The position numbers and the translations under genes were made by a program. DNA of 64,000 nt from a virus (Duplodnaviria > Caudoviricetes). This document shows, in pieces, positions 1-64,000 of this stretch. Positions within the stretch are counted from its first letter, which is position 1, and each line of letters begins with the position of its first letter. Where the stretch lies: IMG/VR virus record IMGVR_UViG_3300044710_000053, positions 1,769 through 65,768 of that record. One strand, 5' to 3'. The notes under the pieces are model-generated. The model had not been told where the DNA came from. It did not search any database and saw only the letters and a program-made list of their open reading frames with translations.

Positions 1-1029
1 CCGCCAGCACCCGGAGCGGCATTGGCGGCGGCGGAAGGCGGCGGCTCTCATACTGTTCCGACTCTGGCCACGGCGCGCACGCCGGCCGACCAGTACGCTC
101 AGCAGCACGTAATGCAAATGGCCCAAGCGGAAGAACTCGCCCGCAAGTCGCGGCTTGATCCGGGGTTTGGCCAGGCCATGCTGGTCAACTCAGCGATGGG
201 CGGCGGGATGCCCAATGCGCCGCCGGGCGGTGCGGGTCCGAATGCGGCGATGTGGATGCTCAACCCGCAGATGGCCGAACGGCAGCAGAATCAGGCGAAC
301 ATCAATCGGCAGTTTGCTCAAGAGGATCGCAGCAACCAGATGAAGGCTGCGGCGCTCGGCATGGGCCGCGCGGATGAATGGGACAAGAAGAAGATGATGC
401 TGTCGCAGGCGAATCCCCAACTCAAAGGTCCATTGCTCGACGCCGAAGCTGAAAAGCAATTCGGCCAGCGGCCAGACGCCGGTCAGTTTGGTCAGATGCC
501 AGGCGCGCCGCCAGTGGGTGGTGATAATCCGCCGCAAGGTGTTCCGCCAATGCCGCCGGCACCGCCGGGAACACAAGTGCCAGGTGGCGTGGCCGCTAAC
601 ATCGGAGCACCGGCGAATCAACACCAAACGGATTTGGACGCAGCCGACCTCGCTACGCGAATCGGATCACTCCCGCAAGGCAGCCCGCCAGAAGCAATCG
701 CGCTCGCCTTGGCAAACGATCCGGCGATGCAGAAGAATCCAGACGCGATCAAGACGCTTGTAAACCAGAACAAACTTCTACAACCGCAAGACCTCGACGA
801 GCTGGAACGCACTTACGACCCGCACCAATGGAAGGGAAGCTGGATCGGAAATACCCCCAACACGGACAGAGAAATTTCCGCCTACGACAGCAAGGTTCAA
901 GCGGCGCGCAACCTGCGCAAGATCATGGGCTGGAAAACGACTCTGCCGCCATCGCCGCCAGCGCAGCACTTGCAAATGTATCCAGGCCAAGTGCCGGAAG
1001 CGTGGCCGTGGGAAAAAATCGGCCAATAG
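1..1029 (+). CDS. 5'-truncated Q/P/M-rich protein, probable internal virion (ejection) protein
   Basis: Frame is open from base 1 (PPAPGAAL...) to TAG at 1029; low-complexity composition; lies upstream of the large internal protein. Confidence 0.6.
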   Translation, partial: PPAPGAALAAAEGGGSHTVPTLATARTPADQYAQQHVMQMAQAEELARKSRLDPGFGQAMLVNSAMGGGMPNAPPGGAGPNAAMWMLNPQMAERQQNQANINRQFAQEDRSNQMKAAALGMGRADEWDKKKMMLSQANPQLKGPLLDAEAEKQFGQRPDAGQFGQMPGAPPVGGDNPPQGVPPMPPAPPGTQVPGGVAANIGAPANQHQTDLDAADLATRIGSLPQGSPPEAIALALANDPAMQKNPDAIKTLVNQNKLLQPQDLDELERTYDPHQWKGSWIGNTPNTDREISAYDSKVQAARNLRKIMGWKTTLPPSPPAQHLQMYPGQVPEAWPWEKIGQ

Positions 1030-1044
1030 ACCAGTGGAGGCGAC

Positions 1045-1224
1045 ATGAAAAAGCAACCCTTGTTCTTTGGGCTGGCGGTGCTATTCGCGATAGCGGCAGC
1101 GATGGTGGCATGGCACTCTGACTTCGACGCACTGCCACCGTTAGTTCATTCTCTCGTCGCCTACGGGATGGCGCTGCTGGCTGGAATCTCGTTTGTGACC
1201 GGCGCTGCCGCAAAGGACGAATAA
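1045..1224 (+). CDS. 59-aa two-TM membrane protein (not in ORF track)
   Basis: GGAGG at 1036-1040, ATG 1045, MKKQPLFFGLAVLFAIAAAMVAW...LVAYGMALLAGISFVTGAAAKDE; TAA overlaps the next ATG at 1224. Confidence 0.75.
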   Translation: MKKQPLFFGLAVLFAIAAAMVAWHSDFDALPPLVHSLVAYGMALLAGISFVTGAAAKDE

Positions 1225-4200
1225 TGTCCACCGGCTACGATCCCACCGACCCGTTCTCGGACCCCAACGACCCGCTGAACATCTATCAGGGTCGGCTCGC
1301 CCAGGCCGCGGCCCTGCGCCAGCAGCAACCGCCCGGCGCGCCCGAAGTGCCGATCCCCAGTCCGCCGCCGCTCAACCCGGATGAAGAGAACGACTTGATG
1401 AGCAACGTCCTGTCCGCGCCTCTTTCGGCGCTGGGCTGGATCGGCGAATCGCTGGGCAAGCCGGCCAGAGCTGTGCGGGGCGTTCTCAGCGGGCAGCCAT
1501 CGGCGCTCTTGAATCTGATCCCGTTCTCGGACACGCTGGGGTTGACTGACCGCGGATTATTCGGCAACGACCTCTTGGCCAACAAGAACGACGTGCCGAG
1601 CGGCCGTGAGATGCTGGATAAGTTAGGCATTACCGATCCGAAGCAGCCGGGCGATGGTTTCGACTTGGGGGATGCGGGCGGAATCGGGCTGGAAGCAGCC
1701 CTCGATCCGCTTATGTGGGGGCTAGCACCGATCGGCACCGCGCTGGGGCGCAGTGGTCAATTGGCAAAAGACGTTGGCATCCTGCCGAAGTTCGGCGAGG
1801 GCCTGGATGCCGTGACCGGACGCCTCACCGGCGTTGGTCCGCGCGCCGCTAAAATGACGACAACCTTGGGTGAGCAGATCGGCGGCGATGCGGACGCGAT
1901 GGAACAGGTGTTAAACGCGGCCAAGAAGCGGGGCTGGGTCGGAGAGGACGTGCCGTTGCCGCGCCAATCATTTGTCGCTGGCCAAGGCCCAGGCGCGACC
2001 GTGGCGGCAAGTAGCTGGACCAGCACCGATCCGGCCCTCCAAGACCTTCTAGGACAGAAGCTAGGTGGCTTGGCAGGCTTTGGCCCTCCAATCCCCGGAG
2101 CCTCAAACATCGCCACCTTGGGCCACGGGCCGCTGTCTCAGGCAATTGGGCAGGGCATTGACCGGACATTGGCTGGAATCCGCTACTCGCGGCCTATTGC
2201 TGCGGTGGCGCGGCTATTCGATCCAGAATCTGGGCAAGCTGGCGAAGCCGCTAGTCAGCAATCCGCGCAAGCCGGTTACCAAGGCGCGCAACGCGGCGCG
2301 GAGCAGGCCACGGAGCAGCTTGCCAAGGCGTATCAGGATTTGCAGGCCGAAGGCGTCCCGACCGCCGGCAAGACTGTCAATCCGGTAGTCATGGGGCCGC
2401 AACAACTTGTGCGGCGCGGCTTCACGCTGGCCGAGGCAACCCGCGGACTCGTCGAGCTGGCCTATCCGGGATCAGAGAACGTGCCGCTGGCCGAGCGCAG
2501 CCCAGAAGCAGCAATTTCATCGCTCTATCCCCACGCCACGCCAGACCAGCGGTTTGCCCTCCGCGGGGCCTACGACACCTACCGACAGATCGCCGACAAA
2601 TACGGTCCCGAGGGAGCCAAGATCGGCCTGAACACGGCCCCAGCCGAACAGCAGGCGCTTTACTCGGCCCGCGTCGGCGTGCTACCAACTGGCGAACAAG
2701 CGGCCGAGACAGCGCCCGGCCTGAACACCGGCGCGCAGGGGATGCCGACGGCTAGCGCCAGCACGAAAAACCGCGCCGACGAACTAACGAACATCATCGG
2801 CGGCACGGTGGGGGCCAATCGCTTCGTCGGCGACATCGCCACCGGCAAGCCATTGGCCAAGCGGTTATTCACGCAGCCCGACCTCGACGCGCTGGCCGAG
2901 CGAACTGGCGTGCAACTTAGCGAAGCTGGCACCACGGCACGGAAGTTATCCCCGGAGGAGTTGCAAGATATTTCTGCCGCCCAGTTCCCGGTAACGGCCG
3001 AAGATCAAGCCAGCTACATCGCAAAAACGTACATGGGTGCCGACGAGGCCGACTTAGATAATCTCACCAAGCTGCGCCAGAAGGTTCAGCAGGGAGTCGC
3101 CGGGCTTGAAGCACAGGCTCCGCAAGCCAAAGGTGCGTTCACTGCGGCCCACGTTCTCGACCCCGCAGAACACGCGACAATGCAAGCGCTGGAAACCATC
3201 GAAAACGAAGCCAAGCTCAAACAGCAGTACGGCGCGAACCTGCCGGATGAACTGGCCACGCGGTTTCAATTCTCCAATGACGCCTTCACGGACCTCTATA
3301 CGCGGATGCCGCGCGAAATTCATAACGTCGAATACGGTAAGCAAATCCATTCGCTGTTCGCAAGAACTGCCGGACTGGCCGGAGAAGGTGAGGCGACGGT
3401 GCCGGCAGCGAAAGCGTTGGAAGCGGCGAACATGACTGGCCCCAATGCCATCAATCACTTGGCGGGAGAACTGGCCGCCAACGGCAAACTGTCGCAAGAG
3501 ACAGTTGCGGCGCTCCGCGCTCCAATGCCGGAGATTCCAGAAGGGGCGGAAGGTGAAGCCCTCGAAGCGGCGCAGAAAGCACAGAAGGATTGGCAAGCGG
3601 CCCGCGATACTGCCGTGAAGGAAGTCTCGAATGCGCCCATCCCGGCCAGCATCGCCAACAGCGCCTCGCGCACGATGGACTTCGTTGGCAACAAGAGCCC
3701 TGAATCGACCAGCTACTTTATGAACGCGCTCAAAAACTTCACGAGCATGTTCAAGGGCTGGGCGATTGCCAGGCCGGCCAACAAAGTCCGCGATGGAGTA
3801 ACCGGCCTGTGGGGCATGGCTGCCAGCGGGCTCCATCCCTCAAACTGGTTCCCGGCACTCCGCGATGCTTGGAATCTGCTGCAAGGGAAAGACCTCGACA
3901 ACATCGGGGAGTATCTCGGCAAAGGCGAAGCCGCCGGGGCCGCAGAGGGCAACCGCTTGATGAAGGCCAGAATCCTTGCGGGCCGGACGGTCGATGCGCC
4001 AACGGTCGAAACGGCGGAACTCGGCAATGGAGCGGCGCAACCCATCGCGCAACTCAAGAACGCGCTGGTCGGCAACGAGCCAATGCACCCGCTGCCGTTG
4101 GGGCTGCTCAAGGGGCATCCAGTGGGCGATTTCTTAAAGGGCTGGAATCCTCTGGACGTATTCCACAAAACGCCGCAGGAATTCACGGAGAACCTGAACA

Positions 4201-5195
4201 AAAACCCGCTCCTGCAACTGAGTCAAGAGTCGAGCAACTTCGCGTGGACGCTTCCGAAACTGGCGATTGCCTTGGGTCACATGCGGCAAGGCATGTCGTG
4301 GCAAGAGGCGATGCAAACCGCGCAGGACGTAATGGGCGACTTCTCCAAGGTGACTCCATTCGAGAAAACGCTGCGACGGTCGGCGATTCCTTTTTATACC
4401 TGGGCACGCAGAGTTCTGCCGTGGACGATCCGAGAGATTGCCAACAATCCCGGCGGCATCACGGCCGAAGCGGTGCGCGTTGCCGGCGGCGCTGGCCACA
4501 AGGAATTCACGCCGGAGCAACTCAGCAACGACATTTCCGTTCCACTCTCGCAAGAGGACGCCGAAGGAAACAAGACCTACTTGGAATCGACCAGCCTGCC
4601 GTTTGAAGTGCTGGGCGATGTATTCCGGCCGGGGCGCACATTGACCAGCACGATCGGCGGAAGCCTCGCAGAGATGGGTGGGATGCTCAACCCGCTACTG
4701 AAAATGCCGATTGAATTGGCCACGAACAAGCAGCTCAACAGCGGCCGGGACTTGACGGATTTGAAGGGGCGACTATCCACCACGGCGCAGAACATTCTTG
4801 GAACCGACCGCGGAGCGGCCATCTCTCCGACGTTGGAAGAGATTGCCAGCAATATGCCGTTCGCGCCGTACCTCACGATGGCCGGCAAGTTGTCTGACCC
4901 GCGCAAGTCGCTGCTGGAAAAGGCCACGAACGCGCTGACCGGATTCCAGACGGCGACGGTCAACATGCCGCAGGCACGCGACGTAGCCGCCCGTGATGCC
5001 GCCGCGCAACTGCTTCAAGGCTCGCCGGCCCAACAGCACACCGACCTGTACGTTCGCAAGCAGGATTTGCCGCTGCTCAGTCCCGACGAACTGAGACTCT
5101 ATTCTCTCTACCGCAAGATCGAGCAAGAGCGCCAGCAGCGGGCCAAGGCGGAAAAAGCCAAGCAATTACCAGTCGGAGGGACCGTCGCGCAGTAA
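1224..5195 (+). CDS. Large internal virion/DNA-ejection protein with C-terminal LPD38-like region
   Basis: 1323 aa; C-terminal motifs FEKTLRRSAIPFYTW and LNPLLKMPIELATNKQLNSGRDL resemble LPD38-type large phage proteins; last gene of the structural arm. Confidence 0.7.
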   Translation: MSTGYDPTDPFSDPNDPLNIYQGRLAQAAALRQQQPPGAPEVPIPSPPPLNPDEENDLMSNVLSAPLSALGWIGESLGKPARAVRGVLSGQPSALLNLIPFSDTLGLTDRGLFGNDLLANKNDVPSGREMLDKLGITDPKQPGDGFDLGDAGGIGLEAALDPLMWGLAPIGTALGRSGQLAKDVGILPKFGEGLDAVTGRLTGVGPRAAKMTTTLGEQIGGDADAMEQVLNAAKKRGWVGEDVPLPRQSFVAGQGPGATVAASSWTSTDPALQDLLGQKLGGLAGFGPPIPGASNIATLGHGPLSQAIGQGIDRTLAGIRYSRPIAAVARLFDPESGQAGEAASQQSAQAGYQGAQRGAEQATEQLAKAYQDLQAEGVPTAGKTVNPVVMGPQQLVRRGFTLAEATRGLVELAYPGSENVPLAERSPEAAISSLYPHATPDQRFALRGAYDTYRQIADKYGPEGAKIGLNTAPAEQQALYSARVGVLPTGEQAAETAPGLNTGAQGMPTASASTKNRADELTNIIGGTVGANRFVGDIATGKPLAKRLFTQPDLDALAERTGVQLSEAGTTARKLSPEELQDISAAQFPVTAEDQASYIAKTYMGADEADLDNLTKLRQKVQQGVAGLEAQAPQAKGAFTAAHVLDPAEHATMQALETIENEAKLKQQYGANLPDELATRFQFSNDAFTDLYTRMPREIHNVEYGKQIHSLFARTAGLAGEGEATVPAAKALEAANMTGPNAINHLAGELAANGKLSQETVAALRAPMPEIPEGAEGEALEAAQKAQKDWQAARDTAVKEVSNAPIPASIANSASRTMDFVGNKSPESTSYFMNALKNFTSMFKGWAIARPANKVRDGVTGLWGMAASGLHPSNWFPALRDAWNLLQGKDLDNIGEYLGKGEAAGAAEGNRLMKARILAGRTVDAPTVETAELGNGAAQPIAQLKNALVGNEPMHPLPLGLLKGHPVGDFLKGWNPLDVFHKTPQEFTENLNKNPLLQLSQESSNFAWTLPKLAIALGHMRQGMSWQEAMQTAQDVMGDFSKVTPFEKTLRRSAIPFYTWARRVLPWTIREIANNPGGITAEAVRVAGGAGHKEFTPEQLSNDISVPLSQEDAEGNKTYLESTSLPFEVLGDVFRPGRTLTSTIGGSLAEMGGMLNPLLKMPIELATNKQLNSGRDLTDLKGRLSTTAQNILGTDRGAAISPTLEEIASNMPFAPYLTMAGKLSDPRKSLLEKATNALTGFQTATVNMPQARDVAARDAAAQLLQGSPAQQHTDLYVRKQDLPLLSPDELRLYSLYRKIEQERQQRAKAEKAKQLPVGGTVAQ

Positions 5196-5360
5196 CTCGC
5201 CGCGCTCGGTGCTTTCGACGGCCACGCCGACTAGCACTACTGTCGTCGCCACTCGGTTTTCGCCGAATTCCTTGCGGGCCTCAGCCTCCGTGTCGGCGGC
5301 GATAATCGCACCTTCCTCGTATCCGCTAGCGCCACGACGTTCGACAAGGTATAGATTCAT
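5166..5360 (-). CDS. Small phage hypothetical protein
   Basis: GAGG SD then MNLYLVERR...IIAADTEAEARK, a common small phage protein pattern. Confidence 0.6.
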   Translation of the reverse strand: MNLYLVERRGASGYEEGAIIAADTEAEARKEFGENRVATTVVLVGVAVESTERGELLRDGPSDW

Positions 5361-5511
5361 GGGTATTGCCTCACTGGCCAAACAGGGTAAGATAGCGGGC
5401 GCGATTCACTTTGGACCGTGGGTTCTCCATGCGGGGTTGCAAGAGAACATCTGGCCCGGCAGCCGCGGAGTCGCCCCAGCCGGGGAATAACTGGCGACCT
5501 AGACCCCGCTC

Positions 5512-5586
5512 TTATAAAATAACGGACGCCCCAGTTGGCGCTGGGGCATCCTAACATCAACAGCCTGAAAGGAGGCCGAAGATGTC
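5512..5586 (+). promoter_or_regulatory. Leader with -10-like TATAAAAT, a GC hairpin, and a second hairpin occluding the SD and start codon
   Basis: GGACGCCCCAG/CTGGGGCATCC stem (5524-5551); ACATC-GCCT pairs with AGGC-GATGT across GGAGG and ATG 5582. Confidence 0.5.
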
Positions 5587-5935
5587 TGACGTAGATGGTA
5601 CTCTGGATGTTCACGCCCAGAAAGACAGCTATGTTGTGCTATCGCTGAATGATGGCCGCGAAGTAAAAGCTGACTGGTACTTTGACCTCCGAGACGCGGA
5701 GGAGATGGCCAAGGTGCGAGATGGCTGCCTCTACGCCTTGCGCGTGCCAAACAAGCCGAGCTACAGCTTACGGCAACAGCAACGTCAAGCATTCCTCGAC
5801 CAAGCGGCGATTGCGATTATGGGTGCTGTCGCGGCTTGTCCGCCAGCGAGAGGAATCGACACGGACGATGTTGCTAAGTGGTCTTGGAGTATCGCCAAAG
5901 CTCTGCTCGACGCCCGCATTGAGTTGGAGGAGTGA
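5582..5935 (+). CDS. Phage hypothetical protein
   Basis: Strong SD (AAAGGAGG); C-terminal FLDQAAIAIMG...AKALLDAR helix pair typical of small phage proteins. Confidence 0.7.
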   Translation: MSDVDGTLDVHAQKDSYVVLSLNDGREVKADWYFDLRDAEEMAKVRDGCLYALRVPNKPSYSLRQQQRQAFLDQAAIAIMGAVAACPPARGIDTDDVAKWSWSIAKALLDARIELEE

Positions 5936-5938
5936 GCT

Positions 5939-6331
5939 ATGATCGGCGGCACCGAACGCGAGATTAGCGGCGCAGGCGAGAACACGGCCGACGTGGTGAT
6001 TCGCGCCATGCAAGAGATGTGGCCGCATGCGCTGTTTCAGGCGGCAGACTGGGTGCAAGCGGTACGCCTGCAACCGATGATGAGCGGTCCCGATCCGTAT
6101 ATCGACGGCGCAATGGCGAAGGAATTTTTCATCTTCAAGAACGCTGAGGCCGAGCGGTTGTGGCGAGAGCGCGGAGCCGATGCGGACAATGAAAACCAAA
6201 TGCTGCGCTTCCTCGTGGGCGACAAACTCACCATCGTCTACGACCGCGACACGGAAGAAATGCTGGCGTTAGTTGGGCAGCTCGCCGAGTGCCTTCGATC
6301 CGTAGCCGGGCTGACAAGGAGCCGACCATGA
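5939..6331 (+). CDS. Hypothetical protein
   Basis: 130-aa ORF with GGAGG upstream; stop overlaps the integrase ATG (ATGA). Confidence 0.65.
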   Translation: MIGGTEREISGAGENTADVVIRAMQEMWPHALFQAADWVQAVRLQPMMSGPDPYIDGAMAKEFFIFKNAEAERLWRERGADADNENQMLRFLVGDKLTIVYDRDTEEMLALVGQLAECLRSVAGLTRSRP

Positions 6332-7338
6332 TCGCGCCCTACGAACCCGCCAATACAGGGCAGCCTAAAACCGTCGTGCTGCACTTCGCCTTGGAGCGCT
6401 ACCTGGCCTACGTGAAGCGGATGCACCCCCGCGCCAAGCTCGGCACGATTCGGCCAGCCATCCGCAACATCCTCACCGGCGCTGAGTTTCACGGCCTGGC
6501 TGGCGTCACGGAAGATAACCTCTCGCTCGCCGTCGAGAAAATGCGCGACGATGGTTTCTCAAATACCCACGTCCGCTACTGCTGGGGCCAGTTCCGACAG
6601 TTCATCAATTGGCTGTGCGCGTGCGAAGAACCGCGCCGCAACCCCATAACGCTCTGCAAACCGCCGGCCGACGACGGCACGCGGGCCAGGATTCGCCGCG
6701 TTGCCTATCCTGGGGAAATGCAGCGGCTTTGCGCCGCAGCGGAAGCTGCGGACGATGAATTGGGTTGGGACCGTTCGCTGGCATACCGGCTCGCGGCCTG
6801 CGCCGGGCTGCGGATCGGCGACATGAAGAGCCTGACCAAAGATTCATTCTTTCTCGGCTATGGGATACTGGTGGTCGAAGCGACCGCCCAGAAGTCGCGG
6901 GCTCGGCTTAATGGCGAAGCCACGCGACTTCCGATTCATCCGACGTTGCTGGTGTGGCTCAAGGCGTTTTTCACCGACCGCGATTACGTCTGGCGGTTGC
7001 GAGGGATGTTCGATGCGCAGTGGACCGAGACGCACTACAGCAATATCCGCGCGGGATTGCACCGGGACTTGCTGGCGGCGCGGGCCGAATGTCCCGCGGA
7101 GATTTTAGAGGAGCATCCCGGCTACTTGGAGCCTGTCGATCCCAAGGGACGGCTATTCGACTTTACTGCCATGCGGCATACGTTCTGCACGGAACTGGCC
7201 CGCGCTGGGTGCGCGCCGGTGCGGCTGCAAAAGCTGGCCCGGCACGCGAACTTCAACACGACGCTGAAATACTACGTGCATCTGGACGTGGAGGAGATGG
7301 CGGAAGATTTGGCCAAGCTGCCAAGCTGGGGCTCTTAA
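6328..7338 (+). CDS. int: Tyrosine recombinase/integrase
   Basis: AGLRIGD (catalytic R), K in QKSR, DFTAMRHTF (HxxR box with H->T), LARHAN...TTLKYYVH (H and Y); AAGGAG SD before ATG 6328. Confidence 0.9.
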   Translation: MIAPYEPANTGQPKTVVLHFALERYLAYVKRMHPRAKLGTIRPAIRNILTGAEFHGLAGVTEDNLSLAVEKMRDDGFSNTHVRYCWGQFRQFINWLCACEEPRRNPITLCKPPADDGTRARIRRVAYPGEMQRLCAAAEAADDELGWDRSLAYRLAACAGLRIGDMKSLTKDSFFLGYGILVVEATAQKSRARLNGEATRLPIHPTLLVWLKAFFTDRDYVWRLRGMFDAQWTETHYSNIRAGLHRDLLAARAECPAEILEEHPGYLEPVDPKGRLFDFTAMRHTFCTELARAGCAPVRLQKLARHANFNTTLKYYVHLDVEEMAEDLAKLPSWGS

Positions 7339-7357
7339 CTGCAAAGGAGAATTTTAC

Positions 7358-7852
7358 ATGCATCCATCAGCGATCCATGTGCGTGAAGCCGCAGCACAAA
7401 CCGCCGCCGCTCTAGCAGCGACCGATCCATCGGTTCCGCATCGCGAGCTGCCAGTTGCCGACCTTGAGCATGTCCGCAAAGGTGCAACTCTTATTCAGAT
7501 GCTCCAAGAGGACATCGACGGGGCCACAATCTCCACGACTAATGATCCCGTAGCCAGAGCGATCAAGCGGACTATCGAAACGTACTTGCAAGACGGCGCT
7601 CGCTGTCACGTCTGCGTTGGTACGGGACTGTCGGGCGCGATTATCCAGACGTGGCGGCGCAGAGAACGTGGAAGAGGGAAAGAACTTGTGTGTTCATTTT
7701 CTGGCAACGCCTCTGCGTTCCTAATCAACTTCGATAACAAGTTCGCGGTGCGCCCGATTTTATTCAGCATCAGCATCTCCGCAGATCGGCTGGCCTATCT
7801 ACATAGTAAGCCGTGGTGGGAACGACTGGCTGGTTTCTTTCGTCGATTCTAG
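7358..7852 (+). CDS. Hypothetical protein
   Basis: 164-aa ORF with AAGGAG SD; amphipathic C-terminus KPWWERLAGFFRRF. Confidence 0.65.
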   Translation: MHPSAIHVREAAAQTAAALAATDPSVPHRELPVADLEHVRKGATLIQMLQEDIDGATISTTNDPVARAIKRTIETYLQDGARCHVCVGTGLSGAIIQTWRRRERGRGKELVCSFSGNASAFLINFDNKFAVRPILFSISISADRLAYLHSKPWWERLAGFFRRF

Positions 7853-8388
7853 CTCAGCTTCTCCCGCAGCCACGACCGCGCCTCTTTCAATCGACCGGCA
7901 ACCTCTTCGGGCGTAATCTCGTAAGTTTGCGCCAGTTCCTTGAGCGTCTTGGGGCGGCCGCAGATACCGTAGTGCCAGCGCACGATGCCCCGCAATCGCC
8001 GCGGCAGCCTAGCGATGCTCCGATGCAGCCGCGCGACTTCTAGCAGGCTGCCAAGTTTGCCGGGTTGCGGCAACTCCTCGGCCGTTCCCAAGAGCATCGT
8101 CGAGAGCGCGCTGTGGGCCTTGGGATGCGTGGCGGCTTGCATGACGCGGCGGCTGATGCAGACCACCGCGCGACTGCGGAATCGTTCTGGGGGCGGTTGA
8201 TGCTGCCGGGCGGCTTCCACAAGCGCCAGGTTGGCCTCAGAGACCGGATCAAAGCACGGACGCCCTAGCCACGGGTGGCGGCGCACAAGTCGGCCGACGA
8301 TCAATTCCGGCAGATGGGCATGATCGGCGGCAAGCTGCTGCTGCTCTGGCGTGAGCGCTCGCGGATTCGGCTGCTGGGTTGCGATCAC
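7849..8388 (-). CDS. Sigma-70-family-like factor (region 2 plus region 4 HTH)
   Basis: SEANLALVEAAR (region 2.2-like); IARLPRRLRGIVRWHYG...TLKELAQTYEITPEEVAGRLKEARSWLR (region 4). Confidence 0.8.
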   Translation of the reverse strand: MIATQQPNPRALTPEQQQLAADHAHLPELIVGRLVRRHPWLGRPCFDPVSEANLALVEAARQHQPPPERFRSRAVVCISRRVMQAATHPKAHSALSTMLLGTAEELPQPGKLGSLLEVARLHRSIARLPRRLRGIVRWHYGICGRPKTLKELAQTYEITPEEVAGRLKEARSWLREKLS

Positions 8389-8525
8389 TTCGCTCCCTTC
8401 GGCGGCTTGCCGGTAGCCAGGGCCAAACCTGTTTTCGACTGCGCAATCTTGGCGGCCGTCGCGGGGTCTTTGCCGGCGCGACGCAGAGCCTTGTAAATTC
8501 GGTCCACGCTGGTTCCTTCGGGCAT
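8385..8525 (-). CDS. 46-aa basic phage protein (not in ORF track)
   Basis: MPEGTSVDRIYKALRRAGKDPATAAKIAQSKTGLALATGKPPKGAK; stop overlaps the sigma start (GTGA). Confidence 0.65.
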   Translation of the reverse strand: MPEGTSVDRIYKALRRAGKDPATAAKIAQSKTGLALATGKPPKGAK

Positions 8526-8551
8526 CGTCTAAACCCTCTGTGTCGAAGTTC

Positions 8552-8716
8552 TTACGGCGTCCGGTTCCAATTTCCCAGTCCGAAGCCTCCGGTTAAGAAG
8601 GCCAACGTCATGCAAAACAGGCCCCAAATCATCGGATTGGGGACGAATGTTGCGCCGGCTCCGGCGAGCAGAAAAATGATCGCCGCCAACACCATGAACA
8701 AAGTTCCAACTGACAT
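8552..8716 (-). CDS. 54-aa two-TM membrane protein, holin candidate (not in ORF track)
   Basis: MSVGTLFMVLAAIIFLLAGAGATFVPNPMIWGLFCMTLAFLTGGFGLGNWNRTP. Confidence 0.65.
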   Translation of the reverse strand: MSVGTLFMVLAAIIFLLAGAGATFVPNPMIWGLFCMTLAFLTGGFGLGNWNRTP

Positions 8717-8736
8717 AAGGCACCCTTTCGAGTTGA

Positions 8737-8976
8737 TTACAACTGCCCTCTCATTTTGCCCGCATGGTTTTCGTGCTTCGCGGTCGCGTCGTGCTGCATC
8801 CGCTCATCGACCGCGAGCTTAGCCAAGTTCAGCATGGCCTCTTGCCGGCTGAGCGTCTGTTCTTGCCGGTCGATCATTTCCTCGGCGCGGAAGTCGAGCA
8901 AAATCAGCAGCCCGGCGATGGTGAGCAGCAGCACCACCACAAGCCCAAGCAAGACTAATGCGATAATCCATTCCAT
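8737..8976 (-). CDS. Single-TM protein with short coiled coil
   Basis: Long hydrophobic N-terminus followed by a charged helix. Confidence 0.7.
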   Translation of the reverse strand: MEWIIALVLLGLVVVLLLTIAGLLILLDFRAEEMIDRQEQTLSRQEAMLNLAKLAVDERMQHDATAKHENHAGKMRGQL

Positions 8977-8983
8977 GCGCCTC

Positions 8984-9562
8984 TCACTGCTCGCCTGGGT
9001 CCGCTTGCTTTTCTTTCTCCGACTTCACTCCGGCGTTGAACGCCACTTCTTTCACCGACTCAAGAAGTTCTCCAAGCCGTCCGTCGATGCTGATGTTGAG
9101 CGTCTTAAGTTGATCCTCGATCCTCAGACCCAACTGCTTGGATACCTTCTCGGCCAACTCGCGCGCCACTTTTTCGGCCAAGTCGTGGGTCGCCTTCTCG
9201 GCCGCGCGACGGTTCACGGTTTCGATGCTTTCGCGCGTCTTGTCCGCTTCCGATTCCACGCTCTCCTTCAATTCGACCGTCTGTTTTTTGAGGGCGACTT
9301 GGCCGCGCACATCCGACTCGATCTTGCGCTTCCATTCGGCCTCGCGTTCCGTTTTTGTGATTTCTTCATCATGGTTTTTCAACCACCGCCGGATGCGCTG
9401 AGAGAGAGAATCGACGATAGCAATAAGGCCGCCGCCGGCCAGTATCCATTCCAACAGCCCCCAATTCTCGGCCGCGCCCAGCAGCAATACCGATGCAGCA
9501 GCCAGCAACGGCAGCAAGAGCCAGCGGGGAGCTAAAATCAGGGCCGCGGGTTTCCAAAGCAT
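8984..9562 (-). CDS. Membrane-anchored coiled-coil protein
   Basis: AAGGA SD, ATG 9562 (MLWKPAALIL...); two hydrophobic segments then an E/K-rich coiled coil. Confidence 0.7.
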   Translation of the reverse strand: MLWKPAALILAPRWLLLPLLAAASVLLLGAAENWGLLEWILAGGGLIAIVDSLSQRIRRWLKNHDEEITKTEREAEWKRKIESDVRGQVALKKQTVELKESVESEADKTRESIETVNRRAAEKATHDLAEKVARELAEKVSKQLGLRIEDQLKTLNISIDGRLGELLESVKEVAFNAGVKSEKEKQADPGEQ

Positions 9563-9570
9563 CACGATCC

Positions 9571-9729
9571 TTAGATTCGACCTAGGAGAAGTAGCACCAC
9601 CAAAATGACGACGATCAAACCAATGCCGCCGCTCGGACCCCAACCCCAGTCCTGAGAGTGATTCCACATCGGAGCGCCGCCAAACGCGCCCAAGAGCAGC
9701 AGAATAATCAAGATCGTGACGATGTTCAT
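9571..9729 (-). CDS. DUF3309-like small membrane protein (not in ORF track)
   Basis: MNIVTILIILLLLGAFGGAPMWNHSQDWGWGPSGGIGLIVVILVVLLLLGRI matches the DUF3309 pattern PxWxHSxxWGxGPSGGxGL...LLGRI; ATGA-coupled to the upstream ORF. Confidence 0.8.
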   Translation of the reverse strand: MNIVTILIILLLLGAFGGAPMWNHSQDWGWGPSGGIGLIVVILVVLLLLGRI

Positions 9730-9923
9730 TGCTCATTCCCGTAGATCGGATAATCGTCTCCACGGTCGTGCGGGATGTTCCCTTGGCCGATCATCAGTGC
9801 TTCAAGCCGCTTCCGCCGACATTCGTTGCAGCGATAAAAGCCGTCGCTGCAACAGTTGGGGTCCGCGCGCCGATCAAGCGAGCGGCAGTTCTTGTCCTCA
9901 CAACTTCTAACTTGGCCGTCCAT
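9726..9923 (-). CDS. Small Cys-rich hypothetical protein
   Basis: 65 aa with six Cys; translationally coupled to the downstream gene. Confidence 0.5.
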   Translation of the reverse strand: MDGQVRSCEDKNCRSLDRRADPNCCSDGFYRCNECRRKRLEALMIGQGNIPHDRGDDYPIYGNEQ

Positions 9924-9931
9924 GTTGGCGC

Positions 9932-10084
9932 CTATCTCTTGGCCCGCTTACGGCCATTGCGGTGTCCGCACACTGGGCACTTGTGCCACTCGCCGACTAA
10001 TTGTGCATCGCAGCCACCGCACCAAAAACGCCCTTTCTTTGGCTGACGAGTTACTTCGCGGTTTCTCTGCCAAGGCTCACGCAT
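9932..10084 (-). CDS. 50-aa zinc-ribbon protein (not in ORF track)
   Basis: MREPWQRNR...FWCGGCDAQLVGEWHKCPVCGHRNGRKRAKR; two CxxC pairs. Confidence 0.6.
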   Translation of the reverse strand: MREPWQRNREVTRQPKKGRFWCGGCDAQLVGEWHKCPVCGHRNGRKRAKR

Positions 10085-10095
10085 CGCACGTTCTC

Positions 10096-10136
10096 AAAAA
10101 CCCGACGCGACGGGGTACGGATTCGTCGCGCCGGGT
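10096..10136 (-). terminator. Intrinsic terminator
   Basis: Minus strand ACCCGGCGCGACG...CGTCGCGTCGGGT followed by a T run. Confidence 0.65.
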
Positions 10137-10185
10137 CTGGGTATCAGTCGGCCGATACGACGAGTGCCTGCCGACTGTGTAGGGC

Positions 10186-10575
10186 TCAATAACCTCTCCG
10201 ACCGAGCCGCAAGCCAGCGCGGAAGCCGAGTCTCGGAACGCCAAATCCGACGCCGCGGAATCCAAAAGCGCGGAAGCCGAAGCCACCATAGCCCACCGCG
10301 AACGGCGAAGCGTAAAACGGCGTAGCGACAGCGAACGGTACGGCGTAGGTCTGAACGAGCGGAGCAACGGCATAGCTCTGGACTACCTGCGGCTGGACGT
10401 ATTGGACCTGGGGAACCACGGCAGCCGCTTGAGCGCAGTTGCACGCTACACCGACGTTGGGGTCGGCCATGACGGATGGGGCGACGGCGATTGCGCCTAC
10501 GGAAACGCCACACGCTTGCACGCTGCTGGCGACGAGCAGCACGGCGACAATCAGGATGGAAACGACGAATCGCAC
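10186..10575 (-). CDS. Secreted low-complexity V/A/P/Y-rich protein with G/F/R-rich tail
   Basis: GGAGGT SD, GTG 10575, signal peptide MRFVVSILIVAVLLVASSVQA. Confidence 0.7.
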   Translation of the reverse strand: MRFVVSILIVAVLLVASSVQACGVSVGAIAVAPSVMADPNVGVACNCAQAAAVVPQVQYVQPQVVQSYAVAPLVQTYAVPFAVATPFYASPFAVGYGGFGFRAFGFRGVGFGVPRLGFRAGLRLGRRGY

Positions 10576-10625
10576 GGGACACCTCCAATTACTAATTTGG
10601 GAGAAAATGGTACAAAACTGGTAAA

Positions 10626-10949
10626 TCAACTTGTGGCTGGCGGCATCGCAGCCGTCAAGGTTTGGGTCAGAGCGGGCAGTGCGGCGTCATCGGCCGAAGC
10701 TGCGGCAAGTTGATCTTGTGACGCTTTCAGTTCTGCGGCTGACGCTGCCAGTGCCGCCTGGTCGGCCTTGAGTTGGGCAGCCGCATTGTTCACGGCCGTT
10801 GTAAGAGCATCGAGATTCGGGGTGGACATTGGACGGTTCCTTATCAGGATGGTGAGTTGGAGAACGAGTATCAGGGCCAGCGCCGCGCCGAACGCGACGA
10901 GCGCCCAGAGCGGCACGGCAACGGGCGAATTAAGCCAGGGGGCGGTCAT
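10626..10949 (-). CDS. TM-anchored Ala-rich coiled-coil protein
   Basis: N-terminal TM followed by an Ala/Gln heptad helix; ATGA overlap with the upstream gene. Confidence 0.65.
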   Translation of the reverse strand: MTAPWLNSPVAVPLWALVAFGAALALILVLQLTILIRNRPMSTPNLDALTTAVNNAAAQLKADQAALAASAAELKASQDQLAAASADDAALPALTQTLTAAMPPATS

Positions 10950-11602
10950 GGTCCGGTCAGTTCGAGGATGATCTTGGCGGCCTGCTGGGGATCGGACAGC
11001 GGCGCACCCTTGGGCATCGTTCCCTGAATCAGCGCCTTGGTACAGGCCAGCCGCTGCTCAGCCGTGAGCGGTTGGCGCATGTCAATGGCGGCCGTGGCCT
11101 TGGCAGACTGGCCGGCATGACACTTCACGCAGCTCGCCTCGTTGAATTGTATACCGGCCGCTCGCGGTATGGGTTGCGGCACGTTCGCCGGTGGTGCCGG
11201 CGTCGGCTGTGGCGGCACGATGGGCGCGGGAGTTGGTTGCGGCTGAATCGGGTCCGATGGCGGTGGCGGCATCGGTGGCGGACCCTGGGGAGTTGTCTGC
11301 TGCCCCGTCTGCGGCGCATTTGGCAGTGTCGGTATCGGCTGGTTGTTCGCCTGGTTGATCGCTGCGTACACGCTCTGGCCGACAGCTTGCCCTAGCGCGT
11401 TGTAGTCGATTGTCGGGGCCGGCGGAACGTTGACGACAACTTGCGGTGGCGGGGACCAGTAGTAGGACGTGGGCGAGAACTCCGCGACGGGGATTCCCAC
11501 GGCCACAGCGACCGGCGTTTGCACGAAGCAAGAGACGCCACAGCGGGCGTGCACCGTAGAGGCGATTAGCAAGATCAAACAGGCAAGAAAGGCTCGTTTC
11601 AT
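10946..11602 (-). CDS. Secreted protein with C-terminal mono-heme c-type cytochrome-like domain
   Basis: Signal peptide MKRAFLACLILLIASTVHA; Pro-rich linker; SCVKCHAG (CxxCH at 11117-11131) and downstream GTMPK (candidate axial Met). Confidence 0.7.
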   Translation of the reverse strand: MKRAFLACLILLIASTVHARCGVSCFVQTPVAVAVGIPVAEFSPTSYYWSPPPQVVVNVPPAPTIDYNALGQAVGQSVYAAINQANNQPIPTLPNAPQTGQQTTPQGPPPMPPPPSDPIQPQPTPAPIVPPQPTPAPPANVPQPIPRAAGIQFNEASCVKCHAGQSAKATAAIDMRQPLTAEQRLACTKALIQGTMPKGAPLSDPQQAAKIILELTGP

Positions 11603-11621
11603 GGCGTTTTCCCGTCGTGCA

Positions 11622-13112
11622 CTAAGGCTTGTGCCCTTCCAACACCGGATGGGCGTTTCGATACTGGATCAATTTTCCGAACAACTCCGGCACGCTCGGC
11701 TCGTAACTCCCCCGCGCCACGGCGTTCCCTTCCCCCAGAGACGCGAGAATTTCGTCCGTCGTACCGTCTATGACCAGCGGCAGTTCCTTGCTCGACACAC
11801 CAAGCTCCTGCGCTACGGCTTCCGGCGTCACTGCCTCTTGATAGGTCTTGAGCACGCTACGCAATGCCGCCGCGGCCTGGATGGTTGTGCAGCCGCAAGC
11901 ACGCGCCACAGCAAGCTCGTGAGTTTCACGGTCGAATTTTACTTGCCTCTGTAAACGTGGATCATCGTAGAACTCCAAGGTCCGGCGAATCAGCGCTGGG
12001 TCGTAACTCGACAGGAACGCTTGTCCGCGCTTCGTGTGTAGCAGCGATTGCTCGGCGTCGGTGAAACTGTTAAGGCCGCTCTCGGCGGTATGGCAGCGAT
12101 AGCACGACGCGCCGGCGAGTACCTGCTGCTGGGGCAAGTTGTCATCCTTCGCGGCCGTGTCGTTGGCGATGTTGGGATCCACGGCGTCGAGTCGATTCCC
12201 CTGGTTGTCGAATACGGCGACGGCCCAAAATCCGTTCTTCTGCATCCCAAACACTTCTGACGCATCAAACAACGTGGCGAACTTGTCCACAGTAATCGGC
12301 CGGCGAACCGGGTCATGCCGTGCGTCGGCCTGCTTCGTGTCGAGCGTGACCCAATAGCCGCCCAGCGGGCCTTGCGAGAAGGCAATCCGGCGCGGCTTGA
12401 GAGTGAAGGCTGACACGACTAAGTTCGCTCCTAGATCGGCTTCCAATTGGTTGATGATGCTCTGGTCAAGTCCAAGGGACTTTTGGAATTCGGTTTGCGT
12501 CTTACCGATACCTGCAAATTGGTAGTACGCAGCCGGTGAAAGTGTCGCACTGACAAATGCATCCGCCCGCAGCACCGCTCCATGTGGTAAAGTTCCGGTC
12601 AGGTTTCTCAGGCTCGCATCCGCCGGCAGTGGCAACCAGCCCCCCGCCACCGAAACCGTTACCACCTTGCCGCCCTGAATCTCCTCGTGTGGCAGGTTGA
12701 AGTAAAAGTCCGCGTCCGTCAGCTTGTTCCACTGGGCCGTCCATTGGGCAAACTCCTCACTCGTGCGCACATAGTTGCTCACGTCGATCCGCAGCAGCGT
12801 CGGCGTCACCTGCGTTACCCGGCTGATCTGCCGCACTCTCGATACCGCATTGACGCAATAGTTCACCGCGATTAACGGGTCGGCTTGATGGTCGAAGTCC
12901 GTCCGCACGCCGGACAGGCTCAGGTAGCGGGCCTGTAACGCGCTCGCTCCCAACTTTTCCGCGTCCGCCCGAGCCGCCTCAACATCGGCATACGGTGTTT
13001 GTGCATAGCTCTCGCGTCCGATGCAAACCAGCAGCACAAGCCGCGCCGCGAGCCAGCGGTCGAAGGCGACTCCCGCCAGAAAACTTGCGATGATGGCTAT
13101 GGCAATCAGCAT
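11622..13112 (-). CDS. Exported CxxCH-containing protein resembling a planctomycete cytochrome-associated domain
   Basis: Hydrophobic N-terminus; RYLSL, VNAVS, LLRIDV, LRADAF, GGYWVTLD, FDASEVFGMQKNG, GNRLDAV and ASCYRCH (12090-12104). Confidence 0.65.
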   Translation of the reverse strand: MLIAIAIIASFLAGVAFDRWLAARLVLLVCIGRESYAQTPYADVEAARADAEKLGASALQARYLSLSGVRTDFDHQADPLIAVNYCVNAVSRVRQISRVTQVTPTLLRIDVSNYVRTSEEFAQWTAQWNKLTDADFYFNLPHEEIQGGKVVTVSVAGGWLPLPADASLRNLTGTLPHGAVLRADAFVSATLSPAAYYQFAGIGKTQTEFQKSLGLDQSIINQLEADLGANLVVSAFTLKPRRIAFSQGPLGGYWVTLDTKQADARHDPVRRPITVDKFATLFDASEVFGMQKNGFWAVAVFDNQGNRLDAVDPNIANDTAAKDDNLPQQQVLAGASCYRCHTAESGLNSFTDAEQSLLHTKRGQAFLSSYDPALIRRTLEFYDDPRLQRQVKFDRETHELAVARACGCTTIQAAAALRSVLKTYQEAVTPEAVAQELGVSSKELPLVIDGTTDEILASLGEGNAVARGSYEPSVPELFGKLIQYRNAHPVLEGHKP

Positions 13113-13133
13113 GGTCAGTTATCCGCGAGCGAT

Positions 13134-13301
13134 TTAAGCACAGTCCGGCGCATCATGTTTGGGTGGCTCAGAGGTTTCGTCGCCGGGCTCAGTTTCTAGC
13201 GATTCTCCACCGCAGCGCGGGCAAAAATCATTCGGCGGACTGTCGCCGTCGTAGTGCCAAATAACGTCGTAGCGCAGGTCGCAATCTTGGCAGACGAGCA
13301 T
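13134..13301 (-). CDS. 55-aa zinc-ribbon protein (not in ORF track)
   Basis: MLVCQDCDLRY...FCPRCGGE; TAATG overlap with the upstream ORF. Confidence 0.6.
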   Translation of the reverse strand: MLVCQDCDLRYDVIWHYDGDSPPNDFCPRCGGESLETEPGDETSEPPKHDAPDCA

Positions 13302-13462
13302 TATTCCACCTTGCGGATCAAGCGTCCGCCGTCAAGATCATCGTGAAAGTAATAGCCGTCTGGAACGCCATATTCAGCCGATTCATTTTCCGGCAGCGTG
13401 AAGCAAAGCTCATCCCCGCGCAGTAGCACCGTCTTTTCGTCGGTCGGTTCGTCATCGGTCAT
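13301..13462 (-). CDS. 53-aa acidic hypothetical protein (not in ORF track)
   Basis: MTDDEPTDEKTVLLRGDELCF...; fills the gap in a coupled run of ORFs. Confidence 0.55.
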   Translation of the reverse strand: MTDDEPTDEKTVLLRGDELCFTLPENESAEYGVPDGYYFHDDLDGGRLIRKVE

Positions 13463-13536
13463 GGCTCACCCCAGCAGCAATCGAAACAGCAGCGCCGCGG
13501 CATGGGCCAGAAACGCAAGGCTGTGAAAAAAGTTCC

Positions 13537-13713
13537 TCATTCGATTTCCTCCCACTCCCCGTCCGCCATTTCATCCAAGCGATACAACGAAGGCCAACCG
13601 TTGTCCCAATAGCCGTACTTCTGATCTTCGTAGAACGTCAGCCGCGAGCCCTTCGCGGCCGGACCAGGAATCCCTCCAAGGTAACGGAAACGGCGGCGAG
13701 TAATGGTCGTCAT
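13537..13713 (-). CDS. 58-aa hypothetical protein (not in ORF track)
   Basis: MTTITRRRFRYLGG...GEWEEIE; ATGA overlap with the upstream ORF. Confidence 0.55.
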   Translation of the reverse strand: MTTITRRRFRYLGGIPGPAAKGSRLTFYEDQKYGYWDNGWPSLYRLDEMADGEWEEIE

Positions 13714-14024
13714 CGAAATTTGACCCCCGTATGAAATTGCAGCGACTCACGCCAGGTCGCTAAATCAACTTGCTGTTCCTGATAGCGCCCGCTGGAATCA
13801 ATCGCATCGTCATTGAAATACTCGGCGTGTCCGCGTTCGTTGATCCGCACTTCGGCGTGCCACGATGCGCTCGGCTGGTCTCCGTGCGGCTGGCCAGTAT
13901 CTGAATCGTAGGACACACGTCGCCCGTCGTTTCCGCTGAACTGCGCCGAGCCGTCGGGCTTGCAATGCACGTCCCAACCGGGCGGTAACATCATCGCGCA
14001 GAGTAGGAGCAGGGCGGATTTCAT
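13710..14024 (-). CDS. Putative secreted hypothetical protein
   Basis: Short signal-like N-terminus MKSALLLLCAMM. Confidence 0.6.
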   Translation of the reverse strand: MKSALLLLCAMMLPPGWDVHCKPDGSAQFSGNDGRRVSYDSDTGQPHGDQPSASWHAEVRINERGHAEYFNDDAIDSSGRYQEQQVDLATWRESLQFHTGVKFR

Positions 14025-14282
14025 TTAGAGACGCATCCCCTTCAAAGCGGCATCCACTTTTTCGCGCCATTCGTCCTTGGGGAAAGCTCTGGCGTAAAGG
14101 AACGCAACCAATTCTCCGCTGTCGAAGCCGCCACGGCAGTTGCCCTGCACGAGGGCCTCCTGCGGGCCACACACTTTGCAGTAGACCTCATACGCAGCCA
14201 TGTAAACTTCTTTCGGCACCCGACAAGGCTCGCGAGCTAGCAAGTGCGATTTCTGAATCGGCATTGTTTCCGGTTCGTTCAC
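14025..14282 (-). CDS. Phage hypothetical protein
   Basis: 85 aa with AYEVY...RGGF..GEL; coupled to neighbours. Confidence 0.65.
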   Translation of the reverse strand: MNEPETMPIQKSHLLAREPCRVPKEVYMAAYEVYCKVCGPQEALVQGNCRGGFDSGELVAFLYARAFPKDEWREKVDAALKGMRL

Positions 14283-15070
14283 TTGATCCCCTCCGGCGCA
14301 AGCTCCCAGAGCTTCAGGCCGCTATCCGTTTCCAATTTCTTGAGCGGCACGCGGAACTCGTCCGGTGTGCTATCGGCCGGCGGCTTTTCGTTCGGCGCTT
14401 CCCAAGAGACGATCTTCGTAGGCTTGCCGCCCTTGACAATCAACTCGCTCTTGGCATAGTCCGCTGGTATCTGGACCTTGTGCGGGCCGATGGTCTTGGG
14501 ATGCGCGGAGTAGATCGGGAAAGTGATAACCCAAGCGGTCGAGCCATCGGCGACGTTCTCACGGCTTGTTCGCTCAACCTCCGCCCAGAGCCCGCGATTG
14601 AATGTCGGGTCTTGTGGGCAGGCGTTGGCAAATATGAACGTGTCGGTCATTTCCTTTTGGGCATCTTCGGCCGGTGTCAAATGCCCGATGTCCCACCCGC
14701 TGCCGCGATAATCCGCCTCGTCCGCCGCGTATCCCGTCTGCTTATCGACCTTGAAACTCCCCGCTCGCTTGACGCTCTTGAGCGGCCCGTGGAGAACCTC
14801 TAGCGACCATTCCGGGCGGCCGTCGAAACCTAAAACGAACTCGCCGAAGTCGTAGGCTGTTCCCTTGGGTAAGCCGTAGCGGCCAGTTTCGCTTAGTCGA
14901 TGTTGCGCGGCGAACGTGGTTTGGCCGGGGATTGGCGGCAGCGGTGGCATTTGCGCCAACTCGCGCACCGACAACGGGCGCAATCCGGGTGGCGGCGCGA
15001 ACGCTGGCGGGCACGGCGCAGCGGCAACGCTGACGCACAGCAGCAGCACTGTAAAGAGCAATCGCTTCAT
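14279..15070 (-). CDS. Secreted DNA/RNA non-specific endonuclease (NucA/EndA His-Me family)
   Basis: Signal peptide; DYRGSGWDIGHLTPAED (DRGH variant) and TFIFANACPQDPTFNRGLWAEVE. Confidence 0.92.
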   Translation of the reverse strand: MKRLLFTVLLLCVSVAAAPCPPAFAPPPGLRPLSVRELAQMPPLPPIPGQTTFAAQHRLSETGRYGLPKGTAYDFGEFVLGFDGRPEWSLEVLHGPLKSVKRAGSFKVDKQTGYAADEADYRGSGWDIGHLTPAEDAQKEMTDTFIFANACPQDPTFNRGLWAEVERTSRENVADGSTAWVITFPIYSAHPKTIGPHKVQIPADYAKSELIVKGGKPTKIVSWEAPNEKPPADSTPDEFRVPLKKLETDSGLKLWELAPEGIK

Positions 15071-15396
15071 GGCACAACTTCGCCGTTGGTAATGTGGCCG
15101 TGCCAGTGGCCTGATTTGCTGGCATCAATCGACGGTGTTACAGTCAGGTCCGTGATAAAAGCTGCTTTTGTATCTATCGGAACCGAGCCGGAAATTGACC
15201 ATGCTTGTTCCGGCTTGCTCGGCACAACTTCCATCTCGTACCGTTCTCCGCCAAATTCCTTCTGGAAAATTTCCCATTGTTTTTCGCGGCTCATCTCCAC
15301 GTTCTTGCATGACAGAAGAATCTTCCGACAATGCGGGCAGAGAAAGACGAACAGGTTCGGATGTATCCATCGCGGCTCCAGCTCTATTAGCTTCAC
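15067..15396 (-). CDS. DUF6527-like putative metal-binding protein
   Basis: FLCPHC plus C-terminal LTVTPSI...HWHGHITNG. Confidence 0.65.
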   Translation of the reverse strand: MKLIELEPRWIHPNLFVFLCPHCRKILLSCKNVEMSREKQWEIFQKEFGGERYEMEVVPSKPEQAWSISGSVPIDTKAAFITDLTVTPSIDASKSGHWHGHITNGEVVP

Positions 15397-15459
15397 GACC
15401 TTATCTCACGCTCGCAAGCAGCAGCAGGAGCAACGGCAATAGGCGGCGGATGGTCACGA

Positions 15460-15576
15460 TTATTCCCTGTTCAGCCAACTCAGAATGATCGCAAACAGGC
15501 CGAGAATCGCGGTCGCGGAAACAAAGACTGCGATCGTCGAAAGAGTATCGCCGTATGTCCAAGGCATCTTCATCAT
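15460..15576 (-). CDS. 38-aa single-TM peptide (not in ORF track)
   Basis: MMKMPWTYGDTLSTIAVFVSATAILGLFAIILSWLNRE; ATGA overlap. Confidence 0.5.
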   Translation of the reverse strand: MMKMPWTYGDTLSTIAVFVSATAILGLFAIILSWLNRE

Positions 15577-15800
15577 CCCAGCTCCGCCTGCACTTCCGCA
15601 AATAGTTCATCGGCCGCGCGGTCCAGGCAGCCGACGTGTGCTCGCTTCCAACGGTCGAAGCGCTTCCAAATCGCTTGCAGCTTGTCGGCGTCGGTTGAAT
15701 ACTGGCGCGGATTGGCGGGTGATTCGTCGGCGTTCGGCAGCGAAAATTCATGGTGTATGTCGTACCAACTCGGCAGCGGCGATCGGTTGCTTTGGCTCAT
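15573..15800 (-). CDS. Hypothetical protein
   Basis: MSQSNRSP... with GAGGA SD and ATGA overlaps. Confidence 0.55.
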   Translation of the reverse strand: MSQSNRSPLPSWYDIHHEFSLPNADESPANPRQYSTDADKLQAIWKRFDRWKRAHVGCLDRAADELFAEVQAELG

Positions 15801-16069
15801 GCCAGCTTCCTCTCCCCACTGCCCATGAAGCAGTAAGTGCCGTCGGCGCTCAGACCGTACTCGGCCCATTTGTCGCCGCGCTGGTCAGGTTGAAACACGT
15901 CTCGCGCATCCGGCATGTAGCGAATTCGCATGACGTTCCCCACAATGCTGATTCCTCTGGAATAGTCGTTACGTTCCTTGACCTTGTGGCCGTCGAGCGG
16001 ACCGCCGAATAGTTGAATGAAACAGGCCATGATTTGGCAACGAATTACTTGACGCCCCGAGTCCGTCAA
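15797..16069 (-). CDS. Hypothetical protein
   Basis: LFGGPLDG motif common in small phage proteins. Confidence 0.6.
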   Translation of the reverse strand: MTDSGRQVIRCQIMACFIQLFGGPLDGHKVKERNDYSRGISIVGNVMRIRYMPDARDVFQPDQRGDKWAEYGLSADGTYCFMGSGERKLA

Positions 16070-16479
16070 CTAAAGACTTCGGGATCAATTTGGTCCTTTG
16101 TTTTTGCAATCAGAGCGATCGTGGCCTTGAGATCGGAGATTTCACTGCCAGTGAGGCGATAGCCCTGTAGCTTTTCGAGCAATGAGTTCAAGTCGCCGAC
16201 TGCCTTTTGTAGCGAAGCACTCCCCGGGGCCAGGACAATGGGATTCTTGGTCGTCAGGAAGTAACCGTCTGGCAGCGTGATTGCGATAACCGGGCTCACG
16301 TCCATCGCCTGCTGGCGGTCAATTCCACCGACCGCCAGGCCGCCGCCGTTGGCGTCTTGAAGGATCAAATCGACAGGGGAGTTATCAGATAGTCCGCAAA
16401 AGATGTCTTTCAGCTTTTTTGGGTCCACGCTCATTTCCAGTTCCTTTAGGTTTGGGGCGTCAAGTAAGTCGTTGCCCAT
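16066..16479 (-). CDS. Hypothetical protein
   Basis: 137-aa ORF directly downstream of the protease. Confidence 0.6.
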   Translation of the reverse strand: MGNDLLDAPNLKELEMSVDPKKLKDIFCGLSDNSPVDLILQDANGGGLAVGGIDRQQAMDVSPVIAITLPDGYFLTTKNPIVLAPGSASLQKAVGDLNSLLEKLQGYRLTGSEISDLKATIALIAKTKDQIDPEVFS

Positions 16480-16488
16480 GATTTGGCC

Positions 16489-18141
16489 CTATAGGTTGGT
16501 CAGTGCCTGCACAATCGCTGCGTGTCCGGCCGCAACGATTTGCCGATCTCGCGGGAACCATTCGGCGCGTTCGATTTGCGGGAAGATTTGATTGACGACG
16601 CTGATTGCGGCGGCACGGCTGATGCTGTCGGTCGGCGGTGGTGGAGGTGGTGGTGGCGGCGGTGGCGGATTTCCGTTTTCGGGTGGCGGCTGGACGGCTC
16701 CCGTCAGAAACGCGAGCATTGCGAGCGGGCGCGGCGAACCACGCCCGGTGCAAAGGTCGGGGCCGACCGTGGCGTCATAGCCGCCGTTGTTACCGACGGT
16801 GATGTCGTGAAAGCACGTCGCCGGCATCTTGGCCAGTAGCGGATTCAGGTAGCCGATATTCTGCGGAAGCTCCTCGCACATCGCGCAGATCGTTCCGCCC
16901 ATACCCGGCGCAGCAGCCGATGTGCCGCCGACGTTGCCCTGGCCCGACAATGTGCAGCACGTTGCCGGCGCGGCGTTCATCGCCAAGTCGGGCACGCAGC
17001 GGCCTCCCATCGCGGGATAGTCGCTCTGCCATGCCGGCTGCGGAGTTTCGACCCGCGATACGCCCCCGCCAGACGCCCCGCCGTTCGCGCCGTCGTTCCA
17101 AACTTGCTCCTGTTGCGCGGTCAGATTCGAGCCACCCATCGCCACTACCCACGGAGACGACGCGAAATAATCGGTGACGAGCGAGCCGGTTCCATCCGTC
17201 GCGCCCCCGTCTCCGGACGCGACAGTGAGCGTGACGCCCAGCGCCCCCGCATCTTTGCCAGTCGCATCGTTCGCGGCGATTGATTGCGCGGTCCATTGCG
17301 ATTCCGGCGAGCCCCACGAATCCGAAACCTCGCAGATTAGCCCCGAGTGAATCAGCGCCGCCAAGCCGCCGTTGTAGCCAGCGTCGGTGTTCGGGCAGAA
17401 AGCGATATAGAGCGTCAGCGCTTTGCCAGTGCGGGCGAAGTAGCAACCGGCCTGCCAGAGAATGTCGAGCCGCAATTCAATGTCGGCATCGGAACCCGGA
17501 GAGTTGACCGCGCCCATAACCGACACGTCATGGATCGTCGGTGGCGGGATTCCGTATTGAGCGCAATCGGCTGCGACCAGCGCCGCCGTGTATCCGCCGT
17601 CAAGGCAGAGGATGCCACCGGCGCACGTTCGCAGCGGTGGCGCGGTGCGAGTTGTAACGCCGGCCAGCCGCGCCGTCTGGACCGGCCCCAAAGCAGTCTC
17701 AGTGTGCGGCCCGAATCTCAGCCGTCGATTGTGCGGCTTGGCGAACGGCGCGGACTCCAAGCCCAGCACGCCAACAATGCCCATATCGGGGATCGGCGGC
17801 GCGGCCCGCACGGCAAAGCGGTGCTCGCCGACGGGCGTCATTCGCTGCTCCATCTCGGTCCCAAAGGCTGCTTCAATCTGCGCGATGGTCCCGCTGACAT
17901 TGACGATTCGCTGACCTGGCAGCTCCTCCACGATCGTCAGACCCTCGGCGATAGCCTTGGCCCGGAATGCCGCAATGTCGTTCGGGTCGGCTCCGTGTGC
18001 GGCTTCGTGGTCATCGACGCTGACCGGCGGCGCGCCGGCCACGGGCGCAGGAATCGCCGTCATGGGTCGGAATTGAACCGAGACGGTGATCGTTTTCGAC
18101 TTGTCCAGCGGCACGGCAACGGGTGGGGTGGGGTCGGGCAT
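16489..18141 (-). CDS. Sedolisin/kumamolisin-like serine-carboxyl peptidase (MEROPS S53) with pro-domain
   Basis: ExxxD (IELRLDI), SDSWGSPE, ASGDGG (oxyanion Asp), ASSPWVVAMGGS, SGGGVS, RCVPDLA, GGTSAAAP (Ser nucleophile), GYLNP, FHDITVGNN, DLCTGRGSP; start MPDPT at 18141 after GGAG. Confidence 0.93.
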   Translation of the reverse strand: MPDPTPPVAVPLDKSKTITVSVQFRPMTAIPAPVAGAPPVSVDDHEAAHGADPNDIAAFRAKAIAEGLTIVEELPGQRIVNVSGTIAQIEAAFGTEMEQRMTPVGEHRFAVRAAPPIPDMGIVGVLGLESAPFAKPHNRRLRFGPHTETALGPVQTARLAGVTTRTAPPLRTCAGGILCLDGGYTAALVAADCAQYGIPPPTIHDVSVMGAVNSPGSDADIELRLDILWQAGCYFARTGKALTLYIAFCPNTDAGYNGGLAALIHSGLICEVSDSWGSPESQWTAQSIAANDATGKDAGALGVTLTVASGDGGATDGTGSLVTDYFASSPWVVAMGGSNLTAQQEQVWNDGANGGASGGGVSRVETPQPAWQSDYPAMGGRCVPDLAMNAAPATCCTLSGQGNVGGTSAAAPGMGGTICAMCEELPQNIGYLNPLLAKMPATCFHDITVGNNGGYDATVGPDLCTGRGSPRPLAMLAFLTGAVQPPPENGNPPPPPPPPPPPPTDSISRAAAISVVNQIFPQIERAEWFPRDRQIVAAGHAAIVQALTNL

Positions 18142-18251
18142 GATCGCTCCATGTTGAAAGCTGCCGCGCCGGTGCTGTGAGTCACCGGCGCGGCGGGGCG
18201 CGGCTGTGAAACCGTCCACCACTGCCCGCAGGCAGTCGCCTCGAAAGTGCG

Positions 18252-18587
18252 TTACGGCGTCGTCGGGGTCGGCGTGCCCTTGAACGTGCCGATTAGTTGG
18301 AGAATGAGTTGCAAAATCGCGGCCCAATTCCCTGGATTGAACGCGAAGTCGGCCTTGGCCACTGATTTGGCTGTGGTAGCCGGTGGCGTGGTTTCCGTCG
18401 GGAAGTTGGCGAACTCGCCGGCAATCGTATCGACCAAAGTTTTCAGCGCCGCGGCCGTTGCCGGCACGCTGACGCCAACGGCAGTGACAACCGCTTCCGC
18501 TTCGGTGATGATGAGTTGGCCATCGTTGGCGTGGCCCAAGAGCCATAGCACGTACTGTTCAGGATTGACGGTTGCAGCTTTGGCCAT
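18252..18587 (-). CDS. Hypothetical protein with amphipathic C-terminal helix
   Basis: GGAGG SD, MAKAATVNPE...; ends NWAAILQLILQLIGTF. Confidence 0.65.
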   Translation of the reverse strand: MAKAATVNPEQYVLWLLGHANDGQLIITEAEAVVTAVGVSVPATAAALKTLVDTIAGEFANFPTETTPPATTAKSVAKADFAFNPGNWAAILQLILQLIGTFKGTPTPTTP

Positions 18588-18605
18588 GATGAGCCTCCGG
18601 GAATG

Positions 18606-18705
18606 AAAAAAGAGCGCGTCGCCGAAACATTCGGCAGGCACGCCCTTGAGGGGCAACGGCAGAATCTTGCGCCCGTAGCCTACTCTTTTGGCCCCTCGTT
18701 TGGCA
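18606..18705 (-). promoter_or_regulatory. Candidate promoter plus leader terminator heading the envelope block
   Basis: TTGCCA-18 nt-TAGGCT, then stem GGGCGTG..GCCGAA/TTCGGC..CGCGCTC with TTTTTT just before the SD. Confidence 0.5.
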
Positions 18706-18949
18706 AGCGCTTTTCGTCGGGTTCGCAGCGGCCCCGGTAAATCGCGCTGGCCGGAACGTCGCTCCCATCCGCTAGCAGCAGCTTGAGCCGGCACGGTTCG
18801 GGGCCGCGATTCTCGACTCGGAATCCGGCGAATCCAACCCACCGATCCGGCTTGACCCATTCAATCGCCATGCGTCCCTGCCTATAGAATCCTTCGCGCT
18901 CGGCACCGTTGCCGTTCGGTCGGGCGTCTATCTGTCGTCTTGCTTCCAA
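18680..18949 (-). CDS. Hypothetical protein
   Basis: ORF fills the gap on the operon strand. Confidence 0.45.
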   Translation of the reverse strand: MEARRQIDARPNGNGAEREGFYRQGRMAIEWVKPDRWVGFAGFRVENRGPEPCRLKLLLADGSDVPASAIYRGRCEPDEKRLPNEGPKE

Positions 18950-18963
18950 TCATCCTGCGGCGT

Positions 18964-19452
18964 TCACCGCCGAACGAATGAGTATCCGTCGATCCCTTCG
19001 CCAAAGTGGTCTCGGAAAATCCAATCGCAAACGAATCCGAGAGCGCTGAGAAATAGCTGGCCTTCAAGATTGCCATCTTCGACGGTCGTTGTGATCCTGT
19101 TGCGCCGGCCTTCCGATAGCTTTCCGGCCAACTTTTCGACCATCTGGCGGCCGAGGCCACGTCGCCGATGATCGGCCCCGACGCCTAAGTGTAGCAGGTG
19201 CAGCCGATCCTTATGCAGCTCGTAGACCATGAATCCTTGGACATTGCCGCCATCGGGCCGCAGATCGGCATCATAGACCATCCCGATACAATTGCGATTC
19301 CGCAAGCAATTTATGAAGTCATCCTCGCGCCACGGCGCGCCGAATCCTGCCTCTTCGATCGCTAGCACTTGCGGCATATCGCGCCGGATCATCCAGCGGA
19401 TATGCGGGAGCTTGATTGGATCCGCTTTCGATTTGGTTCGTCTGGTTGCCAT
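18964..19452 (-). CDS. rimI: RimI-like GNAT N-acetyltransferase
   Basis: HIRWMIRRDMPQVLAIE..F..PW...DF..CLRNRNCIGMV, GFMVYELHK, RRRGLGRQM (acetyl-CoA motif A); recalls planctomycete RimI. Confidence 0.85.
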   Translation of the reverse strand: MATRRTKSKADPIKLPHIRWMIRRDMPQVLAIEEAGFGAPWREDDFINCLRNRNCIGMVYDADLRPDGGNVQGFMVYELHKDRLHLLHLGVGADHRRRGLGRQMVEKLAGKLSEGRRNRITTTVEDGNLEGQLFLSALGFVCDWIFRDHFGEGIDGYSFVRR

Positions 19453-19461
19453 CTCTGCCGA

Positions 19462-19692
19462 TCAATCCTCAAGCCGCATTCCACCGCTTCGGCGTCTAGT
19501 CGTCAAGCCGATTTTGCGCCGGCAATAGCCTACCATGGGCCCGCGTGGCGTATGGTTCGCCAGAATGTTGGCGCAACGAATCTCAGCGGCGCGCTCACGG
19601 ATCAACCGGTCGTATTGCCGCTCCTCTTCGTCGCTACGCGGATCGGCGATGGCACCGGGCTTGGGTCGGTTGTTGTGGCGGCAGAGTTTCAT
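19462..19692 (-). CDS. Hypothetical protein
   Basis: Coupled ORF; IRERAAEIR. Confidence 0.5.
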   Translation of the reverse strand: MKLCRHNNRPKPGAIADPRSDEEERQYDRLIRERAAEIRCANILANHTPRGPMVGYCRRKIGLTTRRRSGGMRLED

Positions 19693-19937
19693 GGCTCTCG
19701 CTCCGGTCCTCTGCCCAACGCTTTGAGCAAGTCACGGTACGCTTCCCCGGCGACTTGCGGATGATCGCTCTTGATCGTCACGTAGATTTCTGCGGCGTCG
19801 GCGATGCCCTGTAGTCGGTTGCGGTCGCGGGCCGAATCCACCAGCTTTGTGAATCCAGCATGGTCGGCAATTAGATCAGCCAGCGTCCAACTGCGCATCG
19901 CTGTGAGTTGCTCATCGGTTAGGAATTGCTCAGCCAT
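19689..19937 (-). CDS. Hypothetical protein
   Basis: GGAG SD, MAEQFLTDEQL... Confidence 0.55.
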   Translation of the reverse strand: MAEQFLTDEQLTAMRSWTLADLIADHAGFTKLVDSARDRNRLQGIADAAEIYVTIKSDHPQVAGEAYRDLLKALGRGPEREP

Positions 19938-20238
19938 GCTCGACTCCCAGCGCATCGCGCAGTCGCTTCAAGTGAAACGCCGCAAAGCCCTGCTCCTCGG
20001 GCAAGCCGCTCAATTTCTTGCCCTCCAAGAAGGTTAGCAGCGAAGTCCAGCCGCCGCCCTGGTCGATGGGCCGCTCGGGTAGTTCGATGGCAGCTTTCAG
20101 CCGCTCGTTCTCCGCGCGGAGCGCCTTGTAGGCGTCAATCGCGTCCTGAACTCTCCGAGAGGTGCCATGCAACTTTACCCGTTGCAGCATCTCGGCGTCG
20201 GCCTCAAGTGCGCTCAGTTGCTCGTCGGTCAGTGGCAT
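19930..20238 (-). CDS. Hypothetical protein
   Basis: AGGAGG SD, MPLTDEQLSALE...LRAENERLK. Confidence 0.65.
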   Translation of the reverse strand: MPLTDEQLSALEADAEMLQRVKLHGTSRRVQDAIDAYKALRAENERLKAAIELPERPIDQGGGWTSLLTFLEGKKLSGLPEEQGFAAFHLKRLRDALGVEHG

Positions 20239-20440
20239 TTGGTTCCTCCTTCGCGTTCTGGTCGGCGTGACGTGCTTCGGCATAGGAGCCAGATTGGCAG
20301 TTACCAAGCAACTCGGCCGGCAATCCGAAACGACTAAGTATCTGCTCAAATGTCGGCTGGCTGGCATGTACTTCATGCCAAAACCGTATCTCTTCGGGTG
20401 ACATCTCGAAAGCATGTATCGGCCATTCCGGCTTGCTCAT
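20204..20440 (-). CDS. Hypothetical protein
   Basis: AGGAG SD, MSKPEWP... Confidence 0.45.
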   Translation of the reverse strand: MSKPEWPIHAFEMSPEEIRFWHEVHASQPTFEQILSRFGLPAELLGNCQSGSYAEARHADQNAKEEPNATDRRATERT

Positions 20441-20462
20441 GTCGGCTCCTATGGCTCCCAGA

Positions 20463-21542
20463 CTACAACATTGTTGGTTTCCCAATCATCGCTTTCAATT
20501 CCTTCACGCGCGCCTCGGCCATCTTAAGGTCATGGAGCGTCGCGTCGTACCTATTTCGCCACTCGGCCGCTGTTTCATAGTCGGTCGGCGCGGGGGCGGT
20601 GATCTGCTCGTCATCGGGATTGCGAGGCCACTGTGCCTGATAGGTATTTCCATTCGGCCTTTTCCACCGTCGCACCTTCGCTTGCGCCGCGCTCGTCTGC
20701 CGCGCTGCTTCGGTGATGACGGCTTGCTCGGTCGGCGGGGCGTCGGCAGGAGATGACGGCTGCTGTCCAGAGAGTCGATTCTTCTCCGCCTCTGGTCGCG
20801 GATCGCAATAGCCGCAATTGTTGAACCGCTCGCGTTCGCAGCCGTGCGGAGAACCGTTGCAAGTGTAGATCGCGCCCGAGAGCGTTTCTCGCAGATTGGC
20901 TATCGGCTCACGCGGCTCCAAGGCCAGAGCGGCTCTAACCGATTCGGTTTGGATATGGCAGGCGAGTTCCGCCTTCATCGCGTTGCCCCAGCGCAGCGCG
21001 GCTTTCGTTTTTTCTCGCTCGGCCAAAACAAAATTGAGGCAGTTACGAGACTTACGTAACCGCGCTACTTCGCGCGCCGCTTCCTCCAACTCCCGCACGC
21101 GCTCGACTAGTCGTGGCTGACAGAGGGAGGCAAACTCAATTGCGCATCGCTCCCAACTGTTTTTGGCCGCCGTTGAAATTCCCTCCCAGGGAAATGCCAG
21201 CGGCGGCTGGCAGTTGCATAGTTGCTCGCCCAGGCTCTTGGGACGCGGCGGCTCTGCCTCCTTAAACGGACCTCCGATTGCGGAACATCCTCCCGTGTGG
21301 TTGCACCGATGGCAGTTCCCGTCCCCGTCGGTGTCATAAATGCACTTCGGCGGCGGTTGCCAGTCCCAGCCGGCCGCATTTTGAGGGCAATCCGGCAGCG
21401 GCTCCGCGCGTTCTTCTTCGTCGCCATCAAGCTCATGGCTCTCTCCGTCGCCGTTCAGCACAACGAGCGCATCGCCAGGAGTGCGGCCGACAGCGAACCA
21501 GCGCCGACCGTCAAGGTTCAGAAATCCGCGTTCAATGCTCAT
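20463..21542 (-). CDS. Mosaic Cys-rich/coiled-coil hypothetical protein
   Basis: 359 aa, AGGAG SD; CIYDTDGDGNCHRC motif plus coiled coils. Confidence 0.65.
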   Translation of the reverse strand: MSIERGFLNLDGRRWFAVGRTPGDALVVLNGDGESHELDGDEEERAEPLPDCPQNAAGWDWQPPPKCIYDTDGDGNCHRCNHTGGCSAIGGPFKEAEPPRPKSLGEQLCNCQPPLAFPWEGISTAAKNSWERCAIEFASLCQPRLVERVRELEEAAREVARLRKSRNCLNFVLAEREKTKAALRWGNAMKAELACHIQTESVRAALALEPREPIANLRETLSGAIYTCNGSPHGCERERFNNCGYCDPRPEAEKNRLSGQQPSSPADAPPTEQAVITEAARQTSAAQAKVRRWKRPNGNTYQAQWPRNPDDEQITAPAPTDYETAAEWRNRYDATLHDLKMAEARVKELKAMIGKPTML

Positions 21543-21617
21543 TGTCTCGCTCCTAAGTTCCGCGACGGGCGACAGGGTTAAAATAATTCTCCGCGCGGCT
21601 CGACCAGCGACGGGCCG

Positions 21618-22775
21618 TTAAAACAAGTCCCTTTGATTCTTGGCCGGCTCGACTCCCGCGAATCCGTTGCGGTTTGCAATCCGCGCCTTCGCCATTTCGA
21701 TGTAGGCCGGATTCAATTCGATGCCGATGAAGTCGCGTTGCAGACGCTCACACACAAGCCCCACGGTGCCTGCGCCAGCGAAAGGGTCCAATACCTTGCA
21801 AGGCACCGGATCGCGTCCATGCTCGCACGTCGGCTCCCAGCCGGTTGTTGTGACCGACACGCCGGCCACGGTGTTGCCGCAACTGTTCCCGGTCCCGTCG
21901 TGGCCGTTGCGCTTCGTGAAGTCGTTGGGCCGCTCGCGCTTCAGCTTCTCGCGTTCCGTCACTCGCTGCCACGGCGCGCCGCACTCAGGGCAGCAGCCGC
22001 GCTCGGACGTGCCGGCCAGGATGAAGGGCTCGACTAGCTTCGTGGGGAACGTGGCGAAGTGTGCGCCGCTGTAGGGCTCGCTGGCGATTGTCCAGACGGT
22101 GCGGCGGTTGCGGGTTGCGCCCTCGAATCGTTCGCCTTGTCCGAGATTGCGCTTCGTCACGTTGTCATACTCGCTTGTGAAGCTGCTGCCGTTGAATCCG
22201 CCGCTTGGCTCCGCAATCGCCTCACTATCAAAGTAGTAATCCGCCGCCTTCGTTAGCAAGAAAATCTGCTCGTGCGCCCGCGTCGGACGGTCGCGCACGC
22301 TCTCGGGCATCGGGCTGGGCTTGTGCCAGATGATTTCCGAACGGAGATACCAGCCGTCGGCCTGCAAGGCGAGCGCGACGCGCCAGGGGATGCCAACGAG
22401 ATTCTTAGCTGGCAATCCGAATGACCGTTCTATGCCGACTTCTTGACCTTCGTGCATGTGCGCCAACTGACTATTCGGGCCTCCCCCATAAGTTCCGCCG
22501 CCCGATCTTCCGTTGGGGGCCGCATAGCTATCCCCCAGATTCAACCACAGCGTCCCATCCTTCCGCAGCACCCGCCGCACACCCCGAAACACTTCGACCA
22601 TCGTTGCCACGAATTCATCTGGCGTGTGCTCGCTGCCGATCTGGCCGTCAACGCCGTAGTCGCGGAGGCCGCATGGCTACCAGTATGGCGGCGAAGTGAT
22701 GCAGCAATGCACCGACTCCGCGGCCATACTGGCGAGTCCCTCCCTGCAATCGGCGGTGATAAACTCCACGCTCAT
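21618..22775 (-). pseudogene. N4-C/N6-A DNA methyltransferase (beta class) interrupted by a 9-bp insert with in-frame TAG
   Basis: ATG 22775 MSVEFITADCREGL...CCITSPPYW-TAG CCA TGC-GLRDYG; same frame continues with LWLNLGDSY, IIWHKP, HFATFP and VLDPFAGAGT. Confidence 0.85.
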
Positions 22776-22966
22776 CGTCCCTTCCTCCGTGCCCGCTCAC
22801 GCTTTTCGTCTTTGATCCCTTCATAGAAGCCGTCCATGAATCCTAGTTCCCAGAGCTCCGCATCAGAATATCCCATGTGCTTCAAGAGCCCTAAGCGGCG
22901 ACTCATTGTGCGCCCACGGGCTGCGCTCATTCGGTTGTGGATCGTGCGCCGGGTTCTCGGTTTCAT
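22772..22966 (-). CDS. Hypothetical protein
   Basis: GGAG SD; stop overlaps the methyltransferase ATG. Confidence 0.55.
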   Translation of the reverse strand: MKPRTRRTIHNRMSAARGRTMSRRLGLLKHMGYSDAELWELGFMDGFYEGIKDEKRERARRKGR

Positions 22967-23006
22967 CGGCTCGCTCCGGGCCGGGTGCGGGTGGTCATGC
23001 TGGGGC

Positions 23007-23198
23007 TCAGTCAATCGTGTTCGCGCACTTCGGACAACGATGTTCCAAGGACACAAGTTGAAAGCACGCATCGCAGAACGGTCCAGCGCCGCAATAGTCG
23101 CAGTAGAGCGAGCCATTAAACTTGCCGGCGTGGCCTGTCGGTTCGCCGCACTCGCAACACAATTCAGGTTCGGTTGCAATCTTGTCGCTCATCGTCAC
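23007..23198 (-). CDS. Small Cys-rich zinc-binding protein
   Basis: CCECGEPTG...YCDYC...FCDAC...CPKC. Confidence 0.6.
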   Translation of the reverse strand: MTMSDKIATEPELCCECGEPTGHAGKFNGSLYCDYCGAGPFCDACFQLVSLEHRCPKCANTID

Positions 23199-23599
23199 TC
23201 CTTCGCCCCGGTTGTGGTCAACTCGGTCACGACAAGTTTCAGGTACGGTTCCCCGTTAGGGTCTGTCACAAGTATTGCGGGCAGCAACGTCAAGTCCGTA
23301 TCGTTCGCTACTAGCTTTGCATCGGCAATACCGTCGAGCGCCGATTTTAGGCTCGCGTTGAAATTTGATTCGTCGCGGACACGTTTCTTGGTGAACACGG
23401 CTGTCGCTTGCACCGTCGCGGATTTCCACGGACCCTTGATCTTGGCTTCGCGCATTGCAGCCAATGTCGCCCATCCAGCAGCCTGCCGCTGGCTCTTAAT
23501 GGCCCGGCTCTTTGGCCCCCAGTGCTTGCCGTGCGGAGCGTTCGGGGAGAGTATCTTGGCCGGCAGATCGAGGATGATTTCTAGGCGGCTCTGGTTCAT
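23195..23599 (-). CDS. RusA-like Holliday junction resolvase
   Basis: LSPN N-terminal motif; RVRDESN...LKSALDGIADAKLVAND. Confidence 0.8.
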   Translation of the reverse strand: MNQSRLEIILDLPAKILSPNAPHGKHWGPKSRAIKSQRQAAGWATLAAMREAKIKGPWKSATVQATAVFTKKRVRDESNFNASLKSALDGIADAKLVANDTDLTLLPAILVTDPNGEPYLKLVVTELTTTGAKE

Positions 23600-23606
23600 G
23601 GTTCAT

Positions 23607-23807
23607 TCACCCTTCGTTTCTGGCTGCGGCATCCGACACGACGGCGCGACTCGATAGGTCAACCAGCTTCGCCAGTTCAGCCCGCGCGGCGCACAAATCC
23701 GCGACGGCTCTCTTGAATTCGGCTGGCATGGCTGGGCTGCTGTTCTCAGCCAGATTCACGAGGTAAGCCAATTCCGTATCGCTGATCTTCTGCGCTGTCT
23801 GGCTCAT
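23607..23807 (-). CDS. Hypothetical protein
   Basis: 66-aa ORF on the operon strand. Confidence 0.5.
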   Translation of the reverse strand: MSQTAQKISDTELAYLVNLAENSSPAMPAEFKRAVADLCAARAELAKLVDLSSRAVVSDAAARNEG

Positions 23808-23813
23808 GGGTCA

Positions 23814-24125
23814 CTAGTCCTTTCGCTCTTTCAGGCCGCACGCGCGAAGGAGTTTGGCGCGGAATTCCGCGTACTTTGGATCAAGGCAGCCATCGGCACA
23901 TACCAGCACTCGGTCTCGCAAGTGTTTGCCTAGACGCAATCGCGCGGCAGCAATAGAGAATTCAGACGTTCGCCAGTGACGCGCATTCGGCCGGACGTTC
24001 GCGACGGCTGTGATCGGGCACTCCTCCCCCTGGCCGGGCGGATAGCGACGCACATAGCCTCGCCCTCGCTGCAATTCCCAGCCCTTGATCTTCCGCAGCG
24101 CCGCAAAGAATTGTTTCTCTTTCAT
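23814..24125 (-). CDS. Hypothetical protein
   Basis: 103 aa; CPITAV and LLRACGL. Confidence 0.6.
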   Translation of the reverse strand: MKEKQFFAALRKIKGWELQRGRGYVRRYPPGQGEECPITAVANVRPNARHWRTSEFSIAAARLRLGKHLRDRVLVCADGCLDPKYAEFRAKLLRACGLKERKD

Positions 24126-24130
24126 CGGCT

Positions 24131-24784
24131 CTACCCTTTTGTGGGCTGCGTGGATTCGAGAACGGCCATCAATTGACGGCCGATGAATTGCGTATACGCC
24201 GGCGGAATCGCTTGGGCAAGCTGGGCCCGGCTAGTCATCCAGTCGATTCCCATAGCGGCTTCTGCCTCTTGGCGGTTGAAATTATGGCCAGCCACACACA
24301 CGAATGGATGCCGGCGGGAGTACCCGCGGTGCGATCCGGTTGATTCCTCATGCCGACGGTGTTCTGGCGTCATAACCAAAACGCTGCACTCGAATAGGCG
24401 GTGCCGATAGACTTTCAGGCCGAACATCGTCCCGCAAAGCATCGTTGGCGTCTTGAGCGGCGCGCCGATTACATTCTCGATTGCATAGGGCTTGTTCAAT
24501 TCGACTAGCCGGGCCCGAACTGTTTTCACGAGGTCAGGATGGTTTGCGCCACGATGCGCGTGAACTTTACTGGCGACTGAATATCTCTGACACGGGGGCG
24601 ATGCGTGGATCGCGTCAAACTCATGGCCATGCTCGGCAAGGAACTCCAACGCATCCGCCTGGTGGAACTCGAACGGATACCGCGGCTGCGGTCGGTTATC
24701 GACGCCGACAACCTCAAAGCCTGCGCGATGGTAGCCGACAGCGGACCCGCCAGCGCCGGAAAATAGGTCGAGCAGTCGTTTCAT
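24131..24784 (-). CDS. C5-cytosine DNA methyltransferase (short phage type)
   Basis: LLDLFSGAGG (motif I), HASPPCQ (IV), IENV (VI), RHRLFE, QAIPPAY. Confidence 0.9.
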   Translation of the reverse strand: MKRLLDLFSGAGGSAVGYHRAGFEVVGVDNRPQPRYPFEFHQADALEFLAEHGHEFDAIHASPPCQRYSVASKVHAHRGANHPDLVKTVRARLVELNKPYAIENVIGAPLKTPTMLCGTMFGLKVYRHRLFECSVLVMTPEHRRHEESTGSHRGYSRRHPFVCVAGHNFNRQEAEAAMGIDWMTSRAQLAQAIPPAYTQFIGRQLMAVLESTQPTKG

Positions 24785-24803
24785 GTAGATTCGAGTCCTA
24801 AAT

Positions 24804-25307
24804 TCAGTTGCCCAGCGGCCGGGGCGAGGGAGCGGGCATTTCCTTCCACTCGCTCAGCGTCCAGCCAAACTCAGGATCGCACGGTAGCGGCTCATCGGGA
24901 AAATGCCCTAACAGCACGATCAATCGCACCCAATCAAGTGTAGTCGCATCGAATTTCCACCGCGCCCAAAGCAGCAACCGCTCCGCGCCTGATACTTCCG
25001 AGTGGCAATCGTCGCCGCTGACAGTCTCACGGCAGAGAGGCAGTAGGGCGCATTCCTCGTCCGACTTTCTACCGCCGCACGTCAGGTGGTGAAGGTCGAT
25101 TACCAGCGAGCCCTGCGCCTTGCGTCCGCAGACGGCGCACCGCTGCCAGAGACAATTGGCTTTCAAGTCGCGCAGCAACGCCGGGTCTTTTACGCGAACT
25201 ACTTGGATCGGCAAGCGCGGATGCTCGCGGCGCACAACCGTGAGGGCTCGCTTGAATGAGCGGCCGTGCTTGTCACGGAGGTCGGCAGTAGTGGGCAGGC
25301 GGCTCAT
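24804..25307 (-). CDS. HNH-like / zinc-binding nuclease-like protein
   Basis: CAVCG...DLHHL...LLPLCR...CH. Confidence 0.6.
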   Translation of the reverse strand: MSRLPTTADLRDKHGRSFKRALTVVRREHPRLPIQVVRVKDPALLRDLKANCLWQRCAVCGRKAQGSLVIDLHHLTCGGRKSDEECALLPLCRETVSGDDCHSEVSGAERLLLWARWKFDATTLDWVRLIVLLGHFPDEPLPCDPEFGWTLSEWKEMPAPSPRPLGN

Positions 25308-25593
25308 CGGGTGGGCTCCAAGCGACGGATAATCTCATTGATCTTCTTCGTTTTCGAGCAAACGATTTCGATCCCAGCGTCGGCGCGGCACCGTTGAACG
25401 GATTCGACATGGCGGCGCAGAAACGACACCAGAAATTTCCTCTGCGCCTTTGTCAGAGGCAATCTATATTTCCCCATCTTCGCCCACTTCCGCTTCGTCT
25501 AGTTCATCCTCGCGCTCCTCGGACCACCGCAACCGTTCACGTCGAATGGCCTCTCGGTCACGGAAGCTGTTGAGGATCGCCTCAGAGCGTTCA

Positions 25594-25821
25594 TCATCGA
25601 CCGCCTTGACGTTCGACTGCATGGTCGCCCTCCTTCATTAAGAACGCTTGGGAAATGAATCCGTGGACCGCTGCGAAGTGAATCAGCGCCGCGACGACTT
25701 CCGGTTCAACGAAAATCTCGTTGCTCGGATCGGTTGGCAATCCGTTCTCGGTAGTCAAACGGATCGCATAGCCGATGTTTTCGACATACACGCTATCGCC
25801 TAGATATTCTTTATTGCTCAC
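25594..25821 (-). CDS. Phage hypothetical protein
   Basis: YLGDSVYV...LTTENG...IFVEPEV, a common phage pattern. Confidence 0.7.
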   Translation of the reverse strand: MSNKEYLGDSVYVENIGYAIRLTTENGLPTDPSNEIFVEPEVVAALIHFAAVHGFISQAFLMKEGDHAVERQGGR

Positions 25822-26024
25822 GTTGTCGGTTCCTCTTCTGGCGGATTCAACGCGCCGACCAACGCAGTCAGCGCCTCGCGGGATTTCTTGGCAGCGTCAA
25901 AGATCGCCTCTTCGCCGTGTTGCTCTAGCAACTCGCACAGGTCGAGCGCGTCGAGCAGCATCTTCGTTTCGCGCTTGTCGAGCTTGATCGTCGGTTGCTC
26001 GCCCGCTTTGGCTGAAATCCTCAC
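25818..26024 (-). CDS. Hypothetical protein
   Basis: AAGGA SD; coupled ORF. Confidence 0.55.
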   Translation of the reverse strand: MRISAKAGEQPTIKLDKRETKMLLDALDLCELLEQHGEEAIFDAAKKSREALTALVGALNPPEEEPTT

Positions 26025-26292
26025 GGAAGATTCCTTTCGATTAAAAAGCTCGCGCCGCCTGCGACTCTTTGAGGGCCGGACAGCGCCAGAAGAATCGCGC
26101 GGCGGCGCGAGTGGATCGTCCTGGGAATCGGCTGTCCGGCCAACGCGAGGATCTTATCCTCCGGCCTAATCCGTGTCAACAAGTTTTTTCTGCACTCTCT
26201 GGGCGCGGGGTGTCGGCTCCAAGAGCGCGAAGCGGTCAATTGCCGCGCTGGTACGTTGGTTCCGGCAGTCCCATCGCATCATCCTCGGTCGT

Positions 26293-26514
26293 CTACTTGG
26301 GGCGGTACGTTCCGTTCTTGATAGCCGACATCAAGAGGAACAGTCCTTCATCATCGTCCGGCACGTTCTTGAATCCGCGCTTGCGGAGTTCAGATCGAAT
26401 CGTCGCGTAGGCCGCTTTATGATGCACCGCGATTTCATCCGGTGTCATTTCAATGCCCTTGTCCGCAAGATGCTTGAGCGCGGCTTGCGTGTGTTTCTTT
26501 CCCAGAGGCTTCAT
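26293..26514 (-). CDS. Hypothetical protein
   Basis: MKPLGKKHTQ... directly after the upstream stop. Confidence 0.55.
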   Translation of the reverse strand: MKPLGKKHTQAALKHLADKGIEMTPDEIAVHHKAAYATIRSELRKRGFKNVPDDDEGLFLLMSAIKNGTYRPK

Positions 26515-26516
26515 AG

Positions 26517-26783
26517 TCAAATACCCGCGCCAGCGATAAATTCCCTGAGCATCCACAAATAGCACTCATCGAACGTGGCGACTTCTCCGCGCTCGTGTCG
26601 TTCGTAGCATCGCTCGCAAACCGCAATGCCGCCGCCACCAGATTCCCAAAGTGAATCGGGAAACTCGTTGCTCACAACGTCTCCATTGAAAACGGGAACG
26701 CTCCAACGATGCTCTGTCCAGCAATCGCACAAATGGCAGCGCACCTCGTGAGACTGCATCCTGATTTCCAGAATTTCGGCCAT
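26517..26783 (-). CDS. Zinc-binding hypothetical protein
   Basis: AAGGA SD; CHLC...VCERCY. Confidence 0.55.
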   Translation of the reverse strand: MAEILEIRMQSHEVRCHLCDCWTEHRWSVPVFNGDVVSNEFPDSLWESGGGGIAVCERCYERHERGEVATFDECYLWMLREFIAGAGI

Positions 26784-26911
26784 CGCATCATCCTTTCTGG
26801 CCAGTCGCGCCGGCGCTGGTATCACTTGGCTCTCGGTCGTCTACTCTTCTGCATGGCCTCAAACGAGCGCTGCCACGTCAGGTTCTTCCGGCGGCCCAAT
26901 CGTCAAGTCGT

Positions 26912-27505
26912 TCAGGTTTTTCTTTTGCCGAACTCAAATCGCGCCGATCGTGCCGTCGCAAGGTGTTCCTCGCGGAGCGGTCCTTCAATCGCGTCCAAGC
27001 ACTTCATGGCCTCAAACGTCCCCAACATGCCCGGCGTCATAAATTCTCGGTTGCCGTACCAATTCGAGCAGAGACACAAATCGCCGTTCAAGTCGAACGC
27101 CCAAAAACTTTCTTCCCATTCCGATTCACCGCCGCTGCTGTCGGTGAGGTCATCGCAAAAGACCGTCAGCCGACTGGCGATATACTTGTCGTCGAGCAAT
27201 TCTGGAATCTCCGGCAATCCGTGCATGATCGCTACAGGCTTTCCGGTCGCTTCCTTCAATTCTCGGCAGAGTTGCAATTCGCGCGGCAGCGGCCGAGTTC
27301 CCTTGATTTCCAACCAGCAATCAAGCCGCGACAACCAAAAGTCAGGCAGATATTTCCCGGAAGGAAGTTCGTAGCCTTCGACTTCGTACTCCCACGGCTC
27401 ACGGAACGAGTCGAAGAAAATCGCCACGCGGGCCTCAAGCCGTGAGCGAAATTTGTATCCGCGGTAGGTCGTGTCGATCGCTCGCGGTTCACGGTCTACT
27501 GCCAT
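26912..27505 (-). CDS. PD-(D/E)xK-superfamily nuclease
   Basis: YRGYKFRSRLEARVA...WEYE...YLPDFWL...WLEIKG. Confidence 0.85.
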   Translation of the reverse strand: MAVDREPRAIDTTYRGYKFRSRLEARVAIFFDSFREPWEYEVEGYELPSGKYLPDFWLSRLDCWLEIKGTRPLPRELQLCRELKEATGKPVAIMHGLPEIPELLDDKYIASRLTVFCDDLTDSSGGESEWEESFWAFDLNGDLCLCSNWYGNREFMTPGMLGTFEAMKCLDAIEGPLREEHLATARSARFEFGKRKT

Positions 27506-27515
27506 CGTTGAGTCC

Positions 27516-27755
27516 TCAAAAGGGAACGCCAGAATCGCCCGAGAGGTCCACAGTCTCTAAGATTTCCAGTAGTCGCTGCCGGCACATCCCCGGTCCAATC
27601 GGTCGCGCAGCAAGTTGCTTCGCGTAAATCTCTCGCTCGAAAGGATGTAATTCGGAAGCCAGCAAGCTGAGTACCATTGGCCCAAGCGAATCGAGTTCCG
27701 GCCCAAGTTCTCGTTCGCGTTCGATCGCCTTCACTCTGTCGAGTTGCCAGCCCAT
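27516..27755 (-). CDS. Hypothetical protein
   Basis: MGWQLDRV...; TAATG overlap; ends GVPF. Confidence 0.55.
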   Translation of the reverse strand: MGWQLDRVKAIERERELGPELDSLGPMVLSLLASELHPFEREIYAKQLAARPIGPGMCRQRLLEILETVDLSGDSGVPF

Positions 27756-28558
27756 TAGCAGTTCACTCGTTTTACAGGTCGCCGATGACTCGGCCAGTTG
27801 CAAACGATTTTCAACGCGCCGTCGCACATGCGGTCCCACGTAGCCGAGCCCATCCGTTCTTTGGCTTCTTGGTCGCTGGCCACATTCACAGTCACAATCG
27901 TCGGAAGGCAGCCGGCTGACCTATCATCCAAGAGCCGGTAGAGCATCGTGGCCTGAAATGGAGTCAGCGGCCCAAACGGCGGGAGCGGGTCCGACACGAC
28001 CAGAACAGTCGGCCGTGCCTTCGCTCCGATTTGCGTCTCTTCACTCAGGCCGCGTTCCTTCCCGATTTCGTCGCGCACCGAGCCAAACCAATCCTGGCAG
28101 TTCATCCATTCGACTCGCGTTCCGTGCTGCCGCAAGAGCGCCCGCAGAATCGAAAAAGCCAGATGATCCTTGCCTGTCCCGCATGGGCCGCAGAATAGAA
28201 CCCCGCTAGACTCTGGCGTGAATGAGTCGATGTATTCCCGAACCGCGGCGACGGCATTCTGTTGTCCCGGCAACGGAGCGTCGAAGGTTTCCAGGGAGTA
28301 ATCCTCGAATCGTTTTCCAGCGGATGTAATCAGCTTGCCCCAAATGACTGACTTGGCAGCGGCAATCTTGGATCGCTCGGCTTCCGCGTGCCTTTGGGCG
28401 CGGGCGGCGTCTGCCGCCTGCTCCTCCGGAGTAGGCGATTCCAGCCGCCTGCTCATTTCCGCCAGCCGCTCTCGGAACGGGTCATTCGGAGAAGTCGAGC
28501 TTTGCGGTGGGGTCGTAGGATTGGCCTGGTCCCTGTCGGTGTCCTGCTGGTTTTCCAT
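27755..28558 (-). CDS. DnaC/IstB-like AAA+ helicase loader
   Basis: GGAGG SD; RFEDYSLETF, GPCGTGKDHLA (Walker A), LVVSD (variant Walker B), LYRLLDDR..LPTIVTVN, WDRM. Confidence 0.85.
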   Translation of the reverse strand: MENQQDTDRDQANPTTPPQSSTSPNDPFRERLAEMSRRLESPTPEEQAADAARAQRHAEAERSKIAAAKSVIWGKLITSAGKRFEDYSLETFDAPLPGQQNAVAAVREYIDSFTPESSGVLFCGPCGTGKDHLAFSILRALLRQHGTRVEWMNCQDWFGSVRDEIGKERGLSEETQIGAKARPTVLVVSDPLPPFGPLTPFQATMLYRLLDDRSAGCLPTIVTVNVASDQEAKERMGSATWDRMCDGALKIVCNWPSHRRPVKRVNC

Positions 28559-29270
28559 TTGAACCTCCTTTATCGTTTTGGGCTCGATCCATCCACCGGA
28601 ACAAAAAACTCATCATGCCGCGGGCCGTCTTGCGTTTGCCAGGGTTCGCCTCTGTCCAGGCCAACGCCTTGCGGCATTGCGCGAGAACGTCGAGCGCCGG
28701 GAAGCCTCCGGCGAGCTTGTCGATGTGCTCTTGGCGAAGCTCCCATGTCGGAGCTGGTCCGGCTGTCGCAAAGGTCAGGATCGGCGGCTTCGAGTCCGCG
28801 GCAAGCGGCTCGGAGCTACCTTCCAATCCCTTCCCTACGCTACGCTTCTCTACGCTTGGAAACCCTACGCTAGTAGTCGCGTCTGGGGTCGTATTCTTGA
28901 AACTCTTATCCATAGTCTTAGTCTTAGTCTTAGTCTTTGACGTAAACACTTCAACCTTATCGCGTAACAGCTTTGCCTTGCACCACGATGGCATGTGCTC
29001 CGACCAGTCGTGAATAATCAACCTCGCAGCTTTGTGTTCGTCCAAAAAGCCCGCCAAGACTAGGTGTGACACAAAAAACTTGGGATCGAGCGCCCAGCAG
29101 CACGCCTTTGCGATGGTTCCGTCGCTGTGCCGCCCTATGTCCCCTCGTGGCGAATAGCGCGATGTGAACCGCCAAAGAAGCTCAAGGGTTCCCAACGTGG
29201 CCGGAAGGTCCAGATTCAGCCGGCTCATCAAGTCGAGCGTCTTAGGGTGCTCTGGGCAGTCGATTTTCAC
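28482..29270 (-). CDS. Phage replication initiator protein
   Basis: N-terminal HPK...LGTLELLW...GDI..., IIHDWSEH; low-complexity KTKTKTKT linker; C-terminal FLFRWMDRAQN; directly upstream of the DnaC-like gene. Confidence 0.75.
   Translation of the reverse strand: MKIDCPEHPKTLDLMSRLNLDLPATLGTLELLWRFTSRYSPRGDIGRHSDGTIAKACCWALDPKFFVSHLVLAGFLDEHKAARLIIHDWSEHMPSWCKAKLLRDKVEVFTSKTKTKTKTMDKSFKNTTPDATTSVGFPSVEKRSVGKGLEGSSEPLAADSKPPILTFATAGPAPTWELRQEHIDKLAGGFPALDVLAQCRKALAWTEANPGKRKTARGMMSFLFRWMDRAQNDKGGSNGKPAGHRQGPGQSYDPTAKLDFSE
28835..28936. repeat. Short repeats inside the initiator gene (candidate origin iterons)
   Basis: Four TACGCT copies (28836-28871) and (TAGTCT)4 at 28913-28936. Confidence 0.5.
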
Positions 29271-29338
29271 GCCCGCGGACTCCGAGCCGGCCCGTCCCTG
29301 CGGCTCCGTACTGCCGCACGTCCTTGGGCCAACCGTCT

Positions 29339-29469
29339 AAAAAGCACCGCACACCCGGCTTAGCGAATGATCGGTCAGAACCAGAGCGCTAAACCGGGGG
29401 CGGCGTGGATTGCATGGGAAGTTCTGACCGAACGTGGCTGAATCTACAAAAGCCCACGGCGCGAGTCAA
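29339..29469 (-). ncRNA. Promoter plus ~95-nt structured RNA, unit B
   Basis: TTGACT-17-TAGATT; stem TCGGTCAGAAC/GTTCTGACCGA; blocks GCAATCCACGCCGCCCC and GGTGTGCGGTGCTTTTT shared with unit A. Confidence 0.65.
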
Positions 29470-29529
29470 GAGAAGTTCGGCCATCGTCGGATTCCTTCTC
29501 CGGCCTCGTCGCCGGGCATCCGTGGATCG

Positions 29530-29658
29530 AAAAAGCACCGCACACCGCCGGCTACAAATATCCGTGAGGGGGAGAGTGCAGTCGGCGGGGCGGCGTGGAT
29601 TGCTGGTAATTCCCTCACGGAACGCGGTTACTCTAGCGACTGGCTCAAGAGATTGCAA
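29530..29658 (-). ncRNA. Promoter plus ~95-nt structured RNA, unit A
   Basis: TTGCAA-17-TAGAGT; stem TCCGTGAGGG/CCCTCACGGA; same two conserved blocks as unit B, 189 bp apart. Confidence 0.65.
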
Positions 29659-29661
29659 GAG

Positions 29662-29893
29662 AAAAAATGGCCGTCTCTCCGACCTGTCGCGTCGTTCCGG
29701 CTAAGCTGACGTTGCCGCATAGTTCCCCGGACGGAATCTCGCGCTAGTGCCTGCGGTCGCGCGAGCGCTGACAAGAGCTTCGGATTTCTCCTACACGGTC
29801 TCGCAGGGCCAGTTATTTTGTTGCCGGTCTTTCCCGGCTGCCAGCGGATAGGATTCGCCTTGCGGCTACTTAGAGGCCAAGCCTCCTAATCCT
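29662..29893 (-). ncRNA. Candidate structured RNA with three-way junction, possible pseudoknot and two GA(A/G)AGA-loop hairpins
   Basis: No credible ORF; stems read directly from the sequence (see findings). Confidence 0.45.
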
Positions 29894-30163
29894 CGATGTT
29901 TCGCACCGCCTCGAACACTACTCAAGTAGAGGTTCATGGGCTATCAGCGGCTCCCGTAGTAGCATTGGCCGTCATCTTCCTCTTGCGGCTCATCGACTCC
30001 CTCTCCCCAATCATCGGCCCAGTGCGTTTGGCACTGGGCGCACCCGCAGTCGTCTTGGCCGTCAACATGGTCACATTCCGGGCATTGCTTGGGTAATTAT
30101 ATACTTGCCTCATCACGCCACTAAACTATTTTGGAATTCTTGCCTGATTTGCGGGCTAGGTAC

Positions 30164-30191
30164 TTGACTCATCCGGCGAAGGGTGTAAAAT
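30164..30191 (+). promoter_or_regulatory. IS-internal sigma70-type promoter overlapping a subterminal IR-like repeat
   Basis: TTGACT-16-TAAAAT; TACTTGACTCATC resembles the IR segment TACTTGCCTCATC. Confidence 0.6.
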
Positions 30192-30235
30192 AGTGGTAGA
30201 CGCGGGGCAATCACGAACGCGAAAGGACGTGGGCC

Positions 30236-30583
30236 ATGATGCAGGAAACTCAATCTGTCACGATGCTTGGTAAGTTCAGTCATCTGCCGCCATTTAGCAA
30301 AGACGGCAAGTTGCAGTTGTGCAGCGATTGCGGACACTATGTTCGGCGCACGATCAATGTCTGTCCGTTTTGTCATCCGCGAACCTGCCCCGCAATCTTC
30401 GAGTTGTGCGATGGCGAAGCCATTGGAATCGTGCGCGTCTATTGCTCTCAAGAGTGTCGAGAGAAGGACGACAAGGTGTACCGCGAGGATGTTTCTTCGC
30501 CAACCGACGTGCAACTTTGTCACGGCGAAAGCCCTATTCCAGCCCAAGCCCATTGCTGGAATTGCGACAAACCACTCGACTAA
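30236..30583 (+). CDS. IS passenger, multi-Cys zinc-binding protein
   Basis: AAGGA SD; CSDC, CPFC, CSQEC, CWNC. Confidence 0.6.
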   Translation: MMQETQSVTMLGKFSHLPPFSKDGKLQLCSDCGHYVRRTINVCPFCHPRTCPAIFELCDGEAIGIVRVYCSQECREKDDKVYREDVSSPTDVQLCHGESPIPAQAHCWNCDKPLD

Positions 30584-30589
30584 GAAGCA

Positions 30590-30886
30590 ATGACCATGAA
30601 CGCCATCACGAAACAGCGCCGAGCAGTAATTGCGAAGATTCTTGCCGAGAATCCGCTGTTTCCACCCGTTGCACTTCGGAGGCCCAAGCATCTCATCGGG
30701 GTAGACGGTAAGAACCACGGATTTTTCGTTGTGAACAACCCGAAGATGATTCTTGATCGAAAAGCCTACCGGCAAATTGTGGCGGAGGCGGTCGAATTGA
30801 AACTCGACCGCAGACTGTTCATCTTCGGGCGCATCGCTACATACATCGGACCAGGCATTGAATTTATGCAGTTGGGAGCCGGATAG
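30590..30886 (+). CDS. IS passenger, hypothetical protein
   Basis: 98 aa between the first passenger and the transposase. Confidence 0.65.
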   Translation: MTMNAITKQRRAVIAKILAENPLFPPVALRRPKHLIGVDGKNHGFFVVNNPKMILDRKAYRQIVAEAVELKLDRRLFIFGRIATYIGPGIEFMQLGAG

Positions 30887-30889
30887 AAC

Positions 30890-31846
30890 ATGACAAACGA
30901 CACCCCCGAAACCCTGTTGGAAGCCGTCAAGTATTTCTCCGATCCAAAGGTATGCTTCACCCACATGCTGGCCGTGAAGTGGCCCGATGGGAAAGTCTGC
31001 TGCCCAAAGTGCGGCAGCCAGTCGGTCGGCATCATCGCCAGTCGGTCGATGCTGCAATGCAAGGTGAAAACCTGCCGCAAGCAATTCAGCGTGAAGGTGG
31101 ACACGATTTTTGAAGATAGCCCGCTGGGGCTGGACAAGTGGTTTGTGGCCGTCTGGTGCATCGCCAACGCCAAGAATGGAATTAGCTCTTGCGAGTTGGC
31201 TCGCGCGATTGGCGTGACTCAGAAAACGGCGTGGTTTCTGTTGCACCGCGTTCGGCTGGCGATGGCGACGCGCTCGTTCCACAAGTTGGACGGGGAGGTT
31301 GAAGTCGATGAGACTTTCATCGGCGGCAAATCGGCCAACATGCACAAGAGCAAACGCGAGCGGCTGATTACCGGGCGCGGCACCGTCGGGAAGGCAATCG
31401 TCCAGGGGCTCTTGCAACGCGGCGGAGAGGCTCGCATGGAGGTTGTCGGCAGCACGGACGACATTACGCTGCAAAGCACCGTGCGGGCCAACGTCGAACC
31501 CGGTGCGAACGTCTACACGGATGCTCTGCCGTCCTACGCTGGCCTGTGTCTGAGCTACTTCCATGCGTTCGTTGACCACCTGACAAAGTACGTCGAGGGG
31601 CGCGTTCACACGAACGGCTTGGAGAACTTTTTTGGCCTGTTCAAGAGGTGCCTCAAGGGAACCTACGTGTCGATGGCACCTTACCACCTGCGCCGCTACT
31701 TGGACGAGCAAACCTACCGCTTCAACAATCGCGGTACGACCGACCGCAGCCGCTTCCTGGGCGTTCTCTCGGCGGTTGTCGGACGCCGAATCACCTACCG
31801 CGTTCTGACTGCCCAGAACGATGCGGGCTTTATGGGGATCAAGTGA
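30890..31846 (+). CDS. IS1595-family transposase
   Basis: Zn ribbon KWPDG..CPKCGS..C...CRKQFSV; KNGISS.ELAR..GVTQKTAWF; VEVDET, VYTD, HTNGLENF; YLDE..YRFNNR. Confidence 0.97.
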   Translation: MTNDTPETLLEAVKYFSDPKVCFTHMLAVKWPDGKVCCPKCGSQSVGIIASRSMLQCKVKTCRKQFSVKVDTIFEDSPLGLDKWFVAVWCIANAKNGISSCELARAIGVTQKTAWFLLHRVRLAMATRSFHKLDGEVEVDETFIGGKSANMHKSKRERLITGRGTVGKAIVQGLLQRGGEARMEVVGSTDDITLQSTVRANVEPGANVYTDALPSYAGLCLSYFHAFVDHLTKYVEGRVHTNGLENFFGLFKRCLKGTYVSMAPYHLRRYLDEQTYRFNNRGTTDRSRFLGVLSAVVGRRITYRVLTAQNDAGFMGIK

Positions 31847-31847
31847 G

Positions 31848-32153
31848 ATGGAAATTGATGGGCTTCGAAAAGCATACAACCAACGAGATGACGTGGCTTT
31901 CGAGAAGTTAGTCGCGGAAATAGTGGAGTTGAGTGTGCAGCATGACAAAGTGCGTGATGAAAACTGGAAACTATTCGACAGCCTCACATTTGCATTGGGG
32001 GAAGTCCAAGAACTTGTGGACACGATTGGCTCATTCTCCTGCCGCTTCTGCAAAAGTAACTTCACGCGGAGCTTGAAAGATAAGATTCGGCACAAGGCAG
32101 ATTGCCCATATCGCCGGGCTAAGGAACTGCTCAAAAAGAAAATCAAGGAATGA
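31848..32153 (+). CDS. IS passenger, hypothetical protein
   Basis: MEIDGLRK...; CRFC...H...C motif; lower GC. Confidence 0.6.
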   Translation: MEIDGLRKAYNQRDDVAFEKLVAEIVELSVQHDKVRDENWKLFDSLTFALGEVQELVDTIGSFSCRFCKSNFTRSLKDKIRHKADCPYRRAKELLKKKIKE

Positions 32154-32163
32154 GGGCCGGTCA

Positions 32164-32295
32164 ATGACCACGAAGCACGAACGGATTGGCGAGTTTCGCA
32201 AGCTGCTGGGCAAGCTGGTGCGCGTGCCGAAAGCGGAAGTCGCCCGCGAGCAAGAGCGGATCGACCGAAAACGGGCAGGCAAGCGCAAAAAGTAG
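32164..32295 (+). CDS. 43-aa basic ORF at the IS right end (not in ORF track)
   Basis: MTTKHERIGEFRKLLGKLVRVPKAEVAREQ...RKK; GAGG SD. Confidence 0.6.
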   Translation: MTTKHERIGEFRKLLGKLVRVPKAEVAREQERIDRKRAGKRKK

Positions 32296-32374
32296 GCGTC
32301 ACGGGGTTTGATGAGTGAAGTATATAATTACCATTGCTTGCCCTCTTCCATTTCCGAAAAACAGTTTGGGCAAT

Positions 32375-32755
32375 TCATGGTCCGCACCTCACGCGCCCAC
32401 ACGTCGGGCATTTGCCATCGTCCCTGGGAGCCGGAAACGGCGGCGGTTCCATCGCGCCACCCATCAAGGGCATCCACCACTGCGGCCTCCATGCCAATAC
32501 CCTTCCGCAATCGGGGCCGGTCTGGCTCAGCCAAACACTTCCGGTCCACAGTGCTGCGCCACCGGCAACAATCACAATACGATGCGGCTCGGGCATCTTG
32601 TCGGACGTTCGGATCGCTTCGATCAGAAGTGGTTCGGTTCCAATAGTCCGTCTTGGCAACGGTGGCTTTGGGCATGGACCGCTATAGCCGTGAAACTTGA
32701 ACATCTCTTCGCCATCGGGCATCGGCTCGCCGCAGAGTTCGCAAGTCGCTGTCAT
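32375..32755 (-). CDS. Phage hypothetical protein
   Basis: CELCGEPMPDGEEMFKFHGYSGPCPKPPL N-terminal module. Confidence 0.65.
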   Translation of the reverse strand: MTATCELCGEPMPDGEEMFKFHGYSGPCPKPPLPRRTIGTEPLLIEAIRTSDKMPEPHRIVIVAGGAALWTGSVWLSQTGPDCGRVLAWRPQWWMPLMGGAMEPPPFPAPRDDGKCPTCGRVRCGP

Positions 32756-32997
32756 TCGTAATCCTTCAGGTAGGCATCTTCTCTGGGATTGAATCGCTGG
32801 CGCCTCACCAGCGCCATCAATTCATCCCAGAAAGCGTTGTCGGCCTTCGTCGTCGCGGTCAAGATGAGAGTCCATTGAAATCCTTTCGGAAAAAGCACCG
32901 CCGCCGTTGCGACTAATCCGGAAAGGAAAGAGCGCAAGCGGCAGGCGGGCTGTAATCCAGTGAGTAGTCCTTTCCGGGAACGCGAGCCATTAAAACC

Positions 32998-33198
32998 TCA
33001 GTCGCTCGGCTTTGCAATAGCAGTTCCGGAATTTTCTTGTACGGCCGAGATACGCCGTCGAATTTGCCTCGCCACCAACTCCAACAGCGCTAGTAGGTCG
33101 GCCGCATCTTCGGCATCGAGACCACCGGGATAGCTCACCGTCGCTATGCCGCCTCCGACAAAATTCCATGAATATTCGCGTTGCCGTGCTTCGCTCAT
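32998..33198 (-). CDS. Hypothetical protein
   Basis: MSEARQREY... with GGAG SD. Confidence 0.5.
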   Translation of the reverse strand: MSEARQREYSWNFVGGGIATVSYPGGLDAEDAADLLALLELVARQIRRRISAVQENSGTAIAKPSD

Positions 33199-33199
33199 G

Positions 33200-33571
33200 C
33201 TAAGTCGCTCCGATCTTCGCCGCACTCTCGACCACAGCGCCGCTCTGGCTGGGCAATTCTACCTGCGCACGTAGGGCGATGATCTTGGCACGCCAGAGGG
33301 CGGTAAGTTGCCTTGGGCGCAAACCATAAAACCACGGTTCTTGAGGCACGCAGCAAAATCCATGCTCCCAACGCCACTGCCTTGACATTTCTGGATTGGC
33401 GGCGCAGAAGTCGCAATAGTCCCCAAACCGTTGACCGAGTATACAGTCACAACTTGATGCCAAATCTAGCGTCTCTAGCCGCATCATCTCGACCCATCCC
33501 GGATAGTTCGCATCGAGCCACGCGGCTCCCAGATTGACTGCTTCTGACAGAAATTTCTCAAACTCGCTCAT
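33200..33571 (-). CDS. Phage hypothetical protein
   Basis: GAAWLD...PGW...LDLAS...CILGQ.FGDY pattern. Confidence 0.7.
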   Translation of the reverse strand: MSEFEKFLSEAVNLGAAWLDANYPGWVEMMRLETLDLASSCDCILGQRFGDYCDFCAANPEMSRQWRWEHGFCCVPQEPWFYGLRPRQLTALWRAKIIALRAQVELPSQSGAVVESAAKIGAT

Positions 33572-34350
33572 TGGTTTTCCTTTCTGCGGTTTGTTTCCTT
33601 GCCCACTGCAATCATTCGCTCGACCAACTTGACGGCAGATTGCTGTATCTTTTCCGTTGTCGGTTTAATGGCATCCCAAGCGGCAGCCCTAGCGGCATCC
33701 CTAGCGGCATCCCTAGCGGCAGCCCTAGCGGCATCCCAAGCGGCAGCCCAAGCGGCAGCCCTAGCGGCATCCCTAGCGGCAGCCCAAGCGGCAGCCCTAG
33801 CGGCATCCCAAGCGGCAGCCCAAGCGGCAGCCCTAGCGGCATCCCAAGCGGCAGCCCAAGCGGCATCCCAAGCGGCAGCCCTAGCGGCAGAAATTTTTTC
33901 TAGCGCCGCATCTAGGTCGGCCCACTGTTGGATCGGCTTGAGCGATTCGAGCGCCTCGGCGTGAGGCACAAGCGCCGGAGTCAGTCGCAGAAAAGCCGGC
34001 GTCCATTCGCGCACGAGCCAATCTACGCACAGCATGACGCGAGCCAATTCGACGGCCTTAGTCGAGCGCGTGCCGACGATCTTCTTGACCAGCGGCTTGA
34101 GCAGCCGCGTCCGCGATTCGTCATCCGGTAGATCATCATTCCAGCGAATCAAGAACGCCGTGATGATTGGGCACGCGCAAGCTGGATGATCGCTGTGCGG
34201 CTCGCCGGCGACGTAGGCGACCGCCTCCATCACGCACTTGCCGTTGTCTGGCGCGTGCTTGCCGTGGCCGATCTTGAATCCGCGCGGAAGAGGCTTGAGC
34301 TTCACTGCTGGCATTGGTTTTCCTTTCCTAGTAGTAGTGGTTGCGTCCAT
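33568..34350 (-). CDS. Phage protein with AA(W/R)(D/A) tetrapeptide repeats
   Basis: CVMEAVAYVAGEPHSDHPAC...WND N-domain plus Ala-rich repeat tract; start may be the internal MPAVK. Confidence 0.8.
   Translation of the reverse strand: MDATTTTRKGKPMPAVKLKPLPRGFKIGHGKHAPDNGKCVMEAVAYVAGEPHSDHPACACPIITAFLIRWNDDLPDDESRTRLLKPLVKKIVGTRSTKAVELARVMLCVDWLVREWTPAFLRLTPALVPHAEALESLKPIQQWADLDAALEKISAARAAAWDAAWAAAWDAARAAAWAAAWDAARAAAWAAARDAARAAAWAAAWDAARAAARDAARDAARAAAWDAIKPTTEKIQQSAVKLVERMIAVGKETNRRKENQ
33670..33889. repeat. 12-bp tandem repeat, about 18 units, coding
   Basis: GCGGCA(G/T)CCC(T/A)A repeated in tandem. Confidence 0.95.
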
Positions 34351-34480
34351 CTTAGCGCCCGGCCCCGCTCATCGACAATCGCCGCTCGGCGTCCGCGGCG
34401 AATCAAATCTCGGTAGAACTTGAGCGCTTCCGAGAACGTCGCGGCGGGATAGGTGCCGGCGGTGGTGCGGATGCAATAGG

Positions 34481-34843
34481 TCACAAGCTTCCTGCCGCCT
34501 TGCGTCTGCGGACCTCGCTGATGCTGACGCCTAGACTTGTAGCCAATTGCCGAACTGTCGGACCTCTCTCTGGCTGATTCGCGCTATCGGGATGCACCGT
34601 GCGACTCTTGATCTGCGATGAATGGTACTGACGAAACGCAGCGCATTTACCGCCGCTATAGGCTTCGCAGCCGTTGCAAATGTTGCCGCCCGTTTCGTGC
34701 TGTAGCGCATTGAACAGCAGCGAGAATCTTCCCGCAGAGAGCAAAACGTCGGACTCAACATCCGCGCCGGTTTGTATACATCCAGCGCGGTGAAGCTCGA
34801 CGAAAGAGCCTGTTAGTCGTCCGGTAGGCACTGAATCTCTCAC
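34481..34843 (-). CDS. Hypothetical protein with C-terminal HTH
   Basis: AGGAG SD; TVRQLATSLGVSISEVRRRK. Confidence 0.6.
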   Translation of the reverse strand: MRDSVPTGRLTGSFVELHRAGCIQTGADVESDVLLSAGRFSLLFNALQHETGGNICNGCEAYSGGKCAAFRQYHSSQIKSRTVHPDSANQPERGPTVRQLATSLGVSISEVRRRKAAGSL

Positions 34844-34930
34844 GGATTTTTGCTCCTGTTCTCAAAAAGCGCCGACCGTACAGAGATAAACGGCCGGCGC
34901 GGTTCTCTGGCGACAAGCCAGAAATCGTGG

Positions 34931-35176
34931 TCAGCGTTCAAGCGTTTCTTCCCAGTTCGGCACCAATTGCGCATGGTCAACGAAGTCGATTTCCTCCCAC
35001 TTGAGGCGAATCCAAGCCTGCGCCGCTTCTTCGTGAGTCTCGACATGCTGCACGAATCCTTGGATGCCCCACGATCTGATTTCGCTCGCCAGCACGAATG
35101 CGCCAATCCAGCCAGCGCGGCCGTGCTTCTCATTGATCTGGAAAACATCGCCCGGTTTGTATTGATGCTCGCTCAT
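34931..35176 (-). CDS. Phage hypothetical protein
   Basis: PGDVFQI...WGIQGFV...AWIRLKWEEIDFV. Confidence 0.7.
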   Translation of the reverse strand: MSEHQYKPGDVFQINEKHGRAGWIGAFVLASEIRSWGIQGFVQHVETHEEAAQAWIRLKWEEIDFVDHAQLVPNWEETLER

Positions 35177-35177
35177 T

Positions 35178-36416
35178 TCACTTCGCTCCTGCTGTGGCTT
35201 TCTTGGCAGGCTTGAATCGCTCCACCGATGCCTTGTAGCCGTCGTTGCTGGTCTTTTGCAGCGCGTCGCGCTCGGCTTCCGGTAGCTTGGCGATTTTCAG
35301 TTCGACCGTGTTGGCCCAGTTCGTTGCATCGGTCATGTTCTCGGCTGCGCCATAGCCTTCGAGGATGAGACTGCGCGTCAGGGTCGGCGGTTGCTCGTCG
35401 TGCCCCACGGCTGGGTCGATCGGCTGCTCTTGGCTCACGTCGGCCGGCGCCGGCGGGTCGATGCCTTCGGTTTCAGGAGGTGGCGATTCGTCTACCGCCT
35501 CGTGGTGGCGGTTGCCGTTGGGTGCCGGCGCGATGTTATCGGGGAGAGAGCGGCGGGTTAGCTTATGGCCGTTCTGTTTTTCGACCGGCACTCCCTCAAA
35601 TTCCTCTTCGTCGATTTGCACGGCGCGATTGTAGGCCGGGTCGTCCACCTTACCCTTGAGCCCGCGCTTGAGCACGGTCTTTTGCCCCATTTCGTCGAAA
35701 TAGTTTTTCCACGCCGGAGAGTCTGCGCTTGGGGATCGTGAGCGGATTTCATCGACTTCGCGGCGCGTCATCGTCTCAAAATCCCAGTCGCCTTCCGGGA
35801 GCACGATCACGACGTAATAGCCGTTCGTTGCTCCGCGATTGGACCCCAGCCGTGGCGGCTTGTGGACCAAATGATTTGTCGGACCATCGCGCCATGCCTC
35901 GAATTCATCAGCCTCGCAAACCGTGTCGGGAGTGATTCGCTTCACTCGGCCGGAGCGTAGGGCCAGCGCAGCGAGCCCTTTCCAGTCGATCAATAGTTGA
36001 GCCTGCTTCTCATACTTCGGACTCGATTTGGTTCCGATGTTGCAATTGAATGGGGCCGCGTGCGCCAACTTGCCGTCGATCATCAATCCGACTTCCGCCG
36101 CGCGGAGGATGCACCGCAGCACGCTTGCGCCGGTGCATTCCTGCATTTCCGATTTTTCGGAGAACGTAACTAGCGCCCGCTGAATCAGCCTCTCGGCTTG
36201 GCCCTTCATGGCCGGCGGGAGCACCGTTTCGAGGTTGCCGATTTGCGCCAAGAGCGAGACGCGCAAGGCCTTGGCAATCATCTGCCGTGGCGCTGGTTTC
36301 TCTTTGCCATCGGCCTCTTGCACCATGTTGTGCAACAAAATCGCGTTCGCCTCTTGAGGCGTCATTTCGTGCGGCTGCGTTGCGGCCTGGGGCCGCTGTT
36401 GGGTGGCGGTTGCCAT
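35178..36416 (-). CDS. recT: RecT-family single-strand annealing protein
   Basis: CTGASVLRC...GL, AQLLIDWKGL..LALRSG, PAWKNYFDEMGQKTVLKR; adjacent to a RecE-like gene. Confidence 0.9.
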   Translation of the reverse strand: MATATQQRPQAATQPHEMTPQEANAILLHNMVQEADGKEKPAPRQMIAKALRVSLLAQIGNLETVLPPAMKGQAERLIQRALVTFSEKSEMQECTGASVLRCILRAAEVGLMIDGKLAHAAPFNCNIGTKSSPKYEKQAQLLIDWKGLAALALRSGRVKRITPDTVCEADEFEAWRDGPTNHLVHKPPRLGSNRGATNGYYVVIVLPEGDWDFETMTRREVDEIRSRSPSADSPAWKNYFDEMGQKTVLKRGLKGKVDDPAYNRAVQIDEEEFEGVPVEKQNGHKLTRRSLPDNIAPAPNGNRHHEAVDESPPPETEGIDPPAPADVSQEQPIDPAVGHDEQPPTLTRSLILEGYGAAENMTDATNWANTVELKIAKLPEAERDALQKTSNDGYKASVERFKPAKKATAGAK

Positions 36417-37288
36417 TATTCGATACCTCGTGTTTCATCTTCGTATTGAGCCCACCGTGGCAAGCTCAGGGGAATGACGCCAAAGCCCCAGTCCGGCCGC
36501 CAGTCGTCGCGCTCGGCGCACTTCGCCAATTGCGTTAGGTCGTTGGAATTCTGCACGATGCCCAGCGCCATCGCGTCGTCGTCGAGTTCGTAGACCGCTA
36601 CCGAATGCGGCGGCTCGTTTTCGACGGCGATGAAGTAGAACGGCGCGGCAGGCTCGCCAATCGCGCGGCTGCCGGTGTCATAGTAGGCTGCTTGGCGGGC
36701 ATATCCGAGACTCGCCGCGGCCCGCGCGAATCCGGCGGGTGAAGCATCGCGGCATGTTTTCAAATCGGCGCGGAACGTCGAGCGCGACAGGTCGCGGAGC
36801 GCTTTGCATGGCACGCCGCATTGCTCCCAAATGATTGCCGATTCGCGCCGCTCGGCCGACGCGAGCAAGCGGCTTGCCTCATCGTGGCGGCTGATAGAGT
36901 CGGCCATCGCGGTTATCATGGCCAACTCTTCCGTCTCGATAATCTGCTTGCCTTCATCATGGGCCGCGAAATAGAGCGAATCGCGCTCATCGCGGTGTGT
37001 CGAGCTTTTCCAATTCCAGGGCTTGCCGCTGCTGTGTGTAGCGGGTAATTGGATCATCGTCCTGTCGAATCGCGCCGGCTCAAGCACTAGCAAATGTAAG
37101 AGCGTGCCGAGCTTCATTTGCAGCGAGGGCTCCGGCGCGGGAATCGTCCGCGCGATGAATCGGCCGTAATACTCGGCCGGATTGCGGCGGAACACTTCTA
37201 GCATTGAATGCCCGACGCGCTCGTTTTCGGCGTGGTACTGCTCAGTCGTACATGGCCAGAGCCCGGCGGTCTGCTCAATCGTCGTCAT
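36416..37288 (-). CDS. Exonuclease VIII/RecE C-terminal-like PD-(D/E)xK nuclease (DUF3799-like)
   Basis: YHA...HS.L, GTLLH..VLEP, CKALRD, DLKT, YARQAAYY, FYFIAVENEPPH. Confidence 0.88.
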   Translation of the reverse strand: MTTIEQTAGLWPCTTEQYHAENERVGHSMLEVFRRNPAEYYGRFIARTIPAPEPSLQMKLGTLLHLLVLEPARFDRTMIQLPATHSSGKPWNWKSSTHRDERDSLYFAAHDEGKQIIETEELAMITAMADSISRHDEASRLLASAERRESAIIWEQCGVPCKALRDLSRSTFRADLKTCRDASPAGFARAAASLGYARQAAYYDTGSRAIGEPAAPFYFIAVENEPPHSVAVYELDDDAMALGIVQNSNDLTQLAKCAERDDWRPDWGFGVIPLSLPRWAQYEDETRGIE

Positions 37289-37290
37289 AT

Positions 37291-37578
37291 TTAGTTCACC
37301 TTGTCGTATACTTCGTTCTCGATCGTCTCGATCCAACAGCCGAGCTTGTCGAGTTCTTCCGCAGTCGGCCGGCGCACCACAATCGCGTCGGCCGAACAAT
37401 CGCGCACTTGCTCGATTTCGATTCGCTCGAAGTCCACGCCGCCCGCCCCCGGGTCGGTATCGATGCAGCAGTCAATCGCCAAGTCAATTTCCGTGTGGCG
37501 CTCAAAGTCGTCGCCTTCACGGATTGGCCGACCGTCGGCGATGTACAGCGTGGCGTGGGCTAGTTCGTGGCGGATCAT
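37291..37578 (-). CDS. Acidic hypothetical protein
   Basis: ATGA overlap with the csrA stop. Confidence 0.55.
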   Translation of the reverse strand: MIRHELAHATLYIADGRPIREGDDFERHTEIDLAIDCCIDTDPGAGGVDFERIEIEQVRDCSADAIVVRRPTAEELDKLGCWIETIENEVYDKVN

Positions 37579-37778
37579 GCGGCACCTTTCGCCTTCGCCA
37601 GCGACAAGACTTCGCCGGCCGCTTTCATGGAGTCGTAAATTTCACGCCTGTTGATCGCCACGTGCGGCGGCGCTTGCACGCCGATCTTGACCGTGTTCGC
37701 GTCGATGCGCACGACCACGATTTCAATATCGTTGCCCACCATGATCGAGTCGCCCTCCTCACGTCGTAGGATTAACAC
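37575..37778 (-). CDS. csrA: CsrA/RsmA family RNA-binding translational regulator
   Basis: AAGGAG SD, GTG 37778: MLILRREEGDSIMVGNDIEIVVV...VKIGVQAP..VAINRREIY. Confidence 0.93.
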   Translation of the reverse strand: MLILRREEGDSIMVGNDIEIVVVRIDANTVKIGVQAPPHVAINRREIYDSMKAAGEVLSLAKAKGAA

Positions 37779-37809
37779 GGTCGCACTCCTTTGCTCGCCC
37801 CGTTCGGTT

Positions 37810-38025
37810 TCAGCCCCTGCCGCCCCAGCCAATATCTTTGCTACAAGCCGTGTGCAGTTCGTCGCCTCCCGGCTTGGCGCGAAGTTCCTTCATCCGCTGC
37901 GCCCAGTAATTGCCCGTCGCGCCTTGAAACCATTTGTCTCCCATCGGGGCATTGCGCCAATGCTCGAATAGAGCGTGGTAGCTCATGCCGTCGATTCGGG
38001 CCTTGTTTTCCGGTGTCAGGTCCAT
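37810..38025 (-). CDS. Phage hypothetical protein
   Basis: IDGMSY..L...WRNAP.GD.WFQG...SKDIGW pattern; AGGAG SD. Confidence 0.7.
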   Translation of the reverse strand: MDLTPENKARIDGMSYHALFEHWRNAPMGDKWFQGATGNYWAQRMKELRAKPGGDELHTACSKDIGWGGRG

Positions 38026-38480
38026 GATCCGCTCCTAGGTACATCGACCAATTTCTCTGCCAGCGCCGGCATGTCGAGCAGCCCGGCATCGGCCTTGGCT
38101 GCGTCGAGGCGCGCCTTGGGTTCGGTCGGCTCCGGCCCGAACAACCGCGTCCAGCAGGTGTGGCAGATTATACCGCCGCCGTCGGGATGGGCGGGCGTCG
38201 TGAAGTGCTCGTTTTCCGCACCGCATCGCCAGCACTCTAGTTCGGCCTTGGGTCCGCGCACAGCCGCCGCGCCAGCCAACAGCGCCTTGGCCAACCGCTC
38301 CGCCTCTTCGGCGCTCAAGTATGCCGCCAGCGTGGTTTGAAGAGTCGTGGCCGGCGAGCGGCTCTCGATATGCAGGTTGACCGTCGCACCGCTGGCGGAT
38401 TGTTCGTCGGCATCGTGGTAGACGCCGATTTTCAAGCAGCGATTGCGGTCGGTGAAGGTGTCGAGGCACTTCATGCTCAT
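38016..38480 (-). CDS. Hypothetical protein with zinc-binding motif
   Basis: AAGGA SD; CWRC...CHTC. Confidence 0.6.
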   Translation of the reverse strand: MSMKCLDTFTDRNRCLKIGVYHDADEQSASGATVNLHIESRSPATTLQTTLAAYLSAEEAERLAKALLAGAAAVRGPKAELECWRCGAENEHFTTPAHPDGGGIICHTCWTRLFGPEPTEPKARLDAAKADAGLLDMPALAEKLVDVPRSGSWT

Positions 38481-38626
38481 CGTAGTCCTTTCGCTCGGAT
38501 CATTGGCCTGCCGTCCACCGGCACGGGTTTGAGCTTACCGCGCCGGATTCGATTGTTGACGGCTTGCCGGGAAATGCCTAAGCGCCGGGCCGCTTCCGAT
38601 TGCGTAATAAATGGGTTGGAGTTCAT
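38477..38626 (-). CDS. 49-aa Xis/HTH_17-like DNA-binding protein (not in ORF track)
   Basis: MNSNPFITQSEAARRLGISRQAVNNRIRRGKLKPVPVDGRPMIRAKGLR. Confidence 0.8.
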   Translation of the reverse strand: MNSNPFITQSEAARRLGISRQAVNNRIRRGKLKPVPVDGRPMIRAKGLR

Positions 38627-38634
38627 GGTTGCCG

Positions 38635-38663
38635 ATTGTAAACTGCTTGTTTACGGCTGTCAA
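38635..38663 (-). promoter_or_regulatory. Near-consensus sigma70 promoter with overlapping palindromic operator
   Basis: TTGACA-17-TACAAT; GTAAAC-N5-GTTTAC at 38638-38654; ATG only 8 nt downstream of the -10. Confidence 0.85.
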
Positions 38664-38890
38664 GCCGGCTTCTCAGATTTTTCGCCGCTGCCGCCGGCCT
38701 CGATCTTGGCGAGCAGTGAAGTCAGCGTACCCCACGCGACTTTCCGCGCCGTGTAAATTCTGCCGAGTCCCGGCACGAACTCCGACGTATCGTTCCCCAG
38801 AGACCAATAGCGCCCGGAGCCGGTAATCCGTGGCGCAGCGAATCGCTTACGCGCCGCCTCAAGCACCTGGCTCTTTGTTGCTCGTGGCAT
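38660..38890 (-). CDS. Hypothetical early protein
   Basis: AAGGA SD, MPRATKSQ... Confidence 0.6.
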   Translation of the reverse strand: MPRATKSQVLEAARKRFAAPRITGSGRYWSLGNDTSEFVPGLGRIYTARKVAWGTLTSLLAKIEAGGSGEKSEKPA

Positions 38891-38892
38891 GG

Positions 38893-39108
38893 TTAGGTTC
38901 CTTTCGCCGCTGCGGCTTCGCGCTTTTGCGACAGTGCCCAGCACTCGGGGCAAATCCAACGGTTGCCGCTCAGCCGGACCCAGCCGTCAGCAACGGCCGC
39001 TAGTTCGGCTTGCTCGCTGGTGTCCCAAACGTCGCGCGAATCGCTCCCGTCATCGCAATCCGGCGCATCGCATGAACGGACGTACTCGACTCGAACTCTG
39101 ATTCCCAT
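38893..39108 (-). CDS. Small zinc-binding protein
   Basis: SCDAPDC...DGW...WICPEC. Confidence 0.65.
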   Translation of the reverse strand: MGIRVRVEYVRSCDAPDCDDGSDSRDVWDTSEQAELAAVADGWVRLSGNRWICPECWALSQKREAAAAKGT

Positions 39109-39114
39109 TTCAGG

Positions 39115-39342
39115 TCACTCCTTGTGCTGGTGGATCGACGCGACGGCATTGGCGCCGTCGTCGTTGGCGCTGCTAGCATCGTCGGCCCATACCAGCGTGC
39201 GGTCGCCGCCGTCGCTCAGATCGCCGTCGTGACCCATCGCCATCTCCGGGTACTGCTGGATCAGGATAGCCTCTGCCTCGCTGACAGAGGCGCAATCCAC
39301 ATCTGCCCGGCCGTCTGTGTAGTTGATGTAGTAGCTGCTCAT
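39115..39342 (-). CDS. Acidic hypothetical early protein
   Basis: AGGAG SD; RTLVWADDASSANDDGANAVASI. Confidence 0.65.
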   Translation of the reverse strand: MSSYYINYTDGRADVDCASVSEAEAILIQQYPEMAMGHDGDLSDGGDRTLVWADDASSANDDGANAVASIHQHKE

Positions 39343-39423
39343 GGTCGTGTCTCCTGTGTACAGTGGTCGGGGAGTAGCGGCCCCGGCCGGCCGCGGGCAC
39401 CGGCCGGGGCAAGGAAAGTCAGA

Positions 39424-39633
39424 TTAGCGGGCCGGTCCGCAGCGCTCAATCGTCTTGCCCGTCGCGGCCAGTCGGATCGTCACATCCTGATAGGTCAGGT
39501 CGCGTCGGCTCTCATACCGGGCGGCGATTTCGCGGGCCTCGGCCATCGTATCGCATTGCCCCACGATGCTCGGCGCAACACCGGCAGTCCTGGGAGCCCA
39601 TACGCACAGCTTGCTTTTGGTCGTGGTCGTCAT
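39424..39633 (-). CDS. Hypothetical early protein
   Basis: MTTTTKSK... with upstream purine-rich SD-like tract. Confidence 0.6.
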   Translation of the reverse strand: MTTTTKSKLCVWAPRTAGVAPSIVGQCDTMAEAREIAARYESRRDLTYQDVTIRLAATGKTIERCGPAR

Positions 39634-39697
39634 GGTCTCATTTCCTTTTTTCGCGTTGGCTGGTCCCAGGTTCCGCTGGGGCGGGCGGTGGTCCGCG

Positions 39698-40105
39698 TTA
39701 GGTTCTCATCGCTGCTATCTGCTGGTCGGTCAGGCCGTAGGTTGCCCTCAGCGCCGCCACTTCGGCCGCGCTCAGGCCCTTGTTCGGTGTGTTGCCAAAA
39801 TCCGGCGGGAAACGTCGAAACGTAAACTGCGGAATCGTCTCGGCCAGGTTGATCCACACTTCCTTGCGCCGCCCCAGCTTGCGATGCACGTCGCACAGCG
39901 GGCCAGTGACCCAGCACCAGCCGCCGAACGGCAAGCCCAGCGGCGGTGGCTCGGTCAGCTCCAGGCCGACGATCACCATACCCTTGAGCCAGATTGCCGA
40001 GTACGTGGCGCGGCAGTCGGGCCACTTCGCGTACTTGAGCCGGCCCGCAGCACAAGGTTTCCAATCAGGTCTTACTAGCGGCAGTTCCACGGCTCGCCTC
40101 CTCAT
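39698..40105 (-). CDS. Hypothetical protein (start uncertain)
   Basis: More protein-like of two overlapping frames. Confidence 0.4.
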   Translation of the reverse strand: MRRRAVELPLVRPDWKPCAAGRLKYAKWPDCRATYSAIWLKGMVIVGLELTEPPPLGLPFGGWCWVTGPLCDVHRKLGRRKEVWINLAETIPQFTFRRFPPDFGNTPNKGLSAAEVAALRATYGLTDQQIAAMRT

Positions 40106-40421
40106 CCGCTTGGGTAATCGCTGCCAAGTATTCAGCCTGCGCCACGCCTCGCGCGGTTTCGGCCGCTGTCAGTTCCTCTAAGGTCGCTTCTCGTTCGCGG
40201 AACCGGCCACGGACCAAGCCGCAAGCGCGCTTGGCGGCGCGGGCCTTGTTGCGGGCCGGATGCACGACAGCGAACCAGCGGGCCAGCTTGCCGTCGAGCG
40301 CGTCGGCCTCAGACTCACTGAGGCAGCGGCCGGCGCGGTGGCCAAATAGCGGCAGGCCGCACTCGCGACAAACTCCTGACGAGTCTTGCGGGGTCCACTG
40401 GCCGAATGAGCGGGGGGACAT
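40065..40421 (-). CDS. Hypothetical protein
   Basis: GGAG SD, MSPRSFG...CRECG...H...C then an Ala-rich helix. Confidence 0.55.
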   Translation of the reverse strand: MSPRSFGQWTPQDSSGVCRECGLPLFGHRAGRCLSESEADALDGKLARWFAVVHPARNKARAAKRACGLVRGRFREREATLEELTAAETARGVAQAEYLAAITQADEEASRGTAASKT

Positions 40422-40425
40422 AGGG

Positions 40426-40647
40426 TTACTCCGTAGGGATTGGGTCGCCGTAGCGCCAAAGGCGGCGCGGCTTAGCGGCCAGTTCTTCGAGTTGCTCAAC
40501 GCGCTGTGGCGAGAGTCGCACCAAGCGGCACATCTTCTGGCGGTCGATTTCGCTCAAGCGAAATCTCCAAGCGCGGCCAATCCAAAGGGCGATATTCCAG
40601 GTTTCATAGTTGGTCCAGCCGTTGTACTTCTTGTCGTCGGAACCCAT
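40426..40647 (-). CDS. Protein starting with YNGWTNYETWN motif, possibly truncated or chimeric
   Basis: GAGGAG SD; motif common in phage early proteins, then an abrupt change after ALWIG. Confidence 0.55.
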   Translation of the reverse strand: MGSDDKKYNGWTNYETWNIALWIGRAWRFRLSEIDRQKMCRLVRLSPQRVEQLEELAAKPRRLWRYGDPIPTE

Positions 40648-40714
40648 CTCAGAACTCCTCGCGGCAATGCCGCAATTGAAGGAAGCCGGCTAAACCGGCA
40701 GTAAGGTAATAGGC

Positions 40715-40743
40715 ACCATAACGCGCCGGGTGGGGCGCGTCAA
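40715..40743 (-). promoter_or_regulatory. Sigma70-type promoter with palindromic spacer
   Basis: TTGACG-17-TATGGT; ACGCGCC/GGCGCGT inverted repeat. Confidence 0.6.
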
Positions 40744-40749
40744 CGAAAA

Positions 40750-40920
40750 TCAGGCAGACGCTTCGACGAGGACCGCGATGTATCGACGCCCCATCGTGAT
40801 ATGGTAACTCCGGTGTTGGTACGCCGCCTTAGCCCGTCGGAGCGACCCCTTCACTTCCGCTCGCCAACTCTTGCGGATTCGGCGGAACATGGCGATTAGC
40901 TTGCGCGTCTCCGGCTTCAT
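40750..40920 (-). CDS. 56-aa basic protein (not in ORF track)
   Basis: AGGTG SD; MKPETRKLIAMFRRIRKSW... Confidence 0.5.
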   Translation of the reverse strand: MKPETRKLIAMFRRIRKSWRAEVKGSLRRAKAAYQHRSYHITMGRRYIAVLVEASA

Positions 40921-40994
40921 AGTTCACCTATTAGACAGGGTTATCGAACTGGCCCCAGCGGTGCGCCGTCGCTCAAACGGCGCACGGGCTGGAA

Positions 40995-41516
40995 TCAGGC
41001 CGCAGTTAGGTCGGTTTTCCACAGCTCCGGCCGCGCCGGATTACGGCCCGCATAGTCGTGCGCATCGTTGTCGCCAAGCCCCGCAGTCCTCGCCTCTTGG
41101 TAGCGAATCTGCCAGCGAGCCCAGCTAGCGTGTTCCCGCTCCGCTGGCGCACCGATGTCGATCGGGAAGTCTGCCGGCACCTTCTCGCAATCGTCCGCAG
41201 CCCAGCCGCATTGCAGCACATGCGCCGCAGCCCGCTGGATGATAACTTTGCGGTCCCACGCATCCGGCCCACAACTCCGGCCGTAGAGCGAGCCCACCCG
41301 CATCACACCCGTATCCCCTTCCCGCAACATCGCATCGCAGTAGCCGCTCCGTGGGTCGAAGTAGACGATCTTGGCCCATCCCCGCCAGCAGATGACGTAG
41401 GGTTGGCAATCGCCCGTCATGCCGGCCTTGATCTTCGCCCCAGCATCTTTCTTGGCCTCAGTGACGTTGCGCCCTTGGCCCTCAACGCCATAATAGTCGA
41501 TCTTCACGATACTCAT
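40995..41516 (-). CDS. Hypothetical early protein
   Basis: GGAG SD; 173 aa; WARWQIRYQEAR..GL. Confidence 0.7.
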   Translation of the reverse strand: MSIVKIDYYGVEGQGRNVTEAKKDAGAKIKAGMTGDCQPYVICWRGWAKIVYFDPRSGYCDAMLREGDTGVMRVGSLYGRSCGPDAWDRKVIIQRAAAHVLQCGWAADDCEKVPADFPIDIGAPAEREHASWARWQIRYQEARTAGLGDNDAHDYAGRNPARPELWKTDLTAA

Positions 41517-41596
41517 TCGGTTGCTCCCTCTGGCAGTGCCAGGTTACAGGGTTGTGGCCCGACGGGCGAAGTTACCCGCCGGGCAATCGCATGGAC

Positions 41597-41806
41597 TCAT
41601 CGAAGGACCGGGCAATGCTCGCCCTGGACCGAAACGTACACGCCAGGATTTAGACGCCTGATCTCGGCGACGACCACTTCGGCCGGCGCATTGGCTGTGA
41701 ACGCCGTGGAAATCGTGTCGCTCCCGAACAGGCACCGCACTTCGGGGTCGCTGTGCTGGCTCAACCAGCAGTCGCCAGGGCGACGGAATAGGATGATCGT
41801 GTGCAT
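41597..41806 (-). CDS. Hypothetical early protein
   Basis: AGGAG SD; DPEVRCLFGSDTISTAF...IRRLNPG pattern. Confidence 0.7.
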   Translation of the reverse strand: MHTIILFRRPGDCWLSQHSDPEVRCLFGSDTISTAFTANAPAEVVVAEIRRLNPGVYVSVQGEHCPVLR

Positions 41807-41849
41807 ATTGTGGTCTCCTGTGTGAGTGTGACAACCCCACCGCACGCAG

Positions 41850-42107
41850 TTAGGCCGTAGCCTTATCCGACAGCGCCGGCAAGCCCTTGCTGTGGTTCAA
41901 CGTCACCTGCACTGAGATCGTGCAAGGCACCGACACGCCGCCCACGTCCACAGTGCCCTGCGCATTCACGAAGTAACCCAGGCTATGCGTACTGAACTCA
42001 CGGGGCTCGGCGGACACGCTGTTGCCCGCTACGGGCACCACGAGGGGCTTGGCAGCAGCAGCGAACGCGGAACGGGACACGGGGCAGGTCTTAGCGGAAT
42101 TCGACAC
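41850..42107 (-). CDS. Small conserved hypothetical protein, first gene of the leftward arm
   Basis: AAGGA SD, GTG 42107; TCPVSRSAF...AKP...PREFSTHSLGY...SKGLP resembles a small protein I recall from planctomycetes. Confidence 0.65.
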   Translation of the reverse strand: MSNSAKTCPVSRSAFAAAAKPLVVPVAGNSVSAEPREFSTHSLGYFVNAQGTVDVGGVSVPCTISVQVTLNHSKGLPALSDKATA

Positions 42108-42109
42108 GG

Positions 42110-43075
42110 CAGAGTCCTTTGCCCCAGCGGGGCGGTTAAAGGGGCCGCAGTGAGCGGCGAAAGTCGGCGAGCGGAAAAACTCGCCGTTCGTAATTAGCAA
42201 GTTTGGCACGGTTTTTAACGACTTACGTCGATTCTCAAAACGAGAAAACCGACGTAAAGCCTTACTGCCAAACGAAAAGAATTTTTTCGGAATTTTTCCG
42301 TTGCCATGCACCCAAGCAATACAACCAGCAGGACTCCATGCCATGCACCGAAAAATCAGCGAAAATTTGCATCAAAAGAACCGCGATCCGTTAGGGCCGA
42401 CTCGCAAGCAGTGGGCCAGCATGGGTCAGACGCATCAATGGTCGTTGATGTATCAATGGGTGTCAGAAAGCTGACAGTGCTACCCACCCAAAAGGGTGGC
42501 AAGCAGAGACCTAGCATTTGCACTTCACGCCGTAACATGTTGCTTGCTAAGCACTTGCTGCTTGGGACGTGCCGTTGGTTCTTGGCACGTCAAGGTCGGC
42601 TCAGGCCACCCGGCAGGCCCCCCTTTCGCGGCTTGATGTAGTCAACATGCTACTCCCCGACTTTTACCGACCCCTGGATTTAGGCAATTCTGCCTCAACA
42701 GTCTCCCCCTAGCGAATCCCCTTGCGGTCTGGTTCGGCTATTGCCTTACTCGCCGCTGTAGGGGCTTTGGCCGATGGCCCTGATATTTCGCAGGATCAGC
42801 CCAGGACACGCTCGCGGCAGTAGTGTGGAGTGGCCGGCTGCCGGTCGTAGCGTTCGCTGTTTTGATGCCAGACATTTCCCCTCGGGGTCGGTCGCTGGCA
42901 AAGTCGTCCGATTTGCCAGTGGGGGCTATGTGCTGTCGTAGGCCACAGAGAGGAACCGTTTCCCGCCTCACGGGAAGGTTGGGCCTGAGAGTGTCAGGTC
43001 TCAAGCCGTCGATCTCGGGAAGGGCCGGCTCTACAGCCAGAGCCCCCCGAGACCTGACGATTCCATCATACCGCG
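42110..43075. other. Long non-coding control/divergence region; candidate genome end or packaging region
   Basis: No credible ORF; many inverted repeats; lies between the leftward early arm and the rightward structural arm. Confidence 0.6.
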
Positions 43076-43079
43076 ACGG

Positions 43080-43391
43080 TCAATGGTCAATCGCGATGAT
43101 CGTGCCGTCTGGTGCATTGCGGATGGCTTCCATTAGCCGTTCGCGCTGCCCGGCGTCCAGTTTGAGCATAGTCACTGGCGGAAGATCGGTGATAATCACC
43201 CGGTTTCCTACCCGCGTTACAACGCCTTCGCACTCCATCCAGAACTGTGGCTGTGGTCCTGGCTGGTAGACACTTCGGCAGAGCACGCGGCAGTCGATAG
43301 ACTCGACCTTGAGTTCTTCTGTTCCCGGCCCGTGATCGACGCTGGCAACGAGCGGCGCGTCGGCGTGTGCGTTGAAGTAGAAGCGGAGCAT
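43080..43391 (-). CDS. Hypothetical protein
   Basis: MLRFYFNAH...VASVD.G pattern; 103 aa. Confidence 0.6.
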   Translation of the reverse strand: MLRFYFNAHADAPLVASVDHGPGTEELKVESIDCRVLCRSVYQPGPQPQFWMECEGVVTRVGNRVIITDLPPVTMLKLDAGQRERLMEAIRNAPDGTIIAIDH

Positions 43392-43498
43392 CGGCTCATT
43401 TTGCCTCTCTCTGAGGCCATCGGCAAGCCCAATCCTTAGTTCGTTCGTTGCCAGAGAGTAAGTGGGGGATGTTCTACACCCACTGAGGCGCTCTGCAA

Positions 43499-44704
43499 AT
43501 GGCCGACGAAGAACTACCGCACGAAGGCTGGCCCGGCGTGGATGCCGCGACCATCGCGACTACCGAACCACCCCCGAAGGACGGCGGCGGCTACGAGGAT
43601 GATGTCAAGGTTCCCGGCGCATCCGCAGCTTCCGCGGTCCCGGCGGACTCCGCCACCGTAAAAGGTGCCGACGAGCACGCCGAGAGCGTGGAGGCATCGA
43701 ATGCGCCGGCCGACGAATTTGCCGAAGTGCTCAGCGGCCTGGGGCCGGAATACGAAGGGCTCTCGCCAGCCGAGGCCGTCCAGAAACTCGAAAGCGAGTA
43801 TCAGGCCGAGCAACAGTCGATTGCCGAGGCCAAGCAGTACCGCGAGCAGAACAGCCGGCTGCAATTCGAGTTGCAGCAGCACCAGATGCGGGCCGTGGCG
43901 CAGCAGGAAATGCAGCGCCTCGAAGCTCAGCGGCAGCAGCAATGGGTAGCCCAGCAACAGGCTCAACAGCAGCGGCCGAAGCGACAAGTCCCCGAATGGG
44001 ATTCTCGTTGGCTTGAGCAGCTCACGACCGACGAGAAGGGGAACGTCGTTCTGCGGCCAGGTGCCGATCCGAGTGTTCTGTCGAAGATTCATGCCTACCG
44101 CGACTTCAAGGCCAAGGAAGAGGCGGATTTCATCAACGATCCAGTGAAGTTCGTGATGGAGCGCGGCGGTGCCGAACACTTCCAGCAGATGGCACGCCAG
44201 CAGGCCGAGCAACTCGTTGTCGGCTACATCGAAAACCAGCAGATGCGGGAATTCGAGAACAAGTGGAAGGCTTGGCTCTATGAGGATCACCAGATCGAAC
44301 CGGAGCAAGGCGGCTGGCAGCGGCCGACAGCTGCTTGCGTAGCCATCGCCCAGCGGGCCAATCAACTCATGCAGGGCGGCGTTCGCAGCCGCGTCCAAGC
44401 GCTCAAGGTTGCCTGGGGCGAGTTTGAGGCCAACTGGAAGCTGTCCAATCCGCAGTTCTTCCAGCCGCAACCGACCAATGGTGCACCGGCGAACGGCCAT
44501 ACGTCAACCAACGGCGCGCCAAAGCCGGTCGAAACCAACGAACAGATTTCGCGCCGCGTTGCCGCCACGGCCGCGACCCAGAAGAACAACCGCGGCCGCG
44601 CTGCGCCGCCGACACTGCCTGCTTCCCGGCCGAACTTCCGCAAGATGCTCGACGCCGATTTGTCGCGGGCTGGGCTCGGACCCGGCGCGAACCCAGATTT
44701 TTAG
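43499..44704 (+). CDS. Probable capsid scaffolding protein
   Basis: Acidic disordered N-terminus and Q-rich coiled coil; immediately upstream of the capsid gene. Confidence 0.7.
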   Translation: MADEELPHEGWPGVDAATIATTEPPPKDGGGYEDDVKVPGASAASAVPADSATVKGADEHAESVEASNAPADEFAEVLSGLGPEYEGLSPAEAVQKLESEYQAEQQSIAEAKQYREQNSRLQFELQQHQMRAVAQQEMQRLEAQRQQQWVAQQQAQQQRPKRQVPEWDSRWLEQLTTDEKGNVVLRPGADPSVLSKIHAYRDFKAKEEADFINDPVKFVMERGGAEHFQQMARQQAEQLVVGYIENQQMREFENKWKAWLYEDHQIEPEQGGWQRPTAACVAIAQRANQLMQGGVRSRVQALKVAWGEFEANWKLSNPQFFQPQPTNGAPANGHTSTNGAPKPVETNEQISRRVAATAATQKNNRGRAAPPTLPASRPNFRKMLDADLSRAGLGPGANPDF

Positions 44705-44756
44705 TCGCTGAGGATGAGGCTCACTTAAACCAGCCGCAAGGCTTGGAGCAATTCAC

Positions 44757-45893
44757 ATGGCCGAATGGGCACGGGTCGTAGCCACGACCATCGAGAAATT
44801 CACCAAGGGCTTCGAGGACGCCGTAAAGCGCGAGCGCATCCTTCTCGACCGCTGCGAGAAGATGGGCAAGATCGACTACAACCAAGGCGGCCTCGACTTC
44901 ACCTGGCAGGTGAAGAAAGCCCAGCGGCAGTGGCAGACGAACAACGGCACGCAAGCCTGGTTGTTCCAGCCGACCAACATCTACGAGCGGGCCAAGCTGA
45001 ACTATTACGGCGGCGGGATCGTGGACGTGGTGACGAAGCGCGAGAAGCTGCAAAACAAGGGCCGCGAAGCGCTCATCGACTACTGGGGCGAACTCACCGA
45101 GTCGATGATGGAGGACTTGCACGATCGGTTCGCCGAACGGCTCTACACCGACCAGAACGCGGCCGGCAACTCGGGCCAGATCACCGGCATCAAGACGATG
45201 TTCGGCGCACCGACGCAGAGCATCTCGACCGCCTCCACTACGGCCACCACTCCGCGCACGGCGAACGTCGCTGATCCGGTACTGGTGCCTGTGGCGACCT
45301 ACGCCGGCATCTCGACCCTGCTGGGGGCCGAAGGTGGCACGTGGAACGGGCGCTGGCCGGACGTGGGCGGCGGTGTGGGGACCGAAGCGCTCTACGACCA
45401 CTTCTCGCCGCTGATGATTAACTACAACTCGTCCTACTTCAACACCGGGGCGAACAACTGGGGCTCCAACTGCGTCGAGGCCATCCGGTTTGGACTGACG
45501 TTCTCGAATCGCAACATCGCTTCGCAAGGCAAGGTCGATTTGGTGCTGCTGCACCACAACCTCTATCGCCAATTCAAGTCCAAGAAGGACTCGACGGAGC
45601 GCCAGATCATCAATCAGGGCCGCGATGCCGACCCCAAATTCGGCTTTCGCGACAGCGCTTATCAGGATGGGGCCGAGATCACGGCCGAGTTCGGAATCCC
45701 CAACTCGGAAGGCTACGGATTCAACATGGAGAAGTTCGAGATCAAGTCGATGCAAGACAAGTTGTTCGTCTCGAACGGACCGATCCAGAACCCGACCGAC
45801 TTTTCGTGGCGCGTGGCGACGGACTTCCTGGGCAACCTGAAATTCTCGACACCCCGCACGTTCGTCTGGTTCAACTCGGGTCAGGCGAGCTAA
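44757..45893 (+). CDS. Major capsid protein
   Basis: 378 aa; strong codon bias; GGAG SD; EKLQNKGREALIDY...LYTD...ITGI, KFGF, GNLKF.TPR; follows the scaffold. Confidence 0.85.
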   Translation: MAEWARVVATTIEKFTKGFEDAVKRERILLDRCEKMGKIDYNQGGLDFTWQVKKAQRQWQTNNGTQAWLFQPTNIYERAKLNYYGGGIVDVVTKREKLQNKGREALIDYWGELTESMMEDLHDRFAERLYTDQNAAGNSGQITGIKTMFGAPTQSISTASTTATTPRTANVADPVLVPVATYAGISTLLGAEGGTWNGRWPDVGGGVGTEALYDHFSPLMINYNSSYFNTGANNWGSNCVEAIRFGLTFSNRNIASQGKVDLVLLHHNLYRQFKSKKDSTERQIINQGRDADPKFGFRDSAYQDGAEITAEFGIPNSEGYGFNMEKFEIKSMQDKLFVSNGPIQNPTDFSWRVATDFLGNLKFSTPRTFVWFNSGQAS

Positions 45894-45934
45894 GCGAACC
45901 TTTGAGGCAGTAACGCAAGCAAGGAACGAAGATC

Positions 45935-46534
45935 ATGCCTTCCTGTGAACTTTCGGAACTCCCGTTTCCGCGCGGCACGACCTACGGGGTGCTGACGGCC
46001 ACTTCGGACTACCAGGATCAAAACTTGGAGGGCCGGGAATACACGGTGCCGGACAACAACCCGACCACTGGCATCCCGCGGTCCAACCGCTTTGTGACCC
46101 TGCGCGTAGTGCGGGCTGCGACCGGCTCGAACAACACGGTGCTGCCCGGCTATCTGGTGGTGCCCGATAGCACCAACGCCAGCGGCAAGAACAACAACAA
46201 CAACGTCATGGCTGAGTCGCAGTTCTCGGCCCTGGCGGGCACGGGAGCGGCGCGGGCGTTCCCGGTGGACGAGTATCTGCCCTCGACGGGCGTGTTGATC
46301 GGCGACCTGTATTACATCGTCATCAAGGGTCCGGCCGGAGTCTACACGGCCGCGCCGCCGAGCAACAACCTGGTCTTTGGCAACCTTTGCCAGTCGATCT
46401 CGGGCGGCACGGTTGACTTGCAAGCGTCGTTCAATGCTCAGAGTTGCATCGGCCGTTCATTGACGGGCTGCAACACGACGGACACCGGCCCTGACCTGGT
46501 GACGGTGGATATTGGCGCGGGCGTGATGGGTTAA
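45935..46534 (+). CDS. Probable capsid decoration/cement protein
   Basis: After the capsid gene; VDEYLP..GV..GDLYYIVIKGP. Confidence 0.65.
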   Translation: MPSCELSELPFPRGTTYGVLTATSDYQDQNLEGREYTVPDNNPTTGIPRSNRFVTLRVVRAATGSNNTVLPGYLVVPDSTNASGKNNNNNVMAESQFSALAGTGAARAFPVDEYLPSTGVLIGDLYYIVIKGPAGVYTAAPPSNNLVFGNLCQSISGGTVDLQASFNAQSCIGRSLTGCNTTDTGPDLVTVDIGAGVMG

Positions 46535-46560
46535 GTGTTTTGGAGAAGTGAAATTAAGCG

Positions 46561-46601
46561 TCGGCCGCGCTGGTCCGGTGGGGCCGCGCGGCTGATTTTT
46601 T
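46561..46601 (+). terminator. Intrinsic terminator after the capsid genes
   Basis: TCGGCCGCGC...GCGCGGCTGA plus TTTTTT. Confidence 0.75.
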
Positions 46602-47105
46602 ATGGCCCCGGTCACCAGAAAATGCCGCGGCACCTGCCGCCGCCAACTGTTGCAGACGGAAGAGTATTTTCCGCGCGACGGTGCGGAGTGGTCGGACTAC
46701 TGCCACCAATGCCTACGATTGGAGCGTTTAGAGCAAGAGAACGTCCGGCTGCTGACCGAGCGGCAGCGGTCTGTGGAACAAGGCTTGGCCAAGATCGCCG
46801 ATGGGAGTTTGGGAGCGCCGGCGCTGGCGGAAACTGCGGAGCTGCTGACCAACGCCTTCGGGGGCGTCAAGGAATACGCGCTGGAAGTCCGACGGCAGTA
46901 CCGCAACTCGGAAAAGGGTTCCTACGGCCGCACGCGGATTTTGGAGTTGGTGGCCCGCGTGATTACGGAGAACTCGAAACAAGGCGGCGCGAAACGGCCA
47001 TTGGAGGCCATGACGGAACAAGAGCTTGAGCAGGAGAAGGAAATCCGCAAGAAGCGGATTCTCACGGACCTGCGGATCGTCGCGAAGGAAAACCGTGCCA
47101 GTTGA
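46602..47105 (+). CDS. Probable terminase small subunit with N-terminal Zn finger
   Basis: Overlaps the terL start; CRGTC...CHQC; C-terminal MTEQELE. Confidence 0.6.
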   Translation: MAPVTRKCRGTCRRQLLQTEEYFPRDGAEWSDYCHQCLRLERLEQENVRLLTERQRSVEQGLAKIADGSLGAPALAETAELLTNAFGGVKEYALEVRRQYRNSEKGSYGRTRILELVARVITENSKQGGAKRPLEAMTEQELEQEKEIRKKRILTDLRIVAKENRAS

Positions 47106-48765
47106 TCCCAACAAGTATGAGCTGGACGCCTACGTGTCGGTGGACATCGAACTCGATGCCCGGCGCACGGAAGCTCTACGCATCTATGAGCCGCTCCCCT
47201 GGCAAGAGGAAGTGCATCTCTGCCGCACCACGGAAGTCATGGTGAGCGGCGGAAATCGCTCTGGCAAATCGTGCTGCGGTTTCGCCGAAGATGCCCGCGC
47301 TCTGTGCGGTTGCGATCCGCACCACAAGTATCCCGAGCGGGACGGGATTTTGGTCATTGTCGCCGAGAATTGGAAAGCCATCGGCATGGTGGTCTATCCG
47401 GCGCTGTTCAAGTCGGCCTTCCAGATGATCCGCGACGAAGCAACTGGCAAGTGGCGAGCCTACCGGCCCTGGGACCCAGCCGACGTGGCCCGGAAATCAG
47501 AGAGCAAAGCTGCGCCACCTCTCATCCCCAAGCGGCTCATCGTGCCTAAGAGCATGTCGTTCCTCAACAAGAAGGAACGGCACTTATCGAGTTTCGAGAT
47601 GGTCAACGGCTGGAAGTGCTTTGTGTTTTCCAGTGAGGGCGAAATCCCGATGGGTTTCCAGGCCGACCGGATTCACTTGGACGAGGACATTAAAAACCCC
47701 AAGTGGATCGAAGAGATGCAGGCTCGGCTTTCCGACCGCAAAGGCGTCATGTGGTGGACCGCCACGCCGACCCGCGACAACCACGCCATGATCGACATGG
47801 ATGACCGGGCCGAGAAGCAGGCCGATGAAGTCGCCAAGGGGGAACGACAGACAGCCGATGTGGTGAAGTTCACTTTTGACTTCACCAAAAACCCGCACAT
47901 CGAAGAGGACGAGAAGCGCAAGCGATTGGAAGCCTGGGCGGCCGCCGGCGAGGACGTTCTGAACCAACGGGCCTACGGCATCCTGGGTGGCTCGACGACG
48001 CTCATGTATCCGAATTTCAGCATGGCTGTGCACGGGATGGAGCGGGACCGCTTCCCGAACCATGACGTGCCGAAGCACTGGTGCCGCTACGCCTACATCG
48101 ACCCCGGCCATGCTGTGACAGCGGTGTTGTTTGCCGCCGTCCCGCCATCAGAGGAATACGATGAAGTCGGCGAAGATTTTGTGCTGCTCTACAAGGAACT
48201 GTACTTGAAGCAGTGCAACGCGGAAATTTTTGGCCGCGAGATGGCGGCGGCCTGCATGGGCGAAAGCCTGTGGGCATTTGTGCTCGATGTGCACGGTGGC
48301 CGACTGCGCGACATCGGGGCCGGCGTGAGTCTCAAGCGGCAATTCTCGGCGGCGCTCAAGCGGCACAACTGCGCGAGTCTCACCACGGGCCACAGTTTTA
48401 TCGACGCCTGCGATGACATTTCGGCCCGCACCGAAGCCGCCCGGATCATGCTCCACGTCCGCCCGGCGGGGACGCCGTATCTGCGCGTGCTGGAAGGCTC
48501 GCTGCCCAACTTGATTTGGGAAGTGAAGCGATACACGAAGCAGGTGGATGCCAAGGGACACGTCACCGACAAACCGCGCGTCCGGGGGTTTGTCCACCAA
48601 TGCCAGAACCTCGAATACATGGCCGCGCACAACCCGAGCTACCACCAGCCGCGGCACAAGACGGTCGAGCGGAATCTGCAAACGTACATCCGCGAAAAAC
48701 AGCAGCAACGTAACCAGCTTCTCGGCGTCTCCAAGAGCAGCGTGTTCCTGGGTCCGGGCGGCTAA
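47095..48765 (+). CDS. terL: Terminase large subunit
   Basis: YEPLPWQ, SGGNRSGKS (Walker A), IHLDED (Walker B), TATP (motif III), NPHI, YIDPGH (nuclease Asp); AAGGA SD before GTG 47095. Confidence 0.93.
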   Translation: MPVDPNKYELDAYVSVDIELDARRTEALRIYEPLPWQEEVHLCRTTEVMVSGGNRSGKSCCGFAEDARALCGCDPHHKYPERDGILVIVAENWKAIGMVVYPALFKSAFQMIRDEATGKWRAYRPWDPADVARKSESKAAPPLIPKRLIVPKSMSFLNKKERHLSSFEMVNGWKCFVFSSEGEIPMGFQADRIHLDEDIKNPKWIEEMQARLSDRKGVMWWTATPTRDNHAMIDMDDRAEKQADEVAKGERQTADVVKFTFDFTKNPHIEEDEKRKRLEAWAAAGEDVLNQRAYGILGGSTTLMYPNFSMAVHGMERDRFPNHDVPKHWCRYAYIDPGHAVTAVLFAAVPPSEEYDEVGEDFVLLYKELYLKQCNAEIFGREMAAACMGESLWAFVLDVHGGRLRDIGAGVSLKRQFSAALKRHNCASLTTGHSFIDACDDISARTEAARIMLHVRPAGTPYLRVLEGSLPNLIWEVKRYTKQVDAKGHVTDKPRVRGFVHQCQNLEYMAAHNPSYHQPRHKTVERNLQTYIREKQQQRNQLLGVSKSSVFLGPGG

Positions 48766-48785
48766 TTCTCTTTTGAGGCGAAATC

Positions 48786-49214
48786 ATGTCTACCGCAACC
48801 GCAGAACCCAAAGTGTTGATGGACAATTTCCGCATGGAGCCGGTCAAGGCGCAACCGCCGGACCCCAAAGACTTGCCGGGCTACGTCATGCCGCCGGTCG
48901 TGCTGGGGCAGCCGATCTACTGGTACTCGGATCATGGCGCGGACCCGCGGCCGGCTTACGTGCTGACCGTGAATCAAGAAGTGCTCGAAGTCGCCGTCAT
49001 CGCCCGCGATATGCAAGAGGGCAAGATGTGCGTGCGACACCTGAGTGATCCGGTGTTTCAGCGCAACCCGGCTGCCATCGCCAAGAACGGCTATGGGGCG
49101 TGGGACTATGCGCCGGCTCCGGTCTACAGCGATTCGCACGTCGCGAAGCTCGAACAGCGAATTGCCGCTCTCGAATTGGAACTCGCCACGCGGCCTGACA
49201 AGGGCAAGAAATGA
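48786..49214 (+). CDS. Hypothetical protein
   Basis: GAGG SD; VRHLSDP...YGAWDY; C-terminal coiled coil. Confidence 0.7.
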   Translation: MSTATAEPKVLMDNFRMEPVKAQPPDPKDLPGYVMPPVVLGQPIYWYSDHGADPRPAYVLTVNQEVLEVAVIARDMQEGKMCVRHLSDPVFQRNPAAIAKNGYGAWDYAPAPVYSDSHVAKLEQRIAALELELATRPDKGKK

Positions 49215-51556
49215 GCAGCTCCGGGGAACACCGCCAGCTTGCGCCTCTGGTCGAGGCGTGGCTGGCGAAAATCCGTCTGGCGGAAAAGTTCAAGGCCGAC
49301 CATTTCGGGCATGGTGCGGATGAGGCCATGCTGTTCTTCAACGGCCCGCACGATTGGATGTTCAAGAATGAGTACATGCGCAACGCTAAGGGCGGCTTTC
49401 TGCCCGCGGCGTCCAGTAGTGACGACAAGGAGAACATCGAAGCCCCGTCGTTCCGCATGTGCGTCAACAAGGTCGCGGAAATTCGCGATCTGTTCGGCCC
49501 GACGCTCTACCATCACAACCCCGTGGTGATTGTCGAGCCGCACGATCCCCCGTTGCCTCCGCCAGCCGCCTTGGGGATCAATGAGATTCCGCCGACTCCG
49601 CCAATGATCCCACCGCCGCCGCCAGGTGCGCCGCCGTTGCCGCCGGGAATGCCACCCCCCATCCCGCCGCAGATGATGCCGCAAATGCTGGCCTTCCAGC
49701 AGGCCATGATGCAGTTTCAGCAGGGGATGCAGCAGTATCAGCAACTCGCTCAGCAGCAAAAGACCAACGGCGAACTCAACGGCTTTCGCGCGGCGCAGTT
49801 GGAGTACGTGCTGAACTACTTCCAGTGGGAGAACGACAAGAAATATCACTTCCGCAAGGCTATCGACGAAGCGCTCATCAAGGGTGCCGGTGTCCTGTGG
49901 CATGAAGTGCTCAAGCGGGAGGGGTTGAAAACCAAAACGGTCGGCAGCGTGGCCGGCACGATTGACGATCTATTGATCGACCCCGATGCGGAAGAATGGC
50001 GCGACGTATGGTGGATTTCACGCCGCTACGTGCGGCCGCACTGGCAGATCGAGGATGAATTCGGACTGCCCCGCGACACACTCAAGGACAAAGGCGTCTG
50101 GACGAGCAACGAAGCCGCCTCAGACGGCATGAAGGTCACGGACAACGATCAGCATCACAAGAGCCGCTCGAACGATCTGGTCGTGTACTTCGAGATTTTC
50201 TCGAAGATGGGGATGGGCGACAAACTGGCCGGCCCTGGCGGCAAGGACGGCAAGGAATCTCCGCTGCCGGAAGATTTGGACGGCAAGTTCGACGATCTCG
50301 GCCCCTATTGCCGCATCGTGGTTTGCAAGGGCGTTCCTTACCCGCTGAACCTGCCGCCGCACCTGTGGACTGGCGACCCGGCGGATGATGAACTCGACTC
50401 TGATTCCAGAGGCGGCAATTCAAGCGATGCTTTCGAGTTGCCGCAACAACCCAAGGTCGATCCTCAGACTGGGCAGCCAGCCAGTGTCGATGAAGAGGGA
50501 AACGCGGAAACAGAAATCAGCACCGAAGCCTTTGCGGCCCGCCAGTGGCACAGTCCCCTGTGGGCCGACGGCGGTTGGCCGATGACGATGCTGGCGTTCC
50601 GCTCGATCCCTAATTCGATCTGGCCGATGTCACTGGTCAAGCCGGCGATCGGCGAGTTGCGATTCATCAATTGGGCGATGAGCTTCCTGGCGACTCACAT
50701 CCGCCGCAGTTGCATGACGCTGATCGGCTGCCTCAAAGCGGCCGACGAAAAGATCAAAGAGGCGCTGCTGGAAGGGAAGGATTTTACCGTCGTCGAGTTG
50801 TCGGAGGTCACCGGCAAGAAAATCGACGAGATCATTTCTGTACTCCAATACCCCAATGTCAACGGCGACATTTGGAAGATCATCGCGGAAGTGCTGGACC
50901 GCTTCAACGAGCGCACGGGCCTCTCCGAACTGCTCTACGGCAACACGACGCACCAGTTCCGCTCGGCAGAAGAGGCGAACGTCAAGCAGCAGAACACGAT
51001 GCTCCGCCCGGACGACATGGCCAATCTGGTTGAAGATGCCGCGAGCGCCGCCTGTCGCAAGGAAGCCATGATGGCCCGCTGGCATCTGGTTCCGGACGAC
51101 ATCGTGCCGATCTTGGGCGCGCTGGGAGCACAGGTTTGGGCGCAGCAAATTATGACCGCCGACATCGAAACTGTGGCCCGCGAATTCAACTATCGCGTCG
51201 AAGCCGGTTCGGCTCGCAAGCCGAACAAGGGGACGCGCATCGCGCAAGCCAACGAAGCTGGCCAATCGTGGGGTCCGATCGTCAGTGGCTACGCCCAGAA
51301 AACGGGCGACTACGGGCCGGTCAACGCAATGATGCAGGCGTGGGGCAAAGCCAACGATGTTGAGATGCCCGTGCTGCAAAATGTTCCTCCACCGCCGCCG
51401 CCGGGTGCGCCTCAATCGCCTCAGAGTCCCCCGGCAGGCGGTGGAAATAAACTCGGCCCCGTCAAATCCGTCCACGATCGCGCGAACGCCAAGCCGCCAT
51501 CGCCGCATTTGCCTGGACCACCGATCGCCAACGGTCATCCCGTGGGAGCGCTGTAA
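49211..51556 (+). CDS. Portal protein
   Basis: 781 aa downstream of terL; DEALIKGAGVLW, LLIDPDA..W, TGLSELLYG...RSAEEA, YRVEAGSARKPN; Pro/Gln inserts. Confidence 0.85.
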   Translation: MSSSGEHRQLAPLVEAWLAKIRLAEKFKADHFGHGADEAMLFFNGPHDWMFKNEYMRNAKGGFLPAASSSDDKENIEAPSFRMCVNKVAEIRDLFGPTLYHHNPVVIVEPHDPPLPPPAALGINEIPPTPPMIPPPPPGAPPLPPGMPPPIPPQMMPQMLAFQQAMMQFQQGMQQYQQLAQQQKTNGELNGFRAAQLEYVLNYFQWENDKKYHFRKAIDEALIKGAGVLWHEVLKREGLKTKTVGSVAGTIDDLLIDPDAEEWRDVWWISRRYVRPHWQIEDEFGLPRDTLKDKGVWTSNEAASDGMKVTDNDQHHKSRSNDLVVYFEIFSKMGMGDKLAGPGGKDGKESPLPEDLDGKFDDLGPYCRIVVCKGVPYPLNLPPHLWTGDPADDELDSDSRGGNSSDAFELPQQPKVDPQTGQPASVDEEGNAETEISTEAFAARQWHSPLWADGGWPMTMLAFRSIPNSIWPMSLVKPAIGELRFINWAMSFLATHIRRSCMTLIGCLKAADEKIKEALLEGKDFTVVELSEVTGKKIDEIISVLQYPNVNGDIWKIIAEVLDRFNERTGLSELLYGNTTHQFRSAEEANVKQQNTMLRPDDMANLVEDAASAACRKEAMMARWHLVPDDIVPILGALGAQVWAQQIMTADIETVAREFNYRVEAGSARKPNKGTRIAQANEAGQSWGPIVSGYAQKTGDYGPVNAMMQAWGKANDVEMPVLQNVPPPPPPGAPQSPQSPPAGGGNKLGPVKSVHDRANAKPPSPHLPGPPIANGHPVGAL

Positions 51557-52002
51557 TGGATCAAGCCTTTTACGACAACTGCATTGCCCAAGGTTGCACG
51601 CCGAAGATGGCCGAAGCGCTCACGCTCCGGCAGTTCCCCGGCACGCGCGTTGAAGGCGGCAACGACACTTTTTTTCAGGGTAAGCACAACAACGAAGATT
51701 TGGAGCGGATGCCGGCGACAACTCGCCAGCGAATGCTCGACCGCGCCAAGGCGGCTGGTGTCAGCATCGCCGGAAAGGTCTACGTTTCCGGTTTGGCGGA
51801 CTCGCCGGGCGATCCAAAGGCGTGGGTCTCAGATGCCAGCGAAATCAAAGAGCGCTGTGCGGCCGAAGGCTGGGACGCGAGCGGCACCGTGAACTACAAG
51901 GCTCCCGAGCCGTGCTTGCCGACGAGCTTCACAGCCCCGGCCAAACGAAAATTTCTGCGCCAGAAGAAGGAGGCTCGACGTGCCCAGCGCAACATTTCCT
52001 GA
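51556..52002 (+). CDS. Hypothetical protein
   Basis: TAATG coupling to portal; GKVYVSGLAD.PGDPKAWV. Confidence 0.7.
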   Translation: MDQAFYDNCIAQGCTPKMAEALTLRQFPGTRVEGGNDTFFQGKHNNEDLERMPATTRQRMLDRAKAAGVSIAGKVYVSGLADSPGDPKAWVSDASEIKERCAAEGWDASGTVNYKAPEPCLPTSFTAPAKRKFLRQKKEARRAQRNIS

Positions 52003-52351
52003 TCGGTGCGACAATTCGCGGCTCAGCACGCATTTGGGCCTCGTAATTGGCACGAGTGTTAGCACCCCGGTCGGCACCAGCGGCGAACTCAACATCGCGA
52101 ATGCGCGGTGGGTCGGCATCGTCATCACGGCCAAGACCGGCAGCCCCACGACGCTGTACCTCAACGTGGCAGCGGATGTAAGTAGCGCGGCGGTCCCAGC
52201 TCCAAATTACGGCCAGTTGGCGTCGGGGCCGATCGTCGTCAGCAGTCTGCCGATTGCCTACGCCCTGGCGGATGACCTCAAGAAATTCGGCGGCTTGATC
52301 CTCACTGTGGACACCGGCACGATCACTGCGGACGTGTCTTGGGAAACGTAG
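51980..52351 (+). CDS. Probable virion structural protein
   Basis: GGAGG SD, GTG start; beta-rich composition. Confidence 0.6.
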   Translation: MPSATFPDRCDNSRLSTHLGLVIGTSVSTPVGTSGELNIANARWVGIVITAKTGSPTTLYLNVAADVSSAAVPAPNYGQLASGPIVVSSLPIAYALADDLKKFGGLILTVDTGTITADVSWET

Positions 52352-52353
52352 TC

Positions 52354-53547
52354 ATGGTCACTCAGGTTTATCCCTACACCTACGCCGACGCGGTAGATGC
52401 CATGTGCATCTATCTGGGGAATGCCGCCGGCGCGGATAACGCCGTGGTGCGGCGCGCGATCCAGCACGCCTATCGCGACCTGATGGCGCGCCGTGATTGG
52501 CAGTACACCTACGGGCAGGCCGTCATCGAACTGCAACCGCCGTTCAATGATGGGACCGTGGCCTACACCAACAGCACGCGCACTGTGACGCTCACCACGA
52601 CCGACGCCGGTGTATTTCCAAGTTGGTCATATCCCTACGGTCGGCTGGCGATGGCCGACGTGAACGGCAACTACACGGTGTTCCCAGTGATCGGCAATCC
52701 GACTTCCACCACGCTCTTGTTGGGGCCGAACAGCAATCCTGGCGCGGACATTCCTTCTGGCAACGCCTACAACCTCTATCAGTCGGTCTACCCAGTGCCG
52801 CCGGACTTCAAGGCGTTCACGCAGCCCACCACGTTCGTCACCTGGGCTAGCGAATACATTGCGCCCGAAGATTGGTACTGGCTCGAATGGCACGGGCAAG
52901 CCGCGGGCAACCCAGTGCGGTGGACGATCCTGCCGGACCCGCACCTGATAGGCGCGTATTGCGTGGCCGTGCAACCGTGGCCGTCCGTGGCGCAGCCGTT
53001 GGGGTTCGTCTACCAGCGCTTGATGCGGCGGATGGTGTACTGCGGATATGAAACAGCTTCGCGGCAGGGAGCCGTCAGCGTGAGCGGCACGGCGGTAACG
53101 GGCGTCGGCACGGCGTTCAACTCGGCGATGGTCGGCAGCTATCTGCGGCTCTCGCCCAGCGCGACCGTGCCCACCGGCGACGGCGACTTAAACCCGTTCA
53201 CCGAAGAACTCAAGATCGCCTCGGTAACAAGCGGCACAGCCTTAGTGCTCGACGTTGGCGCGCAGAACACCTATAGCGGCGTGGGCTATGTGATTACCGA
53301 TCCGGTGGACCTCCCCGATATTTTGATGGACGCCTTTTTGTGGGGCTGCCGGTTTCAGTATTCGGCGCTCTCGCGGGCCGACCAGCGGGAGGACGACTTC
53401 AAGTATTACATCGCCGCGCTGCGAACGGCTTTTGAGAACGACGCACCCGCGCGGCTCACCGAACGACGCGTGGGACGCACCTACAAATACGCCGATCGCG
53501 GCTGGTTCAGTCCCTCAAATCCCAGCTACGCCTATTCGAGTCCCTAA
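52354..53547 (+). CDS. Head-tail adaptor (podovirus tubular protein A-like) with inserted beta modules
   Basis: RRAIQHAYRDL...RDWQY, YPVPPDF, G.P..WTI, VQPWP and a C-terminal helix pair. Confidence 0.7.
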   Translation: MVTQVYPYTYADAVDAMCIYLGNAAGADNAVVRRAIQHAYRDLMARRDWQYTYGQAVIELQPPFNDGTVAYTNSTRTVTLTTTDAGVFPSWSYPYGRLAMADVNGNYTVFPVIGNPTSTTLLLGPNSNPGADIPSGNAYNLYQSVYPVPPDFKAFTQPTTFVTWASEYIAPEDWYWLEWHGQAAGNPVRWTILPDPHLIGAYCVAVQPWPSVAQPLGFVYQRLMRRMVYCGYETASRQGAVSVSGTAVTGVGTAFNSAMVGSYLRLSPSATVPTGDGDLNPFTEELKIASVTSGTALVLDVGAQNTYSGVGYVITDPVDLPDILMDAFLWGCRFQYSALSRADQREDDFKYYIAALRTAFENDAPARLTERRVGRTYKYADRGWFSPSNPSYAYSSP

Positions 53548-53843
53548 TGGACGTGCCAATCGTCAGAACCGGAGTCGAGAAGTGGCAAGGCCAGGTCAGC
53601 AATGCCAGCCCGCACCAACTATCGCCCGGCGCTGCGCAGTCCCAACTCAACTGCCGGACGAACGTGCTGGGGCAGCTCGACGTGCGACCGGGAGTGCAGC
53701 CGGTGGAATTCAACAACGGAGTAGCGTCGGCCACAACCAACGTGATTGCCTTGTCGTTCTACGACGCTGATTTGCAGGACTACCTCATTTACCAAACTGA
53801 CGACGGCAAGATCAAGGCCGGCGCGAATCCTTCACTTCCCTAA
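53547..53843 (+). CDS. Small protein resembling the N-terminal segment of tail nozzle proteins
   Basis: WQGQVSNASPHQLSPGAAQSQLN...GQLDVRPG. Confidence 0.55.
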   Translation: MDVPIVRTGVEKWQGQVSNASPHQLSPGAAQSQLNCRTNVLGQLDVRPGVQPVEFNNGVASATTNVIALSFYDADLQDYLIYQTDDGKIKAGANPSLP

Positions 53844-53854
53844 GGAGCCGAATC

Positions 53855-54793
53855 ATGGCAACCCTTCCCCAAGAAGCTCTCAATAGCATCCTCCAAGGCT
53901 TGCCACCGGGCGGCCAGTCACTGGTCAACTTCCTCAACGGGCTGCCACAGCAGTCGTCCACGGCCACGCTCTACACGGCCAACGCGACATTCGTGCCTTC
54001 GGCAAACGCCAAGGTCTACGAAGTGACCGTTGTGGCTGGCGGTGGTGGTGGTGGTGAAGGTGGCGCAAACGTCAGCGGCCAAGCTGTCTCGGGCGGCTTC
54101 GGTGGTGGTGGTGGTGGTGTCAGCACGGCCCGGTTCGCGGCTGCCGATCTGGTGGCATTGGGCAACCAAACCATCGTCGTTGGCGCTGGTGGCGCGGGCG
54201 GCGCGAGCGGCAACACGACAGGCACCGGTGCCAATGGCGTTGCCGGTGGCAATTCCAGCTTCGGCAGTTTGGTGGCTGTTGGTGGCGCACTGGGTCAAGG
54301 CGGCAACACGGCTGGCGGCACGGCTGGTGTTGGTGGCAACGGAACCGCCCTGACTGGTGGAAACGGCGGTAATGGCACAAGCGCTGGCGCGGCTGGTAAC
54401 GCGGCTGCCAATGCCACCACGTCGCTCACCACGACGGGCGGCGGCGCAGGTGGCGGAGTCACCACGGCTCCGGCCTTCACGGCTGGCGGCAAGGGCGGTT
54501 ATCAATCGCTGGGGGCCAACGGCGGCGCGGGCGGCGCGGCCGCAGTCAGCGGAACGGTCAGTGCGACGGCTGGCGGTGCTGGGCTCTCGCTCACGGCCAA
54601 CTTCCAGGGCACTGGTGGTGGCGGCGGCGGTTCCTGCAACAACGGAGCCAGCAACAACCTCCAAGCCGGCAACGGCGGCGCTGGCGTGAACGGTGGCGGC
54701 GGTGGTGGCGGTGGCGCGTGCATCACGGGCAGCAACACCGGCGCTGGGGGCGCTGGCGGCAACGGTTTGGTGCTGGTGATTTCGTATTTCTAA
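53855..54793 (+). CDS. Glycine-rich tail-associated protein
   Basis: AAGGAG SD; TF.P..AK..EVTVVAGGGGGG...GGAGGNGLVLVISYF. Confidence 0.75.
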   Translation: MATLPQEALNSILQGLPPGGQSLVNFLNGLPQQSSTATLYTANATFVPSANAKVYEVTVVAGGGGGGEGGANVSGQAVSGGFGGGGGGVSTARFAAADLVALGNQTIVVGAGGAGGASGNTTGTGANGVAGGNSSFGSLVAVGGALGQGGNTAGGTAGVGGNGTALTGGNGGNGTSAGAAGNAAANATTSLTTTGGGAGGGVTTAPAFTAGGKGGYQSLGANGGAGGAAAVSGTVSATAGGAGLSLTANFQGTGGGGGGSCNNGASNNLQAGNGGAGVNGGGGGGGGACITGSNTGAGGAGGNGLVLVISYF

Positions 54794-54829
54794 GCGGGCA
54801 ATTCACTTTCGATTGAGGCGACTGAGGAG

Positions 54830-55660
54830 ATGAGTCTTAGGAAAACCCTGTACACGGTTTGCGTGAACAACTACGCGCCGGAGATCACCGGCTACACCTT
54901 CCCGCTCTTCAAGCACTATGCGCGAAAGATCGGGGCCGAGTTCCACGTGATTACTGAGCGGAAGTTTCCCGGTTATCCGCCCCCGTATGAAAAGCTGCAA
55001 ATCCACACGCTCGCCAAAGAGCGCGGCGACGATTGGGCAATGTTCATCGACGCCGACGCCTTGATTCATCCGGAGTGCATCGACTTCACGGATTTCGTGT
55101 CGCGGGACACGGTGATTCACAACGGCATCGACCCCTCGGCGCTGCGTTGGCGAGCGGACAACTATTTTCGACGGCACGCGCAGTGGGTCGGCTCCTGCAA
55201 CTGGCTGGCGATTGCGAGCAACTGGTGCCTGGACCTGTGGACGCCACTGGAAATCTCCAAGGAAGAGGCGGTAGCCAACATCTTCCCGACGAACGATGAG
55301 AACCATAGCGGGGTGATTGAGCCCGAGCACTTGCTGGACGACTACACGCTGTCGCGGAACATCGCCAAGTTCGGCTTGAAGGTGACGACGGTTCCGGAAG
55401 TCAACAAGCTAGCGCGGCTCAAGGACGCGCAATTCTTCTGGCACGTCTACACGGTGCCTGTGGCCAAGAAGGTCGAGATGATCCGCGAGGTGCTGTTTGG
55501 CAAGCGCACGAAGGACGACGACAAGCTGGCGCAGGTCCAGCAGATGATCGAGCAACCCGGTTTCACGGTGCAGCAGCGGCTCGAAGCAATCAAGAAGCTG
55601 ATGAACACGATGATCTTTTGGGACATTCCCAAGAGCCTGTTTAGAAAGGACGCAGCATGA
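54830..55660 (+). CDS. GT-A-like nucleotide-sugar glycosyltransferase
   Basis: GAGGAG SD; YARKIGAEF.VI, YEKLQI, MFIDADALIHP (DxD). Confidence 0.7.
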   Translation: MSLRKTLYTVCVNNYAPEITGYTFPLFKHYARKIGAEFHVITERKFPGYPPPYEKLQIHTLAKERGDDWAMFIDADALIHPECIDFTDFVSRDTVIHNGIDPSALRWRADNYFRRHAQWVGSCNWLAIASNWCLDLWTPLEISKEEAVANIFPTNDENHSGVIEPEHLLDDYTLSRNIAKFGLKVTTVPEVNKLARLKDAQFFWHVYTVPVAKKVEMIREVLFGKRTKDDDKLAQVQQMIEQPGFTVQQRLEAIKKLMNTMIFWDIPKSLFRKDAA

Positions 55661-57627
55661 CGTTCGCAGTCAACCAAGTGCCGCCAGCGGCCGGTGGCAC
55701 CGTTTCCGTGACGGCCCCGATCACCGGCAACGGTTCAAGCGGTAGCCCGCTTGCCGTATCTGCTGCGACCAGCTCAACGCCAGGCGTCGTTCAAGTAGAC
55801 AATACGACGATCACGGCGGCTGCTGGGATTATCAGTGTGGGGGCGATTGCGGCCAGCGCGGTCACGTCTGGGACTCTGGGAGTTGCGCGCGGCGGAACGG
55901 GCGCGGCGGCTTTTACACTTGGCTCAATCGTGTTCGCAGGTTCGTCCGGAGTCTACACGCAAGACAACGCCAACTTCTTTTGGAATGCCACAAATCACCG
56001 GCTTGGCATCGGCACCACGTCACCGAATTCGCAGATCGACGTGTCGGCCGCGACGCCTGAGACGCGACTGACGTGCAGCGGCACGACATACTACGCCCGC
56101 AAGACGTTCTCGGCGATGAACGACACTCTGACGCAATACAATCAGGCGATCAAGCTGCCCAGCACGACGCCAACGCTGGTGGCGCACACAATCAGCAGCA
56201 ACGGTGCCTCCGGCGGCCCGACTCCTGCGATCAACACCACGACAGCGAATCTCATCGTCGTGTCAGTGGCCGGCGTGGGCAACTATACAGCGCTGAACCT
56301 GTCGGACTCGAAGGGCAACACCTGGACGGCTGGCCCCGGGGCGTGGAGCGGCAGCAATCCTAGCAACCGAATATTTTATTGCATCAACCCGACTGTCGGC
56401 ATAGGACACACATTTTCATCGAGTAGCAGCGCCAGCAACATTGCTGTACAAGCATGGAAGCTAAGCGGGACTGGCATCGCCGTAGATCAACAAACGGCGG
56501 CAAGTGGAACATCCGCCACTATTCAGCCTGGTAGCGTGACCCCGAACTTCAACAACGAGTTGGTCGTTGCCTCCGTCGGGGCTAACAACGGTAGTTCGCT
56601 GACGATCAACAGCGGCTTCACAATCTCAGACGGGACGATCTCCTCGACTTCCTACGGCAACGCCCTGGCTTATTTGGCCCAGACGATGGCGGCAGCGGTC
56701 AACCCAACCTGGTCGAATAGTGCCTCAGTCAACGCCGCCGCGATCCTCACGTTCACCGCCGCCTACACAGGGACCGTAAACGAGGTCACGGTCTTTTCGT
56801 CGTCAGACGGCATACTCGCTTCTGAAAGCAGCATCAATGAATTTGGCGACACAAATGGTAGTACTGTTCTCAACTATGGCTCCAACAGTTACTTCGCCAT
56901 CGTGCTCAGCGGTACGACCGACGTGTTCCACGTCACTGGCACAGGACTCATTGGTATTGGCGGCGTCACGACCCCCACAGCAGCGATCCAGCTACCTGCT
57001 GGCACCACGACAGTTCCACCGCTCAAGATCACTGCCGGAACCAACGTCACATCTCCAGCCGACGGGTTCGTCGAGTACAACGGGTCGCACTTCTACGCCA
57101 CTGTCGGAACAAATAGGTATCAACTCGACCAGCAACTTTCGGCGGGCAACGCCGTCTACGGCCTGTTCTCGCATTTCGCCGACGCAAGTAACGTCACGAC
57201 CGGCAACACAATCCTATACACCGATGCTCTGGCGGCGGGGCTTCTGGCGACCAATGGGAACGCGGTCGAGTGTGAGTACAGCGGAACCTTCGCCACATCT
57301 GTCAGCACCAAGCAGGTGCGATTGTATTTTGGGCCGCTGGGCACCGCGAGCGACACGCTCGTTTTCGACAGCGGCGCGTTGGCGGTCACGGCCAACGGAA
57401 TGTGGGACTTGTGGGTTAAAGTCGTCCGCGAATCGGCGAGCGTCGTAAGAATCGAAGCGACTTGCACGTTCGGCGGCACGGGGGTCAGCGTGTTCGCGCA
57501 GCCCACCTACACGCGAATCACTGGCCTGACGTTGGCCAATGCCCAGAGCCTCACGCTCACGGGCACCAGTTCGGCTGCGTCGGCTGACGTGACCGCCTCG
57601 CTGGCGAAGGCAATGTTCATTCCCTAG
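55657..57627 (+). CDS. Tail fibre / receptor-binding protein
   Basis: VTAPITGNGSSGSPLAV, GTLGVARGGTG, FFWN..NHRLGIGTTSP, IGIGGVTTPTA; S/T/G-rich. Confidence 0.8.
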   Translation: MTFAVNQVPPAAGGTVSVTAPITGNGSSGSPLAVSAATSSTPGVVQVDNTTITAAAGIISVGAIAASAVTSGTLGVARGGTGAAAFTLGSIVFAGSSGVYTQDNANFFWNATNHRLGIGTTSPNSQIDVSAATPETRLTCSGTTYYARKTFSAMNDTLTQYNQAIKLPSTTPTLVAHTISSNGASGGPTPAINTTTANLIVVSVAGVGNYTALNLSDSKGNTWTAGPGAWSGSNPSNRIFYCINPTVGIGHTFSSSSSASNIAVQAWKLSGTGIAVDQQTAASGTSATIQPGSVTPNFNNELVVASVGANNGSSLTINSGFTISDGTISSTSYGNALAYLAQTMAAAVNPTWSNSASVNAAAILTFTAAYTGTVNEVTVFSSSDGILASESSINEFGDTNGSTVLNYGSNSYFAIVLSGTTDVFHVTGTGLIGIGGVTTPTAAIQLPAGTTTVPPLKITAGTNVTSPADGFVEYNGSHFYATVGTNRYQLDQQLSAGNAVYGLFSHFADASNVTTGNTILYTDALAAGLLATNGNAVECEYSGTFATSVSTKQVRLYFGPLGTASDTLVFDSGALAVTANGMWDLWVKVVRESASVVRIEATCTFGGTGVSVFAQPTYTRITGLTLANAQSLTLTGTSSAASADVTASLAKAMFIP

Positions 57628-57637
57628 CCACTTTGGC

Positions 57638-57730
57638 TCAGTAAGGCATGTGAAAGAACACAAACCAGTTATAGGCGCAGAAAAACAATAGCCCGACGAC
57701 GAAAGCGACGATAGCGAGTTTTGACTTCAT
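57638..57730 (-). CDS. 30-aa hydrophobic peptide antisense to the tail operon (not in ORF track)
   Basis: GAAAGGA SD; MKSKLAIVAFVVGLLFFCAYNWFVFFHMPY. Confidence 0.65.
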   Translation of the reverse strand: MKSKLAIVAFVVGLLFFCAYNWFVFFHMPY

Positions 57731-57759
57731 GGCTAATCCTTTCGAGTAACCCCAAGTCG

Positions 57760-57788
57760 ATCCTAACCACCCGCAACGGCGGAAGCAA
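57760..57788 (-). promoter_or_regulatory. Candidate sigma70 promoter for the 30-aa peptide
   Basis: TTGCTT-17-TAGGAT. Confidence 0.55.
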
Positions 57789-57857
57789 CTAAGCGGCATC
57801 GTCACCGGCTAGCCGGGGCGGAACAAATAACCAACCAACCTTTTTCGGAGTACAAAC

Positions 57858-58055
57858 ATGAGCATGGGACTTCCTCCAATGCAACCGCCAGGCGGCGGTG
57901 GACTGGGCGGCTTGATGAAGCTGATGGCGGCCGGCGGGGCAAAACAGCCTGGCAAACTCGCCATGTTTGCCAAGAGCAAAAAGCACAAGAAGAGCAAGCT
58001 GCCGCCAAAGTTCGGTCAGGGCGAGCGACACGCTGACTTTGGGCCGATGGTCTAG
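57858..58055 (+). CDS. Small basic hypothetical protein
   Basis: GGAG SD; G/M/K-rich, 65 aa. Confidence 0.55.
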   Translation: MSMGLPPMQPPGGGGLGGLMKLMAAGGAKQPGKLAMFAKSKKHKKSKLPPKFGQGERHADFGPMV

Positions 58056-58074
58056 GACGCGCGAGGTCTAAGCC

Positions 58075-61000
58075 GTGGGACTCACTAGCGCGGGGGCGAC
58101 GATCTACACCATGTCCGGCTATCGGCCGGTGCGCACGTTGCGGGTGCGGAACGGAGACCTCTATGGCTTCGACGGCATTGCCGCGCCGTTTCGCTGGGAT
58201 GGGATAGCTGCCGCAGCTTGGCAGGCCGGAGTTATCGCACCGACCGCCGCGCCGCAAATCACTCAGGTTGTCGGCGGCGCGGTGACGGCCGGCTTATACT
58301 ACTTCGGCTACCGATATGTAGACATCACCCTTGGCACCACGGCGTTTCCCAATGGCGTGCCCTCCTGCCTATCGCCGCTTACAACTGTCAACGCTGCCCA
58401 AGGAAATGGTTTCGCTTGGGCCAATCTTCAAGCGGCTGCTGTCCCAGCAAGAATCAGCCGCATCGAACTCTACCGCACGACCAGCGGCCAAGGCACCACG
58501 CTCTACCTGATTGCCGCCATCGGCCAGAACGGGACATTTAGTGCGGTAGCCTCCGCGAGCGGCAGCGCCAAGCTCACCGTGCCGGTCGGGCATAATCTGG
58601 TAGTCGGGGCCGTTATCACGGTAGCGGGCGGCGTCTACAATGGGACCACTACAGTTACGGCAGTCACCAGCACGACCGTCACCACGACGCTCACCTACTC
58701 AGCAACCGATAGCGGCACGTGGGTGCTATCCGGCTTCAACGAGCCGACGTTCGCCAACGGCACGATTTCGACCGTCACCAATTCCAGCGGCACGGCCCTC
58801 TACACGACCAGCTCGGCGCATGGCCTCAAGATTGGGGCTGGCGTCACCACGGCTGGAATCCTCAGTTCGGCCGACGCGCTGATTCCCAGCTACAACGTGA
58901 CAGGCGTGGTCGCCACGGTGCCGACGACTTCCGAATTCACACTTTCCGTCACCGGCACGCCGGTTGCCTACACGGTCGCCGGCAATAGCGGGACGTGGGT
59001 GCTGAGTTCTTACAACGGCCCGGTACCGAGCGGGGCAGTCGGCGCGGGCCAAATCACTGTCGGCACCAACAGCAGCGGCGCGACGATCTTCACCACGTCG
59101 GCCAATCACGGCCTGTTCGTGGGAGACATCGTGAAGATTCAGGGCACCAGCGTTCTCGATTACAACGTCACCCAGCAGATCACGGCAGTTCCCACATCGA
59201 ACACCTTTGTCACCGGCACACCTTATGAAACGGATATTCTGGCCGGCTACTCGACCGGCACCGTCACCACCAACGCCACGGCAACCTTGGTGGGGAGCGG
59301 CACGAGCTGGACGCAAGCGATGGTTGGCCAGTGGATCACGATTACCAGCGAGCCCAACCCGTTTCAGATTGCGGCCGTGTATTCAGCCACGCAACTCACC
59401 TTATCGGCGGCGGCCACCACCACCGGCGGCTTGAGCTACGCGATTGCCGCCGGTTTCTGGTGGCAGGCGGCGATGGATGACAATACGCTGGCCACGATCA
59501 ACGCGCTGGGGGTCGGGCTCTACGCGCAGCTTCCGATCGTCGGCGCGGATGGCTACGCGAACGCCAATCGCTTCGTGCCGCCCAATAATTTCAACCCGTT
59601 TTGCGTCATGTTTCAGGATCGGGTACTGCTGGCCGGCAGCGTGAAGTACACCGCCGGCACGGTGACGACCAACGGCACCACGACGGTCACGGGGAGCGGC
59701 ACCGCCTGGACCACGGCGATGGGTGATGGCAATCGCGAGATCATCATTGCTGGCGAACCAGCGCCGATCAAGATTGCCTCAGTCGCCAGCGGCACGTCGC
59801 TCACATTGGCGACGGCCGCGACCACCAGTGCCGGCAGTTTGAGCTATGTCATCAAGCCGCTGCCGATCTTCCGCAACCAGATCAACTATTCCGAAACGAA
59901 TGAGCCGGAGTCGATGCTGGCCACGAACACAATCACCGTGCAAGAGAACACGGGCGACGACGATGAAGTGACGGGCCTTATCCGCCACGGCTTCCACGCC
60001 TACCTCTTGAAAGAGCGGCACCTGTACGCGATTCAATTTATCCGGCAGCCGAACATCGATGCGCAGTGTTATTTGATTGCCGACCGGGGCGCTGTCTCCG
60101 ACCGCTGCGTAGCCTGGCAGGATGGACTCTGCTTCATTCTGGACCAGAAGGGAGTCTACACCTTCAACGGCGTGTCGGTGGTCCAGGATATTTCTACACC
60201 GATCGGCGACTTGTGGCGCAACGGCATCCTGGACTTTTCCAAGAGCCAATGGTGGTTCGCGGTATCTGATCCGGCCAAACACATCGTCCAGTTTTGGGTC
60301 ACATACACCGGCGACTCGGGCACGTATCCCACGCGGGCGCTGACCTACCATATCGACACGGGGGCGTGGGGACCTGAAACCTATGTCTGGCAAGTTGGCG
60401 GCGCTTGCGTGGCGTCGATCAACGGTCAGGCGCTCGTCTACATCGGCAAGGAGAACGACGAGATTTGCCTTACGGGGGCCGGCGTGTCGGAGATCGTGCC
60501 AACTGCGATTACCGGGACGGCCACCGGCGCGACGAGCGATACATTGACCGATTCGACCGCCAGCTTCACGAGCGCGGTCATCGACGCGCCTTTGGCAATC
60601 GTCGCCGGCACGGGAAAGGGCCAATGGGCACGGATCATAAACCAGACATCGACCCAATTGACGATCCAGGGTTCTTGGGCCACGACGCCCGACACGACGA
60701 GCCAGTACGCGGTGGGCGCGATCCAATGGCAGCACAAGGGAGGCATGTTGCAGTTCCCGGTCTCGGGGACAAAGAACAAGCGCTCGGTCAACCTGTTCTT
60801 TGATCCGACCACGAATCCGGCCACGCTGGACTTGCGGCTCTACCAGAACTACAACTCGACGCCGATCAGCAATGTGATTGCCGAGACCCGGCGGCCGGGA
60901 GTCTCGACCACGGCGGCATCGCCGGATGTGGTGTTCAACATGCAGTCGGCCTACGATGCTTACGACGTGAATCCAGGCTACAATGAGTATTACTACGCCG

Positions 61001-61116
61001 GACTGACAGAAGATCGGTTGCCGACGTGGCGGTATACGACGGTCGAGCTGCGCGGCTTTCAGACGCTCGACCCAATCACGATTTACCAGTACGAAGTGCA
61101 AGGGAGCCAGCCGTGA
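58075..61116 (+). CDS. Tail nozzle/stabilisation protein (P22 gp10 / T7 gp12-like) with inserted beta-sandwich repeats
   Basis: YYFGYRYV, IELYRT, FQDRVLLAG, INYSE..EPES, DEVTGL, RGAVS, GVY.FNG, ISTPI; three HGL/HNL-type and two GTVTT..GSGT.W modules. Confidence 0.75.
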   Translation: MGLTSAGATIYTMSGYRPVRTLRVRNGDLYGFDGIAAPFRWDGIAAAAWQAGVIAPTAAPQITQVVGGAVTAGLYYFGYRYVDITLGTTAFPNGVPSCLSPLTTVNAAQGNGFAWANLQAAAVPARISRIELYRTTSGQGTTLYLIAAIGQNGTFSAVASASGSAKLTVPVGHNLVVGAVITVAGGVYNGTTTVTAVTSTTVTTTLTYSATDSGTWVLSGFNEPTFANGTISTVTNSSGTALYTTSSAHGLKIGAGVTTAGILSSADALIPSYNVTGVVATVPTTSEFTLSVTGTPVAYTVAGNSGTWVLSSYNGPVPSGAVGAGQITVGTNSSGATIFTTSANHGLFVGDIVKIQGTSVLDYNVTQQITAVPTSNTFVTGTPYETDILAGYSTGTVTTNATATLVGSGTSWTQAMVGQWITITSEPNPFQIAAVYSATQLTLSAAATTTGGLSYAIAAGFWWQAAMDDNTLATINALGVGLYAQLPIVGADGYANANRFVPPNNFNPFCVMFQDRVLLAGSVKYTAGTVTTNGTTTVTGSGTAWTTAMGDGNREIIIAGEPAPIKIASVASGTSLTLATAATTSAGSLSYVIKPLPIFRNQINYSETNEPESMLATNTITVQENTGDDDEVTGLIRHGFHAYLLKERHLYAIQFIRQPNIDAQCYLIADRGAVSDRCVAWQDGLCFILDQKGVYTFNGVSVVQDISTPIGDLWRNGILDFSKSQWWFAVSDPAKHIVQFWVTYTGDSGTYPTRALTYHIDTGAWGPETYVWQVGGACVASINGQALVYIGKENDEICLTGAGVSEIVPTAITGTATGATSDTLTDSTASFTSAVIDAPLAIVAGTGKGQWARIINQTSTQLTIQGSWATTPDTTSQYAVGAIQWQHKGGMLQFPVSGTKNKRSVNLFFDPTTNPATLDLRLYQNYNSTPISNVIAETRRPGVSTTAASPDVVFNMQSAYDAYDVNPGYNEYYYAGLTEDRLPTWRYTTVELRGFQTLDPITIYQYEVQGSQP

Positions 61117-61448
61117 GCCGCGTGCCGATGGATTTTAACTGGCAACAGTGGGGCCATGATCCCCATTGGCAGCCGAATCCCGAGAACACGGGCCAGCAGT
61201 ATACGCCAGGTCCGCAAATCAACCCCGCGCAGTCGGCGCTGTCAGCGATGTTGCAAGGCGGCACGGATTCCATGCAAAGCCTTGGGCAAACCGGCCACGG
61301 CCTCATCGGCGCAATACTGGGTGCAGCGGGTTCGTTGCCGATGATTGGCGGCCAGCAGCCAGACGACCAAGAAAGCGGCGGCTCCAACCGGGACACGACG
61401 CTCGCGCCGATTTACCCAGATTACATCCGTTTCCCGCTTCGACAGTAG
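61113..61448 (+). CDS. Hypothetical virion-associated protein
   Basis: GGAG SD and GTGA overlap with the nozzle gene. Confidence 0.5.
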   Translation: MSRVPMDFNWQQWGHDPHWQPNPENTGQQYTPGPQINPAQSALSAMLQGGTDSMQSLGQTGHGLIGAILGAAGSLPMIGGQQPDDQESGGSNRDTTLAPIYPDYIRFPLRQ

Positions 61449-62084
61449 ATGTTCACCCTCCAAGCTCCCAACATGAGTGGCGCGCTGCAGCAGGCCGGGA
61501 TGTCGGCCGGGATGCAAGAGGCGCTCTTGCCGCTGGGGAACTGCGCGCAGACTTTGCAGCACCGGGGACAAATCAACATCAACGGCCAGATGCCGGGGCC
61601 GTACTACGCGACCCAGCCGGGCAACACTCCGCCGGGAGTGCCGATGGCGCAAGGTGCCGCGACCAACGGCATCTTCAACATCAACGGCACATCATTCGGC
61701 GTCGGGCTCAACGGCCGCAACGGACTCAATGGCTTGAACGGGCTGGGCATGTTGCAGATGAACGGCAACATCAACTTGGGAAATAATGCGATCATCGGGC
61801 CAAATGGTCAAGTGTACCTGCCCTACACTGAGAACGTCGTAACCGACGTTAGCTGGGACGCGACGAACCACCGACTGGTGCAGACTAAAATTCCAATTGT
61901 GTTTCTCGGTACGGCCGGCGCGCCGAACCCGACCACGATCATCAATGCCTCGGCCGTCAATGTCATTACCGACGTGCAGTGGAACTCGCCCGCCCTGCAA
62001 AAGCAGTTCACCAACAGCGTCTATGTGTTCACTCCGGGCGCGGTCCAGGCGCTCGCCAATATCAACGTGGCTGGACCATGCTAA
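61449..62084 (+). CDS. Hypothetical virion protein
   Basis: LGNCAQTLQHRG; two VTDV.W repeats. Confidence 0.65.
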   Translation: MFTLQAPNMSGALQQAGMSAGMQEALLPLGNCAQTLQHRGQININGQMPGPYYATQPGNTPPGVPMAQGAATNGIFNINGTSFGVGLNGRNGLNGLNGLGMLQMNGNINLGNNAIIGPNGQVYLPYTENVVTDVSWDATNHRLVQTKIPIVFLGTAGAPNPTTIINASAVNVITDVQWNSPALQKQFTNSVYVFTPGAVQALANINVAGPC

Positions 62085-62087
62085 GCG

Positions 62088-62573
62088 ATGCCCAGACTCA
62101 AAACAGCCGGCGGCAATTTGGTGTACAACACCGCCAACAATCTGGCGATGTGCGGGGTCGGGACCGCTTGCGCGCACTGCAACACCGGCACGACGCCGGC
62201 GCAGATGCAGGCCAAGCTGCCGACCGATGCCGGGTTCATCAATCAGCCGGGAGTTTGCACGAATTGCACCGCGCTCTCAGGGGCCACGATCTTGCTCACG
62301 CAGAGTGGCGGGAATGCTTGCGTGTGGACGGCGACGATCGCGCCGGGCGATGCAACCTGTACTTGGACCGTGACGCTCGACTTGGGCGTCACCCTGGGCA
62401 ATGCCGTGACGCTCACCGTGGCGTCGAGCATTTCGGCGTTCGTGTGGCAGAAGTCGGCTGCCGGGCTGCCGCTCAACTGCAATTTCAACAACTACTCGCT
62501 GCCGCTGCTGTCCAACGATCTATTCGATTGCCAGGGTGCAGTGACAGGCGCGGCTTTTGTGCTCGCGGTATGA
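62088..62573 (+). CDS. Cys-rich probable virion protein
   Basis: 161 aa, many Cys, beta-rich. Confidence 0.6.
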   Translation: MPRLKTAGGNLVYNTANNLAMCGVGTACAHCNTGTTPAQMQAKLPTDAGFINQPGVCTNCTALSGATILLTQSGGNACVWTATIAPGDATCTWTVTLDLGVTLGNAVTLTVASSISAFVWQKSAAGLPLNCNFNNYSLPLLSNDLFDCQGAVTGAAFVLAV

Positions 62574-62752
62574 ACTGCCAAAACCTCCAACCTGATCGCG
62601 GCGGCTACACTTGCCCGGAGTGCAAGCAGTGGAGCGGTCCCACGGATTCACCTGTCGAAAAAGTCTACATGCAATGTCGCGCAGCCGATGAGCCGCCACC
62701 AGAAATCCACGGCTGCTGCGACCCGCCGCCGGGGCCGGCGCGGCACACCTGA
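62570..62752 (+). CDS. 60-aa Cys-rich protein
   Basis: ATGA overlap; MNCQ...CPEC...GCCD. Confidence 0.55.
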   Translation: MNCQNLQPDRGGYTCPECKQWSGPTDSPVEKVYMQCRAADEPPPEIHGCCDPPPGPARHT

Positions 62753-62817
62753 TTTACCTCGCATCTTCGGCCCTAACTGACTACAATAAACCACGAGGCT
62801 TCAACGGAGCACCTACG

Positions 62818-63390
62818 ATGTCTTACGGCAACCCGGCAGTCAACGGCAGCAACGGGGGAAGTTGGTTTTCTCAGGCGTTCGGTGGTGGCCAGGGCGGCGG
62901 CGGTTCTTACGGCAACCCGGCGGTCAGCCCCGGCACGCAGCAATGGGGATCGAGCGCTACCAATCCCCAGCAGGGGATGCAGATGTATGGCCTGGGCATC
63001 GGCGGCCAACTGGCCAATACCCAGATGCAGCAGTCCGGTGGCCTTGACCGGGAACTGGCGGCACTGCCGATCCTGGCCAACATGAGCAACGGCCTCTCGG
63101 GCGGCGGCATGGCCGGCTTCCAAAGCACGAACTCACCGCAAGCCGCTTCGCTCCCAGGTAGCGCGGCCGGCGGTTCGGCGGGAAGCGGCGCGGCCTTTGG
63201 CGGCATCGACCCCAACAGCTATATCCAAAAGACGCTCGGCCAACTCGGCGGCGCAGGCGGTGGTCCGAACATGCTTTCGTCGCTGGGCTACTCGCAAGGT
63301 GGCTACACGCCGTATGCTGGCAGCGCGGGCTTGGCGGGTTACAACCGCCCGTCGTCCACGGGCTCAATCGCACAAATGCTGGGGTACTAA
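62818..63390 (+). CDS. Gly/Ser-rich probable internal virion protein
   Basis: GGAG SD; low-complexity composition; position after the tail genes. Confidence 0.6.
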   Translation: MSYGNPAVNGSNGGSWFSQAFGGGQGGGGSYGNPAVSPGTQQWGSSATNPQQGMQMYGLGIGGQLANTQMQQSGGLDRELAALPILANMSNGLSGGGMAGFQSTNSPQAASLPGSAAGGSAGSGAAFGGIDPNSYIQKTLGQLGGAGGGPNMLSSLGYSQGGYTPYAGSAGLAGYNRPSSTGSIAQMLGY

Positions 63391-63392
63391 TC

Positions 63393-63665
63393 ATGGCCAA
63401 CGGCTGGCAACAACCGCAGTTCAACCAGATCAACTTGCCGCAGGGACAGGCCGCAAATCCCGGCGCTGTGAATGCCGTCATGGCGAACCCATCGGATCAG
63501 AGCGCACTCCAACAAATGCTCAACCAAGCCGCGCAGCAGCATCAACAGCCGAACCCGGCAATGCAGTTCGCCATGCAAGGTGGTCAGCAGCAGCCCCAAG
63601 GCCAGCAGCAACAGCCGTGGGGCTTGCCACCGCTGCTGCCGATTCAACCGGGAGGTGTTCAATGA
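63393..63665 (+). CDS. Gln-rich probable internal virion protein
   Basis: 90 aa; coupled to neighbours. Confidence 0.55.
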   Translation: MANGWQQPQFNQINLPQGQAANPGAVNAVMANPSDQSALQQMLNQAAQQHQQPNPAMQFAMQGGQQQPQGQQQQPWGLPPLLPIQPGGVQ

Positions 63666-64000
63666 GCTTCGGCGGCACGGGCCACTACACGACTGGGATC
63701 ACGGCTGGGCAAATCCCGCAGAGCGCGATCAATCAAGGCTCACAGCAGATGATGCAGCCCAGCAGCTTCGCGCCCCCGCCGGGCCAAGCCTTTTCGGGGC
63801 AGCAGCTCGGCGCGCTCAATTCGCAGTACGGCGACTTGATGCGGCAGAGCCAAAATGCCGGGGCCGTGGGGCTACAGCGGCAGATGGCCCCACAAGCCGC
63901 GCAACTTGGCCTGCAAGGGCAGATGGCCAACGCCAACGCGGGACTAACTCAGCAGCAGCAGCTTACGGGCCTACAATCTGAAAACTTTCAGGCCCAGCAG
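63662..64000 (+). CDS. 3'-truncated Gln-rich probable internal virion protein (not in ORF track)
   Basis: GGAGG SD, ATG 63662 MSFGGTGHYTTG...; open to the window end. Confidence 0.65.
   Translation, partial: MSFGGTGHYTTGITAGQIPQSAINQGSQQMMQPSSFAPPPGQAFSGQQLGALNSQYGDLMRQSQNAGAVGLQRQMAPQAAQLGLQGQMANANAGLTQQQQLTGLQSENFQAQQ

What the first reader, a model, noticed from the sequence alone, without database searches (positions are those of the whole stretch)
29339..29658. Two tandem promoter-plus-RNA units with identical scaffolds and fully covarying stems upstream of the replication initiator
Seen on the minus strand, period 189 bp. Each unit has TTCTC, a sigma70 promoter (TTGCAA-17-TAGAGT; TTGACT-17-TAGATT), a variable segment X, conserved GCAATCCACGCCGCCCC, GC(A/G)CTCT, the perfect complement X', then AGCCGG..GGTGTGCGGTGC and a T run. 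X/X' differ almost entirely between copies (TCCGTGAGGG/CCCTCACGGA vs TCGGTCAGAAC/GTTCTGACCGA) yet both pair perfectly, which implies selection on structure. The conserved blocks can also pair (CACGCC with GGTGTG, GCA with TGC) next to the U tract and cross the X/X' helix, giving a pseudoknot or two exclusive folds. Inference: either serial attenuators gating replication-gene expression, or two ~95-nt small RNAs with a constant scaffold and variable specificity segments.
Basis: partly seen in the sequence, partly recalled or inferred. Interest (0 to 1): 0.8.

Follow-up and report, generated by a model that had tools for sequence, protein, structure and literature searches.

The report
Phage leader RNAs pairing terminator loops
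An uncultured temperate phage carries four related, uncatalogued RNA units of about 95-105 bases, each with its own promoter and a stop-signal hairpin whose loop pairs with the RNA's first bases, and three of them sit directly in front of early genes (one of these before the replication genes), so they most likely gate early gene expression.

Summary
On the minus strand at 29658-29339 lie two tandem units. Each has a promoter-like -35/-10 pair with a 17-nt spacer, a 5' segment X, conserved blocks, a segment X' complementary to X, and a T-run.

First, the conserved blocks are the base of a 19-pair terminator hairpin. Its upper half also covaries, and X' lies in its loop. Second, a covariance model found two more diverged units on the same strand: C (33017-32890) and D (26179-26043). 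The module is therefore not specific to the replication initiator.

In all four units the first ~10 transcribed bases pair perfectly with the terminator loop over 10-11 bp. Control terminator candidates with large loops reached 9 or more in 1 of 342 cases.

In units B, C and D the T-run is followed by the next gene's ribosome site with no promoter-like site between, so downstream genes need read-through.

No Rfam family matches, and no copy was found in viral, genome or metagenome collections.

Best reading (about 45%): promoter-proximal leader cassettes with conditional terminators, tuned by the X:X' pseudoknot. Rivals are trans-acting small RNAs, P4 CI-like self-feedback, and protein-dependent antitermination. 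Function is untested.

The parts
29530..29658 (-). Unit A. Promoter-like site (-35 29658-53, -10 29635-30); conserved GCGTT at the start of the transcript; X 29621-29612; linker with ATCCAC; terminator hairpin (5' strand 29595-29577, 3' strand 29556-29536) with X' 29570-29561 in its loop; T5 29534-29530.
29339..29469 (-). Unit B. Promoter-like site (-35 29469-64, -10 29446-41); ACGTT; X 29431-29421; hairpin (5' strand 29405-29387, 3' strand 29365-29345) with X' 29381-29371 in its loop; T5 29343-29339. It ends 69 nt before the replication initiator start.
32890..33017 (-). Unit C (newly found). -35 TTGCAA 33017-12, -10 TTTAAT 32994-89; GCGTT; X 32977-32968; hairpin about 32951-32894 with X' 32927-32918 in its loop; T5 32894-32890. 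It is followed by a ribosome-site-like AAAGGA and an ATG at 32875.
   Evidence: R1 30.4 bits, E 3e-6
26043..26179 (-). Unit D (newly found, most diverged). -35 TTGACA 26179-74, -10 TAAGAT 26156-51; GCGTT; X 26141-26131; hairpin about 26111-26049 with X' 26084-26074 in its loop; T5 26047-26043. It is followed by AAAGGAA and a GTG at 26024.
   Evidence: R1 16.8 bits, E 0.014; the promoter is called by the scan
28482..29270 (-). Replication initiator gene downstream of unit B. It is followed by a DnaC-like helicase loader at 27755-28558.
25818..26024 (-). 68-aa ORF whose ribosome site and GTG start follow unit D's T-run within 19 nt.
32375..32875 (-). Downstream of unit C: a 17-codon mini-ORF (ATG at 32875), then a 126-aa ORF (32375-32755), then the 729-aa orphan ORF (30113-32302).
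29669..29684 (-). Weak terminator-like hairpin plus T6 immediately upstream of unit A's promoter.

Best explanation
**What they are.** The four units are paralogous promoter-proximal leader cassettes of the phage's long leftward early gene array. Each has a sigma70-like promoter that starts an RNA whose first bases are GCGUU (ACGUU in unit B) followed by X. About 45 nt later the RNA makes X', and about 95-105 nt from its start it ends in an intrinsic terminator. X' is the loop of that terminator.

**Order of folding.** X:X' is the predicted fold of the nascent RNA before the 3' strand of the terminator exists (computed). Downstream genes, including the replication initiator and the DnaC-like loader after unit B, have no promoter-like site of their own after the terminator. 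They therefore depend on read-through (shown by layout).

**Inferred mechanism.** The 10-11 bp X:X' helix ties the transcript's 5' end to the terminator loop through a 15-19 nt linker. This either strains and blocks completion of the lower, conserved terminator stem next to the U-tract, giving read-through, or forms a compact pseudoknot that fixes how leaky the terminator is. Anything that opens X:X' would shift the balance to termination. The result is short RNAs by default and dosed or timed expression of the gene block behind each unit. The tandem pair A and B forms a double gate before the replication genes.
For: **Architecture in 4 of 4 units**
- A -35/-10 pair with a 17-nt spacer, then GCGTT or ACGTT 4-5 nt after the -10, with X starting at or within 2 nt of the end of that pentamer.
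- A perfect 10-11 nt complement between X and the terminator loop, with X lying 26-30 nt upstream of the hairpin base.
- In controls, 0 of 40 other candidates in the window exceed 8 nt, and 1 of 342 elsewhere reaches 9.

**Covariation**
- A/B: 11 of 31 pairs changed on both sides, 95.2% paired, 0 of 500 shuffles reach this.
- Hairpin across four units: 10 of 19 pairs changed on both sides, 95.6% of 68 cells paired, 0 of 500 shuffles (this alignment was fitted to the model).
- X:X' in register: at 8 columns all four units form Watson-Crick pairs, with 2-3 pair types per column.

**Folding**
- The nascent RNA up to X' folds as X:X' in 4 of 4 units, with mean pair probability 0.97-0.98.
- The full-length nested minimum-energy fold is the terminator in 4 of 4 units, at -37 to -52 kcal/mol.

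**Cis layout**
- The T-run is followed by a ribosome site and start codon within 15-19 nt in C and D, and by a 69-nt GC-rich leader in B.
- No promoter-like site is called between terminator and start.

**Precedent for the mechanism**
- For guanidine-IV riboswitches, pairing to the terminator hairpin without stem overlap is proposed to stop the outer terminator pairs from forming by steric stretching of the linker (PMC7736828, Discussion passage).
- Structures just upstream of terminators suppress termination (bioRxiv 10.64898/2026.06.17.733018, abstract only).
Against: - No transcript, termination or read-through data exist.
- Unit A is followed by unit B, not by a credible gene. It has only a 17-codon ORF without a ribosome site.
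- Only 2 of 4 promoters (B and D) pass the generic scan's threshold, and the host is unknown.
- X:X' shares no nucleotides with the terminator stems. Whether it hinders, helps or ignores termination rests on a geometric argument I could not compute.
- With a pseudoknot allowed, hairpin plus X:X' is roughly as stable as the nested minimum. The sums are -43 to -63 kcal/mol before any pseudoknot penalty, so coexistence is possible.
- No homologue outside this phage was found, so all covariation comes from four paralogues in one genome.
- Upstream-extended transcripts keep X:X' in A and D, so the units do not obviously distinguish their own transcripts from upstream ones.
Confidence: 0.45

Rival explanations
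1. Stand-alone trans-acting small RNAs. The terminated RNAs of about 95 nt are the functional products. They would use the conserved single-stranded linker, or X or X', to pair with host or phage mRNAs or to bind a protein. The X:X' and hairpin helices would only give a stable scaffold with a protected 5' end.
For: - Each unit has its own promoter and terminator, and unit A has no gene behind it.
- The linker (consensus around UUCCCAGG..GAUCCAC) and the lower stem are more conserved than the helices.
- Terminator loops of small RNAs can be used for target pairing in E. coli (PMC11979758, title and start of abstract only).
Against: - The best duplexes of the four loops with 281 candidate ORF starts are no better than those of shuffled loops. 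A: -19.5 against a null mean of -21.7. B: -22.8 against -22.0. C: -20.3 against -21.6. D: -32.5 against -32.7, leaving out its own antisense overlap.
- Extra copies of X or X' at up to 1-2 mismatches are near chance numbers.
- A ribosome site directly after the terminator in C and D points to a leader role.
- The host genome is unknown, so host targets could not be tested.
Confidence: 0.2
2. P4 CI / IsrK-like self-addressed feedback. The short terminated RNA, with its full terminator formed and X and X' freed, acts in trans on nascent transcripts of the same unit. Its loop X' captures the nascent 5' X before the nascent X' is made. This prevents the cis X:X' helix and so favours termination. 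Each unit's own X/X' pair is its address, giving four orthogonal negative-feedback or immunity gates.
For: - Cognate X:X' duplexes are -16.4 to -23.8 kcal/mol, whereas all 12 non-cognate combinations are only -3.1 to -9.3. The four units are therefore orthogonal.
- The tandem copies A and B keep identical blocks but changed 4 X pairs and 7 stem pairs.
- P4 blocks its replication genes by an RNA that pairs with complementary boxes in the same leader, and IsrK's short form acts on its own read-through form (PMC4825925, passage in section 21).
Against: - Intramolecular X:X' should outcompete trans pairing unless the two folds are truly exclusive.
- There is no third downstream box (the seqC equivalent) at up to 1 mismatch near any unit.
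- The Rfam C4 and isrK models do not match.
- Orthogonality could equally come from drift, or from selection against mispairing in read-through transcripts.
Confidence: 0.12
3. Protein-dependent antitermination units, analogous to lambda PR'-6S RNA-tR' with Q, or to nut sites with N. The terminators are efficient, the short RNAs are by-products, and a phage-encoded factor recognises the conserved DNA or RNA blocks and lets polymerase pass. The phage's own CsrA-family RNA-binding protein is one possible RNA-level factor.
For: - Blocks are invariant between A and B despite about 50% change in the helices. This suggests recognition of sequence, not only of pairing.
- A plain terminator directly before another early gene (about 34929-34862) shows that this operon is punctuated by terminators.
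- A CsrA homologue is encoded in the same early array (PF02599, E 7.3e-19).
- GGA motifs number 20 against 10.9 expected over the units plus their downstream leaders, and 4 in the 71-nt stretch counted from unit B's terminator through the replication gene's start codon.
Against: - No Q, N or other antiterminator family was found in the ORFs scanned. These were subsets, not every ORF.
- This model does not explain why X:X' is kept by compensatory change.
- Unit B's RNA has no GGA, and the four RNAs alone hold 8 GGA where about 6.2 are expected. Much of the excess is ribosome-site sequence.
Confidence: 0.15
4. Not an RNA feature at all: DNA-level repeats (origin iterons, operators), a small coding gene, or chance inverted repeats.
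For: - The location next to the replication genes would suit an origin.
- ORFs of 50-99 aa overlap units A and B.
Against: - A single DNA-binding protein cannot explain inverted repeats that differ in every unit yet stay complementary.
- The overlapping ORFs that were scanned have no Pfam family.
- The architecture occurs four times, always with a promoter and a T-run on the same strand.
- Chance controls are given.
Confidence: 0.03

Closest known systems
Guanidine-IV (mepA / GGAM-1) riboswitch
   Same: A segment upstream pairs with the terminator hairpin without overlapping its stems. The published proposal is that this rigid contact stretches the linker so that the outer terminator pairs cannot form, giving read-through (PMC7736828, Discussion passage).
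   Different: - Here the upstream partner is the unstructured 5' end of the transcript, not a hairpin loop.
- The contact is a perfect 10-11 bp helix that should need no ligand.
- There is no sequence match to any Rfam family.
- The units carry their own promoters and occur four times in one phage.
Phage P4 CI RNA, P1/P7 c4 RNA and Gifsy-1 IsrK
   Same: - A phage leader RNA with internal complementary boxes controls replication or early genes by termination.
- The short form is made from the same promoter as the message (PMC4825925 passage).
- Specificity boxes that covary between heteroimmune phages are recalled, not checked here.
   Different: - No match to the Rfam model at E up to 10.
- Only two boxes (X and X') are present, with no downstream third box.
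- The box lies in the loop of an intrinsic terminator.
- No processing signal was identified.
Lambda PR' - 6S RNA - tR' late leader with Q antiterminator (recalled from textbook knowledge)
   Same: A constitutive-looking promoter is followed after about 100-200 nt by an intrinsic terminator in front of an operon that needs read-through.
   Different: - No Q homologue was found in the ORFs scanned.
- Four copies lie inside an early operon.
- A conserved 5'-end:loop helix has no counterpart in lambda.
'Tug-of-war' transcriptional riboswitches
   Same: RNA structure that does not overlap the terminator still suppresses intrinsic termination (bioRxiv 10.64898/2026.06.17.733018, abstract only).
   Different: There the structure sits immediately upstream of the terminator and is stabilised by a ligand. 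Here the helix involves the terminator's own loop and no ligand pocket is evident.

Membership tests
Any Rfam 15 family (including C4 antisense/isrK, CsrB/Rsm-type, riboswitches) | Match to the family covariance model | tested here: not met
   There were 0 matches at gathering score in the whole window. There were 0 relevant matches at E up to 10 in 29000-30200, apart from one chance lncRNA hit on the other strand. There were 0 at E up to 10 in 29330-29670. Units C and D were covered only by the gathering-score scan.
P4 CI / P1 c4-type immunity RNA | Three complementary boxes in one leader: one upstream, one inside the RNA, one downstream | tested here: not met
   Only X and X' are found per unit. 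There is no further copy at up to 1 mismatch near any unit. Unit C's X only resembles the ribosome site placed after its terminator.
P4 CI / P1 c4-type immunity RNA | Short RNA acts in trans on the nascent leader; maturation by processing | not testable with these tools
   This needs RNA analysis in infected or lysogenic cells.
Intrinsic (Rho-independent) terminator | GC-rich hairpin directly followed by a U-tract | tested here: met
   Stems of 16-20 pairs end 1 nt before T5 in 4 of 4 units. The generic scan (loops of 3-8 only) does not call the full hairpins, because their loops are 16-21 nt by the scan. The U-tract is only 5 long, so strength is unknown.
Sigma70-type promoter | -35 and -10 hexamers with 16-18 nt spacing | tested here: inconclusive
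   All four have a 17-nt spacer. B (9 of 12) and D (10 of 12) pass the scan. A (8 of 12 by my count) and C (no A at position 2 of the -10) do not. The host polymerase is unknown.
Guanidine-IV riboswitch | Conserved two-hairpin aptamer with a loop-loop contact and association with guanidine-related genes | tested here: not met
   There is no Rfam match. The upstream partner is a linear 5' end. The downstream genes are phage early and replication genes.
Csr/Rsm sponge small RNAs | Many GGA motifs exposed in hairpin loops | tested here: not met
   GGA counts per RNA are A 2, B 0, C 4, D 2, against about 1.5-1.7 expected each. There is no Rfam match.
Lambda-type Q-dependent PR'-tR' unit | Q antiterminator gene and a Q-binding element with a sigma-dependent pause | tested here: inconclusive
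   No antiterminator family was found in the ORFs scanned with Pfam, PHROGs and NCBIfam. Most ORFs of this phage have no family at all, so absence is weak evidence.

The most novel reading that the evidence does not exclude
A protein- and ligand-free, self-addressed RNA gate. The cis X:X' helix forms first and mechanically prevents the last, conserved pairs of the terminator from closing, so polymerase reads through. Released short RNAs refold into the full terminator and expose X' in a 16-21 nt loop. That loop captures the 5' end of new transcripts from the same unit and restores termination. One phage would then run four orthogonal negative-feedback gates, each addressed by its own 10-11 nt X, with two in series before the replication genes. 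These would act as copy-number or immunity control without a repressor.
Probability: 0.12. Interest if true: 0.85.

Novelty: new variant of a known kind. Interest (0 to 1): 0.62.

Why it matters
If the units work as proposed, they show a compact and portable way to gate transcription. A promoter, a 10-nt address at the transcript's 5' end and a terminator whose loop carries the anti-address would be enough, with no stem overlap, ligand or protein required.

This would broaden the mechanism so far only proposed for guanidine-IV riboswitches. It would also give a natural set of four orthogonal parts.

Unchecked notes of this scan describe similar 5'-end-to-terminator-loop leaders in other uncultured phages. 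The architecture may therefore be a widespread, uncatalogued class of phage regulatory RNA, and this phage, with four paralogues, is a convenient test case.

If instead the terminators are simply leaky, or the RNAs are inert, the finding is only an orphan RNA family in an orphan phage.

Tried and rejected
**Searches for copies elsewhere (all negative)**
- Exact 15-mer of the core in viral contigs: 75 hits, none with the 3' block in a matching context. One fuzzy 3'-block hit, at L048, had an unrelated context.
- Gapped block patterns: viral 0; genomes 3, all chance; metagenomes 2, all chance.
- Looser A/B/C motif pattern: viral 0; genomes 10, none with 5':loop pairing above 5 nt.
- blastn of the intergenic region against cultured phages: no match.

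**Relatives found by protein**
- Replication initiator: 1 viral locus, 6 distant proteins, 0 genome loci.
- DnaC-like protein: 3 viral and 7 genome loci.
- RecT: 0. Major head protein: 0.
- Models R1 and R2 found nothing in these loci or records, nor in 5 whole genomes, where the one 22.7-bit hit was not a unit.
- My structural scan of three related viral records gave 165 candidates with a maximum complement of 8 nt.

**A fifth unit**
None was found in the window or in the whole 65.8-kb genome. The hit at 34929-34862 is a plain terminator without a promoter or X.

**Other ideas tested**
- Insulator idea, with X masked in transcripts coming from upstream: not supported for A and D.
- tRNA-like genes: none.
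- The 729-aa upstream ORF as a possible RNA-guided partner: no family, no PDB relative and no Atlas lead.
- Trans targets at gene starts: not better than shuffled loops.

**Leads from memory, not tested**
The GCGCTCT loop motif vaguely resembles a boxA-type element. The plus-strand complement of the core vaguely resembles the end of a CRISPR repeat class. Neither was tested and neither is relied on.

Full report
**Source and context**

The window is bases 1769-65768 of a 65,768-bp IMG/VR virus record with direct terminal repeats, estimated complete. GC content is 60%.

The finding lies in a long array of minus-strand early genes:
- PDDEXK-like exonuclease, 36416-37399
- RecT, 35178-36416
- several orphan ORFs
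- a 729-aa orphan ORF, 30113-32302
- the 842-bp gap that holds the finding
- a replication initiator, 28482-29270 (phrog_9474, E 1.2e-19; tblastn hits to replication initiation proteins of 36 phage records at 24-43% identity among the 15 listed)
- a DnaC-like loader, 27755-28558
- a resolvase-like ORF
- two DNA methylases

An integrase at 6289-7338 marks the phage as temperate. Most ORFs have no family in Pfam, PHROGs, NCBIfam or PADLOC.

**The observation**

There are two units 189-190 bp apart on the minus strand. Each has TTCTC, a -35/-10 pair with a 17-nt spacer, X, the 17-nt block GCAATCCACGCCGCCCC, GC(A/G)CTCT, X', and GGTGTGCGGTGC followed by T5. X and X' are perfect complements of 10 nt in unit A and 11 nt in unit B.

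Two corrections:
- X_A and X_B share 6 of 10 aligned positions. The 4 differences are all compensated in X'.
- The minimum-energy fold of each RNA is a 19-pair terminator hairpin. Its base is made of the conserved blocks and its upper 12 pairs differ almost completely between A and B while staying paired. X' sits in its loop.

Over both helices, 95.2% of 62 cells are standard pairs and 11 of 31 pairs changed on both sides. No shuffle of 500 reaches this, and slid controls give 31-44% pairing.

**Two more units**

A covariance model built from A and B (hairpin only, R1) was run over the whole window without filters. It found a third match at 32984-32888 (30.4 bits, E 3e-6) and a fourth at 26147-26041 (16.8 bits, E 0.014), both on the minus strand.

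Reading them shows the same parts in the same order:
- a -35/-10 pair with a 17-nt spacer (TTGCAA/TTTAAT in C, TTGACA/TAAGAT in D)
- GCGTT 4-5 nt after the -10
- a 10-11 nt X at or within 2 nt of the end of that pentamer
- a 16-19 nt linker with an ATCCAC-like motif
- a long GC-rich hairpin with the exact complement X' in its loop
- GC followed by T5

A pattern for promoter plus GCGTT finds these four on the minus strand, plus three loose matches elsewhere that have poor -10 hexamers and none of the other parts. A model rebuilt from all four (R2) finds no fifth unit in the window. R1, searched over the whole phage genome, found none beyond A, B and C at E up to 1. The next hit, at 34929-34862, is a plain terminator before another early gene.

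**Is the architecture chance?**

I scanned for T-runs preceded by a long stem with a large loop, and asked for the longest perfect complement between the loop and the 45 nt upstream of the stem.

| Sequence scanned | Candidates | Result |
|---|---|---|
| The window | 44 | The four units score 10, 10, 11 and 11, always 26-30 nt upstream of the stem; the other 40 score at most 8 |
| 836,602 bases of 91 unrelated or distantly related loci | 342 | One reached 9, inside what reads as a membrane-protein coding region; none reached 10 |

- Anchored on the conserved CGTT, eight helix columns are Watson-Crick in all four units, with 2-3 pair types each.
- The hairpin aligned across four units has 95.6% of 68 cells paired and 10 of 19 pairs changed on both sides. 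That alignment was fitted to the structure, so this figure leans towards it.
- Cognate X:X' duplexes are -16.4 to -23.8 kcal/mol. The 12 non-cognate ones are -3.1 to -9.3.

**What the layout implies**

- In units C and D the T-run is followed within 15-19 nt by a ribosome-site-like AAAGGA and a start codon.
- In unit B it is followed by a 69-nt GC-rich leader and the replication initiator's start.
- No promoter-like site is called between terminator and start.

The genes behind B, C and D must therefore be transcribed through these terminators, whether from the unit's own promoter or from upstream. That makes the terminators conditional or leaky by necessity, and it makes the units 5' leaders rather than only free-standing RNA genes. 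Unit A is the exception, because it is followed by unit B.

**Folding order**

Truncated at the end of X', the predicted fold of all four RNAs is the X:X' helix, with mean pair probability 0.97-0.98. At full length, in a model without pseudoknots, the terminator wins completely.

Because X:X' shares no nucleotide with the terminator stems, the two can in principle coexist as a pseudoknot. The hairpin with X and X' left free (-27 to -40 kcal/mol) plus the duplex (-16 to -24) is about as good as the nested minimum, once a pseudoknot penalty is allowed for (the penalty is my assumption).

Whether the 15-19 nt linker lets the lowest pairs next to the U-tract close while X:X' is intact is a geometric question I could not compute. 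The same idea was put forward for guanidine-IV riboswitches: a rigid contact to the terminator hairpin stretches the linker so that the outer terminator pairs do not form (PMC7736828, Discussion passage). Non-overlapping structures next to terminators are reported to suppress termination (bioRxiv 10.64898/2026.06.17.733018, abstract only).

**Comparison with known systems**

No Rfam family matches:
- the whole window at gathering score
- 1.2 kb around the finding at E up to 10, where the only hit was one chance lncRNA match on the other strand
- the 341 nt of units A and B at E up to 10

The units are therefore not detectable members of the C4/isrK family, although P4's CI RNA is the nearest biological analogue. 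In P4, an RNA from the leader of the replication operon causes premature termination by pairing with complementary boxes in the same leader (PMC4825925, passage).

Here there are two boxes, not three, and no further copy of X or X' is found beyond chance. The loops do not pair with gene starts better than shuffled loops do. Because the upper terminator stem drifts with compensation as much as X:X' does, the variable segments need not be target-specificity determinants. They look like structure kept under drift, possibly with selection against mispairing between the tandem units.

**Homologues elsewhere**

I found none. Exact and degenerate block patterns gave only chance hits in viral, genome and metagenome collections. 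The phage's proteins have very few relatives. Neither the models nor my structural scan found a unit in the relatives reached.

These searches are limited. The collections could be scanned only with exact patterns, not with the covariance model.

Unchecked notes from earlier sessions of this scan describe leaders in other uncultured phages in which the start of the transcript pairs with the tip of a terminator hairpin before early or replication genes. I did not test them. They are a lead that the architecture may recur, not evidence.

**Verdict**

The feature is real, larger than reported and uncatalogued.
- Most likely (about 45%) the units are promoter-proximal leader cassettes whose terminators gate blocks of early genes, with the X:X' pseudoknot setting or switching termination.
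- Rivals are trans-acting small RNAs (about 20%), protein-dependent antitermination units (about 15%), a P4-like self-addressed feedback (about 12%) and a non-RNA explanation (about 3%).
- All functional statements are inference from sequence. No transcript data were available. Supplementary files of the cited papers were not consulted.

Noticed in passing
window 37575-37832 (-): The ORF encodes a CsrA/RsmA-family RNA-binding protein (PF02599, E 7.3e-19, 67.9 bits) inside the early operon. Phage-encoded CsrA homologues are already reported (PMC8450108, passages). It is a candidate factor for the GGA-rich leaders, but unit B's RNA has no GGA.
   Followed up: partly
window 29268-29338 (-): The 71-nt stretch from unit B's terminator through the replication initiator's start codon holds 4 GGA motifs, where 1.1 are expected. 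One is in the ribosome-site region.
   Followed up: partly
window 38663-38477 (-): This is the best promoter match of the early region (TTGACA-17-TACAAT, 11 of 12). Eight nt later comes the ATG of a 49-aa helix-turn-helix protein (HTH_17/HTH_24), so the message is nearly leaderless. No leader unit is present here.
   Followed up: partly
window 34929-34829 (-): A plain intrinsic terminator (11-pair stem, CTCT in its loop, T5) sits directly before the ribosome site and GTG of the ORF 34481-34843. It has weak similarity to the units (12.8-16.2 bits) but no promoter or X.
   Followed up: yes
window 26018-26027 and 34837-34846 (-): Ten-mers one mismatch from X of unit A lie exactly over the GTG start codons of the genes that follow unit D and the plain terminator, with some further similarity after them. 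By count (8 such hits; about 3.8 expected by my own estimate, not computed in a call) and by duplex energy this is not beyond chance.
   Followed up: partly
window 29519-29466 and 32875-32822 (-): Units A and C are each followed by a 17-codon mini-ORF. Only the one after C has a ribosome site. The peptides show faint likeness.
   Followed up: no
window 30113-32302 (-): The 729-aa ORF just upstream of units A and B has a low third-position GC (0.54, where most neighbours are 0.53-0.78). It has no family, PDB relative or Atlas lead. Whether it is real, and what it does, is open.
   Followed up: partly
window 27755-28558 (-); loci L088-L094: All 7 genome loci that encode relatives of the DnaC/IstB-like protein (27-43% identity) are from Planctomycetota assemblies. 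This is a weak hint to the host, because two of them look like copies of one element in a single genome.
   Followed up: no
window 7849-8388 (-): A 179-aa ORF with a sigma-70 region 4 domain (PF04545, E 5e-6) lies near the integrase. It is possibly a phage-encoded sigma-like factor.
   Followed up: no
window about 29735-29765 (-): Upstream of unit A, a 7-pair hairpin reuses the outer stem sequence of unit D and is followed by a TTCCGT motif. It may be a relic of another unit; neither model scores it.
   Followed up: no
window 38900-42350: Codon-position GC suggests that the minus-strand gene array continues up to about 42.3 kb. Several long plus-strand ORFs there are probably not genes.
   Followed up: partly
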